Shown here: piece by piece, positions 1 to 45,070 of the stretch
Numbering within the stretch: the first letter of the stretch is position 1
How the letters are laid out: the number at the start of each line of letters is the position of its first letter
From: a virus
Taxonomy: Duplodnaviria > Caudoviricetes
IMG/VR virus record: IMGVR_UViG_3300037963_003539
Span: 1 to 45,070 of that record
Reading direction: 5' to 3' (one strand)
Length of the DNA: 45,070 nt
Notes under the pieces: generated by a model
What the model was told of the DNA's origin: nothing
What the model saw: the letters and a program-made list of their open reading frames with translations, nothing else
Database searches by the model: none
Program-made: the position numbers and the translations under genes

Positions 1-213
1 CGCAGCTTTTGGAAACTTCTTCATCTGTCCTGCAGAACGTGCGCAAAATGATTTACGCCTTTTTGCAGCCTTACTACCTTTCTTTACTTTACCAGTAACA
101 GCAGTTTTTAACTTAGAGCCAGGGTTCATACGTCTGTAGGCTTTTACACCTGCACGAGTCATACCTGCACCAGATTTCGTAGAACGAAAGTTCTTCTTAT
201 TTCTAGCAGGCAT
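1..213 (-). CDS. Lys/Arg-rich small phage protein (DUF6321-like), truncated by window edge
   Basis: Manual translation from ATG at 213: MPARNKKNFRSTKSGAGMTRAGVKAYRRMNPGSKLKTAVTG...RRKSFCARSAGQMKKFPKAA; open to position 1; abuts the neighbouring ORF. Confidence 0.75.
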   Translation of the reverse strand, partial: MPARNKKNFRSTKSGAGMTRAGVKAYRRMNPGSKLKTAVTGKVKKGSKAAKRRKSFCARSAGQMKKFPKAA

Positions 214-214
214 T

Positions 215-523
215 TTACTTCTTCTTCTTTTTTGTGCCACGTCTTTTCCTTTTTACTATAGTTTTTACATTTGTGGGTTTACCACCTGGGTTACCTGCTC
301 TACGTTTACGTGCTACCGCACTACGTCTTTGAGCAGCTGTCATACTACGGGCCTTGGACCGTGGTACGCATTTCGGGTATGCACGTTTACTTTTCTTAGC
401 CGATTTACGACCGCAAGCTTGATACCTACCCTTTTTCTTAGGTGCACCAATGTCCACCCAATCACCTTTTTTACCTTTACCAAACCAAGCTGTCAAGCCT
501 CCTTTGGGTTTCGTGTTAGCCAT
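215..523 (-). CDS. Basic phage protein (DUF5872-like)
   Basis: 102 aa, GLTAWF...DWVDI...CGR...YPKCVP motif, very K/R-rich; translationally coupled to neighbours. Confidence 0.75.
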   Translation of the reverse strand: MANTKPKGGLTAWFGKGKKGDWVDIGAPKKKGRYQACGRKSAKKSKRAYPKCVPRSKARSMTAAQRRSAVARKRRAGNPGGKPTNVKTIVKRKRRGTKKKKK

Positions 524-696
524 TATCTATAACCGCCACCACGTTTCTTGTACGTACGAACTAACCAACCGTTAGCATACGCAGAAGGGTAAACTTTAAA
601 TTTACGTTTAGCTTCAGCTTTTACTCTAGCATACAAAGCTTTATTAGTAGGAGTAGCTCCTTTTTTCTTTTTAGTTTTCTTTCTTTTTGTTGCCAT
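523..696 (-). CDS. Basic phage protein (DUF5872-like), 57 aa, below ORF-track cutoff
   Basis: MATKRKKTKKKKGATPTNKALYARVKAEAKRKFKVYPSAYANGWLVRTYKKRGGGYR; TAATG-type overlaps on both sides. Confidence 0.75.
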   Translation of the reverse strand: MATKRKKTKKKKGATPTNKALYARVKAEAKRKFKVYPSAYANGWLVRTYKKRGGGYR

Positions 697-887
697 TACG
701 TACCTACCTGTTTTTGCGCCTTCTTGTGCGCTTGTCTAAATGTATCACCCATGAGCATTCTACGTTTCATATACTTCATATGTTTTGTAGAGTGGTGCTT
801 AGAATGACGCTTCATAGCTCCTTCTTGACGCTTAGTTAATGCTTTCTTTTTGACCTTCATGGAGGTCTTTTTTCTAGTTCTGGGCAT
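696..887 (-). CDS. Basic His/Lys-rich hypothetical phage protein
   Basis: 63-aa ORF in the operon, with motif HSKHHSTKHM...M..G.TF.QAH. Confidence 0.7.
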   Translation of the reverse strand: MPRTRKKTSMKVKKKALTKRQEGAMKRHSKHHSTKHMKYMKRRMLMGDTFRQAHKKAQKQVGT

Positions 888-1044
888 TTTTCAACATCTC
901 CGCTAGCTTGTTTATATCCATTGTAGGTTCAGGAGTTGGGTCATTAGCACTGTTCGCAGTTCCCTGAGGCACTAATCTGCGCTCATTTACTGGTGTTGTG
1001 CCTACCATACCTGGACCCATTTCTTTCATTTTTCTAGTAGCCAT
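874..1044 (-). CDS. Hypothetical protein, 56 aa
   Basis: MATRKMKEMGPGMVGTTPVNERR...LKNAQN fills the operon gap; GAGG upstream. Confidence 0.55.
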   Translation of the reverse strand: MATRKMKEMGPGMVGTTPVNERRLVPQGTANSANDPTPEPTMDINKLAEMLKNAQN

Positions 1045-1047
1045 AGC

Positions 1048-1440
1048 TTATTTTACCTCATTATCGTCGTCTTTCAAAAAAGACCTTAGTTTCTGTGCCT
1101 TCTCCTCAGCCGTATCAGCATGTAGCTCTGAGTCTACAATCTTCTCTAACTTTAATGTATCAATTTTTTGGTTTGATATATAACGCCACGTGTAACCGTC
1201 ATCGTTGTACACCCCAAATACTGTCTGTGAAAACCCTACTTTTATAATAAGTGCGGTATCACCATCTAAAATTACTTTATCACCTTCTTTGAATGATGAC
1301 GTCAAACGGAAAGTAGCACCTTTTACAAAGCCTACTGCCCAATCTTTAAGAGCTAAACCAACTAATAAAGTTAGTACAAACCCTATAAACTCAATATAAA
1401 AATCATTTAACGTAATCTCAAACATAGTCATATCATACAT
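1048..1440 (-). CDS. Truncated MscS-like (small mechanosensitive channel-like) membrane protein
   Basis: N-terminal TM helix, then GLALKD..GFVKG...FKEGDKVILDG...IIKVG, resembling MscS TM3 plus beta domain. Confidence 0.6.
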   Translation of the reverse strand: MYDMTMFEITLNDFYIEFIGFVLTLLVGLALKDWAVGFVKGATFRLTSSFKEGDKVILDGDTALIIKVGFSQTVFGVYNDDGYTWRYISNQKIDTLKLEKIVDSELHADTAEEKAQKLRSFLKDDDNEVK

Positions 1441-1582
1441 AATCTAATGTAGTATTCTCCATAAGAAATTCAAAAAATTTTCTAAAGTCTTCTTTTGTAA
1501 GAAAGGGTACGTCCTTTCTCATGTGTAGCATTCGATACTCAGTGTATGCTATTTCTAATTGTTCTTCGGTATATAAAATCAT
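1433..1582 (-). CDS. Hypothetical protein, 49 aa
   Basis: MILYTEEQLEIAYTEYR...FRKFFEFLMENTTLDYV; ATGA overlap with the upstream gene. Confidence 0.6.
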   Translation of the reverse strand: MILYTEEQLEIAYTEYRMLHMRKDVPFLTKEDFRKFFEFLMENTTLDYV

Positions 1583-1821
1583 GGGCTAGGCCACTCTATC
1601 TCATCTAATTTTGTATCATCATTATATTTAGCAGGTAAATCCCTAACTTTCTGCCTAAACACTCGGTATTTTTCTTTGTTTTCATCACTTAAAGGACTAT
1701 CTGGTAGTTGTGTCCAATCTGTACTTTGTAATACATCTATACACCACGATCTGATGTAATCCATTACATCTACTACATCATCTAAAGTTTCATTGTCTTT
1801 TAATACAATCTCGTAACCCAT
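1579..1821 (-). CDS. Tail fibre assembly chaperone-like protein
   Basis: L.STDWTQLPDSPLS...YRVFRQKVRDLP...WP motif typical of phage tail assembly chaperones. Confidence 0.8.
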   Translation of the reverse strand: MGYEIVLKDNETLDDVVDVMDYIRSWCIDVLQSTDWTQLPDSPLSDENKEKYRVFRQKVRDLPAKYNDDTKLDEIEWPSP

Positions 1822-2771
1822 TATGTTGTCAGCCCCTGTACTGTATAAATTAAAGCATTATATTGAGGATTGGAAATACCTGTAGTTAAAGCACCTAAAT
1901 CTAATCGATATTTTATTTCTGACCGTAGGTTTGATACAAAACTTACGTACATAGGATTTAATACTACGTCGATGCCACGTCTAAAATTACTTAATTGTAT
2001 CTCACCCTCAGTGGAGTTTAAAAAAGATGAACCAAGCAAGGAGTTGTTGTAATTTTCCATACTTGGAGGAGTAGCACCATGACTATTATTAGAAGGTAAT
2101 ATTGTGCCCACATTATCAGAGTGCAACATAAGCGCAATAGTGTCTGTCCAATAAGGCTCAGTAGCGTTTGACCAGCCTGCAAGAGATGGATTCGCATACG
2201 CAGTCCCAAATCTACGACCAGACACAGTTATTAAATAGGGTTTTTTACCCCCTCTAGTGTGTTTTGCTGTAGTAAAGTCAAAAGTTGCATTTACATATTG
2301 TGAGGTATTAGCATCAAAATTACTGTTTGGCTCTGTACCACGGGTGTGGTTGTTTGGATATATACCACCTTGAGATAAAAAAGTATGATTACTAGCCTGA
2401 CTTAAACCGCTAGGGATACTAACACCTACCCCACTAGCGCTAAAACTGCTTGTTAGAATAATTCCTGTTTTACTAAACTTTTTAGAGGTGTTTTCTTCAC
2501 CTATTTGGTCAGTAATCAATTGGTCTGGTGCAACAAACTTAACAGTAGGATCTCCAGCTGTAATACTAAAATCATTTACCGTATTTGTACTAGACACAAT
2601 ACCACTTTCTTCTAAATCTCTAAGAGTAAGATTACGATCCTTTGGATTACCGGCATCTCCCGCTTTTACCTTTAAATGTGTATCTACTTGTTTAAGATAG
2701 TTTCTTAACTGTGGATCTAAGTTAGTTGGTAAAGGTGGTAAAGAAGGTGGTTTACTGTTAGAGGTAGCCAT
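1821..2771 (-). CDS. Putative tail-associated/structural protein
   Basis: 316 aa, S/T/N/G-rich; lies between the tail hub gene and the fibre chaperone. Confidence 0.55.
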   Translation of the reverse strand: MATSNSKPPSLPPLPTNLDPQLRNYLKQVDTHLKVKAGDAGNPKDRNLTLRDLEESGIVSSTNTVNDFSITAGDPTVKFVAPDQLITDQIGEENTSKKFSKTGIILTSSFSASGVGVSIPSGLSQASNHTFLSQGGIYPNNHTRGTEPNSNFDANTSQYVNATFDFTTAKHTRGGKKPYLITVSGRRFGTAYANPSLAGWSNATEPYWTDTIALMLHSDNVGTILPSNNSHGATPPSMENYNNSLLGSSFLNSTEGEIQLSNFRRGIDVVLNPMYVSFVSNLRSEIKYRLDLGALTTGISNPQYNALIYTVQGLTT

Positions 2772-4801
2772 TATACTGCCCTCAATTCATCTATAGACTC
2801 TCCAATACATATTTCATGCACTGGGTTTGCACTAGTAACTTCTACTTGGTACACCTTATGTACGCCTGTAGGTAAACGTAGTATAGGTTCTTGTATTTGT
2901 GTAGCACTAAAAGAAGTAGGAGCAGAGCCTGTTGCACTAAACACGGATCCAGAAGCTGTAATTGTGGCGTCAAATATTTCTGTACCATCACCAAATACTT
3001 TTACTGTTACTCCTGCTCCTGCATAAGAGTCCGCTTCAACCTTTACAAAGTTCATGCTAGTAGCTTTGGGCAGTACAAACTCTTTACTTTTAAAAACAAA
3101 CGTTCGTTTTGTATCGGTAGCGGAGTCATCAAAACTTTCTACCGTACAATTACCTGAACTTGGTTTGTTGATTAGATATAATTCATTAGTCTCAGGGTCG
3201 GTATAAAACCCTCTGTTTGTACTACTCCCAGTATTAAGTAATGTATCTACAGTTGTAAGAGCGTTTACATCTCCACTAATATCAAAAATTATAGCTTGTG
3301 GAGTTTGATAGGGTGCAGAATACTGGCCAACGTATTTACCTTCGTGCATTCCAGCGCTCTGCACTACATACGTACCTTTCCATTGGTCTGGACTAATTAA
3401 CGCTTGAGTTAAATTAGTAACTTGTCCATTCTCTACTCCTATCAAACCATCAGGTCCTGAATAGATACAATAACCCCCCATATCAACTAAACTTCTTTTA
3501 TATAATAGGGGTTCAGCTGCTTCTAGTTTTTGAATAGCCATAGCCTGTGGATCTGTACCTGCGGCTATATAGTTTGTACCTTTTGTACCTATAAACAAAA
3601 CATTACCCGCCATAGATATACCTACGATTTCATCTTCTAATGTTATACGGTACGCAACAGGCCAAGCATGTGGTAAGAATGGTTCAGAAAAGCAAAGTCG
3701 TTTGCCACTAAACCCAGCAAAGATACCATTACCAATAGCAGTTAAACCTTTCATTTGTCCATTTGGATAGGTGCTCGAATCATCATCAGGCGGAGCTATC
3801 CAAAAAGTAGAAGGTATAATTTCACCTAAGGCATCATTGTTTGTACTATCTGTATATGTAGTCACATCCATAGCTACTTCTGCTACAAATTGAAAATCGG
3901 TAGTGTTAGAACCCGTATTAGAACGGTAAATACGTTTGGTTCCTACAAAAGTGTGAAAAAGACTTGCAGCAGATGAGGTTGCCGTTGAGGTAGCAGCAGT
4001 ACCGGCTAAGTTAACTGTAAAAGTTGTAGAACTAGGAGTGCTTACTATAGAGTAGGCGTGGTTTATTCTATCTGCAGTAAAACCACCAGTATCTGAAAAT
4101 CCGTCTAAACCAATCCTATCGCTAGTACTAAAACCATGCGCAGAGGGTGTAGTCACAGTTATGTCATTACTACCAGAAGCTGTAGTAACAGTGACGCCAG
4201 TTACTTTAGTGCCACCATAATTAACATCACTTTTAGTATTAGCAAAAGATAAGTTAGATAACGCAATACTTTGACCATCTACTTTCGTTAATACTGTAGA
4301 TGCTGACGAGGGTGGGCCTTCTTCACCAAATGCAGAAACAAAAGTATAAACATAAGAAGTACTATATTTAATTTGAGTACCATCATCTGGTCCTGTAGGA
4401 GTAGCTACTCCTAAATTTGGAGGAGCTTCAATACCTAATCTAAAAGAACTACGTGGGTATGCACCCGACCCGCCACTCGTAATCTGAGTAGAACTTGCCA
4501 TACGTGGAAAAGTTTGCCCTGTCCAATACAAACGATCAAAAGCGTCATCTGCAATTGGTCCGGGAACTACATCTACATCATCATCAAACTCAAGATTATA
4601 TGTAGTGCCGCCAAATTTGTACTGGTAATGACTAGTTATACTACTTGCATTTAAAGTAGCATGATTTCCATTAGTATATAACGCGTTTAAATTACCACGT
4701 TCTAAATTAACATTTTGAGCGGTAACTCCTACTTCGTCTTTTAATAAACGAGGTTCTAGAATAGGAGCAATACCATTAAAGGTAATTAATTTAAAATACA
4801 C
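2771..4801 (-). CDS. Tail hub / head-stabilisation protein (P22 gp10-like) with inserted beta domain
   Basis: 676 aa; N-terminal F.GIAP...L...AQN, LCFSEPFLPHAWP..Y, C-terminal FKSKEF and RLP.G, typical of podovirus nozzle proteins; GTG start with GGAGG-like RBS context. Confidence 0.7.
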   Translation of the reverse strand: MYFKLITFNGIAPILEPRLLKDEVGVTAQNVNLERGNLNALYTNGNHATLNASSITSHYQYKFGGTTYNLEFDDDVDVVPGPIADDAFDRLYWTGQTFPRMASSTQITSGGSGAYPRSSFRLGIEAPPNLGVATPTGPDDGTQIKYSTSYVYTFVSAFGEEGPPSSASTVLTKVDGQSIALSNLSFANTKSDVNYGGTKVTGVTVTTASGSNDITVTTPSAHGFSTSDRIGLDGFSDTGGFTADRINHAYSIVSTPSSTTFTVNLAGTAATSTATSSAASLFHTFVGTKRIYRSNTGSNTTDFQFVAEVAMDVTTYTDSTNNDALGEIIPSTFWIAPPDDDSSTYPNGQMKGLTAIGNGIFAGFSGKRLCFSEPFLPHAWPVAYRITLEDEIVGISMAGNVLFIGTKGTNYIAAGTDPQAMAIQKLEAAEPLLYKRSLVDMGGYCIYSGPDGLIGVENGQVTNLTQALISPDQWKGTYVVQSAGMHEGKYVGQYSAPYQTPQAIIFDISGDVNALTTVDTLLNTGSSTNRGFYTDPETNELYLINKPSSGNCTVESFDDSATDTKRTFVFKSKEFVLPKATSMNFVKVEADSYAGAGVTVKVFGDGTEIFDATITASGSVFSATGSAPTSFSATQIQEPILRLPTGVHKVYQVEVTSANPVHEICIGESIDELRAV

Positions 4802-4803
4802 TC

Positions 4804-5205
4804 TTAGTCATCTCCTCTGGCTACTTTCTTTTGCTTTTCAAAAGTCCTGAGCCCTGCCATGCCGAGCATCGCCATAAGTATGGTAGACAATTGAGTAAAA
4901 TCAAACTCTGGCATATCTACTTTTACACCAGATAGTGCAGCAATCCACTCACCTACAGGCAGTACAATAAAATGTACCATCATTGCAATTGAGCAACCCC
5001 AACCTACAGACGGACGCCAGCCCGCCACAAACCAGTTTTTACTGGCTGCTTCTATTTTATTTACCTCAATCTGTGAAAGATTAGCTGTTTGTAATTGTGT
5101 CTTGAGCTCATGCTCAAGTTTCATCTTTAGGTTTTTGTCAGCAACGAACTTGTTTAGAACACTACCAGCTATACCTACTACTGAGTTTGTTATTGGATCC
5201 GCCAT
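4804..5205 (-). CDS. Holin, 3TM (GTA-holin family)
   Basis: EVNKIEA...FVAGWRP.VGW...MLGMAGLRTFEK family signature; GGAGG RBS. Confidence 0.85.
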   Translation of the reverse strand: MADPITNSVVGIAGSVLNKFVADKNLKMKLEHELKTQLQTANLSQIEVNKIEAASKNWFVAGWRPSVGWGCSIAMMVHFIVLPVGEWIAALSGVKVDMPEFDFTQLSTILMAMLGMAGLRTFEKQKKVARGDD

Positions 5206-5214
5206 AAATACCTC

Positions 5215-5493
5215 CTATGTGCGTAAAAAATATACTAATAATCCTATTCCTGCGGCTACGACAATCCACATAAATCTCTCTATGAATCGTCCTGTATTAG
5301 AATTGACATTGGATTGTGACTCTACGTCATCTAAACGTTGTTCTATCTTATCCATTCTAATAAAGAACCTATCGTTCTGCCTTAACACGGTAGCTACTCG
5401 TTCTTCAATACGAGCAATAGACACAACTGCATCTGCTAGTCGGTCCAGTTTTTCTTCTATTTTTTCTAGTCTTTGCTCTTGTGTGTCACTCAT
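5215..5493 (-). CDS. Coiled-coil protein with C-terminal TM helix (lysis-cassette accessory, XhlA-like)
   Basis: RLEKIEEKLDRL...ARIEER, C-terminal hydrophobic helix; between endolysin and holin. Confidence 0.6.
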   Translation of the reverse strand: MSDTQEQRLEKIEEKLDRLADAVVSIARIEERVATVLRQNDRFFIRMDKIEQRLDDVESQSNVNSNTGRFIERFMWIVVAAGIGLLVYFLRT

Positions 5494-5857
5494 AACTCCA
5501 AACCCAAGGTCTTGGTCTGGTGCTAGTAGCTTCTAAAGTATCTAGATGTATAAATCTAGAATCGCCATGTTGCTTCACACCAAGCCCGGTTATACCGTGT
5601 TTTAACGCTACTTCTATACACTTTAAGGCGTCCGCGCCTCGTATAAGTATATCTACAGCCTTGCCACTTGCGTGAGCTCCTGGTTGTGATTTTCTTGCTT
5701 CTATAGGATGCGTTGGATCTCTATAGCCACTTGTTATTATAAACGGAATTCCTACTTCTTCACGTATTTTTTCAAGAGTTTCCATGAACTCTGGGTCCAT
5801 ACCACAAATACCTGTGTGCTTACACTTAAGTTCGTCTTCGCTAAAGTACTTCCACAT
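5486..5857 (-). CDS. Endolysin, peptidase M15 (M15_3/YcbK-like)
   Basis: YF...EL.CK, ITSGYR, H.SGKAVD, FIHLD zinc-ligand motifs; adjacent to holin. Confidence 0.9.
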   Translation of the reverse strand: MWKYFSEDELKCKHTGICGMDPEFMETLEKIREEVGIPFIITSGYRDPTHPIEARKSQPGAHASGKAVDILIRGADALKCIEVALKHGITGLGVKQHGDSRFIHLDTLEATSTRPRPWVWSYE

Positions 5858-5860
5858 AGT

Positions 5861-5968
5861 TTAATAAAATATAGTATAGAACTGCACCAATTCCATATAA
5901 AGATAACTTACAGATAGGCCTAATAATACGCCCGTTGTAAAACAAAATATGTTAAAAAAGATGTTCAA
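5861..5968 (-). CDS. Small membrane protein, 35 aa
   Basis: TTG start after GGAGG; MNIFFNIFCFTTGVLLGLSVSYLYMELVQFYTIFY fills the operon gap. Confidence 0.4.
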   Translation of the reverse strand: MNIFFNIFCFTTGVLLGLSVSYLYMELVQFYTIFY

Positions 5969-6176
5969 AATAACCTCCAATAGTTTGTCCAATAGGACCA
6001 TAAGGGATTTCTATTCCAAAAATGGTATTAACCAAAGCAATAGAACCATTTATTAATATAATTTTAGAGCCTACTACAATAACAGCAAACCATAAAATTG
6101 TTTTTACATAACCTCTTTTTTCCACAGAATTTTTTAGTGCCCGTAGAATAGGAAAGTTCCATTTTAAGTATTTCAT
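5952..6176 (-). CDS. Hypothetical membrane protein
   Basis: 74 aa with a hydrophobic stretch; 4-nt overlap with the upstream gene. Confidence 0.55.
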   Translation of the reverse strand: MKYLKWNFPILRALKNSVEKRGYVKTILWFAVIVVGSKIILINGSIALVNTIFGIEIPYGPIGQTIGGYFEHLF

Positions 6177-6865
6177 TTATAAACTGAAACTACCCTCATA
6201 GGTTGTGATTCGGTATTAGTTACATTTATTGTGTCACTAGATAATTTTTTAATTGAATTTTCTGCTATTTCATTATCCCCTATAGTGCAACTCCTAGAAA
6301 AAGCTAAGTAATTTAAAGAACCATTTTTAGGGATTTCTCTACTTTCTCCAGCTAAAATATCAAAGTATTTAAGCGTATAATTTGGATTGTCGGTAAGAGT
6401 ACATAAAAATCTAGTATCATTTTCTAATGCCTTAATTGTACATTTGGTTGCCAGTTGCCATTTGTAGGAAGTTAATACAGGTTCTGACTGTGGGAAAAAT
6501 TTCATATTAGATATAAATTTGTTACTGGCTAAAGCATTGGCTACACTAGCTTCAGCATGTTCTGACTCTTGATGCATGTAATCACTTTGATTCAAAGTTT
6601 TAAATCTTTCAATATCGAAAGCAGTTAAATCCCCTTCTTCCCATTCCCAAGCTGTTTCTATACTACCTCGTACAAGAGCAAGTCTTATAGGAGCATAAAA
6701 AACTTTTGAAGATTCTGTATCATATTTACCTAAAGCCTTATTAATTCTATCGTCTATGGAATCCCTTATTAGGGTATCGTTTCTATCGCCCTTTAAAAAA
6801 GTAAGATGCAAATCATCTTCTACTTTAGTTGTAGTTAAATTTGTAAAAGTTTTTGAATGTGCCAT
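6173..6865 (-). CDS. Hypothetical protein (tail-fibre-associated variable region)
   Basis: 230-aa ORF coupled to neighbours; beta-rich C-terminal half. Confidence 0.65.
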   Translation of the reverse strand: MAHSKTFTNLTTTKVEDDLHLTFLKGDRNDTLIRDSIDDRINKALGKYDTESSKVFYAPIRLALVRGSIETAWEWEEGDLTAFDIERFKTLNQSDYMHQESEHAEASVANALASNKFISNMKFFPQSEPVLTSYKWQLATKCTIKALENDTRFLCTLTDNPNYTLKYFDILAGESREIPKNGSLNYLAFSRSCTIGDNEIAENSIKKLSSDTINVTNTESQPMRVVSVYK

Positions 6866-7092
6866 TAAAGTTCCTCTACTACACCATTAGGCATCCAGGG
6901 CGCAATCCTTACATCGCCTTGTTCTGGAGTAAAATCCATTTGTGCTTTCATATTGTCTAAAGCTTTTTCAGATGCTGCTGTATCGACTGCTCCTTCAGAA
7001 TTTAAAACAGCTTCCATTTCTACAAATACTCCGTCTTCAAAAGTTTTACCAACTTTTTTTATTCCATTATCTTCTCTAACTTCTATTGCCAT
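6865..7092 (-). CDS. Hypothetical protein
   Basis: Start re-assigned to MAIEVRE (ATG at 7092, overlapping the previous stop). Confidence 0.6.
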   Translation of the reverse strand: MAIEVREDNGIKKVGKTFEDGVFVEMEAVLNSEGAVDTAASEKALDNMKAQMDFTPEQGDVRIAPWMPNGVVEEL

Positions 7093-7727
7093 TATACAAA
7101 ACAATCTAATGAGAGAGTTCTTGAACTCGTACTTGTATCTGTGCTTGTGTTAGTCCAAATCCACCTATGGACACCACCGCCGGCATTTGTATAGGTTGCA
7201 GCACTTCTTAATTTCACATAAGAGCCGTAAGACAGTTGATCAAAAGCCTCAGTGTCTGTGTTTATATTAGAACTAGTTACACCACTTATTTCAAAGTGTG
7301 TGTTGTGAGTAATAGAAGTACCAGCTTTCCCTAAGTCTACTGTAAACCTTGAATGATGCATTTTTAGAATTGTTGCCCCACTTAAAACGGTTCCATTATC
7401 AGGTGTAGTGTCAGTAATAGTTGCTTGATTACTTCCATGATAACCCCAGTATTCACTAAGTGCTCCTACCGATCCTTCCGTGTAAGGTGCAGTTCTTGCT
7501 CCGGGGTTTACAGTAGCAGACCAAGTTTCAGCACAGCCAGAAGCCCCATAAAAATCATTAAAAGATATAGAACCACTTGAAGGAATACCATTAGGGTTAA
7601 ATGCTCCAATATTACTAGATACATTTGCACCCCCTACATAATATTCATTCATGCTAATAGGGTTACTACCACCAAATTCGGTTTGTATTTGACTAAGGGA
7701 GATAGCTCCCGAAGATTGCATAGTCAT
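7092..7727 (-). CDS. Tail fibre tip / adhesin-like protein
   Basis: N-terminal M..QSSGAISLSQIQTEFGGSNPISMNEYY...IPSSGSISFNDFYGA module, seen in proteins following S74-containing fibres. Confidence 0.7.
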   Translation of the reverse strand: MTMQSSGAISLSQIQTEFGGSNPISMNEYYVGGANVSSNIGAFNPNGIPSSGSISFNDFYGASGCAETWSATVNPGARTAPYTEGSVGALSEYWGYHGSNQATITDTTPDNGTVLSGATILKMHHSRFTVDLGKAGTSITHNTHFEISGVTSSNINTDTEAFDQLSYGSYVKLRSAATYTNAGGGVHRWIWTNTSTDTSTSSRTLSLDCFV

Positions 7728-9082
7728 TACTTATTCTCTAATTCTTTTACTCTAGCTGATAAATCTTTTACAGCTTCAATTAATACTGCTGTTAATCTGC
7801 TGTAATCTACAGACTTAGTACCCATTTCATCCTCTGCTGTTAATACTATTTCTGGTAATATCTTTTCTACTTCTTGAGCAATAACACCTATGTTTTCTTT
7901 TTCGTCTCTGGTGTAAGTGACACCTCGTAACTGCTCTACTTTGTCTAAACCATTTTCTATAGTTTTAATATTATCTTTTAATCTTTCATCTGAATAAGCT
8001 GTAACATTATCGTTAAAGGTTGCAGCACCTGCTGCTGACATATCCAGAGTCAATGCAGTTATTTCACTTCCACCATCATTGCCAAGAAATATAATATCCT
8101 TATCTGAAACTTTGGAACGAATGCCTAGATTTTGTGAGCCCATGTCAATATTCCCTATCTCAGTTCCATCGTCTTTGAAACGAATATGTTCTCCATCTAC
8201 GTCTAGGTCTAAATCTCCTGCAACATCAATAGTCATATCTCCAGAAGCATTTTCAATGTTTCCTGTGACTTTTATTCCTCCTGTCACAGTTGCAAATTTT
8301 TCTGAGTTATCAAAATAAATTTGAGTTCCTGCGCTTATGGTTGATTTTAAGTAGTTATGTCCTAACGCACTTTGTATATCTACAGTATTTGTTCCTCTTA
8401 AAAATAATCCGCCTGTTCCTTCATCAACAATTACACTATTACTACCGTCATGGTAAATTCGTAAATCATCACTTGCTCCTAAAAGAAGTCTTTTATTATC
8501 TGCTAAAGCGACATCTCCACCAAAAGTTGCTTTTCCTGCCTCAGAATAATCAATAGTCAAGCCTGTCATCAACCCACCGCCATCAGCATCATATCCTTTT
8601 AAAATAAAATCTTTATCGTTTAAATTGTTTTGAATAATAAAATCGTCGTTGGTTGTTTTAATAATTGCAATTGTATTAGACGAATTTACAAAATTAAAAT
8701 CGCCCCCATTAGCAGTAAGAATAATAGCGTCAGAATCTGCGGTTGCCTCTACCTCAATTTTAGTATCACCGTCCAAATCAGTAAGACTGCTTGTACCCAT
8801 TTCAAGTATTTTTGCGGTAAGTCTTAGTTCAATATTTGCGCCACTACTAAAAGCAGAGGCAGAAGTGTTATCTTGAGCCCTTACAACAGTAAGATCGTTA
8901 CTAGAAATAGCGGTAACTTTAACTACTTCTATATTAGTGCCGTCATCAATAGTAGCAAAGAAAACATTATTAGCATCGGGCGTGGGAAAAACAGCTGCAG
9001 ATGTTACGGGGACTGTCGTAACGGAGTCGTTTATCCCACTCGATAAAGTAGTTTCGGCATTGTTTTTAAAAAGCAAGCCCAC
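7727..9082 (-). CDS. Tail fibre with C-terminal intramolecular chaperone (peptidase S74)
   Basis: AYSDERLKDNI...LRGVTY...GVIAQEVE...VDYSRL..L.EAVK.L coiled coil; internal duplicated DKD.I..G.D.G..T.LT.D.S.AG.ATF unit; GTG start after GGAGG. Confidence 0.9.
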   Translation of the reverse strand: MGLLFKNNAETTLSSGINDSVTTVPVTSAAVFPTPDANNVFFATIDDGTNIEVVKVTAISSNDLTVVRAQDNTSASAFSSGANIELRLTAKILEMGTSSLTDLDGDTKIEVEATADSDAIILTANGGDFNFVNSSNTIAIIKTTNDDFIIQNNLNDKDFILKGYDADGGGLMTGLTIDYSEAGKATFGGDVALADNKRLLLGASDDLRIYHDGSNSVIVDEGTGGLFLRGTNTVDIQSALGHNYLKSTISAGTQIYFDNSEKFATVTGGIKVTGNIENASGDMTIDVAGDLDLDVDGEHIRFKDDGTEIGNIDMGSQNLGIRSKVSDKDIIFLGNDGGSEITALTLDMSAAGAATFNDNVTAYSDERLKDNIKTIENGLDKVEQLRGVTYTRDEKENIGVIAQEVEKILPEIVLTAEDEMGTKSVDYSRLTAVLIEAVKDLSARVKELENK

Positions 9083-9099
9083 AGTAAAACCTCCTTAGT

Positions 9100-9531
9100 T
9101 TAACTAACTGTCACTGTCCAAGTGACTGTCATACTGTCTGATGCACCTTTGTTTACAACGGAAAAAACGGTTCTACATAACATAGTACCACCAGAACTAG
9201 CATTTAAAATACCAGCTTCAGTTACGGCACCAGTACCAGTTCCTGCTGGAAAACTAGCTACATAGGTAACTACAGCACTAGAAACAGTTGTACTTGTAAG
9301 AGCTACTCTACCTAACTGTGAACCTAGAGCAGTATCACTCGCAGCAGCGGCAGTACTTCCAGATCCAATAGCCATGTGTGACATAGCAGTTGCACTAGCA
9401 TCTTTCATACGAGAAGCAACATAACCTTTACCAGTAGTAACAACTAAGTTGTCAACTTCTTGCACAAGTTTGTCGTTTACATGTATTTGTAGACGTCCTT
9501 TCATTTTTAATGCGTCATTTATATTTGACAT
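9100..9531 (-). CDS. Tail structural protein
   Basis: NLVVTTG...MAIGSG...DTAL...EAGI.NA...MLCR.VF..VNK...TW motif common in phage tail/baseplate proteins. Confidence 0.7.
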   Translation of the reverse strand: MSNINDALKMKGRLQIHVNDKLVQEVDNLVVTTGKGYVASRMKDASATAMSHMAIGSGSTAAAASDTALGSQLGRVALTSTTVSSAVVTYVASFPAGTGTGAVTEAGILNASSGGTMLCRTVFSVVNKGASDSMTVTWTVTVS

Positions 9532-9540
9532 AAAAACCTC

Positions 9541-10503
9541 TTAAGAGTTAATTGAATACGTATTAAGGGCAGACTTATTAAGCAGAGCTCCTGAAGTGCT
9601 ACCCGCTATCAATTGTACATTAATTGATTCAGATACTGAAACACTATTTGCAATAGTACCTTGTCCAAAACTAACCGCATGGGCTTCTCCTACACTTGTA
9701 GAATCTGCTATGGTTGCAGGACTAAAGGCATGAGCAAAGCTTTCTGATATTGTAGGTGTATCAGAAAAAGGCTTGCTTACTGCAAAAGAATCTAAACTTT
9801 CTCCTATAGAAACTACATTATTCTTGTTTAATCCAGACTCTGTAGCTAAATCATCTTCGGCACTCGCGGTATCATCTAAGCTATATGCATCACTAAAGGC
9901 CCTCACAAAAGTACGCACACTAGCAAAAGACTCTGCTACTGACACAGTGTCAGCGGGATTTTTACCGAAGTCTGGAGTATAAGTTTCACTAATACTTGCA
10001 CTATCAGAAGCTGCTTTACTAAATGAACTCGCATACGATTCTGCGACGTTCGCCGAATCTGACGGATTTTTACCGAAGTTAGAAGCATAACTTTCTGCTA
10101 CACCAAGTGTATCCGAAAACGCACGTTCAAAAACTAACAGTGTTACAACAACATCACTAAAACTCACACTATCCGCTGCGGCTTTACCTGCGTCTAAAGC
10201 TGCTGCTTCTAATATTGAAGTAGTATCTGCAGTTACAGTTTTGGCAATAGCGTTGGCTAAAGACTCTGTAATAGTTACCGTTAAAGCCTTATCTTCTTGA
10301 TATCCGGGAGCAAAATATAAGTTTTTAGAATCTGCATCAAGAACTATATCTACAGCAGAAAGGTTAAGAAAATCTATACCATATTCTAGATTAACAAAAT
10401 TAACTAAAGATTTTAGGTTTTGAAATACCGTAACTGGCTCTAATGAGTCAGTATCTACAACAGCGCGTAGATTAGTATTTGATACTATTGCTCGAAGTGC
10501 CAT
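9541..10503 (-). CDS. Repeat-containing fibre/structural protein
   Basis: Many ~18-aa repeats of the type K..aD..S..ES.a. Confidence 0.7.
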   Translation of the reverse strand: MALRAIVSNTNLRAVVDTDSLEPVTVFQNLKSLVNFVNLEYGIDFLNLSAVDIVLDADSKNLYFAPGYQEDKALTVTITESLANAIAKTVTADTTSILEAAALDAGKAAADSVSFSDVVVTLLVFERAFSDTLGVAESYASNFGKNPSDSANVAESYASSFSKAASDSASISETYTPDFGKNPADTVSVAESFASVRTFVRAFSDAYSLDDTASAEDDLATESGLNKNNVVSIGESLDSFAVSKPFSDTPTISESFAHAFSPATIADSTSVGEAHAVSFGQGTIANSVSVSESINVQLIAGSTSGALLNKSALNTYSINS

Positions 10504-10877
10504 TAATCAAAGTCATCTCGCACTTGGAACTTAATTAAATCTTGTACAGTTTGGATCCCACCACCGCTTGTAGTGTGTTCTATTTCACCTTCAAAAGTAC
10601 CGGCGGCTGTCCATGTAGAGCTAGGAAAAGCTACCGTAACTTCTCCAGCTGAGGCACTTGTAATTGTACCGGTAATTGTTTTTAGTACAGTTGTAGTACC
10701 TACTTCACGAATCCTAAAACGTACAGTACTGCCAGACAAATTTACAGCAGCCCATGTGCTACTATCATCAGCATCCAACGTTTTGCCAGCAGCTGCAGTA
10801 TTACTGTCTTTTAAAGTAAAGTTCAACTCAGGTAGAGTATCACCTACTACTAATTTAATTGTTGATGAATAAGCCAT
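10503..10877 (-). CDS. BppU-N/DUF2479-like Ig-fold structural protein
   Basis: GDTLP.L.FTL.D...VNLSG.TVRF...GEV...AGTFEGEIE.T motif. Confidence 0.7.
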   Translation of the reverse strand: MAYSSTIKLVVGDTLPELNFTLKDSNTAAAGKTLDADDSSTWAAVNLSGSTVRFRIREVGTTTVLKTITGTITSASAGEVTVAFPSSTWTAAGTFEGEIEHTTSGGGIQTVQDLIKFQVRDDFD

Positions 10878-10894
10878 AATTTACCTCATTATAA

Positions 10895-13800
10895 TCAAAT
10901 AAGCGTCCCAAAAACAGGGATATTTTGTTTAACTTCTGCGTCGAATATCAAGTCTTCAATTCTCTCTGCAGTTGGTCCAAGAGCAGGTCCAAGGAAGAAA
11001 TCTCCATATTTTTGTGCTTCATACATAGGTATGAGCAATCCAAGGGGCCCTAGTACACCAGCTCTATCAATTAGTTCACCCATGTAGCTACTCCAATCTA
11101 ATCGGTTGGTTCTAAATTTAGAAGCGTCAAAACCACTTACAGTAAACTTAATAAGTTCTCTTAGCTCTAAACCAAGTGCAGTTAAAGGTAATAGCAACGC
11201 AGCTCCCATAATAGCTGGCATCATGGCAGAAGGTATACCCTCTACACCATAACGCTGTCGCATCGTTCTACCTATACCACCTACTATTACTTTTCCGTAA
11301 GCATAATAGAAAGATTTTAATTGCCAAATAGCAGCGAAGTACGGGTTGTTAGCCCAACCCGGTCTTTCTGCAGCGTTTGGACGTACAATTGATTCATCTA
11401 CAAACTTACCTAACGCACTTCTAACAGCTTGATGTTTTCGACCAATTGTTCCTGTTAATACAAAATCATCGGCTTGCGCTGCCTCTACTTGTTCAGGAGT
11501 AACTCCTAAAGCGTCAAGCTGTTCTGCGTATAACTTGTCGCCTTTTTTAGCGCCCTCTGCTGCTCTAACCATAAACTGCTTACCCATTTGTGCAGCAAAT
11601 ATTCTAGTAAATTGGGTGTAAGCCTCTAATCCAGTAAACCTAAAGAAGTAATCCGTACCTTTTTTAAACATAGGGTTCATGTAATTTTGTTCTGCTGCAT
11701 TGATGTAATACAAACTTAAAGAGTCCGCTGCAATCACACCTAGATCTAAAGCAAACTGTCTAGCTCTTTGTCTACCCTCTTTACCCCCAAAAGCATACTC
11801 TTTAGCAAAATTAATTCCATCAGAAAAACCTTTAAAATCACCACCGTGAATCATTGGCCCAGCTAAATCTGGGAACGAAGCTAGTGGAGCTAGAGTAAGT
11901 AAAGTTACAGCGTTAAAGAATAGTAAGAAACTGTTGGTGTTTCTAAAACCAGCTGACATATCTTGACCTGCTTTACCTAGTTGTCCTCTTACAATATGCC
12001 TTAATTTTGCCTCTAGTTTAGGGTCTACTGCTTCTACTTCTGCTAAATTTGCTTCTAACGCTTTCCAACCTGTAACTACTCCTGCATCTTTTTCTTTTTG
12101 GTTAATTGTTATACCTTTACTTGTTAATATGCTTTTGGCCGCTGGGCTAATAGATCTTACATTAACTACAAAAGACTCATTGTATTGAATTCTTTTTGCC
12201 ATACTATTTAAATACTCTCGCATACCCTCTGACGCATCTTTTAGTAAACCAGCCTCTCTTAAAACTGGACTTGGTATATTTTTAAAGTATCGTTGTCTTT
12301 TTCTGTTACCACCAACTGCAAGGTCGGTAAGATCCCCTTCGTCTTCATCTACCTCATCTAAAGTAGCTTCATCTTCACTTAACAGCCTTTTTACTACTTC
12401 TTTGAAATCTAGTTTAGGATTTTTTTCTACAGCTTCTCGGTTGTATTCATACAAAAGTTCTACTAGTTTTTCTTGTTTACTGGGGTCATTAATTAACTCA
12501 AATATTGCTAGCGCCCTTGGAAAGTATTTTTGATTAAAAGGAATGCCCAAAGGTTCAAGAAAAGCTTTGTGAAAATTTTTAAGGTATAACCTAACTCTAT
12601 GCGCCCTACCTTCCCTACTTGTTGGATTAGCTTTAGCTTTTTCTGCTAGCACATTAACTGGGTTTTTTTCAAAGTCTTCCGCTATTTTAAGAACTTCATT
12701 TATCTCTTCTTTTTCATTTGGTGAAAGATATTTAGTATTGCTTAAATCAAAAATATTTAAAAACTGAGTAAAGAAACTGTTATTTCTTCTTGCATGCGTA
12801 TTTAAATACGCTGGAGTAGAGCCTGCTTTTTCTTTAGAACGAGTGTACATTTGTTGACGTAACATACGTATAACTCTCGCAAGTTTTGGGTGTTTCTTTT
12901 CAAAGTCTTTCATTAAATTATCTGTAGGATAAAGAAGATAACGTAAGCCCCAAATCTCACGAGCTGATTTATTCTTGTAAGTACTTACTATTTTACTTAC
13001 TCCTTGTTTAGTAGCCTGCCCAAGGTTATTAAATATGGTAGCGGCTTCTATCGTACTTTTTCTAGCTTCATAATAAGCTTTTGCCGGTCGTGAAACTTTT
13101 TGTGGAGTTAGATTCTGTTTAAAGATATCTCTTACATTTTGCATGTACTGTTGAAACTCAGGAGGTACTTGTCCAAAACGTTTTTGTGCCTCTGCACCTA
13201 AACTTTTGTAGAACTCTTGTAGTTTTTTAATTATACGGTGAAAGAAACTTTGTACAGCATTTCTTGGTTTTGTACCTTGGATAAAGTTAAACATCTCAGC
13301 TGCAAATTTATCTGCATACCACTCTTCAAAACCGAACTCTGGGTCTTGATATTGAGATACTTCTCCTCTATCTTCTAGGTAAGCTGCATATAGTTTTTCA
13401 AAAATAGGGTTTTTGACTGGAACCAAAGTACCATCGGATTTTTGTATTACAAAGCTCTTGCCTTCGTCTCCTAAACCACCAATTACTTTTTCGCCTTTTT
13501 TAAACACTACTCCAAGTTCTTGCCATAAGAAGGCATGTCCAAACTCGTGCCCTAAATCTTTAAAACGTCTTTCTAAAAGTCTAAGCTGACTTGCATTAGC
13601 ATCTGTTTCACTTTGCAAAGGTGTTTTTTGAATGATAATTACATTAACATTTTCAAAACGTACGATTTTACCAGTAGAGTTTTCATCCTCTAGAAGTTCT
13701 CTTTGTTCTCTTTGGATTTTTTGATTTAATCTTCTATCTGCGTTTATATCATCTTCTATAGAATCTGGGTTACGGTATTTATTAGCATTTTCAGCTAGAG

Positions 13801-16800
13801 TAAAGTTATATGCAGTTTCAGCATCTATGACTATAGTTTTTTGGTTGTAACCTAAATTTTTTGTTACATACCTTGCCATTACATCAATTAAACTTAATCC
13901 GCTTGTTAAACCCTCTTCTCTAAAAAATGATTTAATTCTTTCTGAAGCTCTTACCGTATTAGCTCCTTTTGAAGGTATAAATTGTGCGGGACCTTTTTGC
14001 GCAAACTTAAATCTTTCTAAAGGTACTCTATTACCTTCCATATCTTTTACAGTGGTAGCAGATTCAAACCTTTTATTAACTACTTTAAAATTCCTTTTTG
14101 TAATATCATCTATTTGTTCAACCTCAGGAAGATGTCTAAAAGTTAAACTAATACGTTGTGATTCGGCAGGTCCAACCTCGTGTTTGTAATTGTATTGGAA
14201 ACGCCCTTCAGGCATAACATAAACGCTACCATTACTAGTATTTATTGTTTTAGAGTCTCCAAAGTTCTCTGTTATGGTAACTGCTGCATTCCCACCAAAA
14301 CTTATAGTCGCAATACCCCCTATATCTCCAGTATCTGTCCTAAAAATTGGTTCATCATCTCTATGTGCTGCAATTTTTGCACCTTTTTCATATTTGTTTA
14401 TAAGTACACTATTAAAATACTCAGGAGGATAACCAAACATCTCGGAAAGTTGAGATGCTAAGTCACGCATTTCTTTCGGCATAGCTAGAGCGGGGTGTGA
14501 AGTACCAGTATATGAATATGGAACCCTTCCAAACCAAAGAGCAGTTCTATTCCCCCTAAAGTTTTTAATATTGTTCTTATACTTCTCCATGAAAGCATTC
14601 ATTTTCTTAAGGCTGCTTGACTCAGTAAATACCTGATTTCTGGTATCAATACCATCAATGGTGTCATCAATAGCTATGGTGCCGGCTCTACGTTCTGCTA
14701 ATAATTTTTTAATTCCTATTTCAGGAGAAGGTTTTCTTCGTCGTTGTTTTATTTCTTTCGCTCTGTCAGCCATGGCCTGTTCTTCATCTACAGTTATAGT
14801 AAGGTCGTCTGTAGGTCTGCTATCAATTATGGATGACTCAATTTCTGTGATACCAGACATCCTGCCATAAATATCTAATACAGATGTACCAGGACTATCT
14901 TCGGCTAATTCAATCCCCTCTCCAAAAGCATCTTTACTTCCTAGCACTTCTGGATTTACACCAAACTCAAGCGCTAGGCTACTTAAACTTTCGTATGCTA
15001 CAGCTGAACCCCCTGGTATATTTAATCTTAAAATCCTGCCCGCTAACTGCTCAATGTCTGCTAAATTACTTAAATTTATTGAAAGGTTTTCAGTCTCCGT
15101 CTCTGCTCGTAATTTATCCATAAAGAGTGCACCAAGTTCGCTTACAGTTAGACTAGTCTCGAGTGACCCCGGTAGTACATATTCTTTAGCATTTATATCA
15201 TAGCTTATTGGTGGGTCTTTACGTATTGGTATCATAGTGCTGCTTGGAGCCTCTCCAAAGTTACCTGGTACAAGGTTACCTCGCTGGTCTCTCTGCCCTG
15301 TTCTCTGCCCTGGAACTGTATCTATAACCGACGTCAGGACTCTTTGGGGTGGGCCTACATCATCTCCTCCCACAGGTATATCTAGCGGACGCTGCAAAAA
15401 TCTTCGTGGAAACCCTACGTCTTTGAACGTTGTTCCACCAAAAAATATGTTTCGTTCCTGGTAAGGTCCTTCCACAAAACCTCGTTTTAGTAGTGGGTTA
15501 AAGTTTGCTTCTTTAAAATAATTATTAACATAGTTAAGAGTAATAGTTGGAACCCTAAACTGCGCTCCTTTTTGTATACCCGCTAAAAATTCTAAAATGA
15601 ATATTTTTTCTTGATTTTCTTTTGAAGGTACTATATCTCCTCTGCTAAATTGAAAAGCCTCAAACGGGTCTTCTTGGCCTTTTGAGAATCTTTTTGGTCT
15701 TAATATTTCTCGTAAAATTGGATTTGCCGGCATACCGGGAAGATCTTTAAATGCATATTGATCTTTATTTAATTTAGGTTGTATTAATTTTAATTCGCCA
15801 GGAATACCTTCACGAGTTAATAGTGATAACTCTATATCTGGGTTCATTGGTACAGCAGGAATGGTAGGTACTAAATTGCCATCAACATTTTGAGATTCAG
15901 TAGAGTTCTCTCCTACATTGATTGCTCTATTTGGTATCGATATACTATCTGCCTGTTTAATCCTACCAAGCAACCTTTTAATTGCTACAGCTATGTCTGT
16001 TTCTTCGGGTGGTGCGATCTGATTTAACTCTCTTAAAGTAGAATAAACAGCAGGTTCTCCTTGCTCTTGTCTAAACATATCAAACCAAATTGGTAGATTA
16101 CTTATGTCTTGTGCCGCAGCAGCGGGTCTTCTAGCAGCAACCGTTGTCTCAGCAGCTATTGCCTCAAGAGCAGCTTTAATTTCAGGGTCGTTTCTTAGAA
16201 CTCTTTCTATAACCCTTTCTTGAGTAGTATCAATTTCGTCTAGTTGCTTATCAAGACGTTTTACGGTTTCAACTCTTTTTGTTATATCTTGTATTCTTAA
16301 TGCAGCTTCTTTTTCCTCTTCTAAACGTGTTCTTATTTCCGCTTTTAGTTCTTGCCTTTTATCATTTATAAGCTTAGTTACTGCATCTAAATCAGTTTGT
16401 ATATTGGGTGGTTGTAATCCCGGAGTATCCTCTGTAGGAGTTGTTTGTGTTTGTGCAGTACCTGCAGCGGCTAACTGTTCTGGTGTTGCCGATGGGGGTG
16501 TTCTAGAAAAAATATCCTCTATTTGGTCGTCTGTTAATCTATCTGGGTCAAGACCTAAATCACTAACAATTTGTCTCTCTTGATCTATGGCTTGATAATT
16601 TCGTTCATATTCTAATGCTGCAAAACCACCGTCTTCGCCGGCATTTGGATTTGGAGCATCTTCTGCTATTAATCTTGATAAAAGCTCTTGCGCGGTTTCT
16701 TTGCCTGATGAGTCGAAAGGATTATAAGGTACGCCTTCGCCCCTGTACAATCCGCTTAGTGAATAACCCCTTCGATCAAATTCTTCTGCAAGAAGCTTCC

Positions 16801-19800
16801 AAAAATCATCGTCCAAAACTGCGTCTTTTTCCCTTTTCTGTCTTTGAAATTTTTGATTTTCTGTTTCGTATTTATTGTATTTATCTCCCTTTGCTATATA
16901 AGCTAGACTTGGTCTTCCTCTTTTGTCAAGAAGACCTAAAGACTCTCCTATTTCTCCTACTTCTAACTGAGCATAAGTGAAAGGTTTTATTTTTCTTAAA
17001 ACTTCTTTAGCAGTAGGTCCTAAATCTGGTTCTTCTGGGTATTGTAGGAGAGTGTTTAAAGGTTCAAAGTCTGGGTCAATCGTAATAGCCTCACCAGGAC
17101 GAGTTTGCGGCGTTTGTGTTGGTATTACTTCGATTGATTCTTCATTTAAAATAAAGTAATCATCTTTACCACCGTTCTTTGTAAATTTCTGAAAGGCCTC
17201 TCTATCTGTTCCCCATTTTTCTGCATTTTCATATTTAATATTAACTACATCATAACCTTCCTCTCTTGCTTTATTTAAAGTTGATTCCAGAAGTTCAGCT
17301 GCGAATTCCGCTGGAGAATAGTCTACTACTTTTTTATATGAGTCTAAAGTAAGGACTCGAGCACTATCTTTAATACCTGCTTCAACTCTTGCAAGATCTA
17401 TCCTTACCATAGCATCTTGTTCTCTTACCCATTTTTGAGCATCATAGTCATAGTAGACTGCTTCAATATTTCCTTTCCCTTCTCCGACATACACCGTAGT
17501 AGAAGACCACCTGTCTTCATCCGTAGTAAAATAAACAACATCCTCACCAATTTTATTTGTAGCATCAAAAGGTCTTCGAATATCGTTATCTCTCAACCCA
17601 TGCACTGGAGGTTTAGTAGTATCAAATCCTTCCTCGAGAATTTTTGCAACATTTTCTGGGAGAGTAAAATGTACTATCCTATTAGGGTCAGTTGGTGGTG
17701 TTGTTTCTTGCGTTTGTGTTTTAGCTAAGTCAGTGATGTCAATATAATCATTACCATCTGCAAATTTAGTACCATCTAGTTTTCTAAAAATAATGTGTTG
17801 ACGTACTCCATTTACTTCAAAGCCTTGTAATACGTCTGTTAGCATTGAGTTAAAACCAATAACAAGTGAAGTACCATAGTCTTCAACATTATCTGGGTCT
17901 TGTTCTAAGTATAAACTTCTACCAGCTTTTAATAGTTCATTCATAGCAATGTATCTATTACCTTTAGGTAAAGTTGGCTTGTCTAAACTCATTTCTGCCT
18001 CAGTAAGATTTCTTAGTTGGCCCGTACCTGCAGGCACAATTTCCCACCTAAATCCTTGCTGCCCCTTTGGACTTCCAGTAGGGAATCTTTTATTTTTCTT
18101 AGCTGTGGTTGATCTACCTACATTCGCGTATTTATCAGCGTTGTTAAAACCTCGAATAACTATGTTTAAAGCATTTTCTTGGTCAAATGCACGACTTTCT
18201 GGAGTAGGTTCAACTATTATTCTGTTTTCTACTTGTCCGTCTTCTGCTGTCTGTTGGGTTATATCAAAGTTTTTATCTGGATTTTGTTTTACAAGCCCTA
18301 AAAAGAACGTAGCGAAAGTTTGGTTAATACTATTAGCAATAGCTTGTTTTGCAGGAGTAAGTGGGGCTTTTGCTATATTATCTTTTCCTCCTTCAAGATA
18401 ATCAATAACCTGTTGCTGAGCCCTTTTAATATTGTCTATACTCTCTTGTGTATATGGTTTAACTAGCTGTTTAGTTTTAAATTTTTGCCTAAGCGGATCG
18501 TCTAAAGGTATTAAAGCGCCTAAAGGAATTGGTTTTAAAGAACCAACAGGTTGTGGTTTACTTTTTATTCCTCTTTCTGCATCTGTAGTTTTAGGTCCAC
18601 TTGTACTAGCTAAACGCACTGTGCCTTTTTCATTAGGTCTGCCTTCTACTTCTATAAAACCCCTATCGCTTTCTCTTACTTTGTCAGTTTGTGCAGATTG
18701 TTGTTGAGTCTCATAATCAAGTCCTTCTGCTTGCGTTGTGTCAGGACTATCAGCCTCACGCCCTTCTGCTTGAGCTTGCGCTGTCTCAAAATCATCAGTG
18801 TCAGTATCATCTATGGTACTTTTACGTACTTCTGGTTCTTCCTCTTCCTCTTTCTCATTTACTTTTTCAATAGTAGCTGCAGCCACTCTTTCCTCCATGG
18901 CTGTCTCTGGATCTCTTATTCTTATAAAATATTTCTCGTCAGATCTAGGTTTTGCTTTACTCTCAGTATTAAAAATCTCGTCATAATTTCTAAGACCTCT
19001 GCCTTTAAGTCTAAATAATAAGTTTGCCGCTTCTACAGCTTTTGCTCGTTTAGCTGGAGTAGAGTCCATAGTCTGTTGCCAAACTACTTCTCCTTTTCTA
19101 TTTACAACTTCTAAAAGTAAGTCGTGGTTTTGGTTTCTTGCTTCAGAATAACCTAAAACAGAAGCTAGAGTTTTTTCAAACCGATCATAATTTCTACCAG
19201 TTGCCGCTCCTTTAAATTTAGCTATTCTATTTACTTTTGAAGGCTCACTACTATAAAAAGTACCTTGGCCTGGTAGTACTACACTTTGTAATTTTGAGTC
19301 TGTTACTTTTTGACTAAAAGTTTTAGGTATAACTGGTTGCTCTAGGGAAAATTCTTGTTGCCCTGTTTCTTCTTCCGTAGGTTTTTTAGTAGTTGCATTT
19401 CTTCTTTTTTGGTATGCAATTGCATTTAAATCTCTTTGGATGATAGCTAGTGCCTGTGCTTTATTTAAATCTTTCGTACTAGTTTTAAGCTCTATTTGCT
19501 TTTTCTTTAAACGTGTTTCAAGCTCTTTCAATAGAGCGGGACTCATCTGGCCTACCGCCTCTCCTCTGTTAAAAATATATTGAAGGGCATACTCTGGGCT
19601 ATTTACGTTTTCAAGCATAGCGCTAGGCCCTTCCCCCATAATAACTTCTTTACCACTCTCATCTATTACTTTTACATTTCCAGTCTGTGGTGACACAGCA
19701 GTAACGGTAGCTTTGTAAGGTTTACCAGTTGCATCAAATACATCTATTTGATCTCCAGCTTTTACGTTAGGGGGTATTTCAAATTTAGCAGGTTGTTGAT

Positions 19801-21763
19801 CTGGACTAGGCGCAGCTTCTTCTGTAGGTTGTTTTGGAGCTGTATCAAGACGTTCTTGGTCTTCTTCTCTTACCCACAACGAATCTTTTTTATTGTCTGT
19901 ATCTAAAACAGTATCTAATTGTGCGTTAAGTGATTCGTCTGATTCAGGTTTAAAATTAAATAAACCCCCTAAACGTGACTCTTGTTCTTCGCTTCTAGCA
20001 CGATAATCAAAACTATTATCAAGAGCATTTCTAGCTTGATTAAAAATACTTGTTACTGCAGCACCTGGAACTGCTCGAGCTCCACCACCTGCGAAAGCCC
20101 CTAAGAAAGCAGCCTCTGCTATTCTTAGTTTTGCATCCGCCGCATCATAATCTTCATCAATGGCAAATCTTTGTGCAACTGCTAACCCCTCTTGTAGAGT
20201 TTCTGCCGTACCTTCTGATACCGTACTAATACCAACTAGAGTAGCCATGTCTCTAGCAAAATTAGAGAAATAATTTGTATCTTTTTGTGCTGCTTGTAAT
20301 TTACCAAGCTCTGAATTAGTTAAAGCCTTTTGACCGCCTTTTTGATATTTTTGGTAGATGGTATAAAGGCCTTTGTTTACACCCTTAAGAGAATCAGGAT
20401 TTTTCTCTCCTTGTTCAACTATTTTACCTAAACGTGTTTTACGCAAAGCCATACTGTATAAAGACTTAGCAAAGAAAACTTCTGCCGCAGTTCCAATAAT
20501 AGCTTGTGGTAAACCTAAACCAAGAGCCGCAAACGCTTCGGGTTTACCCAACTCTCTTCCTGCTTCTCTATATTCTTGTAAAGATTGTGATGTCCCTACT
20601 TTATACTCTTGCAAAAAAGCACCAGTTATAGACCCACCTTTTACCAAACGGTTACCTAACGTCCAAGCCTCCTCCAAAACTACTCTTTCTTCAGGAGATA
20701 AAGCTCTTAAGCCCGCAGCGCCTCCTCCGGCCATTCTGTATTTCTTTATGGCATCTTTTAACAGCTGCTTAGTTGCCGCTTTACCACCACGTTTTAAACT
20801 TTCTTTTAATATAAAGCCTACTCCACCACCTGCTATTGCACTGGTAATAGTTTCTAGAGCTTGGGGTAGTATTTTACCTATCCCACCAAACACCTGTTCA
20901 ATTCCACCAGCAAAAGTAGGGTTATCATAAAACTCTTTAAAAGGAGTTAGTTCTTGGAAATACTCTGCTGCCTGCCTTTCATAAAAATCAGCTGTCGCTA
21001 AATTAGCTACTGCAGCTTCATCTCTTCCAAGGGCAATATTAAAAGCGGCCTTCATGCTATTCCAATCAGCCCCTGTTTGCTCTATCCCTCCTGCAAACCC
21101 ATACGTAAATTTATCAATTAAGCCTTCCGGTTTGGGTTTTCTTTCTGGAAAAGGTTGAGGTGTTACAAAAGTCGAAGTCCGCATGGCAGCTGCGTCGGGG
21201 TAAAGGAATACACCAGTTAAGTCTGTACCGGCTGAAGCTATTCTTGTGTCTGGTTCCGGTTCAATAGGTGGTAATACGGTAGGTCCTTCAAGACCTTTTA
21301 TAGAATCTGCAAATAGTTCTGCTCTGTTTATGTCTTTACCTGACTCTTGTAAATACCAGTTAGAGTCTATTGCTTCTTTTGCTGCAGAGTCAAAGTCTCT
21401 ACTCTTTAAGGCAGCCCAAGTTTTTTCTAAGGCATTAGGGTTTACGTCTTTATTCCACCAGTTCTCTCCTAATTGAAAATTAGTATGGGTTAATCTCTCT
21501 ATAAACCTTTCGTCATCGGTGCCATAACCAAGCTCTTGTGCTTGACTTAATGCTGCTTCATAAGCTTTTGTCGCATCAGCCTCAAACCATTGTGTAAGAT
21601 CTCCAGGGCGAATTCTATCTCCAGCTTGATATTGATTTAATTCAGCACCGGTTAATTTATGTCCTACACCTGCAGTCAGGTTCCCTAGCTTATCAGTGTA
21701 AACATAATCTTTACTGCCTTCTTCGGTAAGAAGTGAATTTAAGATATATTGAGGTACCTGCAC
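10895..21763 (-). CDS. Giant (3622 aa) internal virion/ejection 'polyvalent' protein: lysozyme + ART-like + AlkB + zincin domains
   Basis: Position after the ejection-protein genes. N-terminal E-x8-D-x5-T (EGSKDYVYTDKLGNLT) T4-lysozyme triad; HFT...VYFT...GYD ART-like motif; N.Y...HRD...H...RISLTFR AlkB motif; HEFGH...EEWYAD zincin; helical/hydrophobic C-terminus. Confidence 0.9.
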   Translation of the reverse strand: MQVPQYILNSLLTEEGSKDYVYTDKLGNLTAGVGHKLTGAELNQYQAGDRIRPGDLTQWFEADATKAYEAALSQAQELGYGTDDERFIERLTHTNFQLGENWWNKDVNPNALEKTWAALKSRDFDSAAKEAIDSNWYLQESGKDINRAELFADSIKGLEGPTVLPPIEPEPDTRIASAGTDLTGVFLYPDAAAMRTSTFVTPQPFPERKPKPEGLIDKFTYGFAGGIEQTGADWNSMKAAFNIALGRDEAAVANLATADFYERQAAEYFQELTPFKEFYDNPTFAGGIEQVFGGIGKILPQALETITSAIAGGGVGFILKESLKRGGKAATKQLLKDAIKKYRMAGGGAAGLRALSPEERVVLEEAWTLGNRLVKGGSITGAFLQEYKVGTSQSLQEYREAGRELGKPEAFAALGLGLPQAIIGTAAEVFFAKSLYSMALRKTRLGKIVEQGEKNPDSLKGVNKGLYTIYQKYQKGGQKALTNSELGKLQAAQKDTNYFSNFARDMATLVGISTVSEGTAETLQEGLAVAQRFAIDEDYDAADAKLRIAEAAFLGAFAGGGARAVPGAAVTSIFNQARNALDNSFDYRARSEEQESRLGGLFNFKPESDESLNAQLDTVLDTDNKKDSLWVREEDQERLDTAPKQPTEEAAPSPDQQPAKFEIPPNVKAGDQIDVFDATGKPYKATVTAVSPQTGNVKVIDESGKEVIMGEGPSAMLENVNSPEYALQYIFNRGEAVGQMSPALLKELETRLKKKQIELKTSTKDLNKAQALAIIQRDLNAIAYQKRRNATTKKPTEEETGQQEFSLEQPVIPKTFSQKVTDSKLQSVVLPGQGTFYSSEPSKVNRIAKFKGAATGRNYDRFEKTLASVLGYSEARNQNHDLLLEVVNRKGEVVWQQTMDSTPAKRAKAVEAANLLFRLKGRGLRNYDEIFNTESKAKPRSDEKYFIRIRDPETAMEERVAAATIEKVNEKEEEEEPEVRKSTIDDTDTDDFETAQAQAEGREADSPDTTQAEGLDYETQQQSAQTDKVRESDRGFIEVEGRPNEKGTVRLASTSGPKTTDAERGIKSKPQPVGSLKPIPLGALIPLDDPLRQKFKTKQLVKPYTQESIDNIKRAQQQVIDYLEGGKDNIAKAPLTPAKQAIANSINQTFATFFLGLVKQNPDKNFDITQQTAEDGQVENRIIVEPTPESRAFDQENALNIVIRGFNNADKYANVGRSTTAKKNKRFPTGSPKGQQGFRWEIVPAGTGQLRNLTEAEMSLDKPTLPKGNRYIAMNELLKAGRSLYLEQDPDNVEDYGTSLVIGFNSMLTDVLQGFEVNGVRQHIIFRKLDGTKFADGNDYIDITDLAKTQTQETTPPTDPNRIVHFTLPENVAKILEEGFDTTKPPVHGLRDNDIRRPFDATNKIGEDVVYFTTDEDRWSSTTVYVGEGKGNIEAVYYDYDAQKWVREQDAMVRIDLARVEAGIKDSARVLTLDSYKKVVDYSPAEFAAELLESTLNKAREEGYDVVNIKYENAEKWGTDREAFQKFTKNGGKDDYFILNEESIEVIPTQTPQTRPGEAITIDPDFEPLNTLLQYPEEPDLGPTAKEVLRKIKPFTYAQLEVGEIGESLGLLDKRGRPSLAYIAKGDKYNKYETENQKFQRQKREKDAVLDDDFWKLLAEEFDRRGYSLSGLYRGEGVPYNPFDSSGKETAQELLSRLIAEDAPNPNAGEDGGFAALEYERNYQAIDQERQIVSDLGLDPDRLTDDQIEDIFSRTPPSATPEQLAAAGTAQTQTTPTEDTPGLQPPNIQTDLDAVTKLINDKRQELKAEIRTRLEEEKEAALRIQDITKRVETVKRLDKQLDEIDTTQERVIERVLRNDPEIKAALEAIAAETTVAARRPAAAAQDISNLPIWFDMFRQEQGEPAVYSTLRELNQIAPPEETDIAVAIKRLLGRIKQADSISIPNRAINVGENSTESQNVDGNLVPTIPAVPMNPDIELSLLTREGIPGELKLIQPKLNKDQYAFKDLPGMPANPILREILRPKRFSKGQEDPFEAFQFSRGDIVPSKENQEKIFILEFLAGIQKGAQFRVPTITLNYVNNYFKEANFNPLLKRGFVEGPYQERNIFFGGTTFKDVGFPRRFLQRPLDIPVGGDDVGPPQRVLTSVIDTVPGQRTGQRDQRGNLVPGNFGEAPSSTMIPIRKDPPISYDINAKEYVLPGSLETSLTVSELGALFMDKLRAETETENLSINLSNLADIEQLAGRILRLNIPGGSAVAYESLSSLALEFGVNPEVLGSKDAFGEGIELAEDSPGTSVLDIYGRMSGITEIESSIIDSRPTDDLTITVDEEQAMADRAKEIKQRRRKPSPEIGIKKLLAERRAGTIAIDDTIDGIDTRNQVFTESSSLKKMNAFMEKYKNNIKNFRGNRTALWFGRVPYSYTGTSHPALAMPKEMRDLASQLSEMFGYPPEYFNSVLINKYEKGAKIAAHRDDEPIFRTDTGDIGGIATISFGGNAAVTITENFGDSKTINTSNGSVYVMPEGRFQYNYKHEVGPAESQRISLTFRHLPEVEQIDDITKRNFKVVNKRFESATTVKDMEGNRVPLERFKFAQKGPAQFIPSKGANTVRASERIKSFFREEGLTSGLSLIDVMARYVTKNLGYNQKTIVIDAETAYNFTLAENANKYRNPDSIEDDINADRRLNQKIQREQRELLEDENSTGKIVRFENVNVIIIQKTPLQSETDANASQLRLLERRFKDLGHEFGHAFLWQELGVVFKKGEKVIGGLGDEGKSFVIQKSDGTLVPVKNPIFEKLYAAYLEDRGEVSQYQDPEFGFEEWYADKFAAEMFNFIQGTKPRNAVQSFFHRIIKKLQEFYKSLGAEAQKRFGQVPPEFQQYMQNVRDIFKQNLTPQKVSRPAKAYYEARKSTIEAATIFNNLGQATKQGVSKIVSTYKNKSAREIWGLRYLLYPTDNLMKDFEKKHPKLARVIRMLRQQMYTRSKEKAGSTPAYLNTHARRNNSFFTQFLNIFDLSNTKYLSPNEKEEINEVLKIAEDFEKNPVNVLAEKAKANPTSREGRAHRVRLYLKNFHKAFLEPLGIPFNQKYFPRALAIFELINDPSKQEKLVELLYEYNREAVEKNPKLDFKEVVKRLLSEDEATLDEVDEDEGDLTDLAVGGNRKRQRYFKNIPSPVLREAGLLKDASEGMREYLNSMAKRIQYNESFVVNVRSISPAAKSILTSKGITINQKEKDAGVVTGWKALEANLAEVEAVDPKLEAKLRHIVRGQLGKAGQDMSAGFRNTNSFLLFFNAVTLLTLAPLASFPDLAGPMIHGGDFKGFSDGINFAKEYAFGGKEGRQRARQFALDLGVIAADSLSLYYINAAEQNYMNPMFKKGTDYFFRFTGLEAYTQFTRIFAAQMGKQFMVRAAEGAKKGDKLYAEQLDALGVTPEQVEAAQADDFVLTGTIGRKHQAVRSALGKFVDESIVRPNAAERPGWANNPYFAAIWQLKSFYYAYGKVIVGGIGRTMRQRYGVEGIPSAMMPAIMGAALLLPLTALGLELRELIKFTVSGFDASKFRTNRLDWSSYMGELIDRAGVLGPLGLLIPMYEAQKYGDFFLGPALGPTAERIEDLIFDAEVKQNIPVFGTLI

Positions 21764-21775
21764 ACTCTTTACCCT

Positions 21776-24274
21776 CTATAAGTTATTTTTGTTTAGTATT
21801 GCAGAAACCGCGGCTTGTTCTTTAAAGGCTTTCATTAAATTTGGATCCTGTACATCTTCATAAGAAATGGATGCTACAGAACTTCCACCCGCTGGGTCTA
21901 AAATTATAAATCTCTGGGCGTCGGGGTCGTCACGTAATCTAGACATCGTTTCCATGAAAGCTTGCGGAGTTTCGTCGTAATTAGAGACAAATGGAATTTT
22001 TTCTATTAGGTCTCTCCACCAAGATTTATCAGCCAATTGTTTAATTTTCATTTGAATTAGTTTAGCTTGGCCCTCTTTATATCTCTGGACAGAGAGTTTA
22101 AATCCTTCATTCTGTATAATTCTTGCATCTGTTGTTCCGTTTTCTACTCCTCGTAGCATTGAAAGTATCATAGCATTAGCAGTACCTAGGTTAGCTACCC
22201 CTTCGTTAAGCATATTATTTCTTTCTGTCGTACTAAACTTAGGATCATCAATCTTAGTAAAGTCTAAGTTGCCTAAAGCGCTATCTAAAGTATTTGAAAG
22301 AACGCTAATACCTGATGTGTCTACAGGTGGTGCGCTAACTTGTTCTGGTGCGATAAAAGTGCCATAAGTAAGAAAATTTGTAACATTATCTGAAGTCATA
22401 AAGGTATTATACATTTTACTATTTGGGTCCATCGTTCCATATATTCGTAACATAGCCCCATATCTAGCTACAGGAGAGGCTTGCCCAAGGTTACCATTAG
22501 CCATAGCCGGTATATTAAACAGTTCTTCGAGTTTAGCTTGGTCCTTATCATTTACTTCAATAGCTTGGTTTATTAACGTTCTAATGCTGTCTATGGATTC
22601 GCCATTCTCTATAGCTTTTTTTATTTTAGGGAAATACGTTAAACTCTCCTTACTCAAAGAGGCACGTATTGCGCTGTCGTCTGTTGAAGATACTGCTGCT
22701 CCAAATAAATCGGTTTTGCTATTATTAAGAGCAAACTCATAAGGGTCATTTAGATATTCTTGTAACTTCTCGGGGTTAGCAGCACTTAACCTATCTATCA
22801 ATTCTTTGTGCTCTTTACCAGAATAAAATTCATTTACTGTTTTTATGTTGTTTCTTCTATCTTCAGTGCTTATACCGTCCTCTGGGCCAGCTCTTCTTTC
22901 TTCTCTTATACGAGTGTCTATATCGTTTGTAACACCTCTGACCACATCTTTTAAAAGCCCCTCTCTGTAATTATCTGATTCTCTACGAAGCTTCTGTTGC
23001 TCCTCTATACTAAAAAAGCCTAATTGTGTATCACTTATGCCATAAATAGAGCCTTTTGGATAAATTTTTAAATCTCTTGTGGTTACATTTCCGGGAGGAG
23101 AATAGGCAGGTAAACTATACTCTCCTGTTAGACCAGCCTGAGGGACTACATATCCCCTAGCTTTATCACCTGAAGCTTTAAATTGTTTTATTGCCTCTAA
23201 AACTTCTTCTTTAGTATCGGCTGTTGCAACTCTTTCTTTTAAACCAAACAAGTTATCTGTTTCTGTAAGAGTTAAACCATCTCCGCCAGTAAACGCTTGC
23301 TCTTGATCTTCTTGTTCAGTTGCGGTTATTATTTTATTTAGTGCGTCTAGTTTTGTTCGTCTGTCAGTAGTTTCGGAACTAATTTTGTCAAACTCAGCTT
23401 TATACTGATCAAACGCTTGCTCAGTTAAACCCACCATTGCCCCTATTTGACCACCATTAGGCATTTTATTTACTAAATCTGTATAAAGCGCTTTGTAAGC
23501 GGTGTCTAAATATTTATTTATAGGAATATCTTGACCAGCAAAATCTTTTGTTACTCCCCCTAAAAATTCTTGATCTGATGCTATTTCAGAATCGGTCATG
23601 TCAGCTAAATTAGTGCCGTCTGAAGTAAGGTCAGCAGAGTAAAAAAATTGACCGCCGTCTTTGTTTCGACCGACTGATCTGACTAAAGGATTAATAATCG
23701 CGTATCTCCCGTTTTGATTTATACCATATTGAGAGCCAATCCAATCTATTTTTTTACCTTTCCCAAAAAGTTTATAGTCATAACCTAAACTGTTTTGTAA
23801 TAAACTTGCATTATATCTACCATTACTTTCATCCCCTAACGCTTTACCTAAAGTTACAGCAGTGCTCGGTGTTAGTTTAAAAAGATCAGTATCATCTACT
23901 TCAAGCTCGTTCTTAAATTTATCGAAAGCCTCTTCATCTCTAAACGCGGACTGGTCTGGTAAGTCTTCCCACTCTGTATTTTTAAATGTTCTTGCGTCTC
24001 CTAAAATTTGTGTTTGGATATCAAGAATATTACCTAGTTGGTTAGATCGTCCTCTATCTATGCCTTCTTGATTAGTTGCACCAATATCGAAACCAAAAAA
24101 TTGTTTCCATCTATCACCTGGCGTCTTCCTTCTGTATTCTACTTGCGATTGGCCAAAAGGGTTATTACTAGCTAAACCGCTACCTCCACTACCTCCACTA
24201 CCCTCACCTGGAGTAAATGGGTTAAAGGGAGTACTCCCAAAAGTGCTATCAAAAGTATCTTTTTCTGTCGCCAT
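21776..24274 (-). CDS. Internal virion (ejection) protein, 832 aa
   Basis: Large helical protein directly upstream of the giant protein; synteny with podovirus ejectosome genes. Confidence 0.65.
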   Translation of the reverse strand: MATEKDTFDSTFGSTPFNPFTPGEGSGGSGGSGLASNNPFGQSQVEYRRKTPGDRWKQFFGFDIGATNQEGIDRGRSNQLGNILDIQTQILGDARTFKNTEWEDLPDQSAFRDEEAFDKFKNELEVDDTDLFKLTPSTAVTLGKALGDESNGRYNASLLQNSLGYDYKLFGKGKKIDWIGSQYGINQNGRYAIINPLVRSVGRNKDGGQFFYSADLTSDGTNLADMTDSEIASDQEFLGGVTKDFAGQDIPINKYLDTAYKALYTDLVNKMPNGGQIGAMVGLTEQAFDQYKAEFDKISSETTDRRTKLDALNKIITATEQEDQEQAFTGGDGLTLTETDNLFGLKERVATADTKEEVLEAIKQFKASGDKARGYVVPQAGLTGEYSLPAYSPPGNVTTRDLKIYPKGSIYGISDTQLGFFSIEEQQKLRRESDNYREGLLKDVVRGVTNDIDTRIREERRAGPEDGISTEDRRNNIKTVNEFYSGKEHKELIDRLSAANPEKLQEYLNDPYEFALNNSKTDLFGAAVSSTDDSAIRASLSKESLTYFPKIKKAIENGESIDSIRTLINQAIEVNDKDQAKLEELFNIPAMANGNLGQASPVARYGAMLRIYGTMDPNSKMYNTFMTSDNVTNFLTYGTFIAPEQVSAPPVDTSGISVLSNTLDSALGNLDFTKIDDPKFSTTERNNMLNEGVANLGTANAMILSMLRGVENGTTDARIIQNEGFKLSVQRYKEGQAKLIQMKIKQLADKSWWRDLIEKIPFVSNYDETPQAFMETMSRLRDDPDAQRFIILDPAGGSSVASISYEDVQDPNLMKAFKEQAAVSAILNKNNL

Positions 24275-24286
24275 TCTTTATACCTA

Positions 24287-24970
24287 CTATGCAAACAGGA
24301 TTGCCGCCATAGCTGCTGTAGCTAATACGCTACCACCAATCTGTCTATTTTGTGCTGCATGTTGTGCCCTTGCTTGAGTAAAGGCATTCTGTCTACTTAC
24401 ATCATTTGCAGCAGCAGTACCCAACCCAGTTAAAGAGCTCCTGTTAACCCCTTGCCCAATATTTATTAAATTAGCTAAGGTTCTATTATTTGCATCTAAC
24501 TGTGCTAGTCGAGCGTTATTTAAACCGCCTGTCAGTGCTAAAGCTTCGCCTCTTTGGCTAGCTGCTTCTCTACCTTGTCTTAAAGCAGCAGTTTCTGACA
24601 TGCCTAACCTTTCTCTATTACGTCTAGCAACGTCTTCTGCAATTTGTGTTTGCTGCGCTACATCTTCTGGCACAGCATCTACAAGACTTGTGTCTTTTCT
24701 ATTTCGTAACATCTCTTCTTCAAAAGGACGAAAATCATTTATATATCTACCATATTGCCTTATTGCAACATCAGCGTAATCAAAATCTGGGTTAGCAGAA
24801 GGGGAAAGTCCTAACTTACTCCTTTCGTTTTTTAAATAGCCTTGTTGTCCTTCTTTAGTAGTTGTGTCAAAAGCAGTCTTAACCGGAGGTGGAGTAAAAC
24901 CATAGAAAGTTCCTCCCGTTTCGCCACCAATGTTCATGGTATTTAAAAAACTGTAGTCTAAAGCCGCCAT
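24287..24970 (-). CDS. Internal virion (ejection) protein
   Basis: A/Q/R-rich helical protein with hydrophobic C-terminus; synteny. Confidence 0.6.
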   Translation of the reverse strand: MAALDYSFLNTMNIGGETGGTFYGFTPPPVKTAFDTTTKEGQQGYLKNERSKLGLSPSANPDFDYADVAIRQYGRYINDFRPFEEEMLRNRKDTSLVDAVPEDVAQQTQIAEDVARRNRERLGMSETAALRQGREAASQRGEALALTGGLNNARLAQLDANNRTLANLINIGQGVNRSSLTGLGTAAANDVSRQNAFTQARAQHAAQNRQIGGSVLATAAMAAILFA

Positions 24971-24993
24971 ATTATTACACCATACCTCTCATA

Positions 24994-25551
24994 TTAAGTA
25001 ACTGCCAAAGAACGATAAGGGTTCGTCTTATCGTCTGCTAGTACTTGTCTCATTTTTGTTTTAGCTGCGGTGAGACCTATGTTTGCTAGCGCAGCTTTGT
25101 TTGCTCTTCTTACTGTTTGTTTCTCTGCAGCTCTTGCGAGTGTTTCAGATCTTTCTAATTTAGAGGCCTGTGCTAAAGCGCTACCGGCATCTGCTGCTTG
25201 TCCACGAGCAATACCTAATACATTTAAACCCTCTTGGTCTTTTACACCTTTTGCTGTGACGTTTGCAGAAAGCATTTGTCCAATAGCTCCAGAGGCCATG
25301 TTTGCAGCATTGTCTACCGCGCTAGTAACTCCGGGAGCAAGAGGTTGCCCAGTTAAAGCCTGCATAGTATCAGCTTGAGCTCTGCCACGTAGAGTTTGTT
25401 GTCTGTTAGAGCTACGAGCTTCATCTCTCATTTCCCTTAATAACGGGTCATAAGTGCTTTCAAAGTAATCCTGATCAGCTTTTGCTATAGCAGATTGAAT
25501 TTTTTCAGTTTCACCTGGTTGGTAATCTGCCTGTTTTGGACCACTGCCCAT
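24994..25551 (-). CDS. Internal virion (ejection) protein
   Basis: Ala/Gly/Gln-rich, MGSGPK N-terminus; follows the GNAT-like gene as in P22/T7-like layouts. Confidence 0.6.
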   Translation of the reverse strand: MGSGPKQADYQPGETEKIQSAIAKADQDYFESTYDPLLREMRDEARSSNRQQTLRGRAQADTMQALTGQPLAPGVTSAVDNAANMASGAIGQMLSANVTAKGVKDQEGLNVLGIARGQAADAGSALAQASKLERSETLARAAEKQTVRRANKAALANIGLTAAKTKMRQVLADDKTNPYRSLAVT

Positions 25552-25553
25552 AT

Positions 25554-25997
25554 TTATACCTCTTTTTTATAAACTGTAGTTATTGCTTTAAATCCATGCT
25601 TTTCAGCCGCCCTACTCCATCCAGGTCGGTCGGAATGAAACTCCATTCCTGTTATGCTAGTGTTTTGTATTAGACCTTCTAAAAACTCTACACCAGCGCT
25701 TATTATATTATACCCGGGTCTGCTGTATGCAACCCAAATAAATAAAGTTTTCTCTCCTCCAGCATCATCTAAAACTGACACTATAACAAAACCTGCATAG
25801 TAGTTATCCTCATACACCATGTATAACTCAGAACTGCCTTTTCGCAATGCTGCATATACATCGGCGGGTATCCAATCCGCGTATGACTTTTGAGCTACTT
25901 TTTTAAGGTCCGGTTCTATTGTGTTGTAAGCAACTTTAACATCCTCTAAAGGAATGTACTCAAAGACCTTACCATTAATAGTCCAACTCTTTGCCAT
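25554..25997 (-). CDS. GNAT-fold virion assembly protein (T7 gp13-like position)
   Basis: LFIWVAYS...MEFHSDRPGWSR..EKHGF motif; start re-assigned to MAKSWT. Confidence 0.6.
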   Translation of the reverse strand: MAKSWTINGKVFEYIPLEDVKVAYNTIEPDLKKVAQKSYADWIPADVYAALRKGSSELYMVYEDNYYAGFVIVSVLDDAGGEKTLFIWVAYSRPGYNIISAGVEFLEGLIQNTSITGMEFHSDRPGWSRAAEKHGFKAITTVYKKEV

Positions 25998-26658
25998 ATC
26001 GTCCATACCTCTTCCTTGGGGATAAACCTGCACTTTTATATTTAACTGTTCTTTTTACACCAATGTTTCCGCCTCTACCTCTCAACTCCGCATCATTTAT
26101 TTGGTTTTGAAATAGATTAAAATAATCAGCTGAGGCTTGTGGATTAGTCCACTCTTTACCCGGTATTCTTAATAATCTGTAAATAGCACCGTATATAATC
26201 CCGTCTCGATAATCATTACTAAAATTAGTATCTATACTATTAGTAGTCCTAGTAGGTTTTAAGGCTACGTTCAAGAGCAACCCATTTACAGTTTTTGTAT
26301 TCGGGACTGGCACCAACCAAAAGGTATCGGGTGTCTTTTGTAAGTACACAGCGGGTACTCCAGACTTATCTCGCCAATCTGGGTAATTTAATTCTAAACT
26401 TCTTGGACTAATAGGGTCTAAATCATCCCCGTCATAAGTAGCCCACAATATTTGGTGTACATCTGTACCACTGGGTTGATCAAACTCATACTCATATGTG
26501 CCTGATATTGTAGTTATTGGGTCTAGGTCATAGGTAAAAGCTTTACTTTTTTCACAAAGCTCTATGGTTGCAGAACGTAAGTTATTTCTAATTAAAGAAT
26601 CTGGACAACCCGGAACATATGGCAATACATCTTTTATTAAACTTTCAAAACTAGCCAT
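25975..26658 (-). CDS. Head-tail adaptor-like protein
   Basis: VLPYVPGCPD.L...AT.ELC, G.P..Y, LVPVP, ALKP motifs; after the capsid gene. Confidence 0.7.
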   Translation of the reverse strand: MASFESLIKDVLPYVPGCPDSLIRNNLRSATIELCEKSKAFTYDLDPITTISGTYEYEFDQPSGTDVHQILWATYDGDDLDPISPRSLELNYPDWRDKSGVPAVYLQKTPDTFWLVPVPNTKTVNGLLLNVALKPTRTTNSIDTNFSNDYRDGIIYGAIYRLLRIPGKEWTNPQASADYFNLFQNQINDAELRGRGGNIGVKRTVKYKSAGLSPRKRYGRYGKELDY

Positions 26659-27343
26659 TATTTCTCATCGCCTCCGCTTGCGGTGCATTTGATTCTTGTT
26701 GAGCAAAACCAGTACCTAAACTCATCTGAAAAGCGTTAAAGTAAGCGGTAGCTTTTTGTAAACCACCACCAGCTTCTGCATCTTTTAAATAAGCTTTGTA
26801 CGTTACAAAATCCATAAGGGCATTTGCAAAAATATCATCTACTTGTATTAAGTCAGTATTAGACCCAATACTAGTAGGGTTTTTAGAATATACTACCTCT
26901 ATATAAGCACTACCAGATACTCCAGGGTAAACATAAAATTTCCTAGGGTCTCTAGGATCAAACATAAAATGCTTAACTACTGTACCATGAGCTGCATCAC
27001 CCGTAGCTGTAGGGTCATGCCAATCAGGGTCTACACTATTTATAGCTTCAAATTCAGTTCTACGTATAACTTTACCACCCGTTGCATCACTAGCAGTACC
27101 AGACATATTTCGCACAATATTTAATAAACGTAAGCCATCGGAAGGTATTGTTTGTTCAGTGCCAGTTGCTAATAGCACATTTGCGTGTGTAGCAGTAGAA
27201 TCTGGGCGAAAATTAGCAATCTCCCTTTGGGCATCACTTAAATAATCAAATAGTTCCCCGTCGGTCCAACGCACACCAGTATTATCCTGAAGTGTATTAC
27301 GCACCCTGGATAATATGTGTTGTGCTTGTAACGTACCAGCCAT
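26651..27343 (-). CDS. Head-tail adaptor-like protein (DUF6682-like)
   Basis: LQD..GVRWT..EL.DYL.DAQREI...RPD, FYVYP, AL.D.V.Y.AY.KDAE motifs. Confidence 0.75.
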   Translation of the reverse strand: MAGTLQAQHILSRVRNTLQDNTGVRWTDGELFDYLSDAQREIANFRPDSTATHANVLLATGTEQTIPSDGLRLLNIVRNMSGTASDATGGKVIRRTEFEAINSVDPDWHDPTATGDAAHGTVVKHFMFDPRDPRKFYVYPGVSGSAYIEVVYSKNPTSIGSNTDLIQVDDIFANALMDFVTYKAYLKDAEAGGGLQKATAYFNAFQMSLGTGFAQQESNAPQAEAMRNNG

Positions 27344-27577
27344 CTAGTCTTCTTCTTTTTTCTCTGTTTTCTTAACGAGTTTTGGCTTTGCTTTAGGTTC
27401 AGGCTTTGGCTTAGGTTCTTCTCTTACTTCCTTAGCCCCAGCTTGTATACAAGCATATCCAATATACTCTGGGAATTCTCTTGCTTCTCCTGCGTATAAA
27501 CGAACAGCATCACCAGTTTTTAGTGATACATATAAGTCTGTTTCTGAGATAACTTTCATAGTTTTTCTTTCTTCCAT
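27344..27577 (-). CDS. Small capsid-adjacent hypothetical protein
   Basis: 77 aa, GGAG RBS, PK-rich tail. Confidence 0.65.
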   Translation of the reverse strand: MEERKTMKVISETDLYVSLKTGDAVRLYAGEAREFPEYIGYACIQAGAKEVREEPKPKPEPKAKPKLVKKTEKKEED

Positions 27578-27595
27578 TTAAAACTCCTGTTTAGT

Positions 27596-27624
27596 AGAAA
27601 GAGGTGGTCCGAAGACCACCCCTA
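27596..27624 (-). terminator. Rho-independent terminator after the major capsid gene
   Basis: Minus strand AGGGGTGGTC-TTCG-GACCACCTCT followed by TTTC; cUUCGg tetraloop; short U tract suggests a leaky terminator. Confidence 0.75.
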
Positions 27625-27630
27625 TCTTAA

Positions 27631-28767
27631 TTAAAATGCGCAATCTACTCTGATTACACCAAAGTCTTCGTTCTGACCAGAAATGTCAGAATTGTAGACA
27701 GGTTTCTTAAGACCCATGATCTTACCGATAGAAATACCGTTTTGGTTTCCATAGTCGAAAGTGTCTTCAACTATTTCAGGCAAACCGATATCTGCCATAG
27801 CAAGAGCTTGAGCTCCACAGAATAAACAAGCAGCGAAATCAATGTCACTACCTGATCCACCTTTCTGAGTACCAGAAGTACCCTGAGAAGTGTTTGGCAC
27901 GTGTCTGAATTCGTGAACCATGACACCGTCAACCATTAAGCTAGAAGATCCAGCAAATAGTTCGTTGTTTGGTCCTCTGACACCAGCGCTTCTTACGTTT
28001 GATAAGAAGTCTGAGTCTAGTTTCAGATCAGCCATTACTTGTGGAGTAACGAATAAATGATACATTTCTTCATTACCATTTCCTCTCATACCTCTAATGT
28101 ATTGGTCTTTAGCATATGCTTTCAACTCAACAATAGTGCTGTAAGACATTGTGTCAGCAGCAACTAAAGCAGAAGTATCACCAGCAACTAAACCACTAGT
28201 TGCGTCGACTCTTCTGTGTCTGTTAGAAGTAGGAGCAGTTACATCACCATTAAAGGCAAGGTCAGACAAGTTAGCACCTGAACCTAGTACTGGTCTAGTC
28301 GCAGCAGAACCACCGATGTTGTTGTTCTTTCTGTTGTAGTCAATACCAGCCAAAGTCAAGAATGCAATTTGGTCTAGTCTGTCCGCCATTGCGTATGCAA
28401 GTGCGTCTCTTGAGTGCTCACGGAAGTTGACAACAGATTTTTGATCCGCTAAACGACCAGATAGTCTGTTCGCAAATCTTAATTGATCTAATTGTACAAC
28501 GATGTCGAATGCTCTTAGTGCTTCTTCATTACCTTCGAGAGTGTTATCACCAACGATACCATCACCAGTCATGTCAGCTAAAAGTGTTAATACAGCTCTA
28601 GCTCCTTTTTCTGATTGAGTAAGTTCATTTATTCTCTGAACCATAGCGTTGGGTCCACTACCCGCGAATTGGTTAATGAAGGACATGTTTCGAGCGACTC
28701 TCCAAAAATCACGAGACCAGATAGTAAGCTGTTCACTGGTCAACGCGCTGAAATTTGTATTAGCCAT
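27631..28767 (-). CDS. Major capsid protein, N4-gp56/DUF4043 family
   Basis: G.VGDNTLEGNEEAL, Q.R.A, LFCGAQALA.A, EDTFDYGNQ.GI..GKI.G.KK, DFGVI; start re-assigned to MANTNF after GGAGG. Confidence 0.9.
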   Translation of the reverse strand: MANTNFSALTSEQLTIWSRDFWRVARNMSFINQFAGSGPNAMVQRINELTQSEKGARAVLTLLADMTGDGIVGDNTLEGNEEALRAFDIVVQLDQLRFANRLSGRLADQKSVVNFREHSRDALAYAMADRLDQIAFLTLAGIDYNRKNNNIGGSAATRPVLGSGANLSDLAFNGDVTAPTSNRHRRVDATSGLVAGDTSALVAADTMSYSTIVELKAYAKDQYIRGMRGNGNEEMYHLFVTPQVMADLKLDSDFLSNVRSAGVRGPNNELFAGSSSLMVDGVMVHEFRHVPNTSQGTSGTQKGGSGSDIDFAACLFCGAQALAMADIGLPEIVEDTFDYGNQNGISIGKIMGLKKPVYNSDISGQNEDFGVIRVDCAF

Positions 28768-28794
28768 TAGGCCCTCCAAATAAAAATTAATAAA

Positions 28795-28960
28795 ATAACC
28801 AATCGCTATTTGGGGCGATATCCCGTATACCCTTTATCGTTGGGATACGATACCGTAGGTTTTACGAGCACGACCTCGAACAGTTAACGTCGTTGTAGAC
28901 GAAAAAACGATTTTTATACTGAACGACCAGTTGTTGGATATCGTTCCAACCGACGAATTC
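28795..28960 (-). promoter_or_regulatory. Structured 5' leader of the capsid gene (about six small hairpins)
   Basis: Minus-strand stems GTTGGA/TCCAAC, ACTG/CAGT, CGTC/GACG, CGAG/CTCG, CGTATCCC/GGGTATACG, ATCGC/GCGAT. Confidence 0.55.
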
Positions 28961-28979
28961 TTTAATACTATACTACTAT

Positions 28980-30017
28980 TTAGTCAAAGTCACCACGCAT
29001 TCTGCGTAAAGTTTCTTCTGGTAGTGCACTAAACTCATCATCAGACAGCACATTTATATCTACAATTTTCTTGTTTTTAGTAGATTCACCTTTCATTTCG
29101 GGTGGTTGAGATTGCGAAGCTTGTACTTTTTTAGATACATTTGCTTTTGCTTTCTTGTCTTGCACTGCTTGACTAAGTTTAGGGGCAGGATCAGCTGCAG
29201 TTGTACCGTCCCCTTGTAAGAGTTCGGGTTTTTTACTTAGTAGTGTAACTTCAGTAGCTTTTGCTAAGGAATCAGCAGCGCCATACCCTTGATAAATAAA
29301 AGCATCACGTAATTCCATTACTTCATTTGTTAGTTTTTCATCATAAGATTTACTTTTTTCATCAAATATAGGAAAAACTTCCATAATTTCACTAGCTTTC
29401 TGTTGTAACTCACGAGACTCCCTATCCTGTTGCACAGTTTGACCCATTTTACTTTGGACTTCAGATAATAATTCTGCTCTTTCAGCAGTTCTTATTTCTT
29501 CTCTTAGTTCTGCAGCCCTATCTGTTTCACCTTCTAATACTAAGTCTTGGTATTCTTTTTCTTTGGTAACAAAATCATACTTAGGAGTAGCATCTTCAGC
29601 GGGTTTTTCTTCCATGTCTTGAATAATTTTTTGCATCTCTTTATTTTTTGCAAGTACTTCATCAAGACGTGACTTAGGCACCATAGGTGCTTTAGTTTCT
29701 ACCTCTGGTCCTTCCTCCACTGCTTCCACAGGCTGTTCATCATTTCCCGGAACATTTTCTTGTTCTCCTGATGGTTCTTCATTTTCTGTTTCGTTTGTAA
29801 CAGTTTCTTCGACTTGCTCTTCTGCAACTTCTTCTGTTGCTTCCTCTGCAACAGGTTCTTCTTCTGTTGCTTCTTCTTCTTGACCTTCTTCAACTTCTTC
29901 CTCCGTGTTTTCAAAGTTCATATCTACTTCAAACGGTTTTACGTCTTCCTCTGTTTTTGGATCAGCACCCGGCATTCCGTCGAATACTAATTCCTCATTA
30001 TTTTTATCTTTAGCCAT
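28980..30017 (-). CDS. Capsid scaffolding protein
   Basis: Acidic N-terminus, VPKSRLDEV motif, C-terminal DEFSALPEETLRRMRGD; between portal and capsid genes. Confidence 0.85.
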   Translation of the reverse strand: MAKDKNNEELVFDGMPGADPKTEEDVKPFEVDMNFENTEEEVEEGQEEEATEEEPVAEEATEEVAEEQVEETVTNETENEEPSGEQENVPGNDEQPVEAVEEGPEVETKAPMVPKSRLDEVLAKNKEMQKIIQDMEEKPAEDATPKYDFVTKEKEYQDLVLEGETDRAAELREEIRTAERAELLSEVQSKMGQTVQQDRESRELQQKASEIMEVFPIFDEKSKSYDEKLTNEVMELRDAFIYQGYGAADSLAKATEVTLLSKKPELLQGDGTTAADPAPKLSQAVQDKKAKANVSKKVQASQSQPPEMKGESTKNKKIVDINVLSDDEFSALPEETLRRMRGDFD

Positions 30018-32122
30018 TATTTACCTCCTGAGTTTTTCATAGCTTCGGCAGCCAGTTTAGTTGCCGCTTGGGTTTCACTTTGTCCTTGCCTCATTCTATT
30101 AGTCATCGCAGATAACTCTTGTCGTAAGGCGAGTTCTTGTTGCTTCATTTGCATTTTACTTTGTATCTCAGCTACTTTAATTTGTGGATCGGCAGTAGTC
30201 TCTTGAGCTTTAGCCATATTAAGTTGAGATAGTGATTGTAAATTCTGTACTTCGGCTTCCATCTTAGCAATCTCAAGTTGTATTTTCTTGATTTCAGCTT
30301 CAGCTTGGAAGGCTTGTATTTGAGCCTGTTCTTCACTCATTGGTTCCATACCCTGCATTATACGTATACGTTTAGCAACTTCACCTTTTTTCGCTAAGTG
30401 TGAATAGTCAACAATTAAGTCATCTGGTATTGGTACACCAACCTGTCTTAGTTGTATCGCCTCAGCAAATTGTACTTCATCATAATTATCACGAGTAGGC
30501 ATAGTACCGATTACCACTTTGTATTCACCTAAAGTTAAATCATTTATAACATCTCCTTCTGGAGTTACTGCATTGACTCGCAATGGAACTTCCGGCTTCA
30601 TTGGGTCAGCTTCATCGGTAATTTGAATTAGACGTTCTTCTGTGTAATACGCCTGTACCAGACGTAGAATATGTTCTGCTAAATATTGTCTAGTTTTTTG
30701 TAAATTATCTAATGGCACTTGAATCATAAGCGCCCCTCGGTTTTGTTTTGCTTGGATAGCTACTCCTGATACCTCAGGACTATCAGTACCCAACATAGCA
30801 TCACTAATACCACTAATCTGCTTAATGTTAGCTGCAGCCTTTTGGCTAATCCTATCTAGGCCGGTGGGAATCTGATTCGGTGGTATCTTCGCTGGGGGGG
30901 AGGATCCGCGATTATACTCTAGTACTAAACCAGTTTCCGCACCGTGTTCTTCTAAATCGTCAGCGGTCATACCATTTAATGACCCGTTCTCTACAATCCA
31001 ACCACTGTTAGCTGTAGTGTTTACGATATGTAATTCTTGTGAACTTATCTTGTTCAATTGTTCTTGTGGAGATATTAAGTTTCTTACCATGCCAAATGGT
31101 CTACCTCTTCGCCAGTACGGGAAGTAGGGCACGATTGTGAAACACTCATAGGGTGACCAGTCATCATGTAGTACAACTTTATCTGCTGTAACAGTCCAAC
31201 GCACTTTACGATCCTGTCGTGTAAGTATGTCTAAACCATAATCATCGGCAAATTTATCCCTTTTACGTTTTCCCCAATTAGTAGGGACTTGTCGCATATC
31301 ACCAGTAACTCTATCTACGTAGTAAGTACACTCTTTGAGTTGGTAATACTGCCTTTCGATAACTCTTACTGCACGTAATTGTCTATTTTCTTCTGGATTG
31401 GTTGTACTGCTTTGGTTGTACTCTACACCACTATAGGTATCACCATACCTTGTTTCTTCATACTCTACAGAGTCTTGGCCCATAGTGTTGCCATATTCTG
31501 CAGCTACTCTTAATCTATCTGCTGGTTTCTGACCATATTGTTCTTCTATCTGATCTAAACTCATCCACTTGGTTTCAAATATTTCATTCCAAGTTTTAGG
31601 ATCATACTCCTTGGCGTCAGGGTCAATCAGAATGTCTAACGGATCCTTGGTACTTATACGCACTTCTCCCTGGATATGATCCGTGAAATCTATTCTTACA
31701 TCAAAATAGCCTCGGTCTTGAATAAGACCATCAGCAAAAACTGTACCCTCTAGCCAGTCTAATTTATTGTTTGCAGAAATCTGTAAATACAATTTATTAA
31801 GGACATTAGCAATCTCCTGAGTACCATTACCTGTTGGTTTAAAATTAACATCTGCTCTTCGAGTACTTTGCTCACCCAACACAGTGTTAACAGTAGGAAG
31901 TATTGTATTAATTGTAAGAGCTGGACGCCCTTCATCATCTAAAGATGCTACATCAGCCGGATCCCATTGGTTACCACGATAAAAAGCATCACATTTTTTA
32001 GCAGTTTCGATATACTCTAAGTGACCATTATCACGCGCGCGTTCATAACGCTCAAACTGATTGGTTGCTATATAATGCTCTTCTTCTGTACTTAACTTTT
32101 TCTTTTTCTTGCTGTAATCCAT
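30017..32122 (-). CDS. Portal protein, P22-like
   Basis: FYRGNQW, GRPALTIN.I.P.V..VLG, GMVRNL..PQ..LNK, SGVAI.AKQ and a C-terminal coiled-coil barrel. Confidence 0.92.
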   Translation of the reverse strand: MDYSKKKKKLSTEEEHYIATNQFERYERARDNGHLEYIETAKKCDAFYRGNQWDPADVASLDDEGRPALTINTILPTVNTVLGEQSTRRADVNFKPTGNGTQEIANVLNKLYLQISANNKLDWLEGTVFADGLIQDRGYFDVRIDFTDHIQGEVRISTKDPLDILIDPDAKEYDPKTWNEIFETKWMSLDQIEEQYGQKPADRLRVAAEYGNTMGQDSVEYEETRYGDTYSGVEYNQSSTTNPEENRQLRAVRVIERQYYQLKECTYYVDRVTGDMRQVPTNWGKRKRDKFADDYGLDILTRQDRKVRWTVTADKVVLHDDWSPYECFTIVPYFPYWRRGRPFGMVRNLISPQEQLNKISSQELHIVNTTANSGWIVENGSLNGMTADDLEEHGAETGLVLEYNRGSSPPAKIPPNQIPTGLDRISQKAAANIKQISGISDAMLGTDSPEVSGVAIQAKQNRGALMIQVPLDNLQKTRQYLAEHILRLVQAYYTEERLIQITDEADPMKPEVPLRVNAVTPEGDVINDLTLGEYKVVIGTMPTRDNYDEVQFAEAIQLRQVGVPIPDDLIVDYSHLAKKGEVAKRIRIMQGMEPMSEEQAQIQAFQAEAEIKKIQLEIAKMEAEVQNLQSLSQLNMAKAQETTADPQIKVAEIQSKMQMKQQELALRQELSAMTNRMRQGQSETQAATKLAAEAMKNSGGK

Positions 32123-33771
32123 TAAGAACTCATAGCTGATTTACGTTTATCACTCTTGACTAGATACTTAAGTTTATCTCGCCAAGACGGTTCATGTTCT
32201 ATCTTCTCTACAAAAGTAGCGAATTCTGTCATCATCAATCCTATCCATGCTAACGCGTCCACTTGGTCATCATGTACCCCGTTTGGAAAACGCAAAAGTT
32301 CCGCAATAAGCGGACCAACCCATACCGGATCTTTCGGAAAGTATACCATGCCTTGTTGCATTCTACCTTGTATTGCTCTAGCTCTCGCTTCCTTGTCTCG
32401 TCTACCTACTTTTAAATCTTTAAAGTAAGCTTCATTAAGTCCACGTTCTCGAACACGTTTCTGTAGAAACGGACCTAAGGCCATCTCTATGTGACCTTTC
32501 TCGATGCCCACCACATGTGGTCGCCACACCTCGAAGAGATCCAGTATTTGTTCAACAAGTTCAAAACCGTCGTACTTCCCTCTTATGCAATCTACTACGT
32601 ATAAATTATCGTATTCATCAACACCAACAACTACTCCTACAGAGTAATCGTTACGTTCTCGTTGACCAATCGCCAAATCCCATGCGCAATAGAAGCGTAA
32701 TCTGTCAAAGTCTACTTCATTTTCGTCATAATACCTAATCATTTCTCGGTTAAAGTACTCACCTTCATCCGATACTGGGTTCTGTTGATACAACGCTGAC
32801 CAGTCTCTCGGACCTACCGCTTTTTGAATCTGGGTCAGAGCTTCTGAGCTGTACCTCTCTGGGTGAAGCGCATCGCCCTTTTCTCGAAACTCTTCGTCCT
32901 TCTCAGCGATGGCTGGATACTTAACAACTTCCCACTGATCCGCGCCCGCGGCTGCCGCTTGTAATAACCTACCAGCTAAATCGTCATCGTGCCATCGGGT
33001 AAGAATTACGAGTACACCACCGCCCGGAGCGAGTCGTGTATACGCAGTAGATGTATACCAATCCCAGACCGCATCCCGATTGTACTCGGATTCTGCGTCC
33101 TCTCTGTTTTTGACTGGGTCATCGATGACGAGCACGTGCGCTCCTTTACCAGTAATACCACCACCAACACCCGCGGCTACATAACCACCGCCCTTGGTTG
33201 TATTCCATGATTCTACGGACTGCGAACTAGGGTCGAGCGATACACCAGAAAAGACATTCTTAAAATTAGGTTCTCTCAGTTGATGACGAACCTTACGACT
33301 AAAGTTCATGGCCAACGATCCAGAGTACGAACAGCTAATAAACTCATGTTCAGGGTTCTTGCCCAAATGCCAAGCTGGAAACGCAACAGAAGCCAAAGTA
33401 GATTTACCGTGTCGTGGTGGCATAAACAACATAAGTCTGGGTGACTTTCTGTCATTTACATCTTGGCTGAACTGTTCCAACCGTAGGCATATGTCCTTGT
33501 GTACCCAACCCGGAACGTAGTCTGGATTGAAACGCTCAACGAATGGTAACAAGTGTTTACGGGCCAGGGCTCGTAATGCAAGTTCTTTTTGGGCTTTTAG
33601 TTGTTCAGTTTCTTCTGGAGTTGGTTCTTCTGGAGTTTCTTCGATTACAGGTTCTTCAATACGTTCCGCTTCGTCGGCTTTACAGTACACGCAGATCTGA
33701 TCATCACTGGGGTACAGTGTATCTGGATGTAACGCTTTACACGTTAGGCATTCAATCTTGTTTATTTCCAT
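32122..33771 (-). CDS. terL: Terminase large subunit
   Basis: Walker A MPPRHGKS, GITGKGA, Walker B VIDDP.K, TRWH..DL.G, AWDLA and HDDQVDA nuclease motifs; start re-assigned to MEINKIEC. Confidence 0.95.
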   Translation of the reverse strand: MEINKIECLTCKALHPDTLYPSDDQICVYCKADEAERIEEPVIEETPEEPTPEETEQLKAQKELALRALARKHLLPFVERFNPDYVPGWVHKDICLRLEQFSQDVNDRKSPRLMLFMPPRHGKSTLASVAFPAWHLGKNPEHEFISCSYSGSLAMNFSRKVRHQLREPNFKNVFSGVSLDPSSQSVESWNTTKGGGYVAAGVGGGITGKGAHVLVIDDPVKNREDAESEYNRDAVWDWYTSTAYTRLAPGGGVLVILTRWHDDDLAGRLLQAAAAGADQWEVVKYPAIAEKDEEFREKGDALHPERYSSEALTQIQKAVGPRDWSALYQQNPVSDEGEYFNREMIRYYDENEVDFDRLRFYCAWDLAIGQRERNDYSVGVVVGVDEYDNLYVVDCIRGKYDGFELVEQILDLFEVWRPHVVGIEKGHIEMALGPFLQKRVRERGLNEAYFKDLKVGRRDKEARARAIQGRMQQGMVYFPKDPVWVGPLIAELLRFPNGVHDDQVDALAWIGLMMTEFATFVEKIEHEPSWRDKLKYLVKSDKRKSAMSS

Positions 33772-34162
33772 CTGAAAATCTTTTGACGCTATCACTATCC
33801 ATAATAACATGTACTTCTGCTGATCTTTGATTAGCAATCTTAGGGTCGTAAATAGGCCAAAGCCCCTGTTCTATTTCATCTTTCCAATATGCTAATGCTT
33901 GGCCTTCTTGCATGGGTTTATTATCATTGTGTCCGGGTACAAACCCTGGAACAGAAGCAATCATCCCTTTGTATTTACCTTCCTGTACCATAGGCCCCAT
34001 CATAAATGCAGTCATAACTCTTCCATCAGGGCTTGTTGCCCCAACATCTAAATTTCTTCTATGGTAAGCAATAACACGTTGTTCAGGTTCAGTTAAAGTT
34101 GCCTCTACCTGATCTGCATACTGAAATAATTCCTCTTTAGACTCAAATTTACCGTCTTTCAT
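33752..34162 (-). CDS. Hypothetical protein inserted between terS and terL
   Basis: 136-aa ORF overlapping both neighbours. Confidence 0.7.
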   Translation of the reverse strand: MKDGKFESKEELFQYADQVEATLTEPEQRVIAYHRRNLDVGATSPDGRVMTAFMMGPMVQEGKYKGMIASVPGFVPGHNDNKPMQEGQALAYWKDEIEQGLWPIYDPKIANQRSAEVHVIMDSDSVKRFSDGNKQD

Positions 34163-34668
34163 TATTTATCTTCTTTTTTAGGCATAAGATATTGGTTATC
34201 AGTTCCCGCTATCTTAAGTAATTCAGAATCTGGTAGCTTCTCTAGTTGTTCTACAGTTCTATCCAGATTGATGTTGATTTGTGTAGCATGCTCTGGAGCA
34301 AATAGACCGTGGAGCTTGCACAATGAATCGGTAATAACTTTCTCTTCTGTCGCTGTTACCGATTTACGGTGCGCTTCCAAGTACATGCTTGTCGCTGTTT
34401 GTTTATCAAACTTAATTTCTTCTTTGAATTCTTCGCGCATCTTAGCAACCATCTTCTGTACTGCTGGTTTCTTAAATACTTTATAAACATGCTCATTATC
34501 CCTATATCCAGCTGCGCGTCCCGCTGCAGCTTTCGACATGCCACGGAGATGAAAAAGGATGAGGCGTTCTTCTTGAACACTTAGCTCATTGAGTTTGACA
34601 TCGACATAGGGATAATGAGACTGAAGCTCGGCCCTTTCTTGTTCAAAATTTTGGTCTTTATCAGTCAT
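34162..34668 (-). CDS. terS: Terminase small subunit
   Basis: L..QEER...G.SKAAAGRAAGY HTH motif, L.KLHGLF; upstream of terL. Confidence 0.75.
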   Translation of the reverse strand: MTDKDQNFEQERAELQSHYPYVDVKLNELSVQEERLILFHLRGMSKAAAGRAAGYRDNEHVYKVFKKPAVQKMVAKMREEFKEEIKFDKQTATSMYLEAHRKSVTATEEKVITDSLCKLHGLFAPEHATQININLDRTVEQLEKLPDSELLKIAGTDNQYLMPKKEDK

Positions 34669-35146
34669 TTTCTTTGAATTCTACTATATTTTTAGCCCAC
34701 CAATAAAGCTCATCTTCTCTTAAAGTGTGTTTTAACATATTTGCTCTACTACAAACTAGTTGGATATTGGTGACTAAATACTCAATGTCTGGGTTTATTC
34801 GATCAATAGAGGCATTCAAATCTTTTCTGCCATTACCGTCTTTATGATAAGTCATAAACAATCCAGTCAATGCACACCTACCTTCTTGCTTATCCCATAG
34901 TTCTAAAACATCTTCTAATTCAATATCCCAAACAACTTTAGATTTTTCTTTTTTAGTTCTTCCGTGTTTAAGTTGGCCGAAAAGGCGGGTTAGGTATGCT
35001 TGTGGTGTTGCACTAGCAGCTTTTCGTCGTACCATGTCAACACAGGGCTTACACTTTTTTGAATAGACTGTGCCACGATCATTTCGGACTCCAAAATCCT
35101 CTAAAGGCAACTCCTTTTTGCAAGAAGTACATTTCCTCGTACTCAT
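34661..35146 (-). CDS. HNH-like (His-Me finger) endonuclease with N-terminal zinc finger
   Basis: CTSC...CKPC, W..QEGRCALTG, SIDRI....Y...NIQLVC..AN..K. Confidence 0.7.
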   Translation of the reverse strand: MSTRKCTSCKKELPLEDFGVRNDRGTVYSKKCKPCVDMVRRKAASATPQAYLTRLFGQLKHGRTKKEKSKVVWDIELEDVLELWDKQEGRCALTGLFMTYHKDGNGRKDLNASIDRINPDIEYLVTNIQLVCSRANMLKHTLREDELYWWAKNIVEFKEND

Positions 35147-35266
35147 GCTTGCTAACTGTAGCATAAATTTTTGCTAGAAAATTTTTTTGTGAAAATTTTT
35201 TTCTATATCGCTCATGCAAGGCACCCCTTACTTAGAGAGACCCAGCCACTAGTCCCGAATCTGAGT

Positions 35267-35307
35267 TTGGAACCTTGTCCCACAAAAAGTAGCATTGGAA
35301 CCTTGTC
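35267..35307 (+). repeat. 13-bp direct repeat TTGGAACCTTGTC (two copies)
   Basis: Exact copies at 35267 and 35295 in the divergent intergenic region. Confidence 0.8.
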
Positions 35308-35412
35308 AAAAGTTAGAGTCAGTTAGCTTCGGCAGAGACATCTTATTTAGCTAAAGCTTGGTATAAAACTTTATACTTCTCCCCACTACCCCACAGGATT
35401 TATACATTTTCG

Positions 35413-35444
35413 TACATAAAGCTACGCATTTAATGTAGATATAG
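35413..35444 (+). promoter_or_regulatory. Early hairpin element, copy 1
   Basis: TACA-TAAA-GCTACGC-A-TTTA-A-TGTA-GATATAG upstream of the first rightward gene. Confidence 0.7.
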
Positions 35445-35508
35445 CCTCATTGTGATTGGTAGAGATAGGCTCTATCAGCACTTATCTTTTTTTATTTATG
35501 GAGAAATT

Positions 35509-35880
35509 ATGAATAAGAAAATCGTAGAGAAAAGTTTGAAAGTATTCGCTCTTAAGAATGATACTTTTAAAACTTCTGACCCAGTTATCCAAATAGCTGT
35601 TGTCAATTCTAAAGGCGAAAAAGAGTATGTAAATCTTGGTCGCAATACTGGTCGTTGTCTTGAAGGTTTCAAGAATGACGGAAGAATAACCCTTCAGAAT
35701 ACTGGAGATAACCTGTTGCAGAGAAAACAATCTCTTGACGTTCTTCAGTCTCACATCGACACTGCTAGGAAGTTCGGTAATTGCAAATTAGAGTTCACCC
35801 TCTTTGATGCTAAAAACTGGAATGAAGATGAACCTCAGTCAGCTGAACAACCTGACGATGAAGGAAATCCTCTTGAGTAG
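35509..35880 (+). CDS. Hypothetical early protein
   Basis: ATG after GGAGA (start re-assigned to MNKKIV); acidic C-terminal tail. Confidence 0.7.
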   Translation: MNKKIVEKSLKVFALKNDTFKTSDPVIQIAVVNSKGEKEYVNLGRNTGRCLEGFKNDGRITLQNTGDNLLQRKQSLDVLQSHIDTARKFGNCKLEFTLFDAKNWNEDEPQSAEQPDDEGNPLE

Positions 35881-36196
35881 TTCAGGTAAATCAAATGTCC
35901 AGAAGGCAAAGAGTATCTTCTGGACTACCTTGTACTTAGGTAAAGATATTGGTAGTAAAAGCTTAGACATTGCAGACAAGAGCTTAAACACTCTTAGTCA
36001 ATGGATTGCTAATGTCCACGACCAAGCTAATACTCCCAATCCGATTAACCCAGAGCTTGTAGAACTTGAAAAACAACTCAATAACCTCTCTCCTGAACTT
36101 AAAGAGAAGGTTGAGAAAGGTATCAAGGCTATAATCTCACAAATTATGGAGAATGATGCTAGAGAACGCACTAATGATAAGTCAGATAGTGTATAA
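35858..36196 (+). CDS. Hypothetical early protein
   Basis: Overlaps the previous gene; start uncertain (MKEILL). Confidence 0.55.
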   Translation: MKEILLSSSGKSNVQKAKSIFWTTLYLGKDIGSKSLDIADKSLNTLSQWIANVHDQANTPNPINPELVELEKQLNNLSPELKEKVEKGIKAIISQIMENDARERTNDKSDSV

Positions 36197-36269
36197 CCTT
36201 ACCTTACCAGTATTCGCTACTGTAAGTGTAATGGTAGCCTTTAAAATGTTCACTGGTTTTAAAGACTAA
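36153..36269 (+). CDS. Small hydrophobic protein, 38 aa
   Basis: MMLENALMISQIVYNLTLPVFATVSVMVAFKMFTGFKD after GGAG; ends just before a terminator. Confidence 0.45.
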   Translation: MMLENALMISQIVYNLTLPVFATVSVMVAFKMFTGFKD

Positions 36270-36275
36270 CACTTC

Positions 36276-36331
36276 GTCAGAGTACCTACAATCCTCCCTT
36301 TTCACTTCGTAGGTACTCTGACACTTTTTTT
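36276..36331 (+). terminator. Rho-independent terminator with a large pyrimidine-rich loop
   Basis: Perfect 14-bp stem GTCAGAGTACCTAC/GTAGGTACTCTGAC followed by a T-run. Confidence 0.8.
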
Positions 36332-36430
36332 ATGACCTTCAATTGGCATGTGTGCCTACTATCATCAAGCTTATTATTACTATCATCAGCTTGTCTGATG
36401 ATGTCTGCTGGTACGCGGTTGGTTGCCGAT

Positions 36431-36775
36431 GGTACAGAGTTGTGCAACCAAGGTGTACCGGGTGTACCACCAGTGTACCGGCTAATTCAGCGTGTGCTGG
36501 TACACCTGAAATGCCTGCTGGCGTTGACTTTCAGCGTGCGAACGTCGAAGTGTACCGGGTGTACCACAGGTTTTGCGTTAGCTTTAGAGATAGACCGTAG
36601 ACCGTGGTTATAGAATCTTTGTTTAAACTAACAATTAACCGGTACAAATGGTACACCTACGACGAATCCTAGCTAACGCAGGGCTTTCCGGTGTACCACT
36701 AGGTTTTTCATTGTGGTACACCCAACAGCGAAAGCTCAATGAAATCAACAGCTTAAGGTGTACCAGGGTGTACCA
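36431..36775. repeat. Iteron-like field: 13 copies of TGTACC/GGTACA in both orientations; candidate replication origin
   Basis: Copies at about 36431, 36454, 36463, 36474, 36499, 36551, 36560, 36641, 36650, 36692, 36715, 36759 and 36769. Confidence 0.75.
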
Positions 36776-36791
36776 GCAAGACAGCTATTCA

Positions 36792-36824
36792 TACAATATG
36801 CTACGCCATATATGTAGATATAGT
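36792..36824 (+). promoter_or_regulatory. Early hairpin element, copy 2
   Basis: TACA-ATAT-GCTACGC-C-ATAT-A-TGTA-GATATAGT, then an AT-rich leader and the AATATAGGAG RBS. Confidence 0.7.
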
Positions 36825-36866
36825 TTAATTTTAATAATAATTCTAATTTTAAATATAGGAGTAAAT

Positions 36867-37130
36867 ATGGAAATATTAATGTATGTAGTTCTGAGTTTTG
36901 GCTCAGGACTTATTTTGGGTGGTCTTCTAACTATAAGACCTACGATGAAACTTCAATCTGAAGTAAAAGAAGACATGGACTGGGTATCTGACAAGTTAGA
37001 TTGGATAGGCGAGCAGTTCGACTTCATACGAGCACAGCAACAAAGGCTGGCTATTGCTAGTTCAAAGCTTGGTGTTGATATCAGCACTAAAGCTATGAAA
37101 GAAAACTGTGTTGATGCGGAGATTCTATAA
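36867..37130 (+). CDS. Hypothetical protein with N-terminal TM helix and coiled coil
   Basis: Start re-assigned to MEILMY after AGGAG. Confidence 0.7.
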   Translation: MEILMYVVLSFGSGLILGGLLTIRPTMKLQSEVKEDMDWVSDKLDWIGEQFDFIRAQQQRLAIASSKLGVDISTKAMKENCVDAEIL

Positions 37131-37603
37131 TGAACAAAGTAAAAATGACCTTTAAAGATTGGGACTGTGAACTGGTTGTAAGACCTTACATGGATCCCCC
37201 TTTGGCTTGTATTCAACTAAATGGTGCCGAAGGTACTAGCTATGAACACGAGCCAATAGCGATAGCAACTTGTAATTTACCTGAACAGTGGGAAGAATTC
37301 TGTGATGCTGTGCGTTCTCATGATGTTGCTAGTCCTTCAATGAATATAACTAGGGATACCAAAGAGTTTCGTGGGCCTTTGCCTTTGACCTTTATCAAAG
37401 ATTATTCAGAGAACGAAGGTATGTTGAATGCCTTGTTTGCCCATGACATTTGCGTGGGTTTCAATCCAGACGGAGAAGAAACGAAAGACCCTGATGACAT
37501 GCTGTGGTTTCACAATGGCTTCATTTCGGCACCACTCGTGGCTATTTGTAATCTAACTTTGGCTAAACAATATCGTGAAGCCTTTTCTGGGAGAAAACTA
37601 TGA
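37130..37603 (+). CDS. DUF4313-like hypothetical protein
   Basis: P.AIATCNLP...FIKDYSENEGML.AL motif. Confidence 0.6.
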   Translation: MNKVKMTFKDWDCELVVRPYMDPPLACIQLNGAEGTSYEHEPIAIATCNLPEQWEEFCDAVRSHDVASPSMNITRDTKEFRGPLPLTFIKDYSENEGMLNALFAHDICVGFNPDGEETKDPDDMLWFHNGFISAPLVAICNLTLAKQYREAFSGRKL

Positions 37604-37788
37604 AGATAAGAGATAATTTATTAACTCTTACTTGGAAAGCTCAGCATCCAATTAAGTACAAACTAATGAAAGCAGGAGCGTGGGTACTAGCGATTTTGTT
37701 ACTACCCCTCATTTTAACTTACTTTACTTACATTATATGGAGAGACAACAATGAAAAATCTTATGCCTGTAAAAAGAATGCATCTTAG
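37600..37788 (+). CDS. Small membrane protein
   Basis: 62 aa, one TM helix, ATGA overlap. Confidence 0.6.
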   Translation: MKIRDNLLTLTWKAQHPIKYKLMKAGAWVLAILLLPLILTYFTYIIWRDNNEKSYACKKNAS

Positions 37789-38155
37789 CGATAGCATTGA
37801 CCTTTATGAGTTATCAAAAGTTGCCGACATTTATTCGGTTGGTTTTGGTGGTGCTTATGCACAAATCATAGTGCGTTCGAAGAATACTTCCATTAAGTAT
37901 TCAATTGTTAATACTTGTCTATCAAGGCTTGTAGAACCTACTGAAGACTTGAATGACTGGGAAATAACATTGCATCCTTATACAGAAGATGTACATGTTA
38001 TTACTGGTTTAACTGCCAAGGAGATAATTGAGATTGTTGATACATCAATAGCAGAAGATTTTATCGACTTGGGAAATGGAGATGATGATGAACCAAAATC
38101 ATATACAGAACCAGTTGATGATGATTATAAAGCTTATCTTGCTGACAATGATTAA
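37751..38155 (+). CDS. Hypothetical protein with acidic C-terminus
   Basis: 134 aa, GGAG RBS. Confidence 0.7.
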   Translation: MKNLMPVKRMHLSDSIDLYELSKVADIYSVGFGGAYAQIIVRSKNTSIKYSIVNTCLSRLVEPTEDLNDWEITLHPYTEDVHVITGLTAKEIIEIVDTSIAEDFIDLGNGDDDEPKSYTEPVDDDYKAYLADND

Positions 38156-38157
38156 TG

Positions 38158-38190
38158 TACATAATGCTACGCCATTATTGTAAATATAGT
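38158..38190 (+). promoter_or_regulatory. Early hairpin element, copy 3
   Basis: TACA-TAAT-GCTACGC-C-ATTA-T-TGTA-AATATAGT; downstream leader nearly identical to that of copy 2. Confidence 0.7.
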
Positions 38191-38235
38191 TAAATTTTAA
38201 TAATTCTAATCTTAATTAAATATAGGAGTGAAATC

Positions 38236-38439
38236 ATGGCAATACCTGAAAATGTAATGCAATTCGTGGATATCCACGACCCAATGGAGCAGACTACACA
38301 TCAAGTTGAAGAGTCTGTATTTAGTAACTGGTGTCAAGAACATCAAGCAGAAGTTCACATCTTTATGGATGTGTATGGTCTGACTTATTCAGATGCCGAA
38401 AAACAAGCGTTCTTCTACTACAATGGAATACTCAATTAA
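38236..38439 (+). CDS. Hypothetical protein
   Basis: 67 aa, strong AGGAG RBS. Confidence 0.7.
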   Translation: MAIPENVMQFVDIHDPMEQTTHQVEESVFSNWCQEHQAEVHIFMDVYGLTYSDAEKQAFFYYNGILN

Positions 38440-38614
38440 AGTAGGAGACAAAGTTCAAGTTAAAGGTAAGTGCATATACGGGACAGTCGTCAAATGGCTG
38501 TCCCCAAGTAGAGTAGTTATCTGGGACGATGAGCTATCCCATCGAGTGGTTAGTCCTACAAGGAGTTACCACCCGAATCAACTCAAAAGAATTCAAGCTG
38601 ATTTATATGTATAA
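38423..38614 (+). CDS. Small SH3/KOW-like beta-barrel protein
   Basis: IKVGDKVQVKG...GTVV.W motif; start re-assigned to MEYSIK. Confidence 0.55.
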   Translation: MEYSIKVGDKVQVKGKCIYGTVVKWLSPSRVVIWDDELSHRVVSPTRSYHPNQLKRIQADLYV

Positions 38615-38686
38615 GCCAGCTGAATCGGTGTATTTGTGTAAGCAAATGCGTTTAATTAATCACTTAATATATTAGGAGTAAAAAAT

Positions 38687-39466
38687 ATGACAAGTGAATA
38701 CTTTGACCCAAGTGAGCAAGAGACTCAAGAACTCTTGCCTAAAGTTCAGTCTAGTCTAGCTGACGATACTGAAGATACTAACCGAGACCCTGAAGGTGTT
38801 GCTGAGCGTAATGCAAAAGCAGACATAGCATTGCCTGATTGGTACTTTCGCAAGCATGCGATAACAGACGACGGTAAGCCAACTTTCAATGTCACTGTTG
38901 TTGGTAAGATTATGGAAGTGTTTGACGCTAAGTTCGGCACTGACCTAGTCTTCAGAGACATTGACCTTGGTAAAGACAAGGACGGCAATGACAAAACCTT
39001 GACTGCTGAACAGCAACAAGAAACTTACGAACATGCAGTTAACGATATCGTAACTGGTATTCGTCATCTGTTGATTGTTGACCCTCAGTCCACTGGTCTT
39101 AACTTTCTACAGTTGACTACTAGAACTTGGTCTGAGTTCGTCAGTGTCTGTCATGAATATGCAGACTCAATGAGCAACCAAAAAGATGAAGAGATTCCTA
39201 CTTGGTTGATTGAGCGTGAAGAGAAGATGCTTGACCTTGGTCGCAAGGCAAGAATGTTGTCTTCTGCTTTGGCAATCATTGACAATGACTTTGGTTTGAA
39301 AGATGTCAAGATTCAGAAGTCCCGTGTTCAATCTGCTGTTGAGCAAAGATTGCAAAGACTTGCTGAGTGGAACTTCAAACAACAAGCTGACAACTCTGGC
39401 AAAGTCAACAGAGAGCTCAACGCTCAAGCTAATGCTCACATGCAAAGCATTGTAGACAACGCGTAA
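38687..39466 (+). CDS. Hypothetical helical protein, 259 aa
   Basis: Strong AGGAG RBS; long ORF; no recognised motif. Confidence 0.8.
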   Translation: MTSEYFDPSEQETQELLPKVQSSLADDTEDTNRDPEGVAERNAKADIALPDWYFRKHAITDDGKPTFNVTVVGKIMEVFDAKFGTDLVFRDIDLGKDKDGNDKTLTAEQQQETYEHAVNDIVTGIRHLLIVDPQSTGLNFLQLTTRTWSEFVSVCHEYADSMSNQKDEEIPTWLIEREEKMLDLGRKARMLSSALAIIDNDFGLKDVKIQKSRVQSAVEQRLQRLAEWNFKQQADNSGKVNRELNAQANAHMQSIVDNA

Positions 39467-39477
39467 GCGTTGCTATT

Positions 39478-39855
39478 AGTCTACCCCGACGGTAACGAAC
39501 GGAAAGTCGCTGTCGGGACTGACTCTAAAATTGCGGACTTTCCACCTATCGTGACTTAGATTGTTATCTAGATAACGTGTAACGGTTATACCTACTAGGT
39601 TGCGATAGGCACTGAAGAAGTGCACACAAAGTCCTAGCTAGCCTTATCCCTGTTTGAACGATACGTCCTAGCTAGGCACAGAATTTAAAGTCCTACGCTG
39701 TTATACGCACCACGTGGACGCTGGTTGATGCGGTTTTAGCTAAACAACCCCTCAGCGTAGGCACAGAATTCGGCTCAGTTTTCCCACAAGTCGAAGTTTA
39801 AGTAGAGAGCCGAATAGGTTCAAAATAAACCTTTTCATAACTACTTAAACTTCGC
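39478..39855 (+). ncRNA. Candidate structured RNA array (tandem stem-loops with shared CCTA...TAGGCAC(A/T)GAA base)
   Basis: ORF-free ~400 nt; stems with G-U pairs on the + strand; conserved stem bases with variable loops. Confidence 0.55.
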
Positions 39856-39877
39856 ATTAATTAATATAGGAGAGAAT

Positions 39878-40036
39878 ATGCAATATCGCAGTAATCTACC
39901 AAGACCCTTTAACAAGGGCAAAAAAATAGGGAACCGTAAGGTTATTTCATCAACTTCAGTGAATGGCAAAACTGTACGCCAACAAGTGGTGTATCAGATT
40001 GACGGTCAGTCACTTACAAGACATGAGAGAGTGTAA
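39878..40036 (+). CDS. Small basic protein, 52 aa
   Basis: MQYRSNLPRPFNKGKKIGNRKVISSTSVNGK...TRHERV after AGGAG; TAATG coupling to the next gene. Confidence 0.65.
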   Translation: MQYRSNLPRPFNKGKKIGNRKVISSTSVNGKTVRQQVVYQIDGQSLTRHERV

Positions 40037-40587
40037 TGGGCTTAGATATGATGGCTGGTTGGGCTGAACCTCAACCAAAACCAGAAAGCAATGTAGTGCC
40101 AATCAAAAAAGAAGAACTTGAAATTAATGCTGAGTTTGATTGGCGTAAACATTCTAGACTACATAACCTTATGCAGACTATTTGGTTCTGTAAAAAGTAT
40201 GAAGGTACACCTGTACCACCTGAGTCTGGAATAAACAGAACAAACTTCAACGAAGGCTTGGACGCTACAGCAGAAGATAAACTTTACATTCCAGAAGACC
40301 AAGAAGAGCGTGCTTTTCTTTATCGTGGTTTGACTGTAACCATTGGCACAGTGATACATGAGTTTAATTCTGGCGAGAATGTGCAGTTAGATAAAACAGA
40401 TATAAAAGTAATTCGTGACTTCGTAATGAACAACAGCTTACCTTTTTGTGCTGACGGCATGTTCTGGGGACATCAGTTTCAAGAAGATGCTATGAAAGAA
40501 TACAAAGACCAAGATTTAGAGTTTTGTGAAAAAGCTCTGAAATGGTTAGAAGAAGGTAAAGAAGTTTATTACACTTCTTGGTGGTAG
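40036..40587 (+). CDS. Conserved phage hypothetical protein (MGLD...WRKH..LH...Y.SWW family)
   Basis: Recognisable terminal motifs of a widespread phage family of unknown function. Confidence 0.75.
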   Translation: MGLDMMAGWAEPQPKPESNVVPIKKEELEINAEFDWRKHSRLHNLMQTIWFCKKYEGTPVPPESGINRTNFNEGLDATAEDKLYIPEDQEERAFLYRGLTVTIGTVIHEFNSGENVQLDKTDIKVIRDFVMNNSLPFCADGMFWGHQFQEDAMKEYKDQDLEFCEKALKWLEEGKEVYYTSWW

Positions 40588-40614
40588 GTTTTCTATATTT
40601 TCCCTACCGAACAC

Positions 40615-40670
40615 GGCTAGGACTGGCTCTCTCCCTAATACAAAAGCCAGTCCTAGCTTCTATATTTTTT
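40615..40670 (+). terminator. Rho-independent terminator
   Basis: 13-bp stem GCTAGGACTGGCT/AGCCAGTCCTAGC followed by a T-rich tail. Confidence 0.7.
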
Positions 40671-40691
40671 ATAAATTTTATCAAAGTCTGC

Positions 40692-41020
40692 CGTGTGTGC
40701 CTGCTCGTACATTCGGTTCCGGCCCGGCTATACCGCACCGCACTCCGTGCGTGCGCTAAGCCTAGCCTTCACCTGCATGTACCTTCGCACGTGTGCCATA
40801 TAAAGATGTGTGCCCGATAGCTTACGCTCGTACGCCCCGGGAAGGGCGTACCTTCGCACATCCGATAGGTTATACATACAAAGTTAGTCAAGCTAGCACG
40901 CCCCCCTGAAGGGCGTGCCTACGCTCATCCGATGCACTTTAAATGCCGAAATGTACTTAGTAACACTGAGTCAATAAGTTGCTCAGTACAAATCTTAGAT
41001 TTGTACCTTCGCTTAGTGAC
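40692..41020. repeat. Four GCT(C/A)-[stem-loop]-CT(T/A)CGC structured repeat units
   Basis: Stems GTACAT/ATGTAC, GTACGCCC/GGGCGTAC, GCACGCCC/GGGCGTGC, GTACAAATC/GATTTGTAC, each followed by CTTCGC or CTACGC. Confidence 0.7.
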
Positions 41021-41106
41021 TATTATTTACAAGGAGTCAAACTATGCAAATTATACAAAAACTGTTTCCTACTTTTTTTGGTGTATTTAACAAATTAGGA
41101 GGCCAT

Positions 41107-41295
41107 ATGGCTACGAGAATGTTTAGAGCTACATTTGTAGATTCTTTTTCACAAAATACTATTGTAGTGGAGTTTGAAGCTCCATTTCCAGTAGACGAGC
41201 AAGTTGATTACAAAAAGCTTGCGACCCAAAGGTTGGGCGAAATGATACGAAACGACTTAATTAAGATTCGTGATATTGAACCCATTGAAATATAA
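41107..41295 (+). CDS. Hypothetical protein
   Basis: MATRMF after AGGAGG; an in-frame upstream ATG at 41044 also has an AAGGAG RBS. Confidence 0.65.
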   Translation: MATRMFRATFVDSFSQNTIVVEFEAPFPVDEQVDYKKLATQRLGEMIRNDLIKIRDIEPIEI

Positions 41296-41316
41296 CTATT
41301 TGATAAGAGGAGTACT

Positions 41317-42351
41317 ATGTCAGATACAACAACAATGCAGACCGTTACAGCAACGGATCTCAAACAGGAGATACGCGATAACATGCGTATTGGACTTAAC
41401 ACTATGATATGGGGGGGACCAGGTATTGGTAAATCCGAGATTCCACAGCAAGTCGCTGATGAACTCAACATACCATTACTAGATTTTCGTGCCAATCTAT
41501 TCGACCCTGTCGATGTTCGTGGTATACCACGAGTGATTGATAATGAAACCTATGGTGCAATGACATCATGGGCACCACCAGATATTTTTCCTACCGAAGA
41601 AACGCACGGCCCTCGTGGTTTGTTCATGATTGACGAACTACCAACGGCACCACCTGCTACACAGAATGCGTTTCTACAACTTCTACTAACGCGTCAGGTT
41701 GGTAATTACAAAATGCCTGATGGTTGGTCATGTCTTGCTGCAGGTAATCGTCTAACAGACGGTGCCTCAGTCTACCAAATGCCCTCACCTGTAAGAAACA
41801 GACTGATGCATTACGAGCTTGAACCTAGCTTGGACGCTTGGTGCGAGTGGGCGATAAAGAACAAAGTAAATACTACTTTGGTTTCCTTTATGCGTTATCG
41901 TCCTAACCTTCTATACAGTTTCAAAGCTGATGAGTATGCTTTTCCTACTCCTCGAAGCTGGTCATTTGTCGACAAGCGTTTGAGACTAACAGATAACATG
42001 GACGATTCAAGATTGTTCTTTGGTATTGCTGGTGCTGTAGGCACAGGCCCTGCTGGAGAGTTTCTTGCGTTTGCAAAAATTGCAGACAAGTTGCCAGATA
42101 TTGACAACTTGATTGCTAACCCTAGTTCATACATGCCATCGGAGGATCCTGCGGTATTGTATGCACTTACAGGTGCAGTGGCTTCTAGAGCAAAAGAATC
42201 TACTCTAGAAAACATTATGAAACTTGGTAAGAAGATACCTACTGAGTTTCAGGTCGTTCTAGTCAAAAGCATTATTGCAATTGACAGAGCGTTATTTCAA
42301 CAACCTACGATACAAAGCTGGATTTCAGATAATTCAGATGTTGTATTGTAA
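41317..42351 (+). CDS. MoxR-like AAA+ ATPase
   Basis: Walker A GGPGIGKS, DVRGIP, Walker B FMIDEL, AAGNR, P.RNR, TPRSW. Confidence 0.9.
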   Translation: MSDTTTMQTVTATDLKQEIRDNMRIGLNTMIWGGPGIGKSEIPQQVADELNIPLLDFRANLFDPVDVRGIPRVIDNETYGAMTSWAPPDIFPTEETHGPRGLFMIDELPTAPPATQNAFLQLLLTRQVGNYKMPDGWSCLAAGNRLTDGASVYQMPSPVRNRLMHYELEPSLDAWCEWAIKNKVNTTLVSFMRYRPNLLYSFKADEYAFPTPRSWSFVDKRLRLTDNMDDSRLFFGIAGAVGTGPAGEFLAFAKIADKLPDIDNLIANPSSYMPSEDPAVLYALTGAVASRAKESTLENIMKLGKKIPTEFQVVLVKSIIAIDRALFQQPTIQSWISDNSDVVL

Positions 42352-42365
42352 CAACGGAGAAAATT

Positions 42366-43136
42366 ATGGCTACAGTTCGTATGTCAAACAAGCTCACAGT
42401 AGACCTCTGTAAAGAGTATGCAAAGAGCTATGAAAACACTAAACCAAAACCAGAGTACCCTGCGTCTCTTGGCGATGCTATCTATGACACTCATGTCAAA
42501 CCTATTATTGACAGAATCAAAGATGCAGCAAAGCTTAATGATGTAGAGTTCTTTGACCTTAACGAAGATGATGATGATGCATTTTTTATGAACGATAACG
42601 AGTTGCATGTAACGTTTGAAACAGAGTGTTACGATGAAAAAGAAAGAGACCCAGGATATGGCGATTTACCTTGGGAGTTGCAAAATCTAGTTCAAGAGTA
42701 TGAATGTAGAATTGATACACCAGAACTTCAAAGTGCAAACATGCCTCTTTCGGTAGAACAACCATTCTTAAAAGGTAGTTCTTATAGAACTCAACTAGCA
42801 TTCAATCTTTACCGAGCACCTCAAGACGAAGCGGTTCTCAAAGCTCTTGAGATATCTAATGAGAGACACATGTACGACATCAACAAACGAAATGAAGTCG
42901 CTAAGTTTGCTAAGATGTTGCTTCGTTTTCAAACGCTTAATCAAGCATTGAAAGCATGGCCCGGCGGTGCTTTGGCAGCTATGGTGCAAAAAGTTGACCC
43001 GGATAAAATGGTCACTATTCACAAGAAAACAGAGCGTAAAGCAAAAGCTAAACAAGACAAAGGCTTTGTCGAACAACATGCTGGCGACTTCAACGCTGTG
43101 ATTCTTGGTTCAACATTACTAGGAGATGATGACTAA
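42366..43136 (+). CDS. Hypothetical protein, possibly Nmad5-like
   Basis: N-terminal VRMS.KL and C-terminal QTLNQALKAWP resemble the Nmad5 T..L...WP signature. Confidence 0.5.
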   Translation: MATVRMSNKLTVDLCKEYAKSYENTKPKPEYPASLGDAIYDTHVKPIIDRIKDAAKLNDVEFFDLNEDDDDAFFMNDNELHVTFETECYDEKERDPGYGDLPWELQNLVQEYECRIDTPELQSANMPLSVEQPFLKGSSYRTQLAFNLYRAPQDEAVLKALEISNERHMYDINKRNEVAKFAKMLLRFQTLNQALKAWPGGALAAMVQKVDPDKMVTIHKKTERKAKAKQDKGFVEQHAGDFNAVILGSTLLGDDD

Positions 43137-43402
43137 TGGAATATAAAAAGAAAGAAACAAAATCAGAAACTCTTTCTGTTCGAATTAAACCAAGCACATA
43201 CAATAAGTTACAAAAACTTATGGATGCTATGTTTATGAAAAACCCAAGTGAGTTTGTAGAATTTGTTGCTGACCATTTGCATATACCAAATAAAGAAGTT
43301 TTGAAAGAGTATCTTGATACTATTAAAGAACTTGAAAAAAGGAAAAAGCATTTGCAAGCAAACCTAGAATTTCGCTTAAAACCAAAAGGAGTTAATGACT
43401 AA
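43136..43402 (+). CDS. Ribbon-helix-helix DNA-binding protein
   Basis: ETLSVRIKPSTYNKLQKL...SEFVE pattern. Confidence 0.55.
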   Translation: MEYKKKETKSETLSVRIKPSTYNKLQKLMDAMFMKNPSEFVEFVADHLHIPNKEVLKEYLDTIKELEKRKKHLQANLEFRLKPKGVND

Positions 43403-44514
43403 TGGAAGATATTAAAACAGCTTTTACCCGAGCGCGTTCTTCGTTGTTGTTGAAACAACCATTCTTCGGTACGCTCTGCCTTCGATTAGGAGCAGAGTTT
43501 ACCGAAGACATTCCAACAGCAGGAACAAACGGCGAAAAGCTACTAATCAATCCCACATTCTTTCTCAAGTGTACAGCTGAGCAAAGAGTTGGTTTGCTGG
43601 CTCACGAAGTTATGCATTGTGTTTACATGCATGTGCTTCGTCTCAATGAGCGTGACCCATTTCTTTGGAATGTGGCTGGCGACTATGTAATCAACCTAGT
43701 CGTCACTGACGCTGGCATGATATTGCCCGACGGCGGATTACTTGATGAAAAGTATCGTGATATGACTGCAGATGAGATTTACAACACTCTGCAACAAAAT
43801 GGTGGTCGAGATGCATTGTCTGGACTGTCTGACTTTGACGGTACTTGTGTCCAACCTAATCCATCTTTGACCGACAGTGGTTCACAAAGTAAACACGAGG
43901 CAGACATGCGAGTTGCAGTGCAACAAGCCGCTGAGACTGCTAAAGCACAAGGCAAACTACCTGGTAGCTTGTCTAAGCTGGTTGATGAGATTGTGTCGCC
44001 ACAAGTCAATTGGAAACAAAAGCTTGCACGATTCTTGAAAAGCAATAACAAATCAGATTACAGCTGGCAAAAACCTAATCGTAGGTTCGTTGCTAACGGT
44101 TTGTATCTGCCTAGTTTGTATTCACCATGTATCGAAGAGATTGGTGTCATCGTTGACACCTCTGGTTCGCGTACTGACGAAGAACTTAATCAAGACTTAG
44201 GCGAGATATCGTCTATGTTGGTTGATGCCAACGTAGAAAATGTTCGCTTTATGCAAGCAGATACAGATGTGACTGATGAGCAAACATTCACTCGTGAATC
44301 AATGCCTTTGAAAGTCACAATGCAAGGGCGTGGTGGTACAAGATTTGGGCCAGCTATTGCGGAAATGGCAGAGAAATATCCAAGTGTCTCTTGCCTTATT
44401 TATCTCACAGACTTGGAGTCAAATGACTTTGGGAGTGAACCACACTTTCCAGTTGTTTGGATAACTAATTCAGCTACGGAGGCTCCTTATGGAGAAATCA
44501 TCGAAGTCAATTAA
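43402..44514 (+). CDS. DUF2201-type metallopeptidase-vWA protein (MoxR partner)
   Basis: AHEVMH zincin, WNVAGDY.IN, MIDAS DTSGS, GRGGT.F, YLTD. Confidence 0.88.
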   Translation: MEDIKTAFTRARSSLLLKQPFFGTLCLRLGAEFTEDIPTAGTNGEKLLINPTFFLKCTAEQRVGLLAHEVMHCVYMHVLRLNERDPFLWNVAGDYVINLVVTDAGMILPDGGLLDEKYRDMTADEIYNTLQQNGGRDALSGLSDFDGTCVQPNPSLTDSGSQSKHEADMRVAVQQAAETAKAQGKLPGSLSKLVDEIVSPQVNWKQKLARFLKSNNKSDYSWQKPNRRFVANGLYLPSLYSPCIEEIGVIVDTSGSRTDEELNQDLGEISSMLVDANVENVRFMQADTDVTDEQTFTRESMPLKVTMQGRGGTRFGPAIAEMAEKYPSVSCLIYLTDLESNDFGSEPHFPVVWITNSATEAPYGEIIEVN

Positions 44515-44668
44515 ACATACAATTAAAAAGTATGTAAAAAATGGAGTTCTAATACTTCTTGGCACACTTGCAGTTGCTATCGTATTACAACATATTTTAA
44601 CGTTCATGTTACTAACTTGTTTAGTTGGTAGTATGGCATATCTATCAGTGAGGTATAACTATGTCTAG
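44489..44668 (+). CDS. Small membrane protein, 59 aa
   Basis: After GGAGG; MEKSSK...GVLILLGTLAVAIVLQHILTFMLLTCLVGSMAYL. Confidence 0.6.
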   Translation: MEKSSKSIKHTIKKYVKNGVLILLGTLAVAIVLQHILTFMLLTCLVGSMAYLSVRYNYV

Positions 44669-44813
44669 TGTAATCTCAAGTATCACAACAGCTTTGTGGA
44701 TACTTATCGAACTAATACAATTTGGCTACATGGCCTATCTAATGTGGAGGGACAGAAACAATGCTAACAATAGGAATATTCAGCGCGCTAGGTCTGCTTT
44801 TGCTAGCGCTTAA
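44661..44813 (+). CDS. Small membrane protein, 50 aa
   Basis: After GAGG; MSSVISSITTALWILIELIQFGYMAYLMW... Confidence 0.5.
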   Translation: MSSVISSITTALWILIELIQFGYMAYLMWRDRNNANNRNIQRARSAFASA

Positions 44814-45070
44814 GGCAGGTGGTCGTAAGACCATCGGCCATGATCTTTTTGCAGATGTATTGATTACAGCAACACTTATGGTTGCATTCTATGGGACTTA
44901 CAGTGGTATGACTGCTGCTATGGTTGGCGGTCTTACTGCTTCTCTTGTACTCTACGTTATGCGTAAGACTATGGTACATGAAAAACTAAAACTTAAGCCT
45001 GTAAACAAAAAAGCACTTGGTTTGAATTTTTCTGTACCTAAAGTAACATGGGAAACTAAACAACCAGACT
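44761..45070 (+). CDS. Multi-TM membrane protein, truncated by window edge
   Basis: After GGAGG; MLTIGIFSALGLLLLALK...DVLITATLMVAFYGTYSGMTAAMVGGL; open to the window end. Confidence 0.65.
   Translation, partial: MLTIGIFSALGLLLLALKAGGRKTIGHDLFADVLITATLMVAFYGTYSGMTAAMVGGLTASLVLYVMRKTMVHEKLKLKPVNKKALGLNFSVPKVTWETKQPD

Follow-up and report, generated by a model that had tools for sequence, protein, structure and literature searches.

Gene order and the absence of cysteine

The window, by which we mean the whole stretch of DNA analyzed, corresponds to a linear virus record, 45,070 bases long and 77% complete. Its minus strand carries, in order, genes for a terminase, a P22-like portal, a capsid protein, and two SU10-type adaptors, followed by open reading frames (ORFs) of 159, 185, 227, 832, and 3622 amino acids (aa) and then by tail fibre and tail genes with an S74 chaperone, a holin, and an M15 endolysin. 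The portal is nearest to those of the Pseudomonas podophage KPP25 and its relatives, at 37% identity. The 3622-aa protein had previously been described as the product of a single ORF, and this was borne out: the ORF spans positions 10895 to 21763 of the minus strand, begins with GTG, and is preceded by a purine-rich stretch resembling a ribosome-binding site. It holds the place of the large ejection protein (T7 gp16 or the N4 vRNAP), being both the longest gene and the final one in an ejection operon whose products run from small through medium to large (185/227, 832, and 3622 aa). From its position, the 832-aa ORF (21776 to 24274, minus strand) is likely a gp15-like periplasmic tunnel protein. 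The position of the Gly/Ala-rich ORFs of 227 and 185 aa (24287 to 25551, minus strand) makes them likely small ejection proteins, and the former also showed a weak match to PHROG 8003.

The sequencing runs holding at least half of the gene's words were marine metagenomes, and no RNA datasets holding the gene were listed. A single-sequence query with the C-terminus found no relatives in GTDB genome contigs and thus no prophage and no host. A chimeric assembly was ruled out, since contigs from other runs cross the ADP-ribosyltransferase (ART)-fold cassette with both of its flanks and the AlkB-zincin stretch. Contig X3 spans the cassette and flanks (16960 to 18207) with 0 differences and also covers the AlkB-zincin stretch (12597 to 15630), and contig X9 spans the cassette and flanks (16888 to 17786) with 12 differences. 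Another viral locus (L006) is 99.9% identical to the 3622-aa protein over 3404 aa.

The 3622-aa protein contains no cysteine, as against 53 cysteines in the 7166 aa of the 25 other ORFs of the window (P ~2e-12). The same absence was seen in 84 of 84 members of its family, which comprises the window's protein and 83 relatives of 2014 to 3762 aa, all with the C-terminus that served as the search criterion. Among IMG/VR relatives (380 loci found, 79 examined, 69 with a complete ORF), 66 of the 69 complete ORFs were Cys-free, these being partly the same proteins as the 84. The neighbouring ORFs of 185, 227, and 832 aa also lack cysteine, and the upstream gene, 595 to 1028 aa long, is Cys-free in 17 of 18 hand-picked loci. 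Suppression of cysteine marks the ejection proteins of Schitoviridae, where the reason given is that these proteins pass the periplasm (PMC11445570). Separately, several short ORFs of the window outside the ejection group are Cys-free too.

The C-terminus matched PHROG 342, "internal virion protein with endolysin domain" (E 1.8e-9), and also PHROG 30152. Profile and alignment searches of the C-terminus against solved structures gave no match, which leaves the PHROG match and the layout as the grounds for homology to T7 gp16. A structural protein of the outer tail or of the tape-measure type, or one made during infection and never ejected, would agree with this lack of a structural match and with database labels reading just "virion structural protein." Such a protein is nonetheless very improbable given the total absence of cysteine, the gp14/15/16-like gene order, the internal-virion PHROG matches at both ends of the protein, and the separate downstream tail fibre gene with its S74 chaperone. 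We consider it likely that the 3622-aa protein serves a marine, KPP25-like podophage as its large ejection protein of the inner membrane. The preliminary description had proposed such a role, with muralytic, NAD-using, and AlkB domains delivered before any phage gene is expressed; gene order, layout, and the lack of cysteine all point in this direction.

The scaffold and its zincin-like domain

Two conserved regions frame the protein. The N-terminal scaffold (aa 210 to 638; 19850 to 21136, minus strand) is rich in Gly and Ala, carries a hydrophobic helix near aa 411, and was found in 73 of the 84 proteins by single-sequence search and in 75 by profile. The C-terminal scaffold (aa 2886 to 3622; 10898 to 13108, minus strand) is hydrophobic near aa 3276 and 3506 and matches virion structural and internal virion families. 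Peaks of hydrophobicity begin at aa 411, 3276, and 3506, in agreement with the Gly/Ala-rich hydrophobic segments claimed earlier. By analogy with TMH I of T7 gp16 and the N-terminal domain of N4 vRNAP, the N-terminal Gly/Ala region likely inserts in the inner membrane. Between these regions lie a second scaffold segment (aa 814 to 1356; 17696 to 19324, minus strand), whose first ~190 aa occur in 53 of the 84 proteins and whose remainder is lineage specific; an optional segment (aa 1560 to 1770; 16454 to 17086, minus strand) present in 6 of the 84, or in 6 of 163 sequences when viral loci are included; and a lineage-specific region with internal indels and without a family match (aa 1770 to 2380; 14624 to 16456, minus strand). 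Family scans of aa 170 to 600, 800 to 1350, and 1560 to 2380 and of the 832-aa neighbour gave weak noise at most.

Immediately before the C-terminal scaffold lies a zincin-like domain (aa 2690 to 2885; 13109 to 13696, minus strand), recognized by its motif. The whole protein has one HExxH copy, at residues 2739 to 2743 (window positions 13535 to 13549), followed downstream by a glutamate, E2814, that 71 of the 78 relatives aligned have kept. The HExxH-plus-Glu motif proposed before is therefore in place, and the zincin fold itself remains putative; a DUF4344 metallopeptidase match appeared in 2 of 28 relatives scanned, and an Atlas lead gave LPD23 in 18% of one cluster. The region was found in 71 of the 84 family proteins by single-sequence search and in 78 by profile, and on this distribution the zincin belongs to the scaffold and not to the cargo. 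HExxH is intact in 68 of the 78, with KExGN in 7 and HExGE in 3. In a tree of the C-terminus covering 75 of the 84 proteins (P0076 to P0084 were omitted as too distant), the 10 proteins with a broken motif form one clade with support of 1.0, indicating that the zincin ligands were lost once.

It had been suggested that the zincin releases the enzymes by self-cleavage. In such a self-processing polyprotein, the zincin would cut the linkers after ejection and free the lysozyme, ART, and AlkB domains. The Pro/Thr/Gln-rich linkers that flank the cassettes would suit this proposal, as would the autoproteolysis by MPTase domains proposed by Iyer 2017, where processing of phage P1 DdrB is cited (PMC5512222), and the HExxH and Glu kept in 68 of the 78, which imply a selected function that could still be cleavage. 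Against it, 38 of the 68 zincin-intact proteins are shorter than 2300 aa, and the clade that lost the motif is longer than the rest (median, 2880 versus 2265 aa), with SLOG or NADAR matches in 5 of its 10 members. Since the zincin is intact in 38 short relatives and dead in a clade in which half of the members bear cargo, cargo and protease are uncoupled. The N4 vRNAP, moreover, is described as packaged unprocessed (PMC5512222; PMC13434306), its zincin region nevertheless being needed for encapsidation (PMC5512222), and in the reported structure its HExxH-bearing C1 is contiguous with C2 (PMC13434306). The claim of self-cleavage is thus weakened and we hold it to be unlikely; self-cleavage looks unnecessary from the family comparison. 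By analogy, the domain is most likely a scaffold element, as in C1 of N4 vRNAP, and not a release protease.

Enzyme cassettes and their exchange

The first residues (aa 1 to 157; 21293 to 21763, minus strand) form a predicted T4-type lysozyme, an optional N-terminal muramidase found in 12 of the 84 family proteins. Residues 7 to 154 matched PHROG 2083, "internal virion lysozyme motif" (E 4.4e-10), and the match to PF00959 (E 0.0057) stayed under its cut-off, which was exceeded in 5 of 28 scanned relatives. Residues E15, D24, and T30 give a Glu-x8-Asp-x5-Thr pattern, the spacing of the T4 lysozyme catalytic triad. The N-terminal lysozyme reported earlier is supported by the PHROG match together with these residues. 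Other relatives bear several different N-terminal muramidases.

An ART-like domain had been noted at aa ~1360 to 1550. The Pfam scan of the window's own domain (aa 1358 to 1553; 17105 to 17692, minus strand) gave no match, and among 40 members of its family PF18760 (ART-PolyVal) was found in 1 at E 0.41 and PF15633 (Tox-ART-HYD1) in 3, with a best E of 0.014, all below the cut-offs. Assignment to ART-PolyVal or Tox-ART-HYD1 otherwise appeared as an Atlas lead only. The ART family was built with a six-sequence profile, leading to 77 representatives. AlphaFold modeling on a 40-sequence alignment reached a pLDDT of 89.5, as against 32 for the single sequence. In a Foldseek search of the PDB, the best match of this model was PARP4 (E 3.8e-3), with exotoxin A at E 8.6e-3 and 0 matches at E 0.001 or better. 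Against viral models, 4 matches reached 0.001 or better, with several ART-PolyVal entries further down, and a Roseobacter vRNAP was among these fold matches. VIA alignment gave a best Z of 8.0 (rmsd, 3.7; 120 aligned) to the RES protein MbcT, and 46 of the 50 matches listed were ART-superfamily proteins, as judged from their titles. An ART-like fold also lies within a solved pre-ejectosome chain, PDB 9k3a_B (Z 5.2). When profiles of the ART alignments were searched against PDB sequences, all matches were weak and unrelated.

Three residues stand out in this family, each on a predicted strand: H1365 on strand 1 (kept in 39 of 40 members), Y1411 on strand 2 (38 of 40), and D1535 on strand 5 (29 of 40, with Q at this position in 10). 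Such an H-Y-D pattern has been described for the ARTs of polyvalent proteins (PMC5512222). With the confident model, matches drawn nearly all from the ART superfamily, and this triad, the fold check agrees with the earlier assignment, and a predicted ADP-ribosyltransferase-superfamily fold at aa 1358 to 1553 is supported by the modeling. The fold scores are modest, and both transferase and NADase are candidate activities. Our leaning is that the domain spends NAD+ to ADP-ribosylate a host protein; that it is an NADase or phosphorylase seems less probable, and a nucleic acid target is rather unlikely. This ART family sits in large proteins that otherwise show no relationship to one another. Of 79 carriers examined, 1 has the C-terminus of the ejection-protein family; 62 are at least 1000 aa long, and these 62 contain 37 cysteines in 139,558 aa, with 45 of them Cys-free. 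LPD38 was found in 8 of 17 carriers scanned.

The candidate AlkB-family 2OG-Fe(II) dioxygenase (aa 2385 to 2545; 14129 to 14611, minus strand) occurs in 11 of the 84 proteins, within one clade. Residues 2404 to 2543 matched PF13532 at E 6.2e-12, with 46.6 bits against a cut-off of 31.2, and the closest solved relative is ALKBH3 (E 4.7e-6). The HxD...H and RxxxxxR ligands are present, so that the AlkB domain called at aa ~2400 to 2545 is upheld, and H2467, D2469, H2528, R2537, and R2543 are intact in all 12 copies found among 163 sequences. Scores against the NCBIfam AlkB equivalogs were far under the cut-offs (30.2 versus 267 bits and 23.8 versus 231 bits), which argues that this is not an ortholog of E. 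coli-type AlkB. The domain was sought in proteins of 292 to 2000 aa and none was found, a result of little weight, and tblastn over 50,697 phage records returned 1 unannotated record. Sporadic phage AlkB proteins are mentioned, without fusion, in PMC7824862. The domain somewhat more probably than otherwise demethylates alkylated bases on the entering DNA; removal of marks read by host defence is a less probable task.

The remaining module lies in slot 1 (aa 645 to 795; 19379 to 19831, minus strand), a beta-rich part joined to a helical one, found in 3 of the 84 proteins and missing or replaced in close relatives. It includes the putative "SH3-like" barrel at aa ~660 to 710, which is part of this mobile module and gave a sub-threshold match to PUA_4 (E 0.0016).

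Comparison of domain content among homologues, which had been called for, found the scaffold constant and the lysozyme, ART, and AlkB domains optional. By single-sequence searches in the 84 proteins, the N-terminal scaffold occurs in 73, the zincin in 71, the lysozyme in 12, AlkB in 11, ART in 6, and the slot 1 module in 3. At slot 2 (aa 1356), relatives that are 82 to 94% identical, with near-identical flanks, are empty (P0007), carry ART (P0001, P0003, and P0004), or carry a cpYpsA SLOG domain (P0005). At slot 1 (aa ~645), the window has the "SH3-like" module, P0005 has another segment, and P0010 has nothing. In a sister clade, the slot 1 position after the N-terminal scaffold holds ART in P0014 and P0017, a different segment in P0015, and nothing in P0016. 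Joints in public runs skip 17100 to 17689 and 16442 to 17712, replace 19366 to 19816, and coincide with the slots; as 85% likeness was enough to call them, related phages or other organisms may be their source.

The ART cassette DNA (602 bp; 17119 to 17720) is 97.7% identical between the window and locus L007, which corresponds to P0017, whereas the scaffold proteins of the two share 31% (N-terminal) and 45% (C-terminal) identity. This comparison shows a recent in-frame exchange of the predicted ART cassette between lineages. The cassette's Thr/Gln linker belongs natively to the window's clade, being present there also when the slot holds nothing, which makes transfer from the window's clade to the sister clade the likelier direction. 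Other blocks shared across clades are the slot 1 module (73%), cpYpsA (55 to 64%), an unassigned P0049/P0058 block (82%), and an N-terminal muramidase. The relatives' other domains include YAcAr, cpYpsA (SLOG), NADAR (matches mostly below the Pfam cut-off), LysM, and a weak DUF4326. Neither in the gene nor in L007 did a search turn up a convincing repeat that could mark a recombination site. An 11-bp repeat lies at both ends of the ART cassette and may be due to chance. Two candidate relatives were dropped from the comparison: L005, whose match fell within an unrelated helicase-like ORF, and L017, in which 28 residues matched in a Cys-containing ORF.

Because enzymes are present, absent, or swapped at defined slots, the toolkit is not fixed. 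As judged by these alignments, the enzymes are optional cassettes in defined slots of a fixed scaffold and are exchanged between lineages. One could regard the inserted domains as passengers tolerated in flexible linkers, without benefit at infection. Every cassette is indeed absent from close relatives, and the 38 of 68 zincin-intact proteins below 2300 aa would also agree with dispensable cargo. On the other side stand the AlkB ligands, intact in every copy, the near-invariant ART His and Tyr, the absence of cysteine from the cassettes as from the scaffold, the recurrence of the same few NAD-related folds in distant clades, and the recent spread seen in the 97.7% DNA identity. We regard the passenger explanation as improbable.

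Known relatives, proposed mechanism, and implications

Several kinds of known protein resemble this one. Polyvalent proteins (Iyer 2017, PMC5512222) are likewise large products of a virion locus that unite unrelated enzymes, and the shared features listed from that source include a zincin-like MPTase motif, an H-Y-D ART, and a lysozyme, along with LPD38 in the 8 ART-family carriers mentioned above. Here, at least two biochemically unrelated enzyme domains (lysozyme, ART fold, AlkB, and zincin motif) are joined in one polypeptide, whose gene lies within the virion locus of a phage of the portal-terminase type. In the 3622-aa protein, neither LPD nor MPTase-PolyVal domains scored above the cut-off, and in contrast to polyvalent proteins the scaffold here can be recognized as an ejection protein whose slots are defined. 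ART, MPTase, and lysozyme domains in polyvalent proteins are already published (PMC5512222). The terms AlkB, 2OG, dioxygenase, SLOG, YpsA, and NADAR have 0 occurrences in the main text of that paper, the supplements of which may list AlkB or SLOG. By this comparison, the 3622-aa protein appears to work like a polyvalent-type protein on a gp16/vRNAP-type scaffold.

With the vRNAPs of N4 and other Schitoviridae (N4 gp50 and DEV gp71), the protein shares a length of ~3500 aa, freedom from cysteine, and the last place in the ejection operon (PMC13434306, PMC11445570), as well as, with N4, an N-terminal domain with membrane helices, an enzyme in the middle, an HExxH-bearing C1, and a large helical C2 (PMC13434306). 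Pfam, PHROGs, and NCBIfam scans of the whole 3622-aa protein and of its segments gave no RNA polymerase match; the middle consists instead of variable small cassettes, and the likeness seen is one of layout. T7 gp16 is built of a muramidase (residues 1 to 156), TMH I, a cytoplasmic part, and TMH II, and muramidase swapping is known among gp16-like proteins (PMC8954989). The N-terminal muramidase, two hydrophobic regions round a cytoplasmic part, and the gp14/15/16-like order are shared, whereas gp16-like proteins have 609 to 1337 aa as against 3622 here, a T4-type lysozyme replaces the transglycosylase, a zincin and enzyme cassettes are added, and no PDB sequence matches.

The nearest cultured counterparts are KPP25 ORF088, labeled "virion structural protein," and phiA008 gene 66 (Kochitakasuvirus-like), with homologous C-termini at profile E values of 1e-87 and 1e-102. 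Both are Cys-free with one HExxH, ORF088 being counted over the 1825 aa present in the locus, and both lie in a similar gene order. The phiA008 protein has ~2050 aa compared with 3622 here, and tblastn gave no AlkB, ART, or lysozyme matches to the KPP25 and phiA008 proteins. T4 Alt, finally, is an ADP-ribosyltransferase packaged in the head and injected (PMC5512222), but it is a separate protein of the R-S-E clade, whereas the window's ART is of the H-Y-D type and fused into an ejection scaffold.

The following course of events, taken from this layout, is in our view probable: an unfolded chain is ejected, the wall is cut by the N-terminus, and an inner-membrane scaffold holds tethered cassettes that refold in the cytoplasm. 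The protein would be packed in the head and leave unfolded through the tail with its 185-, 227-, and 832-aa neighbours. Its lysozyme would open the peptidoglycan in the periplasm, and the Gly/Ala region and the C-terminal hydrophobic helices would enter the inner membrane in the manner of T7 gp16, placing aa ~640 to 3250 in the cytoplasm. There the cassettes would refold and act, tethered, beside the entering DNA. The ART-fold domain would likely modify a host protein or drain NAD+, and AlkB would likely rid the incoming genome of methyl lesions or marks. The cassette pool (ART, cpYpsA/YAcAr SLOG, and NADAR) centers on NAD+ and ADP-ribose, which suggests early counter-defence. Virion-packaged NAD-ADPr enzymes have been proposed; viral SLOG and NADAR proteins are described as typically standalone, and ARTs as encoded by just 3% of podoviruses (PMC9503650).

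In the literature searched, which covered few subscription journals, we found neither AlkB as ejection cargo, nor SLOG or NADAR cassettes fused in such a scaffold, nor swapping at the level of slots. We tentatively propose, at less than even confidence, that a large family of marine podophages possesses a slot-based delivery chassis, in which Cys-free ART, SLOG, NADAR, and AlkB cassettes move in frame as single domains and supply each phage with its own counter-defence and genome-repair kit before phage transcription. Polyvalent proteins, defined computationally as bags of domains, are now tied to an ejection scaffold with cultured members (KPP25 and phiA008), and a single slot occurs in nature empty, with ART, and with SLOG, so that its alleles provide a ready comparison set. 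Three questions thereby become testable: whether anything is cut by the zincin of vRNAP-like and polyvalent proteins, whether counter-defence enzymes directed at NAD are injected by podophages, and what role AlkB has for an incoming DNA genome. If the proposal is true, a DNA phage would be delivering AlkB from its virion, and nature would offer a vehicle by which selected enzymes could be carried through the envelope of Gram-negative bacteria.

Other genes of the window

On the minus strand, a 676-aa ORF located after the holin (positions 2771 to 4801) matched PHROG 511, annotated as "internal virion protein," with an E value of 1.6e-118. Since its product contains 4 cysteine residues and the ORF lies outside the ejection cassette (the four cysteine-free ORFs of 185, 227, 832, and 3622 aa), this label or the role of the protein is doubtful. 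The same strand also harbors two SU10-adaptor paralogs in tandem (positions 25975 to 27343; PF24175, E values of 2e-13 and 2.5e-31) and an Endonuclease VII-like gene (positions 34661 to 35164), with the small terminase directly downstream. An operon of the early region, on the plus strand (positions 41317 to 44514), encodes a MoxR-like AAA ATPase, 256-aa and 88-aa ORFs, and a DUF2201 metallopeptidase-VWA protein.

Scaffold and cassettes in relatives

In Roseobacter phage CRP-810 (L019:7704-16245; gp35 and gp34), the C-terminal scaffold forms its own 839-aa gene, preceded by a 2016-aa cysteine-free protein with two HExxH motifs, and at another locus (L050:9296-11146) the C-terminal scaffold ORF comprises only 617 aa. 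Both are split forms of the scaffold protein.

Two family proteins with 57% identical C termini, P0049 and P0058, share a 160-aa cassette at 82% identity (aa 2104 to 2262 and 1416 to 1574, respectively), for which family scans of the relatives gave no match. The locus encoding a near-identical copy of the predicted ADP-ribosyltransferase (ART) cassette also contains a tandem duplication, degenerate and repeating every ~290 bp (L007:12460-12944), immediately upstream of the zincin region, the HExxH domain of the scaffold. In the ART stretch of the carrier P0110, several Gly positions of its relatives read Trp; as this would be expected if the source translated TGA-coded Gly as Trp, P0110 possibly comes from a recoded genome.

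A possible ART-like fold in a solved pre-ejectosome

The AlphaFold model of the predicted ART cassette aligned with residues 1419 to 1608 of PDB 9k3a_B (VIA-align; Z of 5.2, rmsd of 4.5, 115 aligned residues), which was also among the Foldseek PDB matches. This chain belongs to the structure determined for the pre-ejectosome of cyanophage A4 (PMC12002296). Given this alignment, and since "ADP-ribosyl" has 0 occurrences in the main text of that paper (PMC12002296), the chain may contain an unannotated ART-fold domain.

Follow-up and report, generated by a model that had tools for sequence, protein, structure and literature searches.

The described enzymes closest to the domain studied here are ALKBH2 and ALKBH3, E. 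coli AlkB, and the AlkB domains of plant RNA-virus replicases. According to the parts of PMC11065319 used here, D135 of E. coli AlkB binds adenine N6 and cytosine N4, the wild-type enzyme is about 500-fold worse on m6A than on m1A (kcat/Km 0.007 versus 3.7), ALKBH3 prefers ssDNA and acts on m1A and m3C in both DNA and RNA, and the F1 β-hairpin sets the preference for single or double strands in ALKBH2/3 enzymes. The plant-virus domains form a minimal core within a large viral multidomain protein, are patchily distributed and have moved laterally; they prefer RNA and can reactivate methylated phage (PMC2553587, in the sections drawn on here). For DNA phages, the portion of PMC7824862 cited here reports AlkB only as a rare gene standing on its own.

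Phage polyvalent proteins, as presented in the excerpted text of PMC5512222, are large late-gene products in which unrelated enzymes are joined and which are predicted to be injected; that source also describes a zincin-like HExxH peptidase family, and its supplements list 131 domains. A virion-borne AlkB was found neither in the literature searched (most subscription journals lay outside it) nor in the main text of PMC5512222, where AlkB, 2OG, dioxygenase, NADAR and YpsA are all absent; the term 'AlkB' is also absent from the main text of PMC11125620. AlkB and polyvalent proteins are each already known, and it is their combination that is new relative to the literature searched. A works-like model is offered by the phage NADAR anti-DarTG1 factors (AdfN), phage enzymes that strip a host-placed mark by reversing DNA ADP-ribosylation by host DarT1 (PMC11257639, in the passages used here), although their fold and chemistry are unrelated to those of AlkB.

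Late region and giant virion-type protein

The window, that is, the whole 45,070-nucleotide stretch analysed here, is a linear virus contig, 77% complete, whose record was found in marine metagenome runs, with no RNA run among those listed. Its capsid protein is 54% identical to that of KPP25 (Pseudomonas phage, Kochitakasuvirus) and 45% identical to that of Aeromonas phage phiA008. The AlkB domain lies in a giant protein encoded on the same strand as a late operon:

21776..33837, minus strand: upstream late operon (Pfam, PHROG and protein matches)
10895..21763, minus strand: polyvalent giant protein of virion type, 3622 aa (orthologous to KPP25 ORF088 and phiA008 gp66; PHROGs)
21284..21763, minus strand: N-terminal phage-lysozyme-like domain, aa 1-160 (Pfam, PDB)
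17204..17686, minus strand: another optional module, aa 1360-1520 (motifs resembling those of ADP-ribosyltransferases; no more than a lead)
13184..13696, minus strand: zincin-like metallopeptidase motif, HEFGH (aa 2739) and EEWYAD (aa 2813) (motif only)
11123..12025, minus strand: conserved C-terminal scaffold domain, aa 3247-3547 (PHROG and orthologue matches)

The late operon contains genes for the major capsid protein, a P22-like portal, the large terminase and two SU10-type adaptors, together with an 832-aa and a 227-aa gene of no known family. The giant protein matches phrog_30152 (E 5e-18) and phrog_6958, and its N-terminus matches an 'Internal virion protein' in the PDB (28sd, E 6e-4). 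The lysozyme match to PF00959 has an E-value of 0.005 in the window protein, below the Pfam cut-off, and lies above the cut-off in the related proteins P0002-P0004. KPP25 ORF088, labelled 'virion structural protein' in RefSeq, and phiA008 gp66 share an orthologous C-terminal domain (25-31% identity) and the HExxH motif; unlike the window protein, they lack AlkB and, at about 2000 aa, are 1600 aa shorter. The Kochitakasuvirus A1002 cryo-EM paper (PMC13730344) does not address ejection proteins in the part used here.

Searching with the C-terminal domain gave 367 long orthologues, and the best 120 were used for comparison. The HExxH motif, present in 98 of these 120, lies 190 aa downstream of AlkB in the window protein, in a region that gave no Pfam match and that may be an autoprocessing domain. 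The aa 1360-1520 module occurs in 8/120 orthologues and carries a motif pattern that we take to be that of ADP-ribosyltransferases. This identity was not confirmed: there was no Pfam, NCBIfam or PDB match, and the Atlas neighbour of the module has PF18760 in 16% of its members (score 0.88).

At least two unrelated enzymatic domains (AlkB, the lysozyme-like domain and the peptidase motif) are thus joined in one polypeptide, and the layout is the same as that of polyvalent proteins, with lysozyme, HExxH peptidase, variable cargo and a place among late virion genes. We also considered an RNA polymerase and rejected it: phrog_2206 gave no match, and DxDGD/DxDID is missing from the window protein and from all 120 orthologues. 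The N4-like proteins that carry the domain (see below) resemble the window protein in one relative only, over about 80 aa. By homology, the giant protein belongs with the polyvalent virion proteins of KPP25-like podophages and is not a polymerase. Because it is encoded beside the late operon, matches virion PHROGs and has a lysozyme that matches an internal virion protein in the PDB, it is likely to be an ejection protein injected with the genome. Packaging and injection are read here from homology and gene order (PHROG and RefSeq labels, PDB match), and on the same grounds the reading frame that carries the AlkB domain is of virion type, as the preliminary description had put it.

Integrity and conservation of the AlkB domain

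The catalytic region comprises the following features:

14120..14611, minus strand: AlkB-type 2OG-Fe(II) dioxygenase domain, aa 2385-2548 (Pfam, PDB sequence match, model, Foldseek)
14504..14548, minus strand: nucleotide-recognition lid RTALWFGRVPYSYTG, aa 2406-2420 (translation and alignment)
14351..14398, minus strand: N2456-x-Y2458 and metal motif H2467-R-D2469-D-E2471 (translation and alignment)
14135..14182, minus strand: distal H2528 and R2537-x5-R2543 (translation and alignment)

In the translation, aa 2406 (nt 14548) is the first residue of RTALWFG and aa 2537 (nt 14155) that of RISLTFR; all AlkB motifs are in frame within the minus-strand reading frame 10895-21763, and stop codons are absent. 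The domain matches PF13532 over aa 2404-2543 (46.6 bits, curated cut-off 31.2, E 6.2e-12) and PHROG 21963, 'alkylated DNA repair' (E 8.8e-9). Its best solved relative by sequence is human ALKBH3 (E 4.6e-6 with the single sequence, 1.3e-14 with a family profile), whereas the cut-offs for the E. coli-type equivalogs are missed (NF011930, 30.5 of 267 bits; TIGR00568, 24 of 231 bits). The catalytic H, D, H, R and R and the lid residues Y2416 and Y2418 are invariant in 30/30 aligned members. The domain had been described as intact and as holding all catalytic elements. Its integrity is borne out, and N-x-Y, HxD, distal H and R-x5-R are all present, but across the wider family the Y of N-x-Y varies, with F or I in its place in several members.

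The residue two positions after HxD is E2471, which counting from HxD makes equivalent to D135 of E. coli AlkB. It is invariant in the 30-sequence alignment, and the position is acidic in 47 of the 48 readable hits of at least 100 bits in a protein-library search. The non-acidic residue expected at this position in an m6A eraser (FTO, ALKBH5) is thus not found. Because an acidic residue is retained as in AlkB, we predict an active site of the 1mA/3mC type. An antisense reading frame of 93 aa (14180-14461, plus strand) was taken as a shadow of the domain.

Five pairwise comparisons gave dN/dS values of 0.10-0.36 for the domain, which is thus under purifying selection; against the homologous locus L001, the value was higher for the domain (0.36) than for the scaffold C-terminus (0.11). 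GC and GC3 are similar in the domain (0.37/0.26) and the whole gene (0.38/0.22). In a separate seawater study of 2024 (run X10), one contig covers 13000-15236 and includes both borders of the domain, which is also present, at 90-93% identity, in 10 further long proteins; an assembly chimera or frameshift is ruled out by this contig and these proteins.

Predicted fold and phylogenetic position

A single-sequence model was unusable (pLDDT 44.9), and the domain was remodelled with AlphaFold2 and the 30-sequence alignment (mean pLDDT 95.1, pTM 0.89). The model has a double-stranded β-helix fold with a nucleotide-recognition lid. In Foldseek, on which the fold evidence rests, the top match was human ALKBH3 (8jnr, E 2.9e-10, TM 0.78), followed among others by ALKBH2 (TM 0.76) and E. 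coli AlkB (TM 0.75); the best viral matches were AlkBs of RNA-virus polyproteins (TM up to 0.83).

With ALKBH3 (PDB 8JNR, 2IUW) and ALKBH2 (3BTY), the domain shares this fold (TM 0.76-0.78) and the motifs R-x3-W-x-G..Y-x-Y (lid), FNS-x-L-x-N, HxDDE, distal H and R-x5-R. It differs from them in its low identity (about 24%), in an N-terminal hairpin that appears shorter in the model, and in lying within a phage protein. Only a short hairpin (E16-18, E22-28) seems to precede the lid strand, and a long duplex-probing hairpin of the ALKBH2 kind is not apparent in the model. E. coli AlkB shares the fold, the catalytic residues and the acidic residue at the D135 position, but the phage domain falls outside its equivalog and is distant from it in trees.

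In a 55-row IQ-TREE phylogeny, 40 phage AlkB rows formed one group (support 100/99). Two RNA-virus rows, five rows that appear to be eukaryotic retroelement ORF1-like proteins (AlkB plus a GDSL-like domain) and ALKBH2/3-like rows fell outside it. In a 192-row tree, from which one long-branch row and matches shorter than 125 aa had been removed, the phage group comprised 103 rows, with an SH-aLRT of only 86, and 9 further rows, most of them fusions, formed a second set outside it. For this reason, AlkB has probably been fused into giant proteins in more than one AlkB lineage. In both trees, which do not contain the human ALKBH2 and ALKBH3 proteins, the phage branch is separate from the ALKBH2/3-like bacterial and viral rows, and the window AlkB is not nested among the latter.

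The resemblance to ALKBH2/3 that had been noted from the sequence therefore stands, with these enzymes the best solved relatives by sequence and by Foldseek and with an acidic residue after HxD. The proposed likeness to plant RNA-virus AlkBs is retained in fold and in the YSY-x-G lid, but not in the trees, where the phage group is apart from the two RNA-virus rows. The plant-virus AlkBs also differ in that the present domain belongs to a virion-type protein of a dsDNA tailed phage, and their activity has been demonstrated, whereas that of the window domain is predicted.

An optional cassette in a variable zone

AlkB is present in 12 of the best 120 orthologues, namely the 11 members of the group to which the window protein belongs and P0052, which has a 45% identical AlkB domain. 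P0052 and P0050 are 99-100% identical apart from a 314-aa in-frame insert that holds AlkB. Compared with the nearest AlkB-less orthologue, P0012, the window protein likewise has an insert:

14126..14719 (approximate), minus strand: insert missing from P0012, aa ~2349-2546 (alignment)

A FastTree scaffold tree of 123 C-termini (the best 120 orthologues plus L010, L011 and L048) requires four changes between AlkB presence and absence, all forced by branches with support of at least 95; the tree leaves their direction, gain or loss, unfixed. No direct repeats bounding the cassette were found among the 20 largest of 49 repeat families. The carrier count, the P0052/P0050 pair and the scaffold tree establish AlkB as an optional, swappable cassette of the giant scaffold protein.

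The 108 AlkB-less orthologues carry other modules, counted with profiles built from Pfam-located copies: NADAR (22), YAcAr SLOG (10), cpYpsA SLOG (9) and DUF7831 (6). Nearly all module matches (55/56) fall in the same middle zone as AlkB, so that NADAR modules occupy the same variable zone of the orthologues. Co-travel of AlkB with NADAR or SLOG was unsupported in the scaffold family: one of 12 AlkB carriers has such a module, compared with 26 of 108 AlkB-less proteins. Because carriers are not enriched, the link between AlkB and NADAR is one of a shared slot and not of partnership.

The same lineage in other phage proteins

Profile scans yielded 29 loci in IMG/VR and 37 in metagenomes, with some contigs in both collections, and a later scan added six. 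From the 29 and 37, the 59 loci of at least 80 bits were analysed and seven weaker ones left out; one of the loci, L037, is identical to the window. The 59 loci comprise 23 reading frames longer than 900 aa, 30 complete stand-alone genes (188-270 aa) and six cut genes. Among the best 150 representatives from a library of 1.84 billion proteins, 35 are at least 900 aa long. Narrow profile scans of IMG/VR gave only two near relatives. In a collection of cultured phages, the window domain had one weak match, in an unannotated 595-kb record, and a stand-alone AlkB query had none. Strict patterns gave 19 matches in bacterial and archaeal genomes, none of them confirmed, which is weak evidence.

Fourteen giant reading frames were scanned. 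Six of them, and the fragment L024, match the N4-like virion RNA polymerase family phrog_2206, three have the KPP25-type scaffold, and L042 matches the internal virion protein families phrog_7348 and phrog_342. A DxDGD motif in L015, L016 and L079 hints at two-barrel polymerases. A Dda-like helicase directly follows AlkB in four N4-like giant proteins and lies near it in two others. Virion RNA polymerases of the N4-like class are known to be packaged, and the fusion of this lineage to them agrees with the co-injection suggested in the preliminary description.

In N4, the region on the strand and side of the RNA polymerase gene, opposite the terminase, is the early one. Of the 30 stand-alone genes, 16 either share the strand of an N4-like RNA polymerase gene and precede it or lie opposite the cluster of terminase genes, and eight have no positional marker. 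The remaining six are on the terminase strand, directly after a B12-binding radical-SAM-like gene of 537 aa (L026-L032), for which the best NCBIfam scores (61.5 bits) are below all cut-offs. Most of the placed copies thus appear to be early or to form part of virion-type proteins; there is one clear exception.

Proposed function and its alternatives

We propose that the giant protein enters the host with the phage genome, AlkB cargo included, and that AlkB would be in the cell ahead of the expression of any phage gene. The HExxH peptidase may release the domain. A point against delivery is that a folded domain of 165 aa must pass a narrow tail channel, after which it would need to regain its fold and take up iron inside the host. 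The domain would then remove alkyl groups of the 1-methyladenine/3-methylcytosine type from single-stranded phage DNA or first transcripts. From family biochemistry, the reaction would be Fe(II)/2-oxoglutarate oxidative dealkylation of N1-purine and N3-pyrimidine adducts, with single strands preferred; the 1mA/3mC-type site, the ssDNA preference of ALKBH3 and the RNA preference of the plant-virus enzymes lead to this prediction for nucleic acid at entry. The most speculative step is that the lesions would be alkylation by the host. It is favoured by the cassette-like turnover and the slot shared with NADAR. Against the reading as a whole count the six of 30 stand-alone copies on the terminase strand, which do not fit an early-only role, the higher dN/dS of the domain against L001 and the sub-cut-off lysozyme match in the window protein. 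To our knowledge, AlkB has no host methylating counterpart. The complete reading, in which a co-injected dealkylase shields the single-stranded DNA of the phage or its first transcripts against alkylation by the host, is tentative, with a probability of roughly 0.4; delivery together with 1mA/3mC-type chemistry, irrespective of lesion source or target, is in our view probable.

The main rival, which we consider unlikely, keeps the same enzyme and delivery but has it clear alkyl or etheno lesions that stem from host metabolism or from methylating agents in seawater, making the first genes readable, as plant-virus AlkBs do for RNA genomes. It is in keeping with the reactivation of methylated phage by RNA-preferring viral AlkBs (PMC2553587, sections as above), with the RNA-virus proteins as best viral fold matches and with the helicase beside AlkB in N4-like proteins; moreover, no methylating anti-phage defence was found in the literature searched. 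Such a general benefit, however, hardly explains the absence of AlkB from 108 of the best 120 orthologues or its swapping in and out between proteins that are 99% identical. In addition, duplex DNA shields N1 of adenine and N3 of cytosine, so that few such lesions are expected in packaged virion DNA.

Alternatively, the injected enzyme could demethylate host RNA (m1A, m3C or m1G in tRNA or rRNA) and bias translation towards the phage. The activity of ALKBH3, the closest solved relative, on both DNA and RNA, the RNA preference of viral AlkBs (PMC11065319 and PMC2553587, in the parts used) and the short modelled hairpin, which suggests single-strand preference, are compatible with this idea. We regard it as quite unlikely, since a few injected copies would face thousands of tRNAs and no genes related to tRNA were seen next to the stand-alone copies.

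It is very unlikely, in our estimation, that AlkB is merely encoded in a late gene and is not delivered, being cut off before packaging or acting late in infection. P1 DdrB is processed before packaging, while the N4 virion RNA polymerase, whose relatives carry this AlkB lineage, is packaged unprocessed (both from the excerpted text of PMC5512222). The nearby peptidase motif and the six late-strand stand-alone copies fit such an account, but repeated fusion to giant virion-type proteins would be left unexplained.

Erasure of restriction-modification marks (m6A, m4C or 5mC) on host or phage DNA has been proposed for sporadic stand-alone AlkBs of jumbo phages (PMC7824862, in the portion cited). 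GATC is under-represented in the window (73 seen versus 119.5 expected), but GATC avoidance is common and unspecific, the poor m6A activity of wild-type AlkB goes with the acidic residue retained here, and the model lacks the long duplex-probing hairpin. We therefore find this account highly improbable. The preliminary description had allowed for either alkylated or host-marked nucleic acid as substrate, and of these the m6A-type mark has become the less likely, given the 47 of 48 acidic residues.

Least probable of all is that AlkB makes or tidies a phage base modification, by oxidising a methylated base or removing off-target methylation by a phage methylase: the radical-SAM-like gene before some stand-alone copies would suit it, but no methyltransferase match was found in Pfam or PHROG among the 36 window proteins scanned (77% complete record), the sequence and fold are ALKBH2/3-like, and injection is ill-timed for modifying new DNA.

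Implications

An injected demethylase had been called an unusual role. This holds against the literature searched, but the arrangement recurs in marine and freshwater phage data. The window contributes the non-polymerase ejection-type scaffold, the natural pair with and without the domain, and the link to early stand-alone genes. The presence of AlkB cargo on a non-polymerase virion-type protein suggests selection for early delivery rather than for coupling to a polymerase. Natural controls are provided by P0052 and P0050, of which the first has the cassette and the second lacks it, and by the stand-alone homologues, and the compact 165-aa domain is a candidate demethylase reagent.

Should the host be the source of the lesions, the enzyme would point to a so far unknown kind of defence that alkylates nucleic acids. 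On this doubtful reading, the AlkB lineage would be a counter-weapon, acting ahead of gene expression, to an undescribed bacterial anti-phage system that alkylates N1/N3 positions of incoming phage DNA or of early RNA and so resembles DarTG/NADAR with methyl groups as the mark, and unrelated phages would repeatedly have plugged the eraser into their injected giant proteins.

Optional modules of the giant protein

Three optional modules were delineated in the giant virion-type protein, with presence counted among 120 orthologues (best 120 of 367):

19364-19846 (-), no known family; 6/120 orthologues
17204-17686 (-), putative ART-like motifs (motifs only)
16454-17101 (-), no known family; 6/120 orthologues

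A copy of the first, 79% identical, was found in the distant orthologue P0030. The motifs of the 17204-17686 module (H-F-T..I..EGFD, YFT and GYD) resemble those of ART-PolyVal ADP-ribosyltransferases; Pfam, NCBIfam and PDB searches gave no support for such an identity. Because the copies in the orthologues P0013 and P0017 are 90-91% identical, compared with only 65% for their C-termini, we conclude that this module has moved laterally.

Remainder of the window

A 676-aa gene (2771-4801, -), labeled 'internal virion protein' by phrog_511, comes after the lysis genes, separate from the giant ORF. The strand switches near 35.5-36.3 kb, within a region (35165-41300) where long gaps separate short + strand ORFs, for which no Pfam or PHROG family match was found. 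Across the whole window, GATC was rarer than expected from trinucleotide counts (73 versus 119.5).

Gene and domain neighbors of AlkB in other phages

In three scaffolds unrelated to one another, a Dda-like SF1 helicase came directly or closely after AlkB: N4-like virion RNA polymerases (loci L024, L052, L059 and L062), L078 and L079, and the protein P0123, ordered SLOG-AlkB-NADAR-helicase. Further AlkB domains, or genes neighboring AlkB genes, were noted at the following loci:

L081:3515-12931 and L083:3203-15580, giant phage proteins (3100-4100 aa)
L040:5748-6116 and L023:4729-5025, stand-alone genes for YAcAr SLOG and DUF4326
L030:7857-10408 (terminase strand), stand-alone AlkB and radical-SAM-like gene; same in L026, L027, L029, L031 and L032

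In both giant proteins, which also contain cpYpsA, NADAR or DUF7831, the AlkB domain has extra residues inserted after the N-x-Y strand and before HxD. The SLOG and DUF4326 genes are near or directly 5΄ of stand-alone AlkB genes. In the third set, an N4-like phage group, a 537-aa B12-binding radical-SAM-like gene precedes, on the same strand, a stand-alone AlkB with an N-terminal extension of ~100 aa; the two genes could possibly constitute a methylase/demethylase pair.

Follow-up and report, generated by a model that had tools for sequence, protein, structure and literature searches.

Three short repeats in a 45,070-nucleotide phage genome sequence (hereafter the window) stand before its early genes, and they raise the question of whether promoters can be marked by DNA structure in a phage family that appears to bring no RNA polymerase of its own. 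A preliminary description had placed the copies at 35413, 36792 and 38158, and we confirmed that they are real: their 25-base pattern matches the + strand at these three places with at most two mismatches, compared with a mean of 0.06 and a maximum of 1 in shuffled sequence, and the core GCTACGC occurs in the window only within them. Each copy consists of a bulged hairpin with a template-strand C-GTA-G cap, followed directly on its 3' side by a RATATAG box.

Copy 1 (35413..35444, + strand) heads the first rightward gene, which encodes 123 aa from an ATG and has no family match (35509..35880, +). The intervening leader (35445..35508, +) contains a second hairpin of 9 pairs (35456-35478) and a GGAG ribosome site. 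Upstream, where the late and early arms meet, lies the direct repeat GGAACCTTGT (35269..35306, +), which is found family-wide and served as the anchor for what we call slot 1. Copy 2 (36792..36823, +) begins 18 bases 3' of the final GTGTACC in a block of 13 TGTACC/GGTACA repeats of both orientations (36431..36774), likely the replication origin and our anchor for slot 2; an intrinsic-terminator-like stem with a T run (36276..36331, +) is located 5' of the block. The AT-rich leader of copy 2 (36824..36866, +), with its AGGAG site, is close in sequence to that of copy 3 (38190-38235), and the two lead to ORFs of 87 aa (36867..37130, +) and 67 aa (38236..38439, +), respectively. Copy 3 itself (38158..38189, +) starts 2 bases past the stop codon of a 134-aa ORF. 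No Rfam match was obtained in 35100-41400.

We then aligned the eight distinct copies available from the window and its close relatives. The claim that the inner four-base arms differ yet always pair was largely borne out, with 78 of 80 cells paired and three of ten pairs changed on both sides (the other seven are invariant), except that the outermost pair of the inner arm is broken in two of the eight copies. All changes are A/T swaps, about four events across three paralogues. The template-strand GC-GTA-GC cap is present in every copy, as is a G located 11 bases away from the centre of the loop. The two bulges, described as fixed in position, fared less well, since base 16 is a C in window copies 2 and 3 and in 5/8 aligned copies, and the energy model then prefers a register with a six-base loop and no inner bulge. 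The predicted folding energies of the window hairpins, -1.7 to -3.9 kcal/mol (z +0.2 to -0.9), are no better than those of shuffles.

At none of the three copies did a sigma-70 scan find a -35/-10 pair on the + strand, in agreement with the reported lack of a TTGACA-like -35 element upstream of the box; the sole + strand site in 35150-38700 falls within an ORF. The terminator scan did not call the module stem-loops, which are followed by no T run; a separate terminator-like stem is present upstream of slot 2. Such a stem, then a repeat block, precedes the module in the window and in 25 of 48 distinct loci, and the true terminators carry RNA-type loops and T runs, unlike the hairpins in the slots. 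No -10 consensus (TAnnnT) at a fixed offset was found across lineages.

The window phage is a KPP25-like marine podophage with the module before its first genes, and around 1000 stretches in IMG/VR matched the terminase patterns of its family. Among terminase-linked relatives the exact motif was found only in the near-identical L048, while one set of contigs contained only a relative at ~95%. A relaxed pattern, TACA-N17-TGTARATATAG, matched at least 121 stretches in a partial scan of viral contigs; all but one known relative lacked the GCTACGC core, and these are apparently chance matches. At equivalent slots the relatives instead carry hairpins of other sequence, each with its own box, often containing TAG. 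The three repeats represent, for a single lineage, a hairpin plus short box that occurs family-wide in uncultured marine podophages and for which the literature searched gave no description. The slots lie after a terminator-like stem and repeat block or at a divergent junction, always 5' of an AT-rich leader and ribosome site. In slot 2, just past the origin-like block, 29/35 sequence clusters folded with z<-1.5 as template-strand DNA, compared with 6/35 downstream controls, and 24/35 did so as RNA. Nine genomes of one clade vary in their stems, with six of seven pairs changed on both sides in six copies, but all keep a fixed TTC spacer and CA(T/A)ATAG box; stems of the CATATAG clade include G.T pairs and non-GNA loops. 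Within genomes, slot 1 was the best match to its own slot 2 in 8 of 15 cases (mean rank 3.3 versus 8). Stable mini-hairpins are also scattered through the leading region of these genomes, with long arrays in L272. In the host search, MAG matches spanned unrelated phyla, and isolate matches (52-55% capsid identity) were Motiliproteus and Pasteurella.

To which nucleic acid the hairpins belong can be approached through their loops and mismatches. GNA- or GNNA-capped stems occur in 16 of 33 slot-2 clusters, against about 0.8 in shuffles and none of 34 controls. With a strict detector, GNA-type loops fell on the template strand in 12 clusters and on the coding strand in 4 (p=0.08, not significant), 17 of the 33 having no cap by this rule; the corresponding counts in slot 1 were 5 and 3 of 39. 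TC/TC internal loops, which place tandem GA on the template strand, outnumbered GA/GA 15 to 3 (p=0.008; 0-3 and 0-4 in shuffles), and the template strand was the more stable in 22 clusters versus 11 (p=0.007). Altogether, GNA loops and tandem GA pairs favour the template strand, though with exceptions. Across all intergenic perfect stems the strand bias of loops was not significant (35 versus 27, p=0.37), and the excess of G.T over A.C on the coding strand of all intergenic stems (65 versus 23) is a mark of RNA folding. Slot-2 stems showed 13 A.C and 4 G.T, although the finder over-extends some of them.

The closest known systems are hairpin promoters, namely the early P1-P3 of coliphage N4 and those of early and middle type in the Pseudomonas phage LUZ7 (PMC4496689, PMC9163698). 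Both share with the window a GC-rich heptamer whose three-base loop, G-N-A, lies on the template strand, stem bases that vary but remain complementary, and clustering where the early arm begins. The window module differs in its longer, bulged stem, in which two pairs are followed by a bulge rather than forming the short uninterrupted stem of N4, and in its conserved downstream box. The comparison is confined to the loop; across the family, loops and stem lengths vary between lineages, several of which carry coding-strand GNA or other loops. Transcription from N4-type promoters starts 11 bases from the centre of the loop, resists rifampicin and requires gyrase and SSB. A genuine N4-type promoter would also call for a virion RNA polymerase, and the 3622-aa giant protein encoded on the opposite strand (10895..21763) was searched for one. 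It has conserved N- and C-terminal blocks and a hypervariable middle with a 2OG-oxygenase. The suggestion that it might harbour RNA polymerase domains was not upheld: no Pfam RNA polymerase family matched this giant, 18 other giants or one more, and no polymerase catalytic motif was found in it. The model of its last 933 aa is that of an ejection protein of the T7 gp16 type, the predicted block being all-helical and matching in BFVD a KPP25 structural protein (E 1.5e-16), polyvalent proteins and the LKA1 internal protein, with a weak match to the PhiM1 ejectosome (E 0.004). Cargo domains among the giants (SLOG, NADAR, 2OG-oxygenase, lysozyme) likewise recall large polyvalent proteins.

Furthermore, the shortest giants leave ~580-700 aa between the conserved blocks. 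In the shortest of all, G015, the middle (residues 387-970) was modelled as a string of small alpha/beta domains (pLDDT 72.8) without a Foldseek match; polymerase was absent from the matches listed in the fold searches, and the best VIA Z, 7.8, was to a protein of unknown function. Matches of this middle at Z ~4 (R3H, Alba, SepF) reflect common arrangements and were not taken as evidence. PDB sequence searches with the giant C-block and one giant middle returned nothing. The neighbouring 832-aa protein (21776..24274, -), a probable second ejection protein, gave no usable match and barely aligns even with its counterparts in phages whose capsid is 97% identical. Sigma factor family PF04542 was absent from five near-complete relatives, with control matches in 10/14; PF00940 was likewise absent from five, but its control gave no match either. 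Since no RNA polymerase was found and the giant C-terminus appears gp16-like, membership of the N4 group fails, and despite the variable pairing flanks around the heptamer (as in N4, PMC4496689), the invariant G and the size of the virion gene, we consider an N4-type promoter with an unrecognised virion polymerase very improbable.

The nearest cultured relatives by capsid (54%) are the Pseudomonas phages KPP25, phiR18 and A1002 (Kochitakasuvirus), which are also among the nearest by PolA (33-34%), yet distant. They share the two-arm layout and a block of repeats amid the early genes, and KPP25 carries C-GGA-G hairpins at three early heads, with the GNA loop on the coding strand in two of three. 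In two papers on this genus, the searched passages make no mention of a promoter or RNA polymerase.

We next weighed what else the module could be. PeSL cassettes of the T4-type phages RB49 and phi1, which unite stem-loops, promoters and recombination (PMC2839356), offer the strongest alternative, namely a cassette border whose hairpin acts as RNA (a weak terminator, pause, or processing or stabilising stem) beside a -10-only promoter, the repeats serving mainly for gene shuffling and resembling each other within a genome through gene conversion. In both systems a repeated intergenic stem-loop, AT-rich tract and ribosome site precede ORFans and border swapped genes: in a relative another gene lies downstream of the copy 2 module, in relatives the sequence preceding copy 3 differs, and copy 3 nearly abuts a stop codon. 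RNA folding in 24 of the 35 clusters and the overall G.T excess point the same way. PeSLs, however, combine terminator stems with -35 and -10 boxes that match the sigma-70 consensus, whereas the module has no -35 element or T run, real terminators lie upstream of it, and slot 1 has nothing to terminate. Moreover, the loops TTC, TAC, TCC and TACC and the TC/TC internal loops are poor in RNA but complement stable DNA motifs, the slot-2 mismatches run towards A.C (with the caveat on the finder given above), and the module type is genome-specific, unlike in PeSLs. We therefore regard this explanation as less probable, though the most serious of the rivals.

The hairpins might alternatively be single-stranded DNA signals apart from transcription, acting as priming, protection or pausing sites on a strand exposed during entry or replication. 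Slot 2 adjoins the origin-like block in 69 loci, the mini-hairpins and arrays of the leading region would fit, and these phages have a primase-helicase and PolA of their own; the lineage-specific module is nevertheless also found elsewhere than at the block, with a ribosome site and start codon following it in every case, and a fixed spacer links stem with downstream box, which makes this reading improbable. Even less credit is due to an operator, in which a dimeric phage or host regulator would bind duplex TACA-N17-TGTA over a weak promoter. The invariant outer inverted repeat, the seven unchanged pairs and the weak folding energy would suit it, but a plain operator is disfavoured because the inner arms differ yet remain complementary; moreover, the orthologous slots of relatives keep a stem without such a sequence, and no regulator family was found among the early proteins scanned.

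The module type tends, judging from sequence comparisons, to change together with the predicted-injected giant protein. The terminase, portal and capsid proteins of G026 and G031 are 100% identical, but their giants are 44/66% alike and their modules differ, each module matching that of the genome which shares the respective giant; the window compared with G006/G007 shows a similar pattern. Among close pairs, which are non-independent, the module tracks the giant (correlations 0.58-0.76) better than terminase or capsid, although the values for the adaptor (0.64) and the portal (0.45-0.64) are nearly as high. In a family-wide partial Mantel test, for which slot extraction was wrong for several genomes and only partly redone, the giant did not stand out: the capsid scored highest (0.24, p=0.0005), ahead of the N-block of the giant (0.14, p=0.02), and its C-block gave 0.00. 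A change of host might account for the shifts in both module and giant.

Taken together, the position of the module, the family-wide occurrence of hairpins of unrelated sequence at equivalent slots and the DNA-type loops support the structure-based early promoter first proposed, and we give an even chance to the reading in which host polymerase uses the hairpin plus box as an early promoter, perhaps assisted by an injected protein. The hairpin would form in DNA rather than RNA, 4-9 bases 5' of the -10-like TAG box and at the usual place of a -35 element, as a cruciform under supercoiling; in N4, cruciform extrusion under supercoiling is known. Host RNA polymerase would then start in the AT-rich leader. 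Against promoter function counts the finding that an N4 hairpin shuts off a sigma-70 promoter when inserted between its -35 and -10 elements (PMC4496689). The weakest step is the specificity factor, which may be the giant ejection protein, or else a partner ejected with it; the co-variation of module and giant lends it indirect support, while a promoter-reading role would set this giant apart from gp16-type ejection proteins and is a proposal only. It is tempting to speculate that the matching reader is injected within the gp16-type protein, forming with the hairpins an exchangeable lock and key that steers host polymerase to the incoming genome in a phage family without its own RNA polymerase, though we think this rather unlikely.

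Hairpin promoters are well documented in phages that supply the polymerase themselves, such as N4 and LUZ7. If the hairpin-plus-box promoter is true, host RNA polymerase, or an ejection protein together with it, would read DNA structure at initiation. As the family is common and its cultured relatives KPP25, phiR18 and A1002 have hairpins at matching positions, the question is directly testable, and the lineage-specific modules and giants that nature offers would provide ready lock-and-key pairs.

The three copies of the module, a bulged hairpin followed by a RATATAG box, were confirmed at 35413, 36792 and 38158 (+ strand) as first described. A 25-base pattern matches the window three times (0.06 expected), and GCTACGC occurs there only at these copies. 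The stem pairing proposed in the preliminary description held in 78 of 80 cells across 8 distinct copies, drawn from the window and from close relatives, with one pair broken in 2 copies; both sides had changed in 3 of the 10 pairs, and the other 7 were invariant. The window's hairpins have weak predicted folding energies, between -1.7 and -3.9 kcal/mol (z between +0.2 and -0.9); in copies 2 and 3 a six-base loop is favoured by the energy model over the triloop. The reported absence of a -35 was borne out, with no + strand sigma-70 pair at any copy. The exact motif is narrow in range: the 25-base pattern occurs in 42 viral stretches, whose true copies sit on four contigs from close relatives, additional scans (9 viral and 19 metagenome stretches) yielded six distinct module 25-mers and one unrelated match, and the motif is missing from phages whose terminase and AAA ATPase are 97-99% identical to those of the window. 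No prior description of the hairpin-box module was found in the literature searched.

The window record is a linear virus, 77% complete, from a podophage with a minus-strand late arm and a plus-strand early arm. The closest cultured capsids are those of the Pseudomonas phages KPP25 and phiR18 (54%), and the family is large, its terminase patterns being matched by about 1000 stored stretches. The genes of near-complete relatives include those for PolA, a primase-helicase, an SNF2 helicase and a nuclease; no RNA polymerase or sigma factor was matched among the 42 and 27 proteins scanned in such relatives, and Sigma70_r2 was found in 0/5 near-complete genomes with a working control. A search for T7-type polymerases gave no matches, but neither did its positive control. 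The passages searched in the Kochitakasuvirus literature (PMC13730344, PMC13340246) make no mention of a promoter or RNA polymerase. An AAA ATPase and vWA-metallopeptidase pair (41317-44514) is kept across the family, and one relative (G001) carries a cassette of CHASE2-adenylate-cyclase, FecR-domain and repeat proteins (stretch L324, 16109-19639).

In the relatives, two module positions were defined independently of hairpins: slot 1, after the GGAACCTTGT direct repeat at the arm junction (83/150 loci, 60 distinct starts), and slot 2, behind the short-repeat block (69 loci, of which 49 are distinct). Folding z values below -1.5 were obtained at slot 2 for template-strand DNA in 29 of 35 clusters, and for coding-strand DNA and RNA in 24 of 35 each, compared with 6/35 and 7/35 in downstream controls; the template strand was more stable in 22 clusters and less stable in 11 (p=0.007, compared with 15 and 17 among the controls). 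Behind each relative's hairpin lies a lineage-specific box, with an AT-rich leader and ribosome site following it. Judged by eye, the boxes (such as TCTAGTT, CTAGATA, CATATAG and CTTAGGTT) often place a TAG 4-9 bases from the base of the stem, and no fixed-offset -10 consensus was found across lineages. In a nine-genome clade the TTC spacer and CA(T/A)ATAG box are constant while the stems vary, and among six copies from three of these genomes both sides had changed in 6 of 7 pairs. The slots of one genome share a type: for 8 of 15 genomes the best match to slot 2 is that genome's own slot 1, whose rank averages 3.3 over the set (vs 8). The 64 kb genome of KPP25 has five GNA triloop stems closed by C-G, with at least 5 pairs each; three stand at early gene heads, and one directly follows that phage's own repeat block. 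In the window and in 25/48 distinct loci, the repeat block has a terminator-like stem with a T run ahead of it, so that transcription would need to begin anew near slot 2.

The repeat block (36431-36774), with 13 TGTACC/GGTACA repeats in both orientations, is likely the replication origin. It spans about 283-338 bases in most relatives, with a lineage-dependent word (TGTAAC, TGTTCC; GTTACGA-type in KPP25), and a CTACTATCA(T/C) word (36350-36400) is repeated ahead of it and at the junction in most relatives. This junction (35165-35306), present family-wide, combines phased A tracts, a leftward GAGCGATATAG-like element and the GGAACCTTGT repeat, and may be a late promoter or a packaging site. 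The GATATAG within it matches the box of the window's module. Tandem long stems at 39480-39870, bordered by AAGTCCTA...TAGGCAC, differ among relatives in number and inner sequence, have no Rfam match and are possible RNA processing sites. At 40600-41020, a terminator-like stem is followed by units bordered by GCTCGTAC...GTACCTTCGCA around small GC hairpins, which are expanded or contracted in relatives. Stretch L272 (1400-1950) has an array of more than 10 GCTCGC-TTC-GCTCGC-type units, each a template-strand GAA cap plus tandem GA.

GNA/GNNA caps, scored with a symmetric detector, occurred in 16/33 slot-2 clusters (shuffles 0.4 per strand; controls 0/34), on the template strand in 12 and the coding strand in 4 (p=0.08); at slot 1 the counts were 5 and 3 among 39. 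Among 267 two-by-two internal loops in dereplicated early intergenic DNA, TC/TC loops (tandem GA on the template) numbered 15 vs 3 GA/GA (shuffles 0-3 and 0-4). DNA hairpins gain stability from GNA triloops and from tandem sheared GA pairs. For the loop of phage N4 promoters, such stabilisation is stated in PMC4496689. Over all intergenic stems, the strand bias of triloops was not significant (35 v 27), and G.T outnumbered A.C on the coding strand (65 vs 23), which argues that RNA hairpins are abundant in the early intergenic region too. Slot-2 stems reverse this ratio (A.C 13, G.T 4), with a finder that over-extends some stems. A fair summary is that the slot hairpins are DNA-type with a template lean and no strict template rule, which would fit cruciform extrusion better than N4-style loop reading.

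According to PMC4496689, a GC-rich heptamer with its centre at -11, variable pairing flanks, extrusion driven by supercoiling and a virion polymerase characterise the early promoters of N4; LUZ7 early and middle promoters are likewise hairpins (PMC9163698). The comparison with N4 drawn earlier held for the heptamer and failed on stem, loop conservation and polymerase: the module resembles an N4 hairpin promoter in part but falls outside that system. The PeSL cassettes of T4-type phages, described in PMC2839356 as units that combine consensus sigma-70 promoters with terminator stems and that drive gene shuffling, share the cassette layout and swapped neighbours with it, whereas the window's module has neither -35 nor T run.

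In the giant 3622-aa protein (10895..21763, minus strand), one of the two named earlier for a search for RNAP domains, no polymerase family or motif was detected. Two parts of it are conserved, residues about 200-620 and a C-terminal block at about 2690-3621. A model of the C-terminal block, built from 58 sequences (pLDDT 74.9), is nearly all helix and matches the KPP25 structural protein as well as polyvalent proteins and internal proteins of the T7-gp16 type. In eighteen other giants the domains seen are SLOG, NADAR, lysozyme, peptidase or 2OG-oxygenase, or there are none. In the shortest, about 580-700 residues separate the conserved blocks, and the middle of one models as small alpha/beta domains with no clear match. 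The window's giant has an HExxH site and, at aa 2404-2543, a 2OG-Fe(II) oxygenase; relatives have SLOG, NADAR or lysozyme domains instead. Four probable ejection genes (10895-25551) form an island of divergence: against phages with 97% identical capsids, the giant is about 33% alike, its 832-aa neighbour almost unalignable and two small proteins 52-62%.

Module type appears to follow the giant in several comparisons. Relatives G006 and G007 have a common box type and giants 90% identical; the window, with a capsid 97% identical to theirs, has a giant 33% alike to both and a different module. Between G026 and G031, terminase, portal and capsid are identical but giants and modules differ, and each module matches that of a genome with the same giant. 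In trees of 31 genomes, box type (labelled by eye) tracks the giant's N-terminal block in five cases against a quick capsid tree. Across 30 close, non-independent pairs (at least 90% alike in both terminase and capsid), likeness at slot 1 correlated more strongly with the giant (rho 0.58-0.76) than with terminase (0.23-0.33), capsid (0.21-0.40) or AAA ATPase (0.18), while portal (0.45-0.64) and adaptor (0.64) approached the giant's value. A partial Mantel test over all 30 genomes favoured the capsid, and a host change could move both module type and giant. The co-variation may serve as a lead rather than a demonstration. The boldest reading, an ejected protein as the matching reader of the module, is unlikely. 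Altogether, the module is real, family-wide and regulatory. An RNA-level cassette border, the main rival to the early-promoter reading, is rather unlikely; the most likely reading, with about even chances, is a DNA hairpin-plus-box early promoter used by the host polymerase.
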